DNA from: Laetmonice hystrix
Lineage: Eukaryota
NCBI GenBank assembly: GCA_965235115.1
Contig: OZ249436.1
Coordinates: 25,112,001-25,176,000, forward strand
Length of the DNA: 64,000 bases
Direction: 5' to 3'
Below the pieces are notes generated by a model. The model made no database searches, was not told the DNA's origin, and saw only the letters and a program-made list of their open reading frames with translations. The translations under genes and the position numbers were made by a program. This document shows, in pieces, positions 1-64,000 of the stretch (position 1 is its first letter; every line of letters starts with the position of its first letter).

Positions 1-868
1 CCAGCCTAAAACGATGTTGCAATTAATTTAAAATTAACAAGATGCACTAGTAATCCGATCCAAGCTTAATTACGTCATTGCTAGTTTCATAACCAAATCT
101 CACAGAAAATACCCCACCCGGGCACATAACCTGAAAATATTCAACTTTTATCTCCAATGTATCCCTGTGCACCTAGTAGCACACAAGCGGGCCCAATTTT
201 GACATTCCAACACAAATACCGCAAATACCCGCCTAATGGCACAAAAAACTTTCTACCCCGTTGCAAGTCACATTAGCTTGCTGCTTGTCGTAAAAAATGG
301 TGCAGATCATTTCTAAAGTCACAGTACCCCACTCCCGGCCTAATATTACGTTTCAGTATCCATATACGCTGCAAGCGGCAGGAACTCGAATACAGGCCTA
401 AAAGTAACCCCAGTCTAGCAATATCATACTCTCATGCCATATACGAGCTTGTAATTATCTTTAATTAATGGGCTCCGCAGCACCAACCCACTGCATTAAC
501 ATTTGTTTAACAGCTTAACGCACCTTGTAAAAAATTTTCAAGTGCGTAAAAATGCGTGTCCACCTCCACATACTTTAAAAATCACTATACCCACCCAGCG
601 ACATTCACTCTAATACACGCCTAAGAGGAACTTCACTGTCCCATTTGAATCTCCAGCACGTATAGGATGTTTCAAGTAACATTTATCCACGGTCTGGCCC
701 AATAACGTGTAACAAGGCATAGTAAGTCAATGCGAGCTCGCATGTCAAACCTAACCCGCCCCCCCCAGCACATGAGCTGAAAATATTCAAATAGCTTGAA
801 AACTAGAATATAGCTTTGCTTAATACCATTATACCATGAACTCGCATTACAGGCCTAATGCGAAGCTC
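1..868. repeat. Subunit A of the satellite unit (representative copy, unit 1)
   Basis: Colinear with 869-1757 along its length. Examples: CCAGCCTAAAACGA at 1 and 869; TTAACAAGATGCACTA, CACTATACCCACC and ATGTCAAACCTAA in both; TAGCTTGAAAACTAGAATATAGCTTTG at 792 and 1651. Confidence 0.95.
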
Positions 869-1757
869 CCAGCCTAAAACGAGTTTCCAAATAATTTAAA
901 GTTAACAAGATGCACTAATAATCGATTCCAAGCCTAATTAGGCCATTGCTAGTTGGATAACCAAATCTCATACAAAATACACCCTCCCGGCAGATGACCT
1001 GAGAATATTTAACTCTTATGTCCGATATATCCCTGTCTGCTTAGTAGCACCCAGCCGGGCCCCCATTTTGACATTGCAACACCAATACAGCAAGTGCCCA
1101 GCTAACAGCACAAATAACAGGATTCAGGGCTTCCTACCACGTTACAAGTCACAATAGATTGCTGCCTGTCGTAAAAATATACCAGACCATTTTAAAAAGT
1201 CACAGAACCCCAATCCGGCCCTAATATGTCACTCCCAGTACCAATAGACGCTGGAAGCACCATCAACTGAAATTCAGGCCTAGAACCCACCTCTCTCTAC
1301 CAATATCATGCACCTAGTCCGTATACGAGGTTGTAATTTACTTTAATCAACGGGCTGCGCCGCAGCAACCCACTCTGGTCTTTGCAATCTTTTTCAATAT
1401 GCGTTAACATTTGTGACCAGCTCAACGCGCCTTGTAAAATTTTTCAAAGTGCGTAAAAGTGTCTGTCCACCCCGACACGCTTTCCAAACCACTATACCCA
1501 CCGAGCGACATCCACTCAAATACAGGCTTCGACCGATCCTCACTGTGCCAATAATCCGCCACAAGGCAAATTCAGTCAATGCAAGCTGGAAAATCGAATG
1601 TCAAACCTAATGCTCCCCCCCCCCCAGCACGTTAACTGAAAAAAATCAACTAGCTTGAAAACTAGAATATAGCTTTGTTTAGCTAACAATCTACTCTCCC
1701 AGCGCCATCAACTCGCATACAGGCGTAAAAGCAAACGCACTGCCCCATATAATGCTC
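869..1757. repeat. Subunit B of the satellite unit (representative copy, unit 1)
   Basis: Diverged paralogue of subunit A with fixed substitutions and indels. B has extra sequence near 1374-1400 and lacks the block at A ~645-698. A and B alternate strictly throughout the window. Confidence 0.95.
1614..1625 (+). repeat. Variable-length poly(C) tract in subunit B (representative copy)
   Basis: CTAAT(G/A)CT-C(n)-AGCAC has about 9-12 C depending on the unit. This accounts for most of the variation in unit length. Confidence 0.85.
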
Positions 1758-2784
1758 CCAGCCTAAGACGATGTTGCAATTAATTTAAGATTAACAAGAT
1801 GCACTAGTAATCCGATCCAAGCCTAATTACGTCATTGCTAGTTTCATAACCAAATCTCACAGAAAATACCCCACCCGCGCACATAACCTGAAAATATTTA
1901 ACTTTTATCTCCAATGTATCCCTGTGCACCTAGTAGCACACAAGCGGGCCCAATTTTGACATCCCAACACAAATACCGCAAATACCCGCCTAATGGCACA
2001 AAAAACTTTCTACCCCGTTGCAAGTCACATTAGCGTGCTGCTTGTCGTAAAAAATGGTGCAGACCATTTCTAAAGTCACAGTACCCCACTCCCGGCCTAA
2101 TATTACGTTTCAGTATCCATATACGCTGCAAGCGGCAGGAACTCGAATACAGGCCTAAAAGTAACCTCAGTCTAGCAATATCATACTCCCATGCCATATA
2201 CGAGCTTGTAATTATCTTTAATTAATGGGCTCCGCAGCACCAACCCACTGCATTAACATTTGTTTAACAGCTTAACGCACCTTGTAAAATTTTTTCAAGT
2301 GCGTAAAAATGCGTGTCCACCTCCACATACTTTAAAAATCACTATACCCACCCAGCGACATCCACTCTAATACACGCCTAAAAGGAACTTCACTGTCCCA
2401 TTTGATTCTCCAGCACGTATAGGATGTTTCAAGTAACATTCATCCACGGTCTGGCCCAATAACGTGCAGCAAGGCATAGTAAGTCAATGCGAGCTCGCAT
2501 GTCAAACCTAACCCGCCCCCAAGCACATGAGCTGAAAATATTCAAATAGCTTGAAAACTAGAATATAGCTTTGCTTAATACCATTATACCATCAACTCGC
2601 ATTACAGGCCTAATGCGAAGCTCCCAGCCTAAAACGAGTTTCCAAATAATTTAAAGTTAACAAGATGCACTAATAATCGATTCCAAGCCTAATTAGGCCA
2701 TTGCTAGTTGGATAACCAAATCTCATACAAAATACACCCTCCCGGCAGATGACCTGAGAATATTTAACTCTTATGTCCGATATA

Positions 2785-3170
2785 GGGAGCGTAAGTATGT
2801 CACGTCACAATGCGTGAATCGACGAGAAATGCGGTTTGGAGGCCCAAACTGGCGCCAGCCAAATTCCGGTTCCGTTCATTTAGCATTGGGAGGCCCATTG
2901 AAAAAGCGTTCTAACTGATAACTCCAAAATTACTGTTCTCTTTGCTATCAAACTGACTATACATCAGAACCAACATCTCTTATGTCAGAAAAAATACATT
3001 TTATACTTAAGAAATATTTAATTGTCAAAAGAAAGGCCGATGTTTGAAGAGGTGTAGGCTCGCCCTATGTTAAACCAGTGGGGGATTGTGACGTAACGGA
3101 AGTGGCATGTCGCCAGCGGTCTGACCCAGTTAGACCGAACCTCGTTTTCGGTCGCGAGACTTACGCTCCC
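2785..3170. mobile_element. Non-autonomous DNA transposon (MITE) with 12-bp terminal inverted repeats, inserted in subunit B of unit 2
   Basis: The left end GGGAGCGTAAGT (2785-2796) is the exact reverse complement of the right end ACTTACGCTCCC (3159-3170). TATA flanks both sides (2781-2784, 3171-3174). The other units show the empty site GTCCGA-TATA-TCCCTG. Unit 2 is 2143 bp = 1753 + 390. No transposase ORF. Confidence 0.93.
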
Positions 3171-6100
3171 TATATCCCTGTCTGCTTAGTAGCACCCAGC
3201 CGGGCCCCCATTTTGACATTGCAACACCAATACAGCAAGTGCCCAGCTAACAGCACAAATAACAGGATTCAGGGCTTCCTACCACGTTACAAGTCACAAT
3301 AGATTGCTGCCTGTCGTAAAAATATACCAGACCATTTTAAAAAGTCACAGAACCCCAATCCGGCCCTAATATGTCACTCCCAGTACCAATACACGCTGGA
3401 AGCACCATCAACTGAAATTCAGGCCTAGAACCCACCTCTCTCTACCAATATCATGCACCTAGTCCGTATACGAGGTTGTAATTTACTTTAATCAACGGGC
3501 TGTGCCGCAGCAACCCACTCTGGTCTTTGCAATCTTTTTCAATATGCGTTAACATTTGTAACCAGCTCAACGCGCCTTGTAAAATTTTTCAAAGTGCGTA
3601 AAGTGTGTGTCCACCCCGACACGCTTTCCAAACCACTATACCCACCGAGCGACATCCACTCAAATACAGGCTTCGACCGATCCTCACTGTGCCAATAATC
3701 CGCCACAAGGCAAATTCAGTCAATGCAAGCTGGAAAATCGAATGTCAAACCTAATACTCCCCCCCCCCAGCACGTTAACTGAAAATAATCAACTAGCTTG
3801 AAAACTAGAATATAGCTTTGTTTAGCTAACAATCTACTCTCCCAGCGCCATCAACTCGCATACAGGCGTAAAAGCAAACGCACTGCCCCATATAATGCTC
3901 CCAGCCTAAAACGATGTTGCAATTAATTTAAAATTAACAAGATGCACTAGTAATCCGATCCAAGCTTAATTACGTCATTGCTAGTTTCATAATCAAATCT
4001 CACAGAAAATACCCTTCCCGGGCAGATAACCTGAAAATATTCAACTTTTATCTCCAATGTATCCCTGTGCACCTAGTAGCACACAAGCGGGCCCAATTTT
4101 GACATTCCAAGACAAAAACCGCAAATACCCGCCTAATGGCACAGAAAACTTTCTACCCCGTTGCAAGTCACATTAGCTTGCTGCTTGTCGTAAAAAATGG
4201 TGCAGACCATTTCTAAAGTCACAGTACCCCACTCCCGGCCTAATATTACGTTTCAGTATCCATATACGCTGCAAGCGGCAGGAACTCGAATACAGGCCTA
4301 AAAGTAACCCCAGTCTAGCAATATCATACTCCCATGCCATATACGAGCTTGTAATTATCTTTAATTAATGGGCTCCGCAGCACCAACCCACTGCATTAAC
4401 ATTTGTTTAACAGCTTAACGCACCTTGTAAAATTTTTTCAAGTGCGTAAAAATGCGTGTCCACCTCCACATACTTTAAAAATCACTATACCCACCCAGCG
4501 ACATCCACTCTAATACACGCCTAAAAGGAACTTCACTGTCCCATTTGATTCTCCAGCACGTATAGGATGTTTCAAGTAACATTCATCCACGGTCTGGCCC
4601 AATAACGTGCAACAAGGCATAGTAAGTCAATGCGAGCTCGCATGTCAAACCTAACCCGCCCCCAAGCACATGAGCTGAAAATATTCAAATAGCTTGAAAA
4701 CTAGAATATAGCTTTGCTTAATACCATTATACCATCAACTCGCATTACAGGCCTAATGCGAAGCTCCCAGCCTAAAACGAGTTTCCAATTAATTTAAAGT
4801 TAACAAGATGCACTAATAATCGATTCCAAGCCTAATTAGGCCATTGCTAGTTGGATAACCAAATCTCATACAAAATACACCCTCCCGGCAGATGACCTGA
4901 GAATATTCAACTCTTATGTCCGATATATCCCTGTCCGCTTAGTAGCACCCAGCCGGGCCCCCATTTTGACATTGCAACACCAATACAGCAAGTGCCCAGC
5001 TAACAGCACAAATAACAGGATTCAGGGCTTCCTACCACGTTACAAGTCACAATAGATTGCTGCCTGTCGTAAAAATATACCAGACCATTTTAAAAAGTCA
5101 CAGAACCCCAATCCGGCCCTAATATGTCACTCCCAGTACCAATAGACGCTGGAAGCACCATCAACTGAAATTCAGGCCTAGAACCCACCTCTCTCTACCA
5201 ATATCATGCACCTAGTCCGTATACGAGGTTGTAATTTACTTTAATCAACGGGCTTCGCCGCAGCAACCCACTCTGGTCTTTGCAATCTTTTTCAATATGC
5301 GTTAACATTTGTGACCAGCTCAACGCGCCTTGTAAAATTTTTCAAAGTGCGTAAAAGTGTCTGTCCACCCCGACACGCTTTCCAAACCACTATACCCACC
5401 GAGCGACATCCACTCAAATACAGGCTTCGACCGATCCTCACTGTGCCAATAATCCGCCACAAGGCAAATTCAGTCAATGCAAGCTGGAAAATCGAATGTC
5501 AAACCTAATGCTCCCCCCCCCCCAGCACGTTAACTGAAAAAAATCAACTAGCTTGAAAACTAGAATATAGCTTTGTTTAGCTAACAATCTACTCTCCCAG
5601 CGCCATCAACTCGCATACAGGCGTAAAAGCAAACGCACTGCCCCATATAATGCTCCCAGCCTAAGACGATGTTGCAATTAATTTAAGATTAACAAGATGC
5701 ACTAGTAATCCGATCCAAGCCTAATTACGTCATTGCTAGTTTCATAACCAAATCTCACAGAAAATACCCCACCCGCGCACATAACCTGAAAATATTTAAC
5801 TTTTATCTCCAATGTATCCCTGTGCACCTAGTAGCACACAAGCGGGCCCAATTTTGACATCCCAACACAAATACCGCAAATACCCGCCTAATGGCACAAA
5901 AAACTTTCTACCCCGTTGCAAGTCACATTAGCGTGCTGCTTGTCGTAAAAAATGGTGCAGACCATTTCTAAAGTCACAGTACCCCACTCCCGGCCTAATA
6001 TTACGTTTCAGTATCCATATACGCTGCAAGCGGCAGGAACTCGAATACAGGCCTAAAAGTAACCTCAGTCTAGCAATATCATACTCCCATGCCATATACG

Positions 6101-7538
6101 AGCTTCTAATTATCTTTAATTAATGGGCTCCGCAGCACCAACCCACTGCATTAACATTTGTTTAACAGCTTAACGCACCTTGTAAAATTTTTTCAAGTGC
6201 GTAAAAATGCGTGTCCACCTCCACATACTTTAAAAATCACTATACCCACCCAGCGACATCCACTCTAATACACGCCTAAAAGGAACTTCACTGTCCCATT
6301 TGATTCTCCAGCACGTATAGGATGTTTCAAGTAACATTCATCCACGGTCTGGCCCAATAACGTGCAGCAAGGCATAGTAAGTCAATGCGAGCTCGCATGT
6401 CAAACCTAACCCGCCCCCAAGCACATGAGCTGAAAATATTCAAATAGCTTGAAAACTAGAATATAGCTTTGCTTAATACCATTATACCATCAACTCGCAT
6501 TACAGGCCTAATGCGAAGCTCCCAGCCTAAAACGAGTTTCCAATTAATTTAAAGTTAACAAGATGCACTAATAATCGATTCCAAGCCTAATTAGGCCATT
6601 GCTAGTTGGATAACCAAATCTCATACAAAATACACCCTCCCGGCAGATGACCTGAGAATATTCAACTCTTATGTCCGATATATCCCTGTCCGCTTAGTAG
6701 CACCCAGCCGGGCCCCCATTTTGACATTGCAACACCAATACAGCAAGTGCCCAGCTAACAGCACAAATAACAGGATTCAGGGCTTCCTACCACGTTACAA
6801 GTCACAATAGATTGCTGCCTGTCGTAAAAATATACCAGACCATTTTAAAAAGTCACAGAACCCCAATCCGGCCCTAATATGTCACTCCCAGTACCAATAC
6901 ACGCTGGAAGCACCATCAACTGAAATTCAGGCCTAGAACCCACCTCTCTCTACCAATATCATGCACCTAGTCCGTATACGAGGTTGTAATTTACTTTAAT
7001 CAACGGGCTGCGCCGCAGCAACCCACTCTGGTCTTTGCAATCTTTTTCAATATGCGTTAACATTTGTGACCAGCTCAACGCGCCTTGTAAAATTTTTCAA
7101 AGTGCGTAAAAGTGTGTGTCCACCCCGACACGCTTTCCAAACCACTATACCCACCGAGCGACATCCACTCAAATACAGGCTTCGACCGATCCTCACTGTG
7201 CCAATAATCCGCCACAAGGCAAATTCAGTCAATGCAAGCTGGAAAATCGAATGTCAAACCTAATGCTCCCCCCCCAGCACGTTAACTGAAAAAAATCAAC
7301 TAGCTTGAAAACTAGAATATAGCTTTGTTTAGCTAACAATCTACTCTCCCAGCGCCATCAACTCGCATACAGGCGTAAAAGCAAACGCACTGCCCCATAT
7401 AATGCTCCCAGCCTAAGACGATGTTGCAATTAATTTAAGATTAACAAGATGCACTAGTAATCCGATCCAAGCCTAATTACGTCATTGCTAGTTTCATAAC
7501 CAAATCTCACAGAAAATACCCCACCCGCGCACATAACC

Positions 7539-7638
7539 NNNNNNNNNNNNNNNNNNNNNNNNNNNNNNNNNNNNNNNNNNNNNNNNNNNNNNNNNNNNNN
7601 NNNNNNNNNNNNNNNNNNNNNNNNNNNNNNNNNNNNNN
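7539..7638. other. Assembly gap (100 N)
   Basis: Run of exactly 100 N. The flanks correspond to unit positions ~131 and ~265, so the true gap is 133 bp plus an unknown whole number of units if it contains only repeat. Confidence 0.99.
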
Positions 7639-10600
7639 AAGTCACATTAGCTTGCTGCTTGTCGTAAAAAATGGTGCAGACCATTTCTAAAGTCACAGTA
7701 CCCCACTCCCGGCCTAATATTACGTTTCAGTATCCATATACGCTGCAAGCGGCAAGAACTCGAATACAGGCCTAAAAGTAACCCCAGTCTAGCAATATCA
7801 TACTCTCATGCCATATACGAGCTTGTAATTATCTTTAATTAATGGGCTCCGCAGCACCAACCCACTGGATTAACATTTGTTTAACAGCTTAACGCACCTT
7901 GTAAAAAATTTTCAAGTGCGTAAAAATGCGTGTCCACCTCCACATACTTTAAAAATCACTATACCCACCCAGCGACATTCACTCTAATACACGCCTAAGA
8001 GGAACTTCACTGTCCCATTTGATTCTCCAGCACGTATAGGATGTTTCAAGTAACATTCATCCACGGTCTGGCCCAATAACGTGCAACAAGGCATAGTAAG
8101 TCAATGCGAGCTTGCATGTCAAACCTAACCCGCCCCCCAGCACATGAGCTGAAAATATTCAAATAGCTTGAAAACTAGAATATAGCTTTGCTTAATACCA
8201 TTATACCATCAACTCGCATTACAGGCCTAATGCGAAGCTCCCAGCCTAAAACGAGTTTCCAATTAATTTAAAGTTAACAAGATGCACTAATAATCGATTC
8301 CAAGCCTAATTAGGCCATTGCTAGTTGGATAACCAAATCTCATACAAAATACACCCTCCCGGCAGATGACCTGAGAATATTCAACTCTTATGTCCGATAT
8401 ATCCCTGTCCGCTTTGTAGCACCCAGCCGGGCCCCCATTTTGACATTGCAACACCAATACAGCAAGTGCCCAGCTAACAGCACAAATAACAGGATTCAGG
8501 GCTTCCTACCACGTTACAAGTCACAATAGATTGCTGCCTGTCGTAAAAATATACCAGACCATTTTAAAAAGTCACAGAACCCCAATCCGGCCCTAATATG
8601 TCACTCCCAGTACCAATACACTCTGGAAGCACCATCAACTGAAATTCAGGCCTAGAACCCACCTCTCTCTACCAATATCATGCACCTAGTCCGTATACGA
8701 GGTTGTAATTTACTTTAATCAACGGGCTGCGCCGCAGCAACCCACTCTGGTCTTTGCAATCTTTTTCAATATGCGTTAACATTTGTAACCAGCTCAACGC
8801 GCCTTGTAAAATTTTTCAAAGTGCGTAAAAGTGTGTGTCCACCCCGACACGCTTTCCAAACCACTATACCCACCGAGCGACATCCACTCAAATACAGGCT
8901 TCGACCGATCCTCACTGTGCCAATAATCCGCCACAAGGCAAATTCAGTCAATGCAAGCTGGAAAATCGAATGTCAAACCTAATACTCCCCCCCCCCCAGC
9001 AGGTTAACTGAAAATAATCAACTAGCTTGAAAACTAGAATATAGCTTTGTTTAGCTAACAATCTACTCTCCCAGCGCCATCAACTCGCATACAGGCGTAA
9101 AAGCAAACGCACTGCCCCATATAATGCTCCCAGCCTAAAACGATGTTGCAATTAATTTAAAATTAACAAGATGCACTAGTAATCCGATCCAAGCTTAATT
9201 ACGTCATTGCTAGTTTCATAACCAAATCTCACAGAAAATACCCCACCCGGGCACAGAACCTGAAAATATTCAACTTTTATCTCCAATGTATCCCTGTGCA
9301 CCTAGTAGCACCCAAGCGGGCCCAATTTTGACATCCCAACACAAATACCGCAAATACCCGCCTAATGGCACAAAAAACTTTCTACCCCGTTGCAAGTCAC
9401 ATTAGCGTGCTGCTTGTCGTAAAAAATGGTGCAGACCATTTCTAAAGTCACAGTACCCCACTCCCGGCCTAATATTACGTTTCAGTATCCATATACGCTG
9501 CAAGCGGCAGGAACTCGAATACAGGCCTAAAAGTAACCTCAGTCTAGCAATATCATACTCCCATGCCATATACGAGCTTGTAATTATCTTTAATTAATGG
9601 GCTCCGCAGCACCAACCCACTGCATTAACATTTGTTTAACAGCTTAACGCACCTTGTAAAATTTTTTCAAGTGCGTAAAAATGCGTGTCCACCTCCACAT
9701 ACTTTAAAAATCACTATACCCACCCAGCGACATTCACTCTAATACACGCCTAAGAGGAACTTCACTGTCCCATTTGATTCTCCAGCACGTATAGGATGTT
9801 TCAAGTAACATTTATCCACGGTCTGGCCCAATAACGTGCAACAAGGCATAGTAAGTCAATGCGACCTCGCATGTCAAACCTAACCCGCCCCCCAGCACAT
9901 GAGCTGGAGATATTCAAATAGCTTGAAAACTAGAATATAGCTTTGCTTAATACCATTATACCATCAACTCGCATTACAGGCCTAATGCGAAGCTCCCAGC
10001 CTAAAACGAGTTTCCAATTAATTTAAAGTTAACAAGATGCACTAATAATCGATTCCAAGCCTAATTAGGCCATTGCTAGTTGGATAACCAAATCTCATAC
10101 AAAATACACCCTCCCGGCAGATGACCTGAGAATATTCAACTCTTATGTCCGATATATCCCTGTCCGCTTAGTAGCACCCAGCCGGGCCCCCATTTTGACA
10201 TTGCAACACCAATACAGCAAGTGCCCAGCTAACAGCACAAATAACAGGATTCAGGGCTTCCTACCACGTTACAAGTCACAATAGATTGCTGCCTGTCGTA
10301 AAAATATACCAGACCATTTTAAAAAGTCACAGAACCCCAATCCGGCCCTAATATGTCACTCCCAGTACCAATAGACGCTGGAAGCACCATCAACTGAAAT
10401 TCAGGCCTAGAACCCACCTCTCTCTACCAATATCATGCACCTAGTCCGTATACGAGGTTGTAATTTACTTTAATCAACGGGCTGCGCCGCAGCAACCCAC
10501 TCTGGTCTTTGCAATCTTTTTCAATATGCGTTAACATTTGTGACCAGCTCAACGCGCCTTGTAAAATTTTTCAAAGTGCGTAAAAGTGTGTGTCCACCCC

Positions 10601-13600
10601 GACACGCTTTCCAAACCACTATACCCACCGAGCGACATCCACTCAAATACAGGCTTCGACCGATCCTCACTGTGCCAATAATCCGCCACAAGGCAAATTC
10701 AGTCAATGCAAGCTGGAAAATCGAATGTCAAACCTAATGCTCCCCCCCCCAGCACGTTAACTGAAAATAATCAACTAGCTTGAAAACTAGAATATAGCTT
10801 TCTTAAGCTAACAATCTACTCTCCCAGCGCCATCAACTCGCATACAGGCGTAAAAGCAAACGCACTGCCCCATATAATGCTCCCAGCCTAAAACGATGTT
10901 GCAATTAATTTAAAATTAACAAGATGCACTAGTAATCCGATCCAAGCCTAATTACGTCATTGCTAGTTTCATAACCAAATCTCACAGAAAATACCCCACC
11001 CGCGCACATAACCTGAAAATATTCAACTTTTATCTCCAATGTATCCCTGTGCACCTAGTAGCACCCAAGCGGGCCCAATTTTGACATTCCAACACAAATA
11101 CCGCAAATACCCGCCTAATGGCACAAAAAACTTTCTACCCCGTTGCAAGTCACATTAGCTTGCTGCTTGTCGTAAAAAATGGTGCAGACCATTTCTAAAG
11201 TCACAGTACCCCACTCCCGGCCTAATATTACGTTTCAGTATCCATATACGCTGCAAGCGGCAGGAACTCGAATACAGGCCTAAAAGTAACCCCAGTCTAG
11301 CAATATCATACTCTCATGCCATATACGAGCTTGTAATTATCTTTAATTAATGGGCTCCGCAGCACCAACCCACTGCATTAACATTTGTTTAACAGCTTAA
11401 CGCACCTTGTAAAAAATTTTCAAGTGCGTAAAAATGCGTGTCCACCTCCACATACTTTAAAAATCACTATACCCACCCAGCGACATTCACTCTAATACAC
11501 GCCTAAGAGGAACTTCACTGTCCCATTTGATTCTCCAGCACGTATAGGATGTTTCAAGTAACATTTATCCACGGTCTGGCCCAATAACGTGCAACAAGGC
11601 ATAGTAAGTCAATGCGACCTCGCATGTCAAACCTAACCCGCCCCCCAGCACATGAGCTGGAGATATTCAAATAGCTTGAAAACTAGAATATAGCTTTGCT
11701 TAATACCATTATACCATCAACTCGCATTACAGGCCTAATGCGAAGCTCCCAGCCTAAAACGAGTTTCCAATTAATTTAAAGTTAACAAGATGCACTAATA
11801 ATCGATTCCAAGCCTAATTAGGCCATTGCTAGTTGGATAACCAAATCTCATACAAAATACACCCTCCCGGCAGATGACCTGAGAATATTCAACTCTTATG
11901 TCCGATATATCCCTGTCCGCTTAGTAGCACCCAGCCGGGCCCCCATTTTGACATTGCAACACCAATACAGCAAGTGCCCAGCTAACAGCACAAATAACAG
12001 GATTCAGGGCTTCCTACCACGTTACAAGTCACAATAGATTGCTGCCTGTCGTAAAAATATACCAGACCATTTTAAAAAGTCACAGAACCCCAATCCGGCC
12101 CTAATATGTCACTCCCAGTACCAATAGACGCTGGAAGCACCATCAACTGAAATTCAGGCCTAGAACCCACCTCTCTCTACCAATATCATGCACCTAGTCC
12201 GTATACGAGGTTGTAATTTACTTTAATCAACGGGCTGCGCCGCAGCAACCCACTCTGGTCTTTGCAATCTTTTTCAATATGCGTTAACATTTGTGACCAG
12301 CTCAACGCGCCTTGTAAAATTTTTCAAAGTGCGTAAAAGTGTGTGTCCACCCCGACACGCTTTCCAAACCACTATACCCACCGAGCGACATCCACTCAAA
12401 TACAGGCTTCGACCGATCCTCACTGTGCCAATAATCCGCCACAAGGCAAATTCAGTCAATGCAAGCTGGAAAATCGAATGTCAAACCTAATGCTCCCCCC
12501 CCCAGCACGTTAACTGAAAATAATCAACTAGCTTGAAAACTAGAATATAGCTTTGTTAAGCTAACAATCTACTCTCCCAGCGCCATCAACTCGCATACAG
12601 GCGTAAAAGCAAACGCACTGCCCCATATAATGCTCCCAGCCTAAAACGATGTTGCAATTAATTTAAAATTAACAAGATGCACTAGTAATCCGATCCAAGC
12701 CTAATTACGTCATTGCTAGTTTCATAACCAAATCTCACAGAAAATACCCCACCCGCGCACATAACCTGAAAATATTCAACTTTTATCTCCAATGTATCCC
12801 TGTGCACCTAGTAGCACCCAAGCGGGCCCAATTTTGACATTCCAACACAAATACCGCAAATACCCGCCTAATGGCACAAAAAACTTTCTACCCCGTTGCA
12901 AGTCACATTAGCTTGCTGCTTGTCGTAAAAAATGGTGCAGACCATTTCTAAAGTCACAGTACCCCACTCCCGGCCTAATATTACGTTTCAGTATCCATAT
13001 ACGCTGCAAGCGGCAGGAACTCGAATACAGGCCTAAAAGTAACCCCAGTCTAGCAATATCATACTCTCATGCCATATACGAGCTTGTAATTATCTTTAAT
13101 TAATGGGCTCCGCAGCACCAACCCACTGCATTAACATTTGTTTAACAGCTTAACGCACCTTGTAAAAAATTTTCAAGTGCGTAAAAATGCGTGTCCACCT
13201 CCACATACTTTAAAAATCACTATACCCACCCAGCGACATTCACTCTAATACACGCCTAAGAGGAACTTCACTGTCCCATTTGATTCTCCAGCACGTATAG
13301 GATGTTTCAAGTAACATTTATCCACGGTCTGGCCCAATAACGTGCAACAAGGCATAGTAAGTCAATGCGACCTCGCATGTCAAACCTAACCCGCCCCCCA
13401 GCACATGAGCTGGAGATATTCAAATAGCTTGAAAACTAGAATATAGCTTTGCTTAATACCATTATACCATCAACTCGCATTACAGGCCTAATGCGAAGCT
13501 CCCAGCCTAAAACGAGTTTCCAATTAATTTAAAGTTAACAAGATGCACTAATAATCGATTCCAAGCCTAATTAGGCCATTGCTAGTTGGATAACCAAATC

Positions 13601-16600
13601 TCATACAAAATACACCCTCCCGGCAGATGACCTGAGAATATTCAACTCTTATGTCCGATATATCCCTGTCCGCTTAGTAGCACCCAGCCGGGCCCCCATT
13701 TTGACATTGCAACACCAATACAGCAAGTGCCCAGCTAACAGCACAAATAACAGGATTCAGGGCTTCCTACCACGTTACAAGTCACAATAGATTGCTGCCT
13801 GTCGTAAAAATATACCAGACCATTTTAAAAAGTCACAGAACCCCAATCCGGCCCTAATATGTCACTCCCAGTACCAATAGACGCTGGAAGCACCATCAAC
13901 TGAAATTCAGGCCTAGAACCCACCTCTCTCTACCAATATCATGCACCTAGTCCGTATACGAGGTTGTAATTTACTTTAATCAACGGGCTGCGCCGCAGCA
14001 ACCCACTCTGGTCTTTGCAATCTTTTTCAATATGCGTTAACATTTGTGACCAGCTCAACGCGCCTTGTAAAATTTTTCAAAGTGCGTAAAAGTGTGTGTC
14101 CACCCCGACACGCTTTCCAAACCACTATACCCACCGAGCGACATCCACTCAAATACAGGCTTCGACCGATCCTCACTGTGCCAATAATCCGCCACAAGGC
14201 AAATTCAGTCAATGCAAGCTGGAAAATCGAATGTCAAACCTAATGCTCCCCCCCCCCCAGCACGTTAACTGAAAAAAATCAACTAGCTTGAAAACTAGAA
14301 TATAGCTTTGTTTAGCTAACAATCTACTCTCCCAGCGCCATCAACTCGCATACAGGCGTAAAAGCAAACGCACTGCCCCATATAATGCTCCCAGCCTAAG
14401 ACGATGTTGCAATTAATTTAAGATTAACAAGATGCACTAGTAATCCGATCCAAGCCTAATTACGTCATTGCTAGTTTCATAACCAAATCTCACAGAAAAT
14501 ACCCCACCCGCGCACATAACCTGAAAATATTCAACTTTTATCTCCAATGTATCCCTGTGCAGCTAGTAGCACACAAGCGGGCCCAATTTTGACATCCCAA
14601 CACAAATACCGCAAATACCCGCCTAATGGCACAAAAAACTTTCTACCCCGTTGCAAGTCACATTAGCGTGCTGCTTGTCGTAAAAAATGGTGCAGACCAT
14701 TTCTAAAGTCACAGTACCCCACTCCCGGCCTAATATTACGTTTCAGTATCCATATACGCTGCAAGCGGCAGGAACTCGAATACAGGCCTAAAAGTAACCT
14801 CAGTCTAGCAATATCATACTCCCATGCCATATACGAGCTTGTAATTATCTTTAATTAATGGGCTCCGCAGCACCAACCCACTGCATTAACATTTGTTTAA
14901 CAGCTTAACGCACCTTGTAAAATTTTTTCAAGTGCGTAAAAATGCGTGTCCACCTCCACATACTTTAAAAATCACTATACCCACCCAGCGACATCCACTC
15001 TAATACACGCCTAAGAGGAACTTCACTGTCCCATTTGATTCTCCAGCACGTATAGGATGTTTCAAGTAACATTTATCCACGGTCTGGCCCAATAACGTGC
15101 AACAAGGCATAGTAAGTCAATGCGAGCTCGCATGTCAAACCTAACCCGCCCCCCAGCACATGAGCTGAAAATATTCAAATAGCTTGAAAACTAGAATATA
15201 GCTTTGCTTAATACCATTATACCATCAACTCGCATTACAGGCCTAATGCGAAGCTCCCAGCCTAAAACGAGTTTCCAATTAATTTAAAGTTAACAAGATG
15301 CACTAATAATCGATTCCAAGCCTAATTAGGCCATTGCTAGTTGGATAACCAAATCTCATACAAAATACACCCTCCCGGCAGATGACCTGAGAATATTCAA
15401 CTCTTATGTCCGATATATCCCTGTCCGCTTAGTAGCACCCAGCCGGGCCCCCATTTTGACATTGCAACACCAATACAGCAAGTGCCCAGCTAACAGCACA
15501 AATAACAGGATTCAGGGCTTCCTACCACGTTACAAGTCACAATAGATTGCTGCCTGTCGTAAAAATATACCAGACCATTTTAAAAAGTCACAGAACCCCA
15601 ATCCGGCCCTAATATGTCACTCCCAGTACCAATACACGCTGGAAGCACCATCAACTGAAATTCAGGCCTAGAACCCACCTCTCTCTACCAATATCATGCA
15701 CCTAGTCCGTATACGAGGTTGTAATTTACTTTAATCAACGGGCTGCGCCGCAGCAACCCACTCTGGTCTTTGCAATCTTTTTCAATATGCGTTAACATTT
15801 GTAACCAGCTCAACGCGCCTTGTAAAATTTTTCAAAGTGCGTAAAAGTGTGTGTCCACCCCGACACGCTTTCCAAACCACTATACCCACCGAGCGACATC
15901 CACTCAAATACAGGCTTCGACCGATCCTCACTGTGCCAATAATCCGCCACAAGGCAAATTCAGTCAATGCAAGCTGGAAAATCGAATGTCAAACCTAATA
16001 CTCCCCCCCCCAGCACGTTAACTGAAAATAATCAACTAGCTTGAAAACTAGAATATAGCTTTGTTTAGCTAACAATCTACTCTCCCAGCGCCATCAACTC
16101 GCATACAGGCGTAAAAGCAAACGCACTGCCCCATATAATGCTCCCAGCCTAAAACGATGTTGCAATTAATTTAAAATTAACAAGATGCACTAGTAATCCG
16201 ATCCAAGCTGAATTACGTCATTGCTAGTTTCATAACCAAATCTCACAGAAAATACCCCACCCGGGCACATAACCTGAAAATATTCAACTTTTATCTCCAA
16301 TGTATCCCTGTGCACCTAGTAGCACCCAAGCGGGCCCAATTTTGACATCCCAACACAAATACCGCAAATACCCGCCTAATGGCACAAAAAACTTTCTACC
16401 CCGTTGCAAGTTACATTAGCGTGCTGCTTGTCGTAAAAAATGGTGCAGACCATTTCTAAAGTCACAGTACCCCACTCCCGGCCTAATATTACGTTTCAGT
16501 ATCCATATACGCTGCAAGCGGCAGGAACTCGAATACAGGCCTAAAAGTAACCTCAGTCTAGCAATATCATACTCCCATGCCATATACGAGCTTGTAATTA

Positions 16601-19600
16601 TCTTTAATTAATGGGCTCCGCAGCACCAACCCACTGCATTAACATTTGTTTAACAGCTTAACACACCTTGTAAAATTTTTTCAAGTGCGTAAAAATGCGT
16701 GTCCACCTCCACATACTTTAAAAATCACTATACCCACCCAGCGACATCCACTCTAATACACGCCTAAAAGGAACTTCACTGTCCCATTTGATTCTCCAGC
16801 ACGTATAGGATGTTTCAAGTAACATTCATCCACGGTCTGGCCCAATAACGTGCAACAAGGCATAGTAAGTCAATGCGAGCTCGCATGTCAAACCTAACCC
16901 GCCCCCAAGCACATGAGCTGAAAATATTCAAATAGCTTGAAAACTAGAATATAGCTTTGCTTAATACCATTATACCATCAACTCGCATTACAGGCCTAAT
17001 GCGAAGCTCCCAGCCTAAAACGAGTTTCCAATTAATTTAAAGTTAACAAGATGCACTAATAATCGATTCCAAGCCTAATTAGGCCATTGCTAGTTGGATA
17101 ACCAAATCTCATACAAAATACACCCTCCCGGCAGATGACCTGAGAATATTCAACTCTTATGTCCGATATATCCCTGTCCGCTTAGTAGCACCCAGCCGGG
17201 CCCCCATTTTGACATTGCAACACCAATACAGCAAGTGCCCAGCTAACAGCACAAATAACAGGATTCAGGGCTTCCTACCACGTTACAAGTCACAATAGAT
17301 TGCTGCCTGTCGTAAAAATATACCAGACCATTTTAAAAAGTCACAGAACCCCAATCCGGCCCTAATATGTCACTCCCAGTACCAATAGACGCTGGAAGCA
17401 CCATCAACTGAAATTCAGGCCTAGAACCCACCTCTCTCTACCAATATCATGCACCTAGTCCGTATACGAGGTTGTAATTTCCTTTAATCAACGGGCTGCG
17501 CCGCAGCAACCCACTCTGGTCTTTGCAATCTTTTTCAATATGCGTTAACATTTGTGACCAGCTCAACGCGCCTTGTAAAATTTTTCAAAGTGCGTAAAAG
17601 TGTGTGTCCACCCCGACACGCTTTCCAAACCACTATACCCACCGAGCGACATCCACTCAAATACAGGCTTCGACCGATCCTCACTGTGCCAATAATCCGC
17701 CACAAGGCAAATTCAGTCAATGCAAGCTGGAAAATCGAATGTCAAACCTAATGCTCCCCCCCCAGCACGTTAACTGAAAATAATCAACTAGCTTGAAAAC
17801 TAGAATATAGCTTTGTTTAGCTAACAATCTACTCTCCCAGCGCCATCAACTCGCATACAGGCGTAAAAGCAAACGCACTGCCCCATATAATGCTCCCAGC
17901 ATAAAACGATGTTGCAATTAATTTAAAATTAACAAGATGCACTAGTAATCCGATCCAAGCTTAATTACGTCATTGCTAGTTTCATAACCAAATCTCACAG
18001 AAAATACCCCACCCGCGCACATAACCTGAAAATATTCAACTTTTATCTCCAATGTATCCCTGTGCACCTAGTAGCACCCAAGCGGGCCCAATTTTGACAT
18101 CCCAACACAAATACCGCAAATACCCGCCTAATGGCACAAAAAACTTTCTACCCCGTTGCAAGTTACATTAGCGTGCTGCTTGTCGTAAAAAATGGTGCAG
18201 ACCATTTCTAAAGTCACAGTACCCCACTCCCGGCCTAATATTACGTTTCAGTATCCATATACGCTGCAAGCGGCAGGAACTCGAATACAGGCCTAAAAGT
18301 AACCTCAGTCTAGCAATATCATACTCCCATGCCATATACGAGCTTGTAATTATCTTTAATTAATGGGCTCCGCAGCACCAACCCACTGCATTAACATTTG
18401 TTTAACAGCTTAACACACCTTGTAAAATTTTTTCAAGTGCGTAAAAATGCGTGTCCACCTCCACATACTTTAAAAATCACTATACCCACCCAGCGACATC
18501 CACTCTAATACACGCCTAAAAGGAACTTCACTGTCCCATTTGATTCTCCAGCACGTATAGGATGTTTCAAGTAACATTCATCCACGGTCTGGCCCAATAA
18601 CGTGCAACAAGGCATAGTAAGTCAATGCGAGCTCGCATGTCAAACCTAACCCGCCCCCAAGCACATGAGCTGAAAATATTCAAATAGCTTGAAAACTAGA
18701 ATATAGCTTTGCTTAATACCATTATACCATCAACTCGCATTACAGGCCTAATGCGAAGCTCCCAGCCTAAAACGAGTTTCCAATTAATTTAAAGTTAACA
18801 AGATGCACTAATAATCGATTCCAAGCCTAATTAGGCCATTGCTAGTTGGATAACCAAATCTCATACAAAATACACCCTCCCGGCAGATGACCTGAGAATA
18901 TTCAACTCTTATGTCCGATATATCCCTGTCCGCTTAGTAGCACCCAGCCGGGCCCCCATTTTGACATTGCAACACCAATACAGCAAGTGCCCAGCTAACA
19001 GCACAAATAACAGGATTCAGGGCTTCCTACCACGTTACAAGTCACAATAGATTGCTGCCTGTCGTAAAAATATACCAGACCATTTTAAAAAGTCACAGAA
19101 CCCCAATCCGGCCCTAATATGTCACTCCCAGTACCAATAGACGCTGGAAGCACCATCAACTGAAATTCAGGCCTAGAACCCACCTCTCTCTACCAATATC
19201 ATGCACCTAGTCCGTATACGAGGTTGTAATTTCCTTTAATCAACGGGCTGCGCCGCAGCAACCCACTCTGGTCTTTGCAATCTTTTTCAATATGCGTTAA
19301 CATTTGTGACCAGCTCAACGCGCCTTGTAAAATTTTTCAAAGTGCGTAAAAGTGTGTGTCCACCCCGACACGCTTTCCAAACCACTATACCCACCGAGCG
19401 ACATCCACTCAAATACAGGCTTCGACCGATCCTCACTGTGCCAATAATCCGCCACAAGGCAAATTCAGTCAATGCAAGCTGGAAAATCGAATGTCAAACC
19501 TAATGCTCCCCCCCCAGCACGTTAACTGAAAATAATCAACTAGCTTGAAAACTAGAATATAGCTTTGTTTAGCTAACAATCTACTCTCCCAGCGCCATCA

Positions 19601-22600
19601 ACTCGCATACAGGCGTAAAAGCAAACGCACTGCCCCATATAATGCTCCCAGCATAAAACGATGTTGCAATTAATTTAAAATTAACAAGATGCACTAGTAA
19701 TCCGATCCAAGCTTAATTACGTCATTGCTAGTTTCATAACCAAATCTCACAGAAAATACCCCACCCGCGCACATAACCTGAAAATATTCAACTTTTATCT
19801 CCAATGTATCCCTGTGCACCTAGTAGCACCCAAGCGGGCCCAATTTTGACATCCCAACACAAATACCGCAAATACCCGCCTAATGGCACAAAAAACTTTC
19901 TACCCCGTTGCAAGTTACATTAGCGTGCTGCTTGTCGTAAAAAATGGTGCAGACCATTTCTAAAGTCACAGTACCCCACTCCCGGCCTAATATTACGTTT
20001 CAGTATCCATATACGCTGCAAGCGGCAGGAACTCGAATACAGGCCTAAAAGTAACCTCAGTCTAGCAATATCATACTCCCATGCCATATACGAGCTTGTA
20101 ATTATCTTTAATTAATGGGCTCCGCAGCACCAACCCACTGCATTAACATTTGTTTAACAGCTTAACACACCTTGTAAAATTTTTTCAAGTGCGTAAAAAT
20201 GCGTGTCCACCTCCACATACTTTAAAAATCACTATACCCACCCAGCGACATCCACTCTAATACACGCCTAAAAGGAACTTCACTGTCCCATTTGATTCTC
20301 CAGCACGTATAGGATGTTTCAAGTAACATTCATCCACGGTCTGGCCCAATAACGTGCAACAAGGCATAGTAAGTCAATGCGAGCTCGCATGTCAAACCTA
20401 ACCCGCCCCCAAGCACATGAGCTGAAAATATTCAAATAGCTTGAAAACTAGAATATTGCTTTGCTTAATACCATTATACCATCAACTCGCATTACAGGCC
20501 TAATGCGAAGCTCCCAGCCTAAAACGAGTTTCCAATTAATTTAAAGTTAACAAGATGCACTAATAATCGATTCCAAGCCTAATTAGGCCATTGCTAGTTG
20601 GATAACCAAATCTCATACAAAATACACCCTCCCGGCAGATGACCTGAGAATATTCAACTCTTATGTCCGATATATCCCTGTCCGCTTAGTAGCACCCAGC
20701 CGGGCCCCCATTTTGACATTGCAACACCAATACAGCAAGTGCCCAGCTAACAGCACAAATAACAGGATTCAGGGCTTCCTACCACGTTACAAGTCACAAT
20801 AGATTGCTGCCTGTCGTAAAAATATACCAGACCATTTTAAAAAGTCACAGAACCCCAATCCGGCCCTAATATGTCACTCCCAGTACCAATAGACGCTGGA
20901 AGCACCATCAACTGAAATTCAGGCCTAGAACCCACCTCTCTCTACCAATATCATGCACCTAGTCCGTATACGAGGTTGTAATTTCCTTTAATCAACGGGC
21001 TGCGCCGCAGCAACCCACTCTGGTCTTTGCAATCTTTTTCAATATGCGTTAACATTTGTGACCAGCTCAACGCGCCTTGTAAAATTTTTCAAAGTGCGTA
21101 AAAGTGTGTGTCCACCCCGACACGCTTTCCAAACCACTATACCCACCGAGCGACATCCACTCAAATACAGGCTTCGACCGATCCTCACTGTGCCAATAAT
21201 CCGCCACAAGGCAAATTCAGTCAATGCAAGCTGGAAAATCGAATGTCAAACCTAATGCTCCCCCCCCCAGCACGTTAACTGAAAATAATCAACTAGCTTG
21301 AAAACTAGAATATAGCTTTGTTTAGCTAACAATCTACTCTCCCAGCGCCATCAACTCGCATACAGGCGTAAAAGCAAACGCACTGCCCCATATAATGCTC
21401 CCAGCATAAAACGATGTTGCAATTAATTTAAAATTAACAAGATGCACTAGTAATCCGATCCAAGCTTAATTACGTCATTGCTAGTTTCATAACCAAATCT
21501 CACAGAAAATACCCCACCCGCGCACATAACCTGAAAATATTCAACTTTTATCTCCAATGTATCCCTGTGCACCTAGTAGCACCCAAGCGGGCCCAATTTT
21601 GACATCCCAACACAAATACCGCAAATACCCGCCTAATGGCACAAAAAACTTTCTACCCCGTTGCAAGTTACATTAGCGTGCTGCTTGTCGTAAAAAATGG
21701 TGCAGACCATTTCTAAAGTCACAGTACCCCACTCCCGGCCTAATATTACGTTTCAGTATCCATATACGCTGCAAGCGGCAGGAACTCGAATACAGGCCTA
21801 AAAGTAACCTCAGTCTAGCAATATCATACTCCCATGCCATATACGAGCTTGTAATTATCTTTAATTAATGGGCTCCGCAGCACCAACCCACTGCATTAAC
21901 ATTTGTTTAACAGCTTAACACACCTTGTAAAATTTTTTCAAGTGCGTAAAAATGCGTGTCCACCTCCACATACTTTAAAAATCACTATACCCACCCAGCG
22001 ACATCCACTCTAATACACGCCTAAAAGGAACTTCACTGTCCCATTTGATTCTCCAGCACGTATAGGATGTTTCAAGTAACATTCATCCACGGTCTGGCCC
22101 AATAACGTGCAACAAGGCATAGTAAGTCAATGCGAGCTCGCATGTCAAACCTAACCCGCCCCCAAGCACATGAGCTGAAAATATTCAAATAGCTTGAAAA
22201 CTAGAATATAGCTTTGCTTAATACCATTATACCATCAACTCGCATTACAGGCCTAATGCGAAGCTCCCAGCCTAAAACGAGTTTCCAATTAATTTAAAGT
22301 TAACAAGATGCACTAATAATCGATTCCAAGCCTAATTAGGCCATTGCTAGTTGGATAACCAAATCTCATACAAAATACACCCTCCCGGCAGATGACCTGA
22401 GAATATTCAACTCTTATGTCCGATATATCCCTGTCCGCTTAGTAGCACCCAGCCGGGCCCCCATTTTGACATTGCAACACCAATACAGCAAGTGCCCAGC
22501 TAACAGCACAAATAACAGGATTCAGGGCTTCCTACCACGTTACAAGTCAGAATAGATTGCTGCCTGTCGTAAAAATATACCAGACCATTTTAAAAAGTCA

Positions 22601-25600
22601 CAGAACCCCAATCCGGCCCTAATATGTCACTCCCAGTACCAATAGACGCTGGAAGCACCATCAACTGAAATTCAGGCCTAGAACCCACCTCTCTCTACCA
22701 ATATCATGCACCTAGTCCGTATACGAGGTTGTAATTTACTTTAATCAACGGGCTGCGCCGCAGCAACCCACTCTGGTCTTTGCAATCTTTTTCACTATGC
22801 GTTAACATTTGTAACCAGCTCAACGCGCCTTGTAAAATTTTTCAAAGTGCGTAAAAGTGTGTGTCCACCCCGACACGCTTTCCAAACCACTATACCCACC
22901 GAGCGACATCCACTCAAATACAGGCTTCGACCGATCCTCACTGTGCCAATAATCCGCCACAAGGCAAATTCAGTCAATGCAAGCTGGAAAATCGAATGTC
23001 AAACCTAATGCTCCCCCCCCCAGCACGTTAACTGAAAATAATCAACTAGCTTGAAAACTAGAATATAGCTTTGTTAAGCTAACAATCTACTCTCCCAGCG
23101 CCATCAACTCGCATACAGGCGTAAAAGCAAACGCACTGCCCCATATAATGCTTCCAGCCTAAAACGATGTTGCAATTAATTTAAAATTAACAAGATGCAC
23201 TAGTAATCCGATCCAAGCCTAATTACGTCATTGCTAGTTTCATAACCAAATCTCACAGAAAATACCCCACCCGCGCACATAACCTGAAAATATTCAACTT
23301 TTATCTCCAATGTATCCCTGTGCACCTAGTAGCACCCAAGCGGGCCCAATTTTGACATTCCAACACAAATACCGCAAATACCCGCCTAATGGCACAAAAA
23401 ACTTTCTACCCCGTTGCAAGTCACATTAGCTTGCTGCTTGTCGTAAAAAATGGTGCAGACCATTTCTAAAGTCACAGTACCCCACTCCCGGCCTAATATT
23501 ACGTTTCAGTATCCATATACGCTGCAAGCGGCAGGAACTCGAATACAGGCCTAAAAGTAACCCCAGTCTAGCAATATCATACTCTCATGCCATATACGAG
23601 CTTGTAATTATCTTTAATTAATGGGCTCCGCAGCACCAACCCACTGCATTAACATTTGTTTAACAGCTTAACGCACCTTGTAAAAAATTTTCAAGTGCGT
23701 AAAAATGCGTGTCCACCTCCACATACTTTAAAAATCACTATACCCACCCAGCGACATTCACTCTAATACACGCCTAAGAGGAACTTCACTGTCCCATTTG
23801 ATTCTCCAGCACGTATAGGATGTTTCAAGTAACATTTATCCACGGTCTGGCCCAATAACGTGCAACAAGGCATAGTAAGTCAATGCGAGCTCGCATGTCA
23901 AACCTAACCCGCCCCCCAGCACATGAGCTGGAGATATTCAAATAGCTTGAAAACTAGAATATAGCTTTGCTTAATACCATTATACCATCAACTCGCATTA
24001 CAGGCCTAATGCGAAGCTCCCAGCCTAAAACGAGTTTCCAATTAATTTAAAGTTAACAAGATGCACTAATAATCGATTCCAAGCCTAATTAGGCCATTGC
24101 TAGTTGGATAACCAAATCTCATACAAAATACACCCTCCCGGCAGATGACCTGAGAATATTCAACTCTTATGTCCGATATATCCCTGTCCGCTTAGTAGCA
24201 CCCAGCCGGGCCCCCATTTTGACATTGCAACACCAATACAGCAAGTGCCCAGCTAACAGCACAAATAACAGGATTCAGGGCTTCCTACCACGTTACAAGT
24301 CACAATAGATTGCTGCCTGTCGTAAAAATATACCAGACCATTTTAAAAAGTCACAGAACCCCAATCCGGCCCTAATATGTCACTCCCAGTACCAATAGAC
24401 GCTGGAAGCACCATCAACTGAAATTCAGGCCTAGAACCCACCTCTCTCTACCAATATCATGCACCTAGTCCGTATACGAGGTTGTAATTTACTTTAATCA
24501 ACGGGCTGCGCCGCAGCAACCCACTCTGGTCTTTGCAATCTTTTTCAATATGCGTTAACATTTGTGACCAGCTCAACGCGCCTTGTAAAATTTTTCAAAG
24601 TGCGTAAAAGTGTGTGTCCACCCCGACACGCTTTCCAAACCACTATACCCACCGAGCGACATCCACTCAAATACAGGCTTCGACCGATCCTCACTGTGCC
24701 AATAATCCGCCACAAGGCAAATTCAGTCAATGCAAGCTGGAAAATCGAATGTCAAACGTAATGCTCCCCCCCCCAGCACGTTAACTGAAAAAAATCAACT
24801 AGCTTGAAAACTAGAATATAGCTTTGTTTAGCTAACAATCTACTCTCCCAGCGCCATCAACTCGCATACAGGCGTAAAAGCAAACGCACTGCCCCATATA
24901 ATGCTCCCAGCCTAAGACGATGTTGCAATTAATTTAAGATTAACAAGATGCACTAGTAATCCGATCCAAGCCTAATTACGTCATTGCTAGTTTCATAACC
25001 AAATCTCACAGAAAATACCCCACCCGCGCACATAACCTGAAAATATTCAACTTTTATCTCCAATGTATCCCTGTGCACCTAGTAGCACCCAAGCGGGCCC
25101 AATTTTGACATTCCAACACAAATACCGCAAATACCCGCCTAATGGCACAAAAAACTTTCTACCCCGTTGCAAGTCACATTAGCTTGCTGCTTGTCGTAAA
25201 AAATGGTGCAGACCATTTCTAAAGTCACAGTACCCCACTCCCGGCCTAATATTACGTTTCAGTATCCATATACGCTGCAAGCGGCAAGAACTCGAATACA
25301 GGCCTAAAAGTAACCCCAGTCTAGCAATATCATACTCTCATGCCATATACGAGCTTGTAATTATCTTTAATTAATGGGCTCCGCAGCACCAACCCACTGC
25401 ATTAACATTTGTTTAACAGCTTAACGCACCTTGTAAAAAATTTTCAAGTGCGTAAAAATGCGTGTCCACCTCCACATACTTTAAAAATCACTATACCCAC
25501 CCAGCGACATTCACTCTAATACACGCCTAAGAGGAACTTCACTGTCCCATTTGATTCTCCAGCACGTATAGGATGTTTCAAGTAACATTCATCCACGGTC

Positions 25601-28600
25601 TGGCCCAATAACGTGCAACAAGGCATAGTAAGTCAATGCGAGCTCGCATGTCAAACCTAACCCGCCCCCAAGCACATGAGCTGAAAATATTCAAATAGCT
25701 TGAAAACTAGAATATAGCTTTGCTTAATACCATTATACCATCAACTCGCATTACAGGCCTAATGCGAAGCTCCCAGCCTAAAACGAGTTTCCAATTAATT
25801 TAAAGTTAACAAGATGCACTAATAATCGATTCCAAGCCTAATTAGGCCATTGCTAGTTGGATAACCAAATCTCATACAAAATACACCCTCCCGGCAGATG
25901 ACCTGAGAATATTCAACTCTTATGTCCGATATATCCCTGTCCGCTTTGTAGCACCCAGCCGGGCCCCCATTTTGACATTGCAACACCAATACAGCAAGTG
26001 CCCAGCTAACAGCACAAATAACAGGATTCAGGGCTTCCTACCACGTTACAAGTCACAATAGATTGCTGCCTGTCGTAAAAATATACCAGACCATTTTAAA
26101 AAGTCACAGAACCCCAATCCGGCCCTAATATGTCACTCCCAGTACCAATACACTCTGGAAGCACCATCAACTGAAATTCAGGCCTAGAACCCACCTCTCT
26201 CTACCAATATCATGCACCTAGTCCGTATACGAGGTTGTAATTTACTTTAATCAACGGGCTGCGCCGCAGCAACCCACTCTGGTCTTTGCAATCTTTTTCA
26301 ATATGCGTTAACATTTGTAACCAGCTCAACGCGCCTTGTAAAATTTTTCAAAGTGCGTAAAAGTGTGTGTCCACCCCGACACGCTTTCCAAACCACTATA
26401 CCCACCGAGCGACATCCACTCAAATACAGGCTTCGACCGATCCTCACTGTGCCAATAATCCGCCACAAGGCAAATTCAGTCAATGCAAGCTGGAAAATCG
26501 AATGTCAAACCTAATACTCCCCCCCCCAGCACGTTAACTGAAAATAATCAACTAGCTTGAAAACTAGAATATAGCTTTGTTTAGCTAACAATCTACTCTC
26601 CCAGCGCCATCAACTCGCATAGAGGCGTAAAAGCAAACGCACTGCCCCATATAATGCTCCCAGCCTAAAACGATGTTGCAATTAATTTAAAATTAACAAG
26701 ATGCACTAGTAATCCGATCCAAGCTTAATTACGTCATTGCTAGTTTCATAACCAAATCTCACAGAAAATACCCCACCCGGGCACATAACCTGAAAATATT
26801 CAACTTTTATCTCCAATGTATCCCTGTGCACCTAGTAGCACCCAAGCGGGCCCAATTTTGACATCCCAACACAAATACCGCAAATACCCGCCTAATGGCA
26901 CAAAAAACTTTCTACCCCGTTGCAAGTCACATTAGCGTGCTGCTTGTCGTAAAAAATGGTGCAGACCATTTCTAAAGTCACAGTACCCCACTCCCGGCCT
27001 AATATTACGTTTCAGTATCCATATACGCTGCAAGCGGCAGGAACTCGAATACAGGCCTAAAAGTAACCTCAGTCTAGCAATATCATACTCCCATGCCATA
27101 TACGAGCTTGTAATTATCTTTAATTAATGGGCTCCGCAGCACCAACCCACTGCATTAACATTTGTTTAACAGCTTAACACACCTTGTAAAATTTTTTCAA
27201 GTGCGTAAAAATGCGTGTCCACCTCCACATACTTTAAAAATCACTATACCCACCCAGCGACATCCACTCTAATACACGCCTAAAAGGAACTTCACTGTCC
27301 CATTTGATTCTCCAGCACGTATAGGATGTTTCAAGTAACATTCATCCACGGTCTGGCCCAATAACGTGCAACAAGGCATAGTAAGTCAATGCGAGCTCGC
27401 ATGTCAAACCTAACCCGCCCCCAAGCACATGAGCTGAAAATATTCAAATAGCTTGAAAACTAGAATATAGCTTTGTTTAATACCATTATACCATCAACTC
27501 GCATTACAGGCCTAATGCGAAGCTCCCAGCCTAAAACGAGTTTCCAATTAATTTAAAGTTAACAAGATGCACTAATAATCGATTCCAAGCCTAATTAGGC
27601 CATTGCTAGTTGGATAACCAAATCTCATACAAAATACACCCTCCCGGCAGATGACCTGAGAATATTCAACTCTTATGTCCGATATATCCCTGTCCGCTTA
27701 GTAGCACCCAGCCGGGCCCCCATTTTGACATTGCAACACCAATACAGCAAGTGCCCAGCTAACAGCACAAATAACAGGATTCAGGGCTTCCTACCACGTT
27801 ACAAGTCACAATAGATTGCTGCCTGTCGTAAAAATATACCAGACCATTTTAAAAAGTCACAGAACCCCAATCCGGCCCTAATATGTCACTCCCAGTACCA
27901 ATAGACGCTGGAAGCACCATCAACTGAAATTCAGGCCTAGAACCCACCTCTCTCTACCAATATCATGCACCTAGTCCGTATACGAGGTTGTAATTTCCTT
28001 TAATCAACGGGCTGCGCCGCAGCAACCCACTCTGGTCTTTGCAATCTTTTTCAATATGCGTTAACATTTGTGACCAGCTCAACGCGCCTTGTAAAATTTT
28101 TCAAAGTGCGTAAAAGTGTGTGTCCACCCCGACACGCTTTCCAAACCACTATACCCACCGAGCGACATCCACTCAAATACAGGCTTCGACCGATCCTCAC
28201 TGTGCCAATAATCCGCCACAAGGCAAATTCAGTCAATGCAAGCTGGAAAATCGAATGTCAAACCTAATGCTCCCCCCCCCCAGCACGTTAACTGAAAATA
28301 ATCAACTAGCTTGAAAACTAGAATATAGCTTTGTTTAGCTAACAATCTACTCTCCCAGCGCCATCAACTCGCATACAGGCGTAAAAGCAAACGCACTGCC
28401 CCATATAATGCTCCCAGCATAAAACGATGTTGCAATTAATTTAAAATTAACAAGATGCACTAGTAATCCGATCCAAGCCTAATTACGTCATTGCTAGTTT
28501 CATAACCAAATCTCACAGAAAATACCCCACCCGCGCACATAACCTGAAAATATTCAACTTTTATCTCCAATGTATCCCTGTGCACCTAGTAGCACCCAAG

Positions 28601-31600
28601 CGGGCCCAATTTTGACATTCCAACACAAATACCGCAAATACCCGCCTAATGGCACAAAAAACTTTCTACCCCGTTGCAAGTCACATTAGCTTGCTGCTTG
28701 TCGTAAAAAATGGTGCAGACCATTTCTAAAGTCACAGTACCCCACTCCCGGCCTAATATTACGTTTCAGTATCCATATACGCTGCAAGCGGCAGGAACTC
28801 GAATACAGGCCTAAAAGTAACCCCAGTCTAGCAATATCATACTCTCATGCCATATACGAGCTTGTAATTATCTTTAATTAATGGGCTCCGCAGCACCAAC
28901 CCACTGCATTAACATTTGTTTAACAGCTTAACGCACCTTGTAAAAAAATTTTCAAGTGCGTAAAAATGCGTGTCCACCTCCACATACTTTAAAAATCACT
29001 ATACCCACCCAGCGACATTCACTCTAATACACGCCTAAGAGGAACTTCACTGTCCCATTTGATTCTCCAGCACGTATAGGATGTTTCAAGTAACATTTAT
29101 CCACGGTCTGGCCCAATAACGTGCAACAAGGCATAGTAAGTCAATGCGAGCTCGCATGTCAAACCTAACCCGCCCCCCAGCACATGAGCTGAAAATATTC
29201 AAATAGCTTGAAAACTAGAATATAGCTTTGCTTAATACCATTATACCATCAACTCGCATTACAGGCCTAATGCGAAGCTCCCAGCCTAAAACGAGTTTCC
29301 AATTAATTTAAAGTTAACAAGATGCACTAATAATCGATTCCAAGCCTAATTAGGCCATTGCTAGTTGGATAACCAAATCTCATACAAAATACACCCTCCC
29401 GGCAGATGACCTGAGAATATTCAACTCTTATGTCCGATATATCCCTGTCCGCTTAGTAGCACCCAGCCGGGCCCCGATTTTGACATTGCAACACCAATAC
29501 AGCAAGTGCCCAGCTAACAGCACAAATAACAGGATTCAGGGCTTCCTACCACGTTACAAGTCACAATAGATTGCTGCCTGTCGTAAAAATATACCAGACC
29601 ATTTTAAAAAGTCACAGAACCCCAATCCGGCCCTAATATGTCACTCCCAGTACCAATAGACGCTGGAAGCACCATCAACTGAAATTCAGGCCTAGAACCC
29701 ACCTCTCTCTACCAATATCATGCACCTAGTCCGTATACGAGGTTGTAATTTACTTTAATCAACGGGCTGCGCCGCAGCAACCCACTCTGGTCTTTGCAAT
29801 CTTTTTCAATATGCGTTAACATTTGTAACCAGCTCAACGCGCCTTGTAAAATTTTTCAAAGTGCGTAAAAGTGTGTGTCCACCCCGACACGCTTTCCAAA
29901 CCACTATACCCACCGAGCGACATCCACTCAAATACAGGCTTCGACCGATCCTCACTGTGCCAATAATCCGCCACAAGGCAAATTCAGACAATGCAAGCTG
30001 GAAAATCGAATGTCAAACCTAATGCTCCCCCCCCCCCCAGCACGTTAACTGAAAATAATCAACTAGCTTGAAAACTAGAATATAGCTTTGTTAAGCTAAC
30101 AATCTACTCTCCCAGCGCCATCAACTCGCATACAGGCGTAAAAGCAAACGCACTGCCCCATATAATGCTTCCAGCCTAAAACGATGTTGCAATTAATTTA
30201 AAATTAACAAGATGCACTAGTAATCCGATCCAAGCCTAATTACGTCATTGCTAGTTTCATAACCAAATCTCACAGAAAATACCCCACCCGCGCACATAAC
30301 CTGAAAATATTCAACTTTTATCTCCAATGTATCCCTGTGCACCTAGTAGCACCCAAGCGGGCCCAATTTTGACATTCCAACACAAATACCGCAAATACCC
30401 GCCTAATGGCACAAAAAACTTTCTACCCCGTTGCAAGTCACATTAGCTTGCTGCTTGTCGTAAAAAATGGTGCAGACCATTTCTAAAGTCACAGTACCCC
30501 ACTCCCGGCCTAATATTACGTTTCAGTATCCATATACGCTGCAAGCGGCAGGAACTCGAATACAGGCCTAAAAGTAACCCCAGTCTAGCAATATCATACT
30601 CTCATGCCATATACGAGCTTGTAATTATCTTTAATTAATGGGCTCCGCAGCACCAACCCACTGCATTAACATTTGTTTAACAGCTTAACGCACCTTGTAA
30701 AAAATTTTCAAGTGCGTAAAAATGCGTGTCCACCTCCACATACTTTAAAAATCACTATACCCACCCAGCGACATTCACTCTAATACACGCCTAAGAGGAA
30801 CTTCACTGTCCCATTTGATTCTCCAGCACGTATAGGATGTTTCAAGTAACATTTATCCACGGTCTGGCCCAATAACGTGCAACAAGGCATAGTAAGTCAA
30901 TGCGACCTCGCATGTCAAACCTAACCCGCCCCCCAGCACATGAGCTGGAGATATTCAAATAGCTTGAAAACTAGAATATAGCTTTGCTTAATACCATTAT
31001 ACCATCAACTCGCATTACAGGCCTAATGCGAAGCTCCCAGCCTAAAACGAGTTTCCAATTAATTTAAAGTTAACAAGATGCACTAATAATCGATTCCAAG
31101 CCTAATTAGGCCATTGCTAGTTGGATAACCAAATCTCATACAAAATACACCCTCCCGGCAGATGACCTGAGAATATTCAACTCTTATGTCCGATATATCC
31201 CTGTCCGCTTAGTAGCACCCAGCCGGGCCCCCATTTTGACATTGCAACACCAATACAGCAAGTGCCCAGCTAACAGCACAAATAACAGGATTCAGGGCTT
31301 CCTACCACGTTACAAGTCACAATAGATTGCTGCCTGTCGTAAAAATATACCAGACCATTTTAAAAAGTCACAGAACCCCAATCCGGCCCTAATATGTCAC
31401 TCCCAGTACCAATAGACGCTGGAAGCACCATCAACTGAAATTCAGGCCTAGAACCCACCTCTCTCTACCAATATCATGCACCTAGTCCGTATACGAGGTT
31501 GTAATTTCCTTTAATCAACGGGCTGCGCCGCAGCAACCCACTCTGGTCTTTGCAATCTTTTTCAATATGCGTTAACATTTGTGACCAGCTCAACGCGCCT

Positions 31601-34600
31601 TGTAAAATTTTTCAAAGTGCGTAAAAGTGTGTGTCCACCCCGACACGCTTTCCAAACCACTATACCCACCGAGCGACATCCACTCAAATACAGGCTTCGA
31701 CCGATCCTCACTGTGCCAATAATCCGCCACAAGGCAAATTCAGTCAATGCAAGCTGGAAAATCGAATGTCAAACCTAATGCTCCCCCCCCCCAGCACGTT
31801 AACTGAAAATAATCAACTAGCTTGAAAACTAGAATATAGCTTTGTTAAGCTAACAATCTACTCTCCCAGCGCCATCAACTCGCATACAGGCGTAAAAGCA
31901 AACGCACTGCCCCATATAATGCTCCCAGCCTAAAACGATGTTGCAATTAATTTAAAATTAACAAGATGCACTAGTAATCCGATCCAAGCCTAATTACGTC
32001 ATTGCTAGTTTCATAACCAAATCTCACAGAAAATACCCCACCCGCGCACATAACCTGAAAATATTCAACTTTTATCTCCAATGTATCCCTGTGCACCTAG
32101 TAGCACCCAAGCGGGCCCAATTTTGACATTCCAACACAAATACCGCAAATACCCGCCTAATGGCACAAAAAACTTTCTACCCCGTTGCAAGTCACATTAG
32201 CTTGCTGCTTGTCGTAAAAAATGGTGCAGACCATTTCTAAAGTCACAGTACCCCACTCCCGGCCTAATATTACGTTTCAGTATCCATATACGCTGCAAGC
32301 GGCAGGAACTCGAATACAGGCCTAAAAGTAACCCCAGTCTAGCAATATCATACTCTCATGCCATATACGAGCTTGTAATTATCTTTAATTAATGGGCTCC
32401 GCAGCACCAACCCACTGCATTAACATTTGTTTAACAGCTTAACGCACCTTGTAAAAAATTTTCAAGTGCGTAAAAATGCGTGTCCACCTCCACATACTTT
32501 AAAAATCACTATACCCACCCAGCGACATTCACTCTAATACACGCCTAAGAGGAACTTCACTGTCCCATTTGATTCTCCAGCACGTATAGGATGTTTCAAG
32601 TAACATTTATCCACGGTCTGGCCCAATAACGTGCAACAAGGCATAGTAAGTCAATGCGACCTCGCATGTCAAACCTAACCCGCCCCCCAGCACATGAGCT
32701 GGAGATATTCAAATAGCTTGAAAACTAGAATATAGCTTTGCTTAATACCATTATACCATCAACTCGCATTACAGGCCTAATGCGAAGCTCCCAGCCTAAA
32801 ACGAGTTTCCAATTAATTTAAAGTTAACAACATGCACTAATAATCGATTCCAAGCCTAATTAGGCCATTGCTAGTTGGATAACCAAATCTCATACAAAAT
32901 ACACCCTCCCGGCAGATGACCTGAGAATATTCAACTCTTATGTCCGATATATCCCTGTCCGCTTAGTAGCACCCAGCCGGGCCCCCATTTTGACATTGCA
33001 ACACCAATACAGCAAGTGCCCAGCTAACAGCACAAATAACAGGATTCAGGGCTTCCTACCACGTTACAAGTCACAATAGATTGCTGCCTGTCGTAAAAAT
33101 ATACCAGACCATTTTAAAAAGTCACAGAACCCCAATCCGGCCCTAATATGTCACTCCCAGTACCAATAGACGCTGGAAGCACCATCAACTGAAATTCAGG
33201 CCTAGAACCCACCTCTCTCTACCAATATCATGCACCTAGTCCGTATACGAGGTTGTAATTTACTTTAATCAACGGGCTGCGCCGCAGCAACCCACTCTGG
33301 TCTTTGCAATCTTTTTCAATATGCGTTAACATTTGTGACCAGCTCAACGCGCCTTGTAAAATTTTTCAAAGTGCGTAAAAGTGTGTGTCCACCCCGACAC
33401 GCTTTCCAAACCACTATACCCACCGAGCGACATCCACTCAAATACAGGCTTCGACCGATCCTCACTGTGCCAATAATCCGCCACAAGGCAAATTCAGTCA
33501 ATGCAAGCTGGAAAATCGAATGTCAAACCTAATGCTCCCCCCCCCAGCACGTTAACTGAAAAAAATCAACTAGCTTGAAAACTAGAATATAGCTTTGTTT
33601 AGCTAACAATCTACTCTCCCAGCGCCATCAACTCGCATACAGGCGTAAAAGCAAACGCACTGCCCCATATAATGCTCCCAGCCTAAGACGATGTTGCAAT
33701 TAATTTAAGATTAACAAGATGCACTAGTAATCCGATCCAAGCCTAATTACGTCATTGCTAGTTTCATAACCAAATCTCACAGAAAATACCCCACCCGCGC
33801 ACATAACCTGAAAATATTCAACTTTTATCTCCAATGTATCCCTGTGCACCTAGTAGCACACAAGCGGGACCAATTTTGACATCCCAACACAAATACCGCA
33901 AATACCCGCCTAATGGCACAAAAAACTTTCTACCCCGTTGCAAGTCACATTAGCGTGCTGCTTGTCGTAAAAAATGGTGCAGACCATTTCTAAAGTCACA
34001 GTACCCCACTCCCGGCCTAATATTACGTTTCAGTATCCATATACGCTGCAAGCGGCAGGAACTCGAATACAGGCCTAAAAGTAACCTCAGTCTAGCAATA
34101 TCATACTCCCATGCCATATACGAGCTTGTAATTATCTTTAATTAATGGGCTCCGCAGCACCAACCCACTGCATTAACATTTGTTTAACAGCTTAACGCAC
34201 CTTGTAAAATTTTTTCAAGTGCGTAAAAATGCGTGTCCACCTCCACATACTTTAAAAATCACTATACCCACCCAGCGACATCCACTCTAATACACGCCTA
34301 AAAGGAACTTCACTGTCCCATTTGATTCTCCAGCACGTATAGGATGTTTCAAGTAACATTCATCCACGGTCTGGCCCAATAACGTGCAACAAGGCATAGT
34401 AAGTCAATGCGAGCTCGCATGTCAAACCTAACCCGCCCCCAAGCACATGAGCTGAAAATATTCAAATAGCTTGAAAACTAGAATATAGCTTTGCTTAATA
34501 CCATTATACCATCAACTCGCATTACAGGCCTAATGCGAAGCTCCCAGCCTAAAACGAGTTTCCAATTAATTTAAAGTTAACAAGATGCACTAATAATCGA

Positions 34601-37600
34601 TTCCAAGCCTAATTAGGCCATTGCTAGTTGGATAACCAAATCTCATACAAAATACACCCTCCCGGCAGATGACCTGAGAATATTCAACTCTTATGTCCGA
34701 TATATCCCTGTCCGCTTAGTAGCACCCAGCCGGGCCCCCATTTTGACATTGCAACACCAATACAGCAAGTGCCCAGCTAACAGCACAAATAACAGGATTC
34801 AGGGCTTCCTACCACGTTACAAGTCACAATAGATTGCTGCCTGTCGTAAAAATATACCAGACCATTTTAAAAAGTCACAGAACCCCAATCCGGCCCTAAT
34901 ATGTCACTCCCAGTACCAATAGACGCTGGAAGCACCATCAACTGAAATTCAGGCCTAGAACCCACCTCTCTCTACCAATATCATGCACCTAGTCCGTATA
35001 CGAGGTTGTAATTTACTTTAATCAACGGGCTGCGCCGCAGCAACCCACTCTGGTCTTTGCAATCTTTTTCAATATGCGTTAACATTTGTGACCAGCTCAA
35101 CGCGCCTTGTAAAATTTTTCAAAGTGCGTAAAAGTGTGTGTCCACCCCGACACGCTTTCCAAACCACTATACCCACCGAGCGACATCCACTCAAATACAG
35201 GCTTCGACCGATCCTCACTGTGCCAATAATCCGCCACAAGGCAAATTCAGTCAATGCAAGCTGGAAAATCGAATGTCAAACCTAATGCTCCCCCCCCAGC
35301 ACGTTAACTGAAAAAAATCAACTAGCTTGAAAACTAGAATATAGCTTTGTTTAGCTAACAATCTACTCTCCCAGCGCCATCAACTCGCATACAGGCGTAA
35401 AAGCAAACGCACTGCCCCATATAATGCTCCCAGCCTAAGACGATGTTGCAATTAATTTAAGATTAACAAGATGCACTAGTAATCCGATCCAAGCCTAATT
35501 ACGTCATTGCTAGTTTCATAACCAAATCTCACAGAAAATACCCCACCCGCGCACATAACCTGAAAATATTCAACTTTTATCTCCAATGTATCCCTGTGCA
35601 CCTAGTAGCACCCAAGCGGGCCCAATTTTGACATTCCAACACAAATACCGCAAATACCCGCCTAATGGCACAAAAAACTTTCTACCCCGTTGCAAGTCAC
35701 ATTAGCTTGCTGCTTGTCGTAAAAAATGGTGCAGACCATTTCTAAAGTCACAGTACCCCACTCCCGGCCTAATATTACGTTTCAGTATCCATATACGCTG
35801 CAAGCGGCAAGAACTCGAATACAGGCCTAAAAGTAACCCCAGTCTAGCAATATCATACTCTCATGCCATATACGAGCTTGTAATTATCTTTAATTAATGG
35901 GCTCCGCAGCACCAACCCACTGCATTAACATTTGTTTAACAGCTTAACGCACCTTGTAAAAAATTTTCAAGTGCGTAAAAATGCGTGTCCACCTCCACAT
36001 ACTTTAAAAATCACTATACCCACCCAGCGACATTCACTCTAATACACGCCTAAGAGGAACTTCACTGTCCCATTTGATTCTCCAGCACGTATAGGATGTT
36101 TCAAGTAACATTCATCCACGGTCTGGCCCAATAACGTGCAACAAGGCATAGTAAGTCAATGCGAGCTCGCATGTCAAACCTAACCCGCCCCCCAGCACAT
36201 GAGCTGAAAATATTCAAATAGCTTGAAAACTAGAATATAGCTTTGCTTAATACCATTATACCATCAACTCGCATTACAGGCCTAATGCGAAGCTCCCAGC
36301 CTAAAACGAGTTTCCAATTAATTTAAAGTTAACAAGATGCACTAATAATCGATTCCAAGCCTAATTAGGCCATTGCTAGTTGGATAACCAAATCTCATAC
36401 AAAATACACCCTCCCGGCAGATGACCTGAGAATATTCAACTCTTATGTCCGATATATCCCTGTCCGCTTTGTAGCACCCAGCCGGGCCCCCATTTTGACA
36501 TTGCAACACCAATACAGCAAGTGCCCAGCTAACAGCACAAATAACAGGATTCAGGGCTTCCTACCACGTTACAAGTCACAATAGATTGCTGCCTGTCGTA
36601 AAAATATACCAGACCATTTTAAAAAGTCACAGAACCCCAATCCGGCCCTAATATGTCACTCCCAGTACCAATACACTCTGGAAGCACCATCAACTGAAAT
36701 TCAGGCCTAGAACCCACCTCTCTCTACCAATATCATGCACCTAGTCCGTATACGAGGTTGTAATTTACTTTAATCAACGGGCTGCACCGCAGCAACCCAC
36801 TCTGGTCTTTGCAATCTTTTTCAATATGCGTTAACATTTGTAACCAGCTCAACGCGCCTTGTAAAATTTTTCAAAGTGCGTAAAAGTGTGTGTCCACCCC
36901 GACACGCTTTCCAAACCACTATACCCACCGAGCGACATCCACTCAAATACAGGCTTCGACCGATCCTCACTGTGCCAATAATCCGCCACAAGGCAAATTC
37001 AGTCAATGGAAGCTGGAAAATCGAATGTCAAACCTAATGCTCCCCCCCCCCCAGCACGTTAACTGAAAATAATCAACTAGCTTGAAAACTAGAATATAGC
37101 TTTGTTTAGCTAACAATCTACTCTCCCAGCGCCATCAACTCGCATACAGGCGTAAAAGCAAACGCACTGCCCCATATAATGCTCCCAGCCTAAAACGATG
37201 TTGCAATTAATTTAAAATTAACAAGATGCACTAGTAATCCGATCCAAGCCTAATTACGTCATTGCTAGTTTCATAACCAAATCTCACAGAAAATACCCCA
37301 CCCGCGCACATAACCTGAAAATATTCAACTTTTATCTCCAATGTATCCCTGTGCACCTAGTAGCACCCAAGCGGGCCCAATTTTGACATTCCAACACAAA
37401 TACCGCAAATACCCGCCTAATGGCACAAAAAACTTTCTACCCCGTTGCAAGTCACATTAGCTTGCTGCTTGTCGTAAAAAATGGTGCAGACCATTTCTAA
37501 AGTCACAGTACCCCACTCCCGGCCTAATATTACGTTTCAGTATCCATATACGCTGCAAGCGGCAGGAACTCGAATACAGGCCTAAAAGTAACCCCAGTCT

Positions 37601-40600
37601 AGCAATATCATACTCTCATGCCATATACGAGCTTGTAATTATCTTTAATTAATGGGCTCCGCAGCACCAACCCACTGCATTAACATTTGTTTAACAGCTT
37701 AACGCACCTTGTAAAAAATTTTCAAGTGCGTAAAAATGCGTGTCCACCTCCACATACTTTAAAAATCACTATACCCACCCAGCGACATTCACTCTAATAC
37801 ACGCCTAAGAGGAACTTCACTGTCCCATTTGATTCTCCAGCACGTATAGGATGTTTCAAGTAACATTTATCCACGGTCTGGCCCAATAACGTGCAACAAG
37901 GCATAGTAAGTCAATGCGACCTCGCATGTCAAACCTAACCCGCCCCCCAGCACATGAGCTGGAGATATTCAAATAGCTTGAAAACTAGAATATAGCTTTG
38001 CTTAATACCATTATACCATCAACTCGCATTACAGGCCTAATGCGAAGCTCCCAGCCTAAAACGAGTTTCCAATTAATTTAAAGTTAACAAGATGCACTAA
38101 TAATCGATTCCAAGCCTAATTAGGCCATTGCTAGTTGGATAACCAAATCTCATACAAAATACACCCTCCCGGCAGATGACCTGAGAATATTCAACTCTTA
38201 TGTCCGATATATCCCTGTCCGCTTAGTAGCACCCAGCCGGGCCCCCATTTTGACATTGCAACACCAATACAGCAAGTGCCCAGCTAACAGCACAAATAAC
38301 AGGATTCAGGGCTTCCTACCACGTTACAAGTCACAATAGATTGCTGCCTGTCGTAAAAATATACCAGACCATTTTAAAAAGTCACAAAACCCCAATCCGG
38401 CCCTAATATGTCACTCCCAGTACCAATAGACGCTGGAAGCACCATCAACTGAAATTCAGGCCTAGAACCCACCTCTCTCTACCAATATCATGCACCTAGT
38501 CCGTATACGAGGTTGTAATTTACTTTAATCAACGGGCTGCGCCGCAGCAACCCACTCTGGTCTTTGCAATCTTTTTCAATATGCGTTAACATTTGTGACC
38601 AGCTCAACGCGCCTTGTAAAATTTTTCAAAGTGCGTAAAAGTGTGTGTCCACCCCGACACGCTTTCCAAACCACTATACCCACCGAGCGACATCCACTCA
38701 AATACAGGCTTCGACCGATCCTCACTGTGCCAATAATCCGCCACAAGGCAAATTCAGTCAATGCAAGCTGGAAAATCGAATGTCAAACCTAATGCTCCCC
38801 CCCCCCAGCACGTTAACTGAAAAAAATCAACTAGCTTGAAAACTAGAATATAGCTTTGTTTAGCTAACAATCTACTCTCCCAGCGCCATCAACTCGCATA
38901 CAGGCGTAAAAGCAAACGCACTGCCCCATATAATGCTCCCAGCCTAAGACGATGTTGCAATTAATTTAAGATTAACAAGATGCACTAGTAATCCGATCCA
39001 AGCCTAATTACGTCATTGCTAGTTTCATAACCAAATCTCACAGAAAATACCCCACCCGCGCACATAACCTGAAAATATTCAACTTTTATCTCCAATGTAT
39101 CCCTGTGCACCTAGTAGCACACAAGCGGGCCCAATTTTGACATCCCAACACAAATACCGCAAATACCCGCCTAATGGCACAAAAAACTTTCTACCCCGTT
39201 GCAAGTCACATTAGCGTGCTGCTTGTCGTAAAAAATGGTGCAGACCATTTCTAAAGTCACAGTACCCCACTCCCGGCCTAATATTACGTTTCAGTATCCA
39301 TATACGCTGCAAGCGGCAGGAACTCGAATACAGGCCTAAAGGTAACCTCAGTCTAGCAATATCATACTCCCATGCCATATACGAGCTTGTAATTATCTTT
39401 AATTAATGGGCTCCGCAGCACCAACCCACTGCATTAACATTTGTTTAACAGCTTAACGCACCTTGTAAAATTTTTTCAAGTGCGTAAAAATGCGTGTCCA
39501 CCTCCACATACTTTAAAAATCACTATACCCACCCAGCGACATCCACTCTAATACACGCCTAAAAGGAACTTCACTGTCCCATTTGATTCTCCAGCACGTA
39601 TAGGATGTTTCAAGTAACATTCATCCACGGTCTGGCCCAATAACGTGCAACAAGGCATAGTAAGTCAATGCGAGCTCGCATGTCAAACCTAACCCGCCCC
39701 CAAGCACATGAGCTGAAAATATTCAAATAGCTTGAAAACTAGAATATAGCTTTGCTTAATACCATTATACCATCAACTCGCATTACAGGCCTAATGCGAA
39801 GCTCCCAGCCTAAAACGAGTTTCCAATTAATTTAAAGTTAACAAGATGCACTAATAATCGATTCCAAGCCTAATTAGGCCATTGCTAGTTGGATAACCAA
39901 ATCTCATACAAAATACACCCTCCCGGCAGATGACCTGAGAATATTCAACTCTTATGTCCGATATATCCCTGTCCGCTTAGTAGCACCCAGCCGGGCCCCC
40001 ATTTTGACATTGCAACACCAATACAGCAAGTGCCCAGCTAACAGCACAAATAACAGGATTCAGGGCTTCCTACCACGTTACAAGTCACAATAGATTGCTG
40101 CCTGTCGTAAAAATATACCAGACCATTTTAAAAAGTCACAGAACCCCAATCCGGCCCTAATATGTCACTCCCAGTACCAATAGACGCTGGAAGCACCATC
40201 AACTGAAATTCAGGCCTAGAACCCACCTCTCTCTACCAATATCATGCACCTAGTCCGTATACGAGGTTGTAATTTACTTTAATCAACGGGCTGCGCCGCA
40301 GCAACCCACTCTGGTCTTTGCAATCTTTTTCAATATGCGTTAACATTTGTGACCAGCTCAACGCGCCTTGTAAAATTTTTCAAAGTGCGTAAAAGTGTGT
40401 GTCCACCCCGACACGCTTTCCAAACCACTATACCCACCGAGCGACATCCACTCAAATACAGGCTTCGACCGATCCTCACTGTGCCAATAATCCGCCACAA
40501 GGCAAATTCAGTCAATGCAAGCTGGAAAATCGAATGTCAAACCTAATGCTCCCCCCCCCCCCAGCACGTTAACTGAAAAAAATCAACTAGCTTGAAAACT

Positions 40601-43600
40601 AGAATATAGCTTTGTTTAGCTAACAATCTACTCTCCCAGCGCCATCAACTCGCATACAGGCGTAAAAGCAAACGCACTGCCCCATATAATGCTCCCAGCC
40701 TAAGACGATGTTGCAATTAATTTAAGATTAACAAGATGCACTAGTAATCCGATCCAAGCCTAATTACGTCATTGCTAGTTTCATAACCAAATCTCACAGA
40801 AAATACCCCACCCGCGCACATAACCTGAAAATATTCAACTTTTATCTCCAATGTATCCCTGTGCACCTAGTAGCACCCAAGCGGGCCCAATTTTGACATT
40901 CCAACACAAATACCGCAAATACCCGCCTAATGGCACAAAAAACGTTCTACCCCGTTGCAAGTCACATTAGCTTGCTGCTTGTCGTAAAAAATGGTGCAGA
41001 CCATTTCTAAAGTCACAGTACCCCACTCCCGGCCTAATATTACGTTTCAGTATCCATATACGCTGCAAGCGGCAAGAACTCGAATACAGGCCTAAAAGTA
41101 ACCCCAGTCTAGCAATATCATACTCTCATGCCATATACGAGCTTGTAATTATCTTTAATTAATGGGCTCCGCAGCACCAACCCACTGCATTAACATTTGT
41201 TTAACAGCTTAACGCACCTTGTAAAAAATTTTCAAGTGCGTAAAAATGCGTGTCCACCTCCACATACTTTAAAAATCACTATACCCACCCAGCGACATTC
41301 ACTCTAATACACGCCTAAGAGGAACTTCACTGTCCCATTTGATTCTCCAGCACGTATAGGATGTTTCAAGTAACATTCATCCACGGTCTGGCCCAATAAC
41401 GTGCAACAAGGCATAGTAAGTCAATGCGAGCTCGCATGTCAAACCTAACCCGCCCCCCAGCACATGAGCTGAAAATATTCAAATAGCTTGAAAACTAGAA
41501 TATAGCTTTGCTTAATACCATTATACCATCTACTCGCATTACAGGCCTAATGCGAAGCTCCCAGCCTAAAACGAGTTTCCAATTAATTTAAAGTTAACAA
41601 GATGCACTAATAATCGATTCCAAGCCTAATTAGGCCATTGCTAGTTGGATAACCAAATCTCATACAAAATACACCCTCCCGGCAGATGACCTGAGAATAT
41701 TCAACTCTTATGTCCGATATATCCCTGTCCGCTTTGTAGCACCCAGCCGGGCCCCCATTTTGACATTGCAACACCAATACAGCAAGTGCCCAGCTAACAG
41801 CACAAATAACAGGATTCAGGGCTTCCTACCACGTTACAAGTCACAATAGATTGCTGCCTGTCGTAAAAATATACCAGACCATTTTAAAAAGTCACAGAAC
41901 CCCAATCCGGCCCTAATATGTCACTCCCAGTACCAATACACTCTGGAAGCACCATCAACTGAAATTCAGGCCTAGAACCCACCTCTCTCTACCAATATCA
42001 TGCACCTAGTCCGTATACGAGGTTGTAATTTACTTTAATCAACGGGCTGCGCCGCAGCAACCCACTCTGGTCTTTGCAATCTTTTTCAATATGCGTTAAC
42101 ATTTGTAACCAGCTCAACGCGCCTTGTAAAATTTTTCAAAGTGCGTAAAAGTGTGTGTCCACCCCGACACGCTTTCCAAACCACTATACCCACCGAGCGA
42201 CATCCACTCAAATACAGGCTTCGACCGATCCTCACTGTGCCAATAATCCGCCACAAGGCAAATTCAGTCAATGCAAGCTGGAAAATCGAATGTCAAACCT
42301 AATGCTCCCCCCCCCAGCACGTTAACTGAAAATAATCAACTAGCTTGAAAACTAGAATATAGCTTTGTTAAGCTAACAATCTACTCTCCCAGCGCCATCA
42401 ACTCGCATACAGGCGTAAAAGCAAACGCACTGCCCCATATAATGCTCCCAGCCTAAAACGATGTTGCAATTAATTTAAAATTAACAAGATGCACTAGTAA
42501 TCCGATCCAAGCCTAATTACGTCATTGCTAGTTTCATAACCAAATCTCACAGAAAATACCCCACCCGCGCACATAACCTGAAAATATTCAACTTTTATCT
42601 CCAATGTATCCCTGTGCACCTAGTAGCACCCAAGCGGGCCCAATTTTGACATTCCAACACAAATACCGCAAATACCCGCCTAATGGCACAAAAAACTTTC
42701 TACCCCGTTGCAAGTCACATTAGCTTGCTGCTTGTCGTAAAAAATGGTGCAGACCATTTCTAAAGTCACAGTACCCCACTCCCGGCCTAATATTACGTTT
42801 CAGTATCCATATACGCTGCAAGCGGCAGGAACTCGAATACAGGCCTAAAAGTAACCTCAGTCTAGCAATATCATACTCCCATGCCATATACGAGCTTGTA
42901 ATTATCTTTAATTAATGGGCTCCGCAGCACCAACCCACTGCATTAACATTTGTTTAACAGCTTAACGCACCTTGTAAAATTTTTTCAAGTGCGTAAAAAT
43001 GCGTGTCCACCTCCACATACTTTAAAAATCACTATACCCACCCAGCGACATCCACTCTAATACACGCCTAAAAGGAACTTCACTGTCCCATTTGATTCTC
43101 CAGCACGTATAGGATGTTTCAAGTAACATTCATCCACGGTCTGGCCCAATAACGTGCAACAAGGCATAGTAAGTCAATGCGAGCTCGCATGTCAAACCTA
43201 ACCCGCCCCCAAGCACATGAGCTGAAAATATTCAAATAGCTTGAAAACTAGAATATAGCTTTGCTTAATACCATTATACCATCAACTCGCATTACAGGCC
43301 TAATGCGAAGCTCCCAGCCTAAAACGAGTTTCCAATTAATTTAAAGTTAACAAGATGCACTAATAATCGATTCCAAGCCTAATTAGGCCATTGCTAGTTG
43401 GATAACCAAATCTCATACAAAATACACCCTCCCGGCAGATGACCTGAGAATATTCAACTCTTATGTCCGATATATCCCTGTCCGCTTAGTAGCACCCAGC
43501 CGGGCCCCCATTTTGACATTGCAACACCAATACAGCAAGTGCCCAGCTAACAGCACAAATAACAGGATTCAGGGCTTCCTACCACGTTACAAGTCACAAT

Positions 43601-46600
43601 AGATTGCTGCCTGTCGTAAAAATATACCAGACCATTTTAAAAAGTCACAGAACCCCAATCCGGCCCTAATATGTCACTCCCAGTACCAATAGACGCTGGA
43701 AGCACCATCAACTGAAATTCAGGCCTAGAACCCACCTCTCTCTACCAATATCATGCACCTAGTCCGTATACGAGGTTGTAATTTACTTTAATCAACGGGC
43801 TGCGCCGCAGCAACCCACTCTGGTCTTTGCAATCTTTTTCAATATGCGTTAACATTTGTGACCAGCTCAACGCGCCTTGTAAAATTTTTCAAAGTGCGTA
43901 AAAGTGTGTGTCCACCCCGACACGCTTTCCAAACCACTATACCCACCGAGCGACATCCACTCAAATACAGGCTTCGACCGATCCTCACTGTGCCAATAAT
44001 CCGCCACAAGGCAAATTCAGTCAATGCAAGCTGGAAAATCGAATGTCAAACCTAATGCTCCCCCCCCCCCAGCACGTTAACTGAAAATAATCAACTAGCT
44101 TGAAAACTAGAATATAGCTTTGTTTAGCTAACAATCTACTCTCCCAGCGCCATCAACTCGCATACAGGCGTAAAAGCAAACGCACTGCCCCATATAATGC
44201 TCCCAGCCTAAAACGATGTTGCAATTAATTTAAAATTAACAAGATGCACTAGTAATCCGATCCAAGCCTAATTACGTCATTGCTAGTTTCATAACCAAAT
44301 CTCACAGAAAATACCCCACCCGCGCACATAACCTGAAAATATTCAACTTTTATCTCCAATGTATCCCTGTGCACCTAGTAGCACCCAAGCGGGCCCAATT
44401 TTGACATTCCAACACAAATACCGCAAATACCCGCCTAATGGCACAAAAAACTTTCTACCCCGTTGCAAGTCACATTAGCTTGCTGCTTGTCGTAAAAAAT
44501 GGTGCAGACCATTTCTAAAGTCACAGTACCCCACTCCCGGCCTAATATTACGTTTCAGTATCCATATACGCTGCAAGCGGCAGGAACTCGAATACAGGCC
44601 TAAAAGTAACCCCAGTCTAGCAATATCATACTCTCATGCCATATACGAGCTTGTAATTATCTTTAATTAATGGGCTCCGCAGCACCAACCCACTGCATTA
44701 ACATTTGTTTAACAGCTTAACGCACCTTGTAAAAAATTTTTAAGTGCGTAAAAATGCGTGTCCACCTCCACATACTTTAAAAATCACTATACCCACCCAG
44801 CGACATTCACTCTAATACACGCCTAAGAGGAACTTCACTGTCCCATTTGATTCTCCAGCACGTATAGGATGTTTCAAGTAACATTTATCCACGGTCTGGC
44901 CCAATAACGTGCAACAAGGCATAGTAAGTCAATGCGACCTCGCATGTCAAACCTAACCTGCCCCCCAGCACATGAGCTGGAGATATTCAAATAGCTTGAA
45001 AACTAGAATATAGCTTTGCTTAATACCATTATACCATCAACTCGCATTACAGGCCTAATGCGAAGCTCCCAGCCTAAAACGAGTTTCCAATTAATTTAAA
45101 GTTAACAAGATGCACTAATAATCGATTCCAAGCCTAATTAGGTCATTGCTAGTTGGATAACCAAATCTCATACAAAATACACCCTCCCGGCAGATGACCT
45201 GAGAATATTCAACTCTTATGTCCGATATATCCCTGTCCGCTTAGTAGCACCCAGCCGGGCCCCCATTTTGACATTGCAACACCAATACAGCAAGTGCCCA
45301 GCTAACAGCACAAATAACAGGATTCAGGGCTTCCTACCACGTTACAAGTCACAATAGATTGCTGCCTGTCGTAAAAATATACCAGACCATTTTAAAAAGT
45401 CACAGAACCCCAATCCGGCCCTAATATGTCACTCCCAGTACCAATAGACGCTGGAAGCACCATCAACTGAAATTCAGGCCTAGAACCCACCTCTCTCTAC
45501 CAATATCATGCACCTAGTCCGTATACGAGGTTGTAATTTACTTTAATCAACGGGCTGCGCCGCAGCAACCCACTCTGGTCTTTGCAATCTTTTTCAATAT
45601 GCGTTAACATTTGTGACCAGCTCAACGCGCCTTGTAAAATTTTTCAAAGTGCGTAAAAGTGTGTGTCCACCCCGACACGCTTTCCAAACCACTATACCCA
45701 CCGAGCGACATCCACTCAAATACAGGCTTCGACCGATCCTCACTGTGCCAATAATCCGCCACAAGGCAAATTCAGTCAATGCAAGCTGGAAAATCGAATG
45801 TCAAACCTAATGCTCCCCCCCCAGCACGTTAACTGAAAAAAATCAACTAGCTTGAAAACTAGAATATAGCTTTGTTTAGCTAACAATCTACTCTCCCAGC
45901 GCCATCAACTCGCATACAGGCGTAAAAGCAAACGCACTGCCCCATATAATGCTCCCAGCCTAAGACGATGTTGCAATTAATTTAAGATTAACAAGATGCA
46001 CTAGTAATCCGATCCAAGCCTAATTACGTCATTGCTAGTTTCATAACCAAATCTCACAGAAAATACCCCACCCGCGCACATAACCTGAAAATATTCAACT
46101 TTTATCTCCAATGTATCCCTGTGCACCTAGTAGCACACAAGCGGGCCCAATTTTGACATCCCAACACAAATACCGCAAATACCCGCCTAATGGCACAAAA
46201 AACTTTCTACCCCGTTGCAAGTCACATTAGCGTGCTGCTTGTCGTAAAAAATGGTGCAGACCATTTCTAAAGTCACAGTACCCCACTCCCGGCCTAATAT
46301 TACGTTTCAGTATCCATATACGCTGCAAGCGGCAGGAACTCGAATACAGGCCTAAAAGTAACCTCAGTCTAGCAATATCATACTCCCATGCCATATACGA
46401 GCTTGTAATTATCTTTAATTAATGGGCTCCGCAGCACCAACCCACTGCATTAACATTTGTTTAACAGCTTAACGCACCTTGTAAAATTTTTTCAAGTGCG
46501 TAAAAATGCGTGTCCACCTCCACATACTTTAAAAATCACTATACCCACCCAGCGACATCCACTCTAATACACGCCTAAAAGGAACTTCACTGTCCCATTT

Positions 46601-48616
46601 GATTCTCCAGCACGTATAGGATGTTTCAAGTAACATTCATCCACGGTCTGGCCCAATAACGTGCAACAAGGCATAGTAAGTCAATGCGAGCTCGCATGTC
46701 AAACCTAACCCGCCCCCAAGCACATGAGCTGAAAATATTCAAATAGCTTGAAAACTAGAATATAGCTTTGCTTAATACCATTATACCATCAACTCGCATT
46801 ACAGGCCTAATGCGAAGCTCCCAGCCTAAAACGAGTTTCCAATTAATTTAAAGTTAACAAGATGCACTAATAATCGATTCCAAGCCTAATTAGGCCATTG
46901 CTAGTTGGATAACCAAATCTCATACAAAATACACCCTCCCGGCAGATGACCTGAGAATATTCAACTCTTATGTCCGATATATCCCTGTCCGCTTAGTAGC
47001 ACCCAGCCGGGCCCCCATTTTGACATTGCAACACCAATACAGCAAGTGCCCAGCTAACAGCACAAATAACAGGATTCAGGGCTTCCTACCACGTTACAAG
47101 TCACAATAGATTGCTGCCTGTCGTAAAAATATACCAGACCATTTTAAAAAGTCACAGAACCCCAATCCGGCCCTAATATGTCACTCCCAGTACCAATAGA
47201 CGCTGGAAGCACCATCAACTGAAATTCAGGCCTAGAACCCACCTCTCTCTACCAATATCATGCACCTAGTCCGTATACGAGGTTGTAATTTACTTTAATC
47301 AACGGGCTGCGCCGCAGCAACCCACTCTGGTCTTTGCAATCTTTTTCAATATGCGTTAACATTTGTGACCAGCTCAACGCGCCTTGTAAAATTTTTCAAA
47401 GTGCGTAAAAGTGTGTGTCCACCCCGACACGCTTTCCAAACCACTATACCCACCGAGCGACATCCACTCAAATCCAGGCTTCGACCGATCCTCACTGTGC
47501 CAATAATCCGCCACAAGGCAAATTCAGTCAATGCAAGCTGGAAAATCGAATGTCAAACCTAATGCTCCCCCCCCCCAGCACGTTAACTGAAAATAATCAA
47601 CTAGCTTGAAAACTAGAATATAGCTTTGTTAAGCTAACAATCTACTCTCCCAGCGCCATCAACTCGCATACAGGCGTAAAAGCAAACGCACTGCCCCATA
47701 TAATGCTCCCAGCCTAAAACGATGTTGCAATTAATTTAAAATTAACAAGATGCACTAGTAATCCGATCCAAGCCTAATTACGTCATTGCTAGTTTCATAA
47801 CCAAATCTCACAGAAAATACCCCACCCGCGCACATAACCTGAAAATATTCAACTTTTATCTCCAATGTATCCCTGTGCACCTAGTAGCACCCAAGCGGGC
47901 CCAATTTTGACATTCCAACACAAATACCGCAAATACCCGCCTAATGGCACAAAAAACTTTCTACCCCGTTGCAAGTCACATTAGCTTGCTGCTTGTCGTA
48001 AAAAATGGTGCAGACCATTTCTAAAGTCACAGTACCCCACTCCCGGCCTAATATTACGTTTCAGTATCCATATACGCTGCAAGCGGCAGGAACTCGAATA
48101 CAGGCCTAAAAGTAACCCCAGTCTAGCAATATCATACTCTCATGCCATATACGAGCTTGTAATTATCTTTAATTAATGGGCTCCGCAGCACCAACCCACT
48201 GCATTAACATTTGTTTAACAGCTTAACGCACCTTGTAAAAAATTTTCAAGTGCGTAAAAATGCGTGTCCACCTCCACATACTTTAAAAATCACTATACCC
48301 ACCCAGCGACATTCACTCTAATACACGCCTAAGAGGAACTTCACTGTCCCATTTGATTCTCCAGCACGTATAGGATGTTTCAAGTAACATTTATCCACGG
48401 TCTGGCCCAATAACGTGCAACAAGGCATAGTAAGTCAATGCGAGCTCGCATGTCAAACCTAACCCGCCCCCCAGCACATGAGCTGAAAATATTCAAATAG
48501 CTTGAAAACTAGAATATAGCTTTGCTTAATACCATTATACCATCAACTCGCATTACAGGCCTAATGCGAAGCTCCCAGCCTAAAACGAGTTTCCAATTAA
48601 TTTAAAGTTAACAAGA

Positions 48617-49554
48617 TGCACTAATAATCGATTCCAAGCCTAATTAGGCCATTGCTAGTTGGATAACCAAATCTCATACAAAATACACCCTCCCGGCAGA
48701 TGACCTGAGAATATTCAACTCTTATGTCCGATATATCCCTGTCCGCTTAGTAGCACCCAGCCGGGCCCCCATTTTGACATTGCAACACCAATACAGCAAG
48801 TGCCCAGCTAACAGCACAATTAACAGGATTCAGGGCTTCCTACCACGTTACAAGTCACAATAGATTGCTGCCTGTCGTAAAAATATACCAGACCATTTTA
48901 AAAAGTCACAGAACCCCAATCCGGCCCTAATATGTCACTCCCAGTACCAATACACGCTGGAAGCACCATCAACTGAAATTCAGGCCTAGAACCCACCTCT
49001 CTCTACCAATATCATGCACCTAGTCCGTATACGAGGTTGTAATTTACTTTAATCAACGGGCTGCGCCGCAGCAACCCACTCTGGTTGCACTAATAATCGA
49101 TTCCAAGCCTAATTAGGCCATTGCTAGTTGGATAACCAAATCTCATACAAAATACACCCTCCCGGCAGATGACCTGAGAATATTCAACTCTTATGTCCGA
49201 TATATCCCTGTCCGCTTAGTAGCACCCAGCCGGGCCCCCATTTTGACATTGCAACACCAATACAGCAAGTGCCCAGCTAACAGCACAATTAACAGGATTC
49301 AGGGCTTCCTACCACGTTACAAGTCACAATAGATTGCTGCCTGTCGTAAAAATATACCAGACCATTTTAAAAAGTCACAGAACCCCAATCCGGCCCTAAT
49401 ATGTCACTCCCAGTACCAATACACGCTGGAAGCACCATCAACTGAAATTCAGGCCTAGAACCCACCTCTCTCTACCAATATCATGCACCTAGTCCGTATA
49501 CGAGGTTGTAATTTACTTTAATCAACGGGCTGCGCCGCAGCAACCCACTCTGGT
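48617..49554. repeat. 469-bp tandem duplication inside subunit B of unit 28 (copies 48617-49085 and 49086-49554)
   Basis: A novel junction CCCACTCTGGT|TGCACTAATAATCG at 49085/49086 jumps back to near the start of subunit B. Unit 28 is 2222 bp, against ~1753 bp for normal units. Confidence 0.96.
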
Positions 49555-52500
49555 CTTTGCAATCTTTTTCAATATGCGTTAACATTTGTAACCAGCTCAA
49601 CGCGCCTTGTAAAATTTTTCAAAGTGCGTAAAAGTGTGTGTCCACCCCGACACGCTTTCCAAACCACTATACCCACCGAGCGACATCCACTCAAATACAG
49701 GCTTCGACCGATCCTCACTGTGCCAATAATCCGCCACAAGGCAAATTCAGTCAATGCAAGCTGGAAAATCGAATGTCAAACCTAATGCTCCCCCCCCCAG
49801 CACGTTAACTGAAAATAATCAACTAGCTTGAAAACTAGAATATAGCTTTGTTAAGCTAACAATCTACTCTCCCAGCGCCATCAACTCGCATACAGGCGTA
49901 AAAGCAAACGCACTGCCCCATATAATGCTCCCAGCCTAAAACGATGTTGCAATTAATTTAAAATTAACAAGATGCACTAGTAATCCGATCCAAGCCTAAT
50001 TACGTCATTGCTAGTTTCATAACCAAATCTCACAGAAAATACCCCACCCGCGCACATAACCTGAAAATATTCAACTTTTATCTCCAATGTATCCCTGTGC
50101 ACCTAGTAGCACCCAAGCGGGCCCAATTTTGACATTCCAACACAAATACCGCAAATACCCGCCTAATGGCACAAAAAACTTTCTACCCCGTTGCAAGTCA
50201 CATTAGCTTGCTGCTTGTCGTAAAAAATGGTGCAGACCATTTCTAAAGTCACAGTACCCCACTCCCGGCCTAATATTACGTTTCAGTATCCATATACGCT
50301 GCAAGCGGCAGGAACTCGAATACAGGCCTAAAAGTAACCCCAGTCTAGCAATATCATACTCTCATGCCATATACGAGCTTGTAATTATCTTTAATTAATG
50401 GGCTCCGCAGCACCAACCCACTGCATTAACATTTGTTTAACAGCTTAACGCACCTTGTAAAAAATTTTCAAGTGCGTAAAAATGCGTGTCCACCTCCACA
50501 TACTTTAAAAATCACTATACCCACCCAGCGACATTCACTCTAATACACGCCTAAAAGGAACTTCACTGTCCCATTTGATTCTCCAGCACGTATAGGATGT
50601 TTCAAGTAACATTCATCCACGGTCTGGCCCAATAACGTGCAACAAGGCATAGTAAGTCAATGCGAGCTCGCATGTCAAACCTAACCCGCCCCCAAGCACA
50701 TGAGCTGAAAATATTCAAATAGCTTGAAAACTAGAATATAGCTTTGCTTAATACCATTATACCATCAACTCGCATTACAGGCCTAATGCGAAGCTCCCAG
50801 CCTAAAACGAGTTTCCAATTAATTTAAAGTTAACAAGATGCACTAATAATCGATTCCAAGCCTAATTAGGCCATTGCTAGTTGGATAACCAAATCTCATA
50901 CAAAATACACCCTCCCGGCAGATGACCTGAGAATATTCAACTCTTATGTCCGATATATCCCTGTCCGCTTAGTAGCACCCAGCCGGGCCCCCATTTTGAC
51001 ATTGCAACACCAATACAGCAAGTGCCCAGCTAACAGCACAAATAACAGGATTCAGGGCTTCCTACCACGTTACAAGTCACAATAGATTGCTGCCTGTCGT
51101 AAAAATATACCAGACCATTTTAAAAAGTCACAGAACCCCAATCCGGCCCTAATATGTCACTCCCAGTACCAATAGACGCTGGAAGCACCATCAACTGAAA
51201 TTCAGGCCTAGAACCCACCTCTCTCTACCAATATCATGCACCTAGTCCGTATACGAGGTTGTAATTTACTTTAATCAACGGGCTGCGCCGCAGCAACCCA
51301 CTCTGGTCTTTGCAATCTTTTTCAATATGCGTTAACATTTGTAACCAGCTCAACGCGCCTTGTAAAATTTTTCAAAGTGCGTAAAAGTGTGTGTCCACCC
51401 CGACACGCTTTCCAAACCACTATACCCACCGAGCGACATCCACTCAAATACAGGCTTCGACCGATCCTCACTGTGCCAATAATCCGCCACAAGGCAAATT
51501 CAGTCAATGCAAGCTGGAAAATCGAATGTCAAACCTAATGCTCCCCCCCCAGCACGTTAACTGAAAAAAATCAACTAGCTTGAAAACTAGAATATAGCTT
51601 TGTTTAGCTAACAATCTAGTCTCCCAGCGCCATCAACTCGCATACAGGCGTAAAAGCAAACGCACTGCCCCATATAATGCTCCCAGCCTAAGACGATGTT
51701 GCAATTAATTTAAGATTAACAAGATGCACTAGTAATCCGATCCAAGCCTAATTACGTCATTGCTAGTTTCATAACCAAATCTCACAGAAAATACCCCACC
51801 CGCGCACATAACCTGAAAATATTCAACTTTTATCTCCAATGTATCCCTGTGCACCTAGTAGCACACAAGCGGGCCCAATTTTGACATCCCAACACAAATA
51901 CCGCAAATACCCGCCTAATGGCACAAAAAACTTTCTACCCCGTTGCAAGTCACATTAGCGTGCTGCTTGTCGTAAAAAATGGTGCAGACCATTTCTAAAG
52001 TCACAGTACCCCACTCCCGGCCTAATATTACGTTTCAGTATCCATATACGCTGCAAGCGGCAGGAACTCGAATACAGGCCTAAAAGTAACCTCAGTCTAG
52101 CAATATCATACTCCCATGCCATATACGAGCTTGTAATTATCTTTAATTAATGGGCTCCGCAGCACCAACCCACTGCATTAACATTTGTTTAACAGCTTAA
52201 CGCACCTTGTAAAATTTTTTCAAGTGCGTAAAAATGCGTGTCCACCTCCACATACTTTAAAAATCACTATACCCACCCAGCGACATCCACTCTAATACAC
52301 GCCTAAAAGGAACTTCACTGTCCCATTTGATTCTCCAGCACGTATAGGATGTTTCAAGTAACATTCATCCACGGTCTGGCCCAATAACGTGCAACAAGGC
52401 ATAGTAAGTCAATGCGAGCTCGCATGTCAAACATAACCCGCCCCCAAGCACATGAGCTGAAAATATTCAAATAGCTTGAAAACTAGAATATAGCTTTGCT

Positions 52501-55500
52501 TAATACCATTATACCATCAACTCGCATTACAGGCCTAATGCGAAGCTCCCAGCCTAAAACGAGTTTCCAATTAATTTAAAGTTAACAAGATGCACTAATA
52601 ATCGATTCCAAGCCTAATTAGGCCATTGCTAGTTGGATAACCAAATCTCATACAAAATACACCCTCCCGGCAGATGACCTGAGAATATTCAACTCTTATG
52701 TCCGATATATCCCTGTCCGCTTAGTAGCACCCAGCCGGGCCCCCATTTTGACATTGCAACACCAATACAGCAAGTGCCCAGCTAACAGCACAAATAACAG
52801 GATTCAAGGCTTCCTACCACGTTACAAGTCACAATAGATTGCTGCCTGTCGTAAAAATATACCAGACCATTTTAAAAAGTCACAGAACCCCAATCCGGCC
52901 CTAATATGTCACTCCCAGTACCAATAGACGCTGGAAGCACCATCAACTGAAATTCAGGCCTAGAACCCACCTCTCTCTACCAATATCATGCACCTAGTCC
53001 GTATACGAGGTTGTAATTTACTTTAATCAACGGGCTGCGCCGCAGCAACCCACTCTGGTCTTTGCAATCTTTTTCAATATGCGTTAACATTTGTGACCAG
53101 CTCAACGCGCCTTGTAAAATTTTTCAAAGTGCGTAAAAGTGTGTGTCCACCCCGACACGCTTTCCAAACCACTATACCCACCGAGCGACATCCACTCAAA
53201 TACAGGCTTCGACCGATCCTCACTGTGCCAATAATCCGCCACAAGGCAAATTCAGTCAATGCAAGCTGGAAAATCGAATGTCAAACCTAATGCTCCCCCC
53301 CCCCAGCACGTTAACTGAAAAAAATCAACTAGCTTGAAAACTAGAATATAGCTTTGTTTAGCTAACAATCTACTCTCCCAGCGCCATCAACTCGCATACA
53401 GGCGTAAAAGCAAACGCACTGCCCCATATAATGCTCCCAGCCTAAGACGATGTTGCAATTAATTTAAGATTAACAAGATGCACTAGTAATCCGATCCAAG
53501 CCTAATTACGTCATTGCTAGTTTCATAACCAAATCTCACAGAAAATACCCCACCCGCGCACATAACCTGAAAATATTCAACTTTTATCTCCAATGTATCC
53601 CTGTGCACCTAGTAGCACCCAAGCGGGCCCAATTTTGACATTCCAACACAAATACCGCAAATACCCGCCTAATGGCACAAAAAACTTTCTACCCCGTTGC
53701 AAGTCACATTAGCTTGCTGCTTGTCGTAAAAAATGGTGCAGACCATTTCTAAAGTCACAGTACCCCACTCCCGGCCTAATATTACGTTTCAGTATCCATA
53801 TACGCTGCAAGCGGCAAGAACTCGAATACAGGCCTAAAAGTAACCCCAGTCTAGCAATATCATACTCTCATGCCATATACGAGCTTGTAATTATCTTTAA
53901 TTAATGGGCTCCGCAGCACCAACCCACTGCATTAACATTTGTTTAACAGCTTAACGCACCTTGTAAAAAATTTTCAAGTGCGTAAAAATGCGTGTCCACC
54001 TCCACATACTTTAAAAATCACTATACCCACCCAGCGACATTCACTCTAATACACGCCTAAGAGGAACTTCACTGTCCCATTTGATTCTCCAGCACGTATA
54101 GGATGTTTCAAGTAACATTCATCCACGGTCTGGCCCAATAACGTGCAACAAGGCATAGTAAGTCAATGCGAGCTCGCATGTCAAACCTAACCCGCCCCCC
54201 AGCACATGAGCTGAAAATATTCAAATAGCTTGAAAACTAGAATATAGCTTTGCTTAATACCATTATACCATCAACTCGCATTACAGGCCTAATGCGAAGC
54301 TCCCAGCCTAAAACGAGTTTCCAATTAATTTAAAGTTAACAAGATGCACTAATAATCGATTCCAAGCCTAATTAGGCCATTGCTAGTTGGATAACCAAAT
54401 CTCATACAAAATACACCCTCCCGGCAGATGACCTGAGAATATTCAACTCTTATGTCCGATATATCCCTGTCCGCTTAGTAGCACCCAGCCGGGCCCCCAT
54501 TTTGACATTGCAACACCAATACAGCAAGTGCCCAGCTAACAGCACAAATAACAGGATTCAGGGCTTCCTACCACGTTACAAGTCACAATAGATTGCTGCC
54601 TGTCGTAAAAATATACCAGACCATTTTAAAAAGTCACAGAACCCCAATCCGGCCCTAATATGTCACTCCCAGTACCAATACACTCTGGAAGCACCATCAA
54701 CTGAAATTCAGGCCTAGAACCCACCTCTCTCTACCAATATCATGCACCTAGTCCGTATACGAGGTTGTAATTTACTTTAATCAACGGGCTGCGCCGCAGC
54801 AACCCACTCTGGTCTTTGCAATCTTTTTCAATATGCGTTAACATTTGTAACCAGCTCAACGCGCCTTGTAAAATTTTTCAAAGTGCGTAAAAGTGTGTGT
54901 CCACCCCGACACGCTTTCCAAACCACTATACCCACCGAGCGACATCCACTCAAATACAGGCTTCGACCGATCCTCACTGTGCCAATAATCCGCCACAAGG
55001 CAAATTCAGTCAATGCAAGCTGGAAAATCGAATGTCAAACCTAATACTCCCCCCCCCCAGCACGTTAACTGAAAATAATAAACTAGCTTGAAAACTAGAA
55101 TATAGCTTTGTTTAGCTAACAATCTACTCTCCCAGCGCCATCAACTCGCATACAGGCGTAAAAGCAAACGCACTGCCCCATATAATGCTCCCAGCCTAAA
55201 ACGATGTTGCAATTAATTTAAAATTAACAAGATGCACTAGTAATCCGATCCAAGCTTAATTACGTCATTGCTAGTTTCATAACCAAATCTCACAGAAAAT
55301 ACCCCACCCGGGCACATAACCTGAAAATATTCAACTTTTATCTCCAATGTATCCCTGTGCACCTAGTAGCACCCAAGCGGGCCCAATTTTGACATCCCAA
55401 CACAAATACCGCAAATACCCGCCTAATGGCACAAAAAACTTTCTACCCCATTGCAAGTCACATTAGCGTGCTGCTTGTCGTAAAAAATGGTGCAGACCAT

Positions 55501-58500
55501 TTCTAAAGTCACAGTACCCCACTCCCGGCCTAATATTACGTTTCAGTATCCATAGACGCTGCAAGCGGCAGGAACTCGAATACAGGCCTAAATGTAACCT
55601 CAGTCTAGCAATATCATACTCCCATGCCATATACGAGCTTGTAATTATCTTTAATTAATGGGCTCCGCAGCACCAACCCACTGCATTAACATTTGTTTAA
55701 CAGCTTAACTCACCTTGTAAAATTTTTTCAAGTGCGTAAAAATGCGTGTCCACCTCCACATACTTTAAAAATCACTATACCCACCCAGCGACATCCACTC
55801 TAATACACGCCTAAAAGGAACTTCACTGTCCCATTTGATTCTCCAGCACGTATAGGATGTTTCAAGTAACATTCATCCACGGTCTGGCCCAATAACGTGC
55901 AACAAGGCATAGTAAGTCAATGCGAGCTCGCATGTCAAACCTAACCCGCCCCCAAGCACATGAGCTGAAAATATTCAAATAGCTTGAAAACTAGAATATA
56001 GCTTTGCTTAATACCATTATACCATCAACTCGCATTACAGGCCTAATGCGAAGCTCCCAGCCTAAAACGAGTTTCCAATTAATTTAAAGTTAACAAGATG
56101 CACTAATAATCGATTCCAAGCCTAATTAGGCCATTGCTAGTTGGATAACCAAATCTCATACAAAATACACCCTCCCGGCAGATGACCTGAGAATATTCAA
56201 CTCTTATGTCCGATATATCCCTGTCCGCTTAGTAGCACCCAGCCGGGCCCCCATTTTGACATTGCAACACCAATACAGCAAGTGCCCAGCTAACAGCACA
56301 AATAACAGGATTCAGGGCTTCCTACCACGTTACAAGTCACAATAGATTGCTGCCTGTCGTAAAAATATACCAGACCATTTTAAAAAGTCACAGAACCCCA
56401 ATCCGGCCCTAATATGTCACTCCCAGTACCAATAGACGCTGGAAGCACCATCAACTGAAATTCAGGCCTAGAACCCACCTCTCTCTACCAATATCATGCA
56501 CCTAGTCCGTATACGAGGTTGTAATTTCCTTTAATCAACGGGCTGCGCCGCAGCAACCCACTCTGGTCTTTGCAATCTTTTTCAATATGCGTTAACATTT
56601 GTGACCAGCTCAACGCGCCTTGTAAAATTTTTCAAAGTGCGTAAAAGTGTGTGTCCACCCCGACACGCTTTCCAAACCACTATACCCACCGAGCGACATC
56701 CACTCAAATACAGGCTTCGACCGATCCTCACTGTGCCAATAATCCGCCACAAGGCAAATTCAGTCAATGCAAGCTGGAAAATCGAATGTCAAACGTAATG
56801 CTCCCCCCCCAGCACGTTAACTGAAAATAATCAACTAGCTTGAAAACTAGAATATAGCTTTGTTAAGCTAACAATCTACTCTCCCAGCGCCATCAACTCG
56901 CATACAGGCGTAAAAGCAAACGCACTGCCCCATATAATGCTCCCAGCCTAAAACGATGTTGCAATTAATTTAAAATTAACAAGATGCACTAGTAATCCGA
57001 TCCAAGCCTAATTACGTCATTGCTAGTTTCATAACCAAATCTCACAGAAAATACCCCACCCGCGCACATAACCTGAAAATATTCAACTTTTATCTCCAAT
57101 GTATCCCTGTGCACCTAGTAGCACCCAAGCGGGCCCAATTTTGACATTCCAACACAAATACCGCAAATACCCGCCTAATGGCACAAAAAACTTTCTACCC
57201 CGTTGCAAGTCACATTAGCTTGCTGCTTGTCGTAAAAAATGGTGCAGACCATTTCTAAAGTCACAGTACCCCACTCCCGGCCTAATATTACGTTTCAGTA
57301 TCCATATACGCTGCAAGCGGCAGGAACTCGAATACAGGCCTAAAAGTAACCCCAGTCTAGCAATATCATACTCTCATGCCATATACGAGCTTGTAATTAT
57401 CTTTAATTAATGGGCTCCGCAGCACCAACCCACTGCATTAACATTTGTTTAACAGCTTAACGCACCTTGTAAAAAATTTTCAAGTGCGTAAAAATGCGTG
57501 TCCACCTCCACATACTTTAAAAATCACTATACCCACCCAGCGACATTCACTCTAATACACGCCTAAGAGGAACTTCACTGTCCCATTTGATTCTCCAGCA
57601 CGTATAGGATGTTTCAAGTAACATTTATCCACGGTCTGGCCCAATAACGTGCAACAAGGCATAGTAAGTCAATGCGACCTCGCATGTCAAACCTAACCCG
57701 CCCCCCAGCACATGAGCTGGAGATATTCAAATAGCTTGAAAACTAGAATATAGCTTTGCTTAATACCATTATACCATCAACTCGCCTTACAGGCCTAATG
57801 CGAAGCTCCCAGCCTAAAACGAGTTTCCAATTAATTTAAAGTTAACAAGATGCACTAATAATCGATTCCAAGCCTAATTAGGCCATTGCTAGTTGGATAA
57901 CCAAATCTCATACAAAATACACCCTCCCGGCAGATGACCTGAGAATATTCAACTCTTATGTCCGATATATCCCTGTCCGCTTAGTAGCACCCAGCCGGGC
58001 CCCCATTTTGACATTGCAACACCAATACAGCAAGTGCCCAGCTAACAGCACAAATAACAGGATTCAGGGCTTCCTACCACGTTACAAGTCACAATAGATT
58101 GCTGCCTGTCGTAAAAATATACCAGACCATTTTAAAAAGTCACAGAACCCCAATCCGGCCCTAATATGTCACTCCCAGTACCAATACACGCTGGAAGCAC
58201 CATCAACTGAAATTCAGGCCTAGAACCCACCTCTCTCTACCAATATCATGCACCTGGTCCGTATACGAGGTTGTAATTTACTTTAATCAACGGGCTGCGC
58301 CGCAGCAACCCACTCTGGTCTTTGCAATCTTTTTCAATATGCGTTAACATTTGTAACCAGCTCAACGCGCCTTGTAAAATTTTTCAAAGTGCGTAAAAGT
58401 GTGTGTCCACCCCGACACGCTTTCCAAACCACTATACCCACCGAGCGACATCCACTCAAATACAGGCTTCGACCGATCCTCACTGTGCCAATAATCCGCC

Positions 58501-61500
58501 ACAAGGCAAATTCAGTCAATGCAAGCTGGAAAATCGAATGTCAAACCTAATGCTCCCCCCCCCAGCACGTTAACTGAAAAAAATCAACTAGCTTGAAAAC
58601 TAGAATATAGCTTTGTTTAGCTAACAATCTACTCTCCCAGCGCCATCAACTCGCATACAGGCGTAAAAGCAAACGCACTGCCCCATATAATGCTCCCAGC
58701 CTAAGACGATGTTGCAATTAATTTAAGATTAACAAGATGCACTAGTAATCCGATCCAAGCCTAATTACGTCATTGCTAGTTTCATAACCAAATCTCACAG
58801 AAAATACCCCACCCGCGCACATAACCTGAAAATATTCAACTTTTATCTCCAATGTATCCCTGTGCACCTAGTAGCACCCAAGCGGGCCCAATTTTGACAT
58901 TCCAACACAAATACCGCAAATACCCGCCTAATGGCACAAAAAACTTTCTACCCCGTTGCAAGTCACATTAGCTTGCTGCTTGTCGTAAAAAATGGTGCAG
59001 ACCATTTCTAAAGTCACAGTACCCCACTCCCGGCCTAATATTACGTTTCAGTATCCATATACGCTGCAAGCGGCAAGAACTCGAATACAGGCCTAAAAGT
59101 AACCCCAGTCTAGCAATATCATACTCTCATGCCATATACGAGCTTGTAATTATCTTTAATTAATGGGCTCCGCAGCACCAACCCACTGCATTAACATTTG
59201 TTTAACAGCTTAACGCACCTTGTAAAAAATTTTCAAGTGCGTAAAAATGCGTGTCCACCTCCACATACTTTAAAAATCACTATACCCACCCAGCGACATT
59301 CACTCTAATACACGCCTAAGAGGAACTTCACTGTCCCATTTGATTCTCCAGCACGTATAGGATGTTTCAAGTAACATTCATCCACGGTCTGGCCCAATAA
59401 CGTGCAACAAGGCATAGTAAGTCAATGCGAGCTCGCATGTCAAACCTAACCCGCCCCCCAGCACATGAGCTGAAAATATTCAAATAGCTTGAAAACTAGA
59501 ATATAGCTTTGCTTAATACCATTATACCATCAACTCGCATTACAGGCCTAATGCGAAGCTCCCAGCCTAAAACGAGTTTCCAATTAATTTAAAGTTAACA
59601 AGATGCACTAATAATCGATTCCAAGCCTAATTAGGCCATTGCTAGTTGGATAACCAAATCTCATACAAAATACACCCTCCCGGCAGATGACCTGAGAATA
59701 TTCAACTCTTATGTCCGATATATCCCTGTCCGCTTAGTAGCACCCAGCCGGGCCCCCATTTTGACATTGCAACACCAATACAGCAAGTGCCCAGCTAACA
59801 GCACAAATAACAGGATTCAGGGCTTCCTACCACGTTACAAGTCACAATAGATTGCTGCCTGTCGTAAAAATATACCAGACCATTTTAAAAAGTCACAGAA
59901 CCCCAATCCGGCCCTAATATGTCACTCCCAGTACCAATACACTCTGGAAGCACCATCAACTGAAATTCAGGCCTAGAACCCACCTCTCTCTACCAATATC
60001 ATGCACCTAGTCCGTATACGAGGTTGTAATTTACTTTAATCAACGGGCTGCGCCGCAGCAACCCACTCTGGTCTTTGCAATCTTTTTCAATATGCGTTAA
60101 CATTTGTAACCAGCTCAACGCGCCTTGTAAAATTTTTCAAAGTGCGTAAAAGTGTGTGTCCACCCCGACACGCTTTCCAAACCACTATACCCACCGAGCG
60201 ACATCCACTCAAATACAGGCTTCGACCGATCCTCACTGTGCCAATAATCCGCCACAAGGCAAATTCAGTCAATGCAAGCTGGAAAATCGAATGTCAAACC
60301 TAATTCTCCCCCCCCCCAGCACGTTAACTGAAAATAATCAACTAGCTTGAAAACTAGAATATAGCTTTGTTTAGCTAACAATCTACTCTCCCAGCGCCAT
60401 CAACTCGCATTCAGGCGTAAAAGCAAACGCACTGCCCCATATAATGCTCCCAGCCTAAAACGATGTTGCAATTAATTTAAAATTAACAAGATGCACTAGT
60501 AATCCGATCCAAGCTTAATTACGTCATTGCTAGTTTCATAACCAAATCTCACAGAAAATACCCCACCCGGGCACATAACCTGAAAATATTCAACTTTTAT
60601 CTCCAATGTATCCCTGTGCACCTAGTAGCACACAAGCGGGCCCAATTTTGACATTCCAACACAAATACCGCAAATACCCGCCTAATGGCACAAAAAACTT
60701 TCTACCCCGTTGCAAGTCACATTAGCTTGCTGCTTGTCGTAAAAAATGGTGCAGATCATTTCTAAAGTCACAGTACCCCACTCCCGGCCTAATATTACGT
60801 TTCAGTATCCATATACGCTGCAAGCGGCAGGAACTCGAATACAGGCCTAAAAGTAACCCCAGTCTAGCAATATCATACTCTCATGCCATATACGAGCTTG
60901 TAATTATCTTTAATTAATGGGCTCCGCAGCACCAACCCACTGCATTAACATTTGTTTAACAGCTTAACGCACCTTGTAAATTTTTTTCAAGTGCGTAAAA
61001 ATGCGTGTCCACCTCCACATACTTTAAAAATCACTATACCCACCCAGCGACATCCACTCTAATACACGCCTAAAAGGAACTTCACTGTCCCATTTGATTC
61101 TCCAGCACGTATAGGATGTTTCAAGTAACATTCATCCACGGTCTGGCCCAATAACGTGCAACAAGGCATAGTAAGTCAATGCGAGCTCGCATGTCAAACC
61201 TAACCCGCCCCCAAGCACATGAGCTGAAAATATTCAAATAGCTTGAAAACTAGAATATAGCTTTGCTTAATACCATTATACCATCAACTCGCATTACAGG
61301 CCTAATGCGAAGCTCCCAGCCTAAAACGAGTTTCCAATTAATTTAAAGTTAACAAGATGCACTAATAATCGATTCCAAGCCTAATTAGGCCATTGCTAGT
61401 TGGATAACCAAATCTCATACAAAATACACCCTCCCGGCAGATGACCTGAGAATATTCAACTCTTATGTCCGATATATCCCTGTCCGCTTAGTAGCACCCA

Positions 61501-64000
61501 GCCGGGCCCCCATTTTGACATTGCAACACCAATACAGCAAGTGCCCAGCTAACAGCACAAATAACAGGATTCAGGGCTTCCTACCACGTTACAAGTCACA
61601 ATAGATTGCTGCCTGTCGTAAAAATATACCAGACCATTTTAAAAAGTCACAGAACCCCAATCCGGCCCTAATATGTCACTCCCAGTACCAATAGACGCTG
61701 GAAGCACCATCAACTGAAATTCAGGCCTAGAACCCACCTCTCTCTACCAATATCATGCACCTAGTCCGTATACGAGGTTGTAATTTCCTTTAATCAACGG
61801 GCTGCGCCGCAGCAACCCACTCTGGTCTTTGCAATCTTTTTCAATATGCGTTAACATTTGTGACCAGCTCAACGCGCCTTGTAAAATTTTTCAAAGTGCG
61901 TAAAAGTGTGTGTCCACCCCGACACGCTTTCCAAACCACTATACCCACCGAGCGACATCCACTCAAATACAGGCTTCGACCGATCCTCACTGTGCCAATA
62001 ATCCGCCACAAGGCAAATTCAGTCAATGCAAGCTGGAAAATCGAATTTCAAACCTAATGCTCCCCCCCCAGCACGTTAACTGAAAATAATCAACTAGCTT
62101 GAAAACTAGAATATAGCTTTGTTTAGCTAACAATCTACTCTCCCAGCGCCATCAACTCGCATACAGGCGTAAAAGCAAACGCACTGCCCCATATAATGCT
62201 CCCAGCCTAAAACGATGTTGCAATTAATTTAAAATTAACAAGATGCACTAGTAATCCGATCCAAGCTTAATTACGTCATTGCTAGTTTCATAACCAAATC
62301 TCACAGAAAATACCCCACCCGGGCACATAACCTGAAAATATTCAACTTTTATCTCCAATGTATCCCTGTGCACCTAGTAGCACCCAAGCGGGCCCAATTT
62401 TGACATCCCAACACAAATACCGCAAATACCCGCCTAATGGCACAAAAAACTTTCTACCCCGTTGCAAGTCACATTAGCGTGCTGCTTGTCGTAAAAAATG
62501 GTGCAGACCATTTCTAAAGTCACAGTACCCCACTCCCGGCCTAATATTACGTTTCAGTATCCATATACGCTGCAAGCGGCCGGAACTCGAATACAGGCCT
62601 AAAAGTAACCTCAGTCTAGCAATATCATACTCCCATGCCATATACGAGCTTGTAATTATCTTTAATTAATGGGCTCCGCAGCACCAACCCACTGCATTAA
62701 CATTTGTTTAACAGCTTAACTCACCTTGTAAAATTTTTTCAAGTGCGTAAAAATGCGTGTCCACCTCCACATACTTTAAAAATCACTATACCCACCCAGC
62801 GACATCCACTCTAATACACGCCTAAAAGGAACTTCACTGTCCCATTTGATTCTCCAGCACGTATAGGATGTTTCAAGTAACATTCATCCACGGTCTGGCC
62901 CAATAACGTGCAACAAGGCATAGTAAGTCAATGCGAGCTCGCATGTCAAACCTAACCCGCCCCCAAGCACATGAGCTGAAAATATTCAAATAGCTTGAAA
63001 ACTAGAATATAGCTTTGCTTAATACCATTATACCATCAACTCGCATTACAGGCCTAATGCGAAGCTCCCAGCCTAAAACGAGTTTCCAATTAATTTAAAG
63101 TTAACAAGATGCACTAATAATCGATTCCAAGCCTAATTAGGCCATTGCTAGTTGGATAACCAAATCTCATACAAAATACACCCTCCCGGCAGATGACCTG
63201 CGAATATTCAACTCTTATGTCCGATATATCCCTGTCCGCTTAGTAGCACCCAGCCGGGCCCCCATTTTGACATTGCAACACCAATACAGCAAGTGCCCAG
63301 CTAACAGCACAAATAACAGGATTCAGGGCTTCCTACCACGTTACAAGTCACAATAGATTGCTGCCTGTCGTAAAAATATACCAGACCATTTTAAAAAGTC
63401 ACAGAACCCCAATCCGGCCCTAATATGTCACTCCCAGTACCAATAGACGCTGGAAGCACCATCAACTGAAATTCAGGCCTAGAACCCACCTCTCTCTACC
63501 AATATCATGCACCTAGTCCGTATACGAGGTTGTAATTTCCTTTAATCAACGGGCTGCGCCGCAGCAACCCACTCTGGTCTTTGCAATCTTTTTCAATATG
63601 CGTTAACATTTGTGACCAGCTCAACGCGCCTTGTAAAATTTTTCAAAGTGCGTAAAAGTGTGTGTCCACCCCGACACGCTTTCCAAACCACTATACCCAC
63701 CGAGCGACATCCACTCAAATACAGGCTTCGACCGATCCTCACTGTGCCAATAATCCGCCACAAGGCAAATTCAGTCAATGCAAGCTGGAAAATCGAATGT
63801 CAAACCTAATGCTCCCCCCCCCAGCACGTTAACTGAAAATAATCAACTAGCTTGAAAACTAGAATATAGCTTTGTTTAGCTAACAATCTACTCTCCCAGC
63901 GCCATCAACTCGCATACAGGCGTAAAAGCAAACGCACTGCCCATATAATGCTCCCAGCATAAAACGATGTTGCAATTAATTTAAAATTAACAAGATGCAC

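What the first reader, a model, noticed from the sequence alone, without database searches (positions are those of the whole stretch)
1..1757. Hidden ~219-bp ancestral monomer: the 1753-bp unit looks like a 2 x 4 higher-order repeat
Seen: beneath the A/B dimer, a degenerate cassette recurs about every 190-260 bp (mean ~219). Compare AACTCGAATACAGGCCTAAAAGTAACCCCAGT...TACGAGCTTGTAATT (from 384), CACTCTAATACACGCCTAAGAGGAACTTCACTGTCCCAT...GGATGTTTCAAGT (from 606) and AACTCGCATACAGGCGTAAAAGCAAACGCACTGCCCCAT...CGATGTTGCAATT (from 1710). A GTTGCAA-like anchor falls at ~16, 260, 448, 669, 883, 1141 and 1330, is deleted at the eighth position in B, and returns at ~1773. GCACATAACCTGAAAATATTCAA (~122) matches GCACATGAGCTGAAAATATTCAA (~768), about three monomers away. 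CACAGAAAATACCCCACCCGGGC (~101) matches CACAGTACCCCACTCCCGGC (~320), one monomer away. Established: primate alpha-satellite higher-order repeats combine divergent monomers within a unit with near-identical units. Inference: this is a nested monomer > tetramer > octamer array of a satellite family I do not recognise, with a monomer near nucleosome-repeat length, and is a candidate centromeric repeat.
Basis: partly seen in the sequence, partly recalled or inferred. Interest (0 to 1): 0.75.

Follow-up and report, generated by a model that had tools for sequence, protein, structure and literature searches.

The report
Nested satellite repeat with hidden monomer
The whole window is one non-coding satellite array whose 1.75-kb unit was built in layers from an older unit of about 250 bases, a layout known from primate, mouse and beetle satellites; whether it serves as a centromere is untested.

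Summary
The hidden sub-repeat is real, but the '2 x 4 of 219 bp' model needs correcting. The window holds 36 tandem 1753-bp units; the 33 regular ones are 99.1% alike. Each unit is an A/B dimer (77-81% per segment). Six of its eight segments are homologous monomers of three types (41-62% alike between types), and they form An/Bn sister pairs with strong support. The two complete monomers are 252 and 248 bp; 219 is only 1753/8. The layout is therefore 2 x (3 + 1) on a ~250-bp monomer, a 'complex' higher-order repeat. Contigs from other public runs hold diverged relatives that switch between monomer types in register, so this is one array of a wider family. A ~9.8-bp A/T periodicity fits nucleosome wrapping. 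There is no CENP-B box, RNA gene, snRNA promoter or protein family. A centromeric role is plausible but untested. No earlier finding of this scan matched this DNA. New member of a known kind.

The parts
1..64000 (.). Head-to-tail satellite array: 36 units of ~1753 bp plus 47 bp, running off both window ends
   Evidence: 33 regular units, mean pairwise identity 99.1%
1..1757 (.). First full unit (A/B dimer, offsets 866/887)
   Evidence: A vs B 82% over 804 aligned columns, K2P 0.20
1..144 (.). Monomer A1, right part (cut by the window start); anchor at 16
145..348 (.). Segment A2 (204 bp): sister of B2, no significant homology to the other monomers; strongest WW periodicity
349..540 (.). Monomer A3 (192 bp; lacks 26 bp present in B3)
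541..790 (.). Monomer A4 (complete, 248 bp in the consensus)
791..1012 (.). Monomer B1 (222 bp; two deletions, ~30 bp in all)
1013..1234 (.). Segment B2 (222 bp), 77% like A2, not shown to be a monomer
1235..1446 (.). Monomer B3 (212 bp), with an imperfect 50-bp internal repeat at ~1373-1490
1447..1649 (.). Monomer B4 (201 bp; a ~60-column deletion removes the anchor)
1650..1901 (.). Monomer A1, complete copy (252 bp) across the unit junction
2785..3170 (.). 386-bp MITE-like insertion in the second unit's B2; perfect terminal inverted repeats GGGAGCGTAAGT, flanked by TATA on both sides
7539..7638 (.). 100-N assembly gap inside the array
48617..49554 (.). Perfect 469-bp tandem duplication (mid-B1 to mid-B3), not in monomer register

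Best explanation
A non-coding satellite array built by successive rounds of duplication, decay and re-amplification. (1) A ~250-bp monomer diverged into types 1, 3 and 4 (shown: homology and distances). (2) These three monomers plus a ~210-bp segment 2 formed an ~870-bp unit (shown: the structure; inferred: segment 2 is foreign DNA or a monomer decayed past recognition). (3) The 870-bp unit doubled into A and B, which drifted ~20% apart and lost different pieces (shown). (4) The 1753-bp dimer was amplified recently and is kept ~99% uniform by recombination or gene conversion that shuffles variants along the array (mosaicism shown; mechanism inferred). Most likely role: nucleosome-packed heterochromatin, with A/T steps at roughly helical spacing (periodicity shown; role inferred). 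I put a centromeric or pericentromeric location at about 0.5 and CENP-A binding to this array at about 0.3; both are judgements, not tests.
For: Off-diagonals far above shuffles. Held-out monomers are found by profiles at z 16-36, 0 of 400 shuffles. Sister pairs are supported at 99-100. Units are 99.1% alike; 284 of 561 shared-site pairs fail the four-gamete test and no periodic order of variants passes correction (family-wise 0.10). Logan contigs from 3 of the 4 runs laid include many pieces under 95% alike. Two joints between different monomer types fall in register: 27 columns skipped for 26 letters, and 28 for 28. WW power peaks at 9.7-9.9 bp: half A 8 of 300 shuffles, half B 0 of 300, A2 0 of 500; six-monomer profile 0.6% of 500 permutations. 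No Rfam family and no tRNA; 0 of 8 ORFs tested reach a Pfam cut-off.
Against: A2/B2 carry collinear look-alike motifs and reach z ~2 against A1/B1, so a true 2 x 4 is not excluded. WW periodicity is weak in the six true monomers taken singly (39-229 of 500). It is not significant for AA/TT, CC, SS or TA in the 10-11 band, its phase is not locked between monomers, and 9.8 bp is shorter than the usual 10.2-10.5 (own knowledge). There is no CENP-B box and no robust dyad excess (3, 19 and 17 of 100). The contig joints come from metagenomes and a differently labelled sample laid at 80% likeness, and may include other species.
Confidence: 0.8

Rival explanations
1. One reading: all eight segments descend from one monomer, and A2/B2 are simply the most decayed.
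For: A2/B2 have monomer-like lengths (204, 222 bp). A2 shows three look-alike motifs in monomer order, at ~176, 260 and 320 (seen). Pair-HMM z is 1.4-2.3 against A1/B1.
Against: Five tests give no significance after allowing for the number of comparisons. Rotated copies of A2/B2 score better than the in-phase ones. Identity to the other monomers in the 8-way alignment is 35-41%.
Confidence: 0.3
2. This array is the functional, CENP-A-bound centromere core of its chromosome, with related arrays on other chromosomes (as with alpha satellite).
For: At least 64 kb, 99% uniform, strictly periodic, with an assembly gap inside; relatives with other monomer orders exist; WW periodicity, described for many centromeric satellites (PMC12321929, passage). 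No CpG-transition excess among unit variants (0.040 vs 0.031 per site; CpG o/e 0.83), a faint hint of low methylation.
Against: No direct data. These features also occur in non-centromeric satellites. The monomer is longer than a nucleosome repeat. There is no CENP-B box, although that is not expected outside mammals.
Confidence: 0.3
3. A tandem array of small-RNA gene cassettes, with the conserved anchor serving as a SNAPc-type promoter (PSE) on the minus strand.
For: Conservation between monomer types is patchy, with peaks at columns 61-80 and 121-140 (68% and 67% against 35-58% elsewhere). The minus-strand anchor reminded me of the fly PSEA (recalled).
Against: The fly invariant core has 0 exact matches and the human PSE consensus 0 matches at two mismatches (motifs; test). 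No Rfam hit. Between A and B these blocks are no better kept than the rest, and they are partly deleted in B1 and B4. No fold is shared by the monomers. This animal's own PSE could not be tested.
Confidence: 0.06
4. A tandem array of a non-autonomous transposon (Helentron- or MITE-like) whose internal repeats are the monomers.
For: Earlier scan notes report tandem and nested transposon arrays in this genome (unchecked). There is one imperfect palindrome per half, at ~510-547 and ~1423-1460.
Against: No termini, microsatellite or target duplication between units. The monomer runs straight across the unit junction. No coding remnant.
Confidence: 0.08

Closest known systems
Primate alpha-satellite higher-order repeats (PMC8122249 and PMC5737470, passages)
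   Same: Diverged monomers inside near-identical, strictly periodic units; several related arrays with different monomer orders.
   Different: No sequence relation is claimed. Monomers are ~250 bp, vary from 192 to 252 bp and differ by 38-59% between types (alpha: 20-35%). One segment in four is not shown to be a monomer. No CENP-B box.
Complex HORs of Tribolium castaneum, e.g. three Tcast-360 monomers plus one unrelated ~1067-bp segment (PMC5737470, passages)
   Same: Three related monomers plus an extraneous segment, amplified as one unit.
   Different: Here the 3+1 unit has doubled again into an A/B dimer, the monomers are much older, and the extra segment is monomer-sized.
Mouse Y centromere Ymin (PMC3899357, passages)
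   Same: A kilobase-scale HOR (2.3-kb EcoRI unit in that paper) made of diverged satellite, in an array of similar scale (90 kb).
   Different: Ymin is shown to bind CENP-A and derives from minor satellite; nothing of the kind is shown here.
Candidate centromeric satellites of the Darwin Tree of Life atlas (bioRxiv 10.64898/2026.09.17.752431; outline, passages and section 6)
   Same: HORs are prevalent across 263 families, regimented ones occur in animals and plants, and 103 families have units of 201 bp to 5 kb.
   Different: Its main text has no occurrence of 'Annelida' or 'worm'. Supplementary Table 2 was not seen, so I cannot say whether this family is listed.

Membership tests
Higher-order-repeat satellite DNA | Long head-to-tail array of units less than ~5% diverged | tested here: met
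   36 units; 33 regular ones 99.1% mean identity
Higher-order-repeat satellite DNA | Unit made of monomers more diverged from each other than the units are | tested here: met
   six monomers 41-81% alike; tree
Regular (alpha-type) HOR | Unit is an unbroken tandem of homologous monomers | tested here: inconclusive
   A2/B2 not significantly homologous, z at most 2.3; homology not excluded
Regular (alpha-type) HOR | Monomers of nearly equal length, 20-35% diverged | tested here: not met
   192-252 bp; 38-59% apart between types
Complex HOR | Related subunits interspersed with extraneous or rearranged sequence | tested here: met
   3 monomers + 1 unalignable segment per half, with large deletions; definition
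Centromeric satellite | Bound by CENP-A/CenH3 | not testable with these tools
   no chromatin data
Centromeric satellite | One major array per chromosome at the primary constriction | not testable with these tools
   no whole genome held
Centromeric satellite | ~10-bp WW periodicity (common, not diagnostic) | tested here: met
   9.7-9.9 bp, modest, strongest in A2/B2
Mammalian CENP-B-type satellite | CENP-B box | tested here: not met
   1 match at one mismatch, inside the MITE, against 6.6 expected; 5 at two mismatches, 15 of 100 shuffles as high
snRNA-type tandem gene array | Known RNA family, or PSE promoter at a fixed position | tested here: not met
   only the fly and human PSE were tested

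The most novel reading that the evidence does not exclude
This is the active, chromosome-specific centromere core of a probable annelid. An alpha-satellite-like system of regimented HORs was built independently on an unusually old ~250-bp monomer, and a nucleosome-positioning ~10-bp rhythm has been kept even in a segment that lost or never had monomer identity. That would mean selection acts on DNA shape and not on sequence.
Probability: 0.25. Interest if true: 0.55.

Novelty: new member of a known kind. Interest (0 to 1): 0.3.

Why it matters
It records three layers of satellite history in one unit: monomer divergence of ~40-60%, dimer divergence of ~20% and unit divergence of ~1%. My searches with annelid or polychaete terms listed no paper devoted to an annelid satellite or centromere, so if the host is an annelid, as earlier scan notes suggest, this is a ready probe for FISH and CENP-A mapping in a little-studied group. 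The architecture itself is known, and HORs are reported as prevalent across eukaryotes, so a specialist would find it tidy but not surprising.

Tried and rejected
Whole genome: none held, so copy number, array ends and chromosome position are open. Rfam on 1-3950: one chance hit, E 4.2. ARAGORN: 0 genes. Pfam on 8 of the 39 stop-to-stop frames listed: one sub-threshold hit, E 0.12. Two exact-pattern scans of metagenome contigs gave 0 hits and one hit, L001, which shares only 22-25 letters and is chance. Sequencing runs: no RNA holder listed; this says nothing about expression. Run X8 gave a single 157-bp contig. A deeper 50-60-bp subunit was suggested by recurring GCCTAA and by conservation peaks ~60 columns apart, and is rejected. 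Within-monomer self-alignments are matched by 21-58 of 60 shuffles. Profile autocorrelation reaches max z 2.4, matched by 71% of nulls, and the 60-column period by 8%. GCCTAA occurs 6 times per half, but some hexamer is that frequent in 7% of shuffles. A super-HOR among the 1753-bp units (lag 7, z -2.6) fails family-wise correction, 0.10. A-to-B gene conversion: the minor allele equals the paralogous base in only 5 of 35 shared variants. The whole-unit WW test on a 0.1-bp grid was negative (200 of 300) because the grid misses the narrow peaks at 9.74 and 9.86. Segment lengths stepping in tens of bases depend on my own A2/B2 boundaries, and the anchor spacings do not show it, so I dropped the idea without a formal test. 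RNA folding: 2 of 88 windows reach z below -3 (25 shuffles each), with weak energies. Dfam and Repbase could not be searched. The MITE's superfamily was not settled. Earlier-finding look-ups for this DNA and for the MITE returned nothing.

Full report
Setting. The whole window is one tandem array. K-mer spacing and BLAST give 36 units of about 1753 bp running off both ends. The 33 regular units are 99.1% alike on average. Three units are irregular: one carries a 386-bp insertion, one spans a 100-N gap and one holds a 469-bp duplication. GC is 41-44% and the + strand is steadily C- and A-rich. No whole genome is held. Earlier scan notes call the host a probable annelid and place the window at least 25 Mb into its piece (AI notes, not checked here). 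The runs that hold the DNA are two coded organisms and marine metagenomes.

Is the hidden monomer real? Yes. Self-BLAST of the unit consensus shows the A/B dimer at offsets 866/887 and weaker off-diagonals, the best 226 columns at 64%, E 3e-16. Matching 30-bp windows cluster at offsets 180-259, 420-459, 620-659 and 840-879, well above 60 dinucleotide shuffles; the only other excess, at offset 50, is a local repeat in B3.

How many monomers? Cut after a shared end motif, the unit falls into eight segments of 252, 204, 192, 248, 222, 222, 212 and 201 bp. A1, A3, A4, B1, B3 and B4 are homologous: profiles trained on four of them recover the held-out pair at z 16-36, with 0 of 400 shuffles as high. 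Sisters are 77-81% alike and different types 41-62%; the three sister pairs have support of 99-100 / 98-99 (six rows). A2 and B2 are clear sisters (77%) but fail against the rest in five tests. The best signal is z 2.3 against A1/B1, and rotated copies score higher than in-phase ones. Short look-alike motifs lie in monomer order in A2, so extreme decay is possible, but it is not shown. The two undeleted monomers are 252 and 248 bp; B1, B4 and A3 lost about 30, 60 and 26 bp relative to their sisters. The defensible layout is 2 x (3 + 1) on a ~250-bp monomer. No deeper subunit survived testing.

Outside evidence. Four runs were laid on one unit (3901-5655) at 80% likeness. In three of them many contigs were under 95% alike (X5 18 of 25, X6 13 of 19, X2 42 of 56); X8 gave one contig. 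I mapped 13 joints to the monomer alignment. Eight had a known number of letters between the sides, and six of those had both ends in aligned monomers. Five of the six are in register: three within type 1 and two between types (A3 to B1, 27 columns for 26 letters; A1 to A3, 28 for 28). The sixth joins B1 to B3 and skips segment 2 (28-letter side, weak). The other five joints have unknown spacers and were not interpreted. So related arrays with other monomers and orders exist, which supports the register from outside the window. These contigs may come from other species, and their depth is not a copy number.

Array dynamics. Among the 33 units there are 95 variable columns, 39 of them shared. 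Variants fall into a handful of interspersed types with mosaics; 284 of 561 site pairs fail the four-gamete test, and no periodic order passes correction. Mean distance stays about flat over most lags. This fits recombination or conversion across the array (inference). Shared substitutions are commoner in half A than in B (26 vs 9, p 0.006), while singletons are not (30 vs 25); this is unexplained. CpG o/e is 0.83, with no excess of CpG transitions.

Function. Nothing codes. Rfam, ARAGORN and Pfam are negative. A snRNA-promoter reading of the anchor fails against the fly and human PSE motifs, and the blocks are deleted in B1 and B4. WW dinucleotides repeat at 9.7-9.9 bp in both halves, in the monomer profile and independently in A2; this is a modest signal, not seen for every dinucleotide class or monomer. 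A review states that a 10-bp WW periodicity is found in many centromeric satellites and favours nucleosome formation (PMC12321929, passage). There is no CENP-B box and no robust dyad excess. The most likely role is nucleosome-packed heterochromatin; centromeric or pericentromeric location about 0.5, CENP-A binding about 0.3 (judgement).

Comparison with what is known. It works like an alpha-satellite HOR (diverged monomers in near-identical units; PMC8122249 and PMC5737470, passages) but misses the regular-HOR features of even length and 20-35% divergence. It fits the 'complex HOR' class, for which Tribolium has 3+1 examples. Mouse Ymin is a kilobase-scale HOR of diverged satellite that does bind CENP-A (PMC3899357, passages). 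A 325-genome atlas finds HORs prevalent and 103 of 263 families with units over 200 bp (section 6 read); its supplements were not seen. Also seen as passages only: PMC1761439, PMC5493778, PMC4455052 and PMC12257675. Nine searches were run; none listed a description of this family, but the library cannot be searched by this sequence, and Dfam and Repbase were not available.

Verdict. Observation partly confirmed; interpretation partly supported. A real, previously unrecognised nested satellite, ordinary in kind. Interest 0.3.

Noticed in passing
window 2785-3170: A single 386-bp MITE-like insertion with perfect 12-bp terminal inverted repeats, in a palindromic TA-rich target. It can be read as a 4-bp TATA duplication, or as a 2-bp AT duplication with 13-bp repeats. 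It has weaker sub-terminal inverted repeats. Superfamily not settled.
   Followed up: partly
window 48617-49554: Perfect 469-bp tandem duplication inside one unit, 22 bp longer than the 447-bp spacing of the B1 and B3 anchors, so not an in-register monomer exchange.
   Followed up: partly
window 7539-7638: 100-N gap inside the array; the same unit variants lie on both sides, so the true array may be longer than assembled.
   Followed up: partly
all units, half A versus half B: Shared substitutions are about three times as frequent in half A (26) as in half B (9), p 0.006, while singletons are even; perhaps a recent sweep of the B half.
   Followed up: partly
window ~510-547 and ~1423-1460: An imperfect palindrome around an A/T tract ends monomer 3 in both halves.
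   Followed up: partly
unit consensus: GCCTAA occurs 9 times on the + strand against once on the - strand; its reverse complement resembles a telomere-type hexamer (recalled). Not significant after allowing for all hexamers (7%).
   Followed up: yes
L001:698-908: In the unrelated chance-hit contig, a 211-bp element with a near-perfect internal inverted repeat, plus other dispersed repeats.
   Followed up: no
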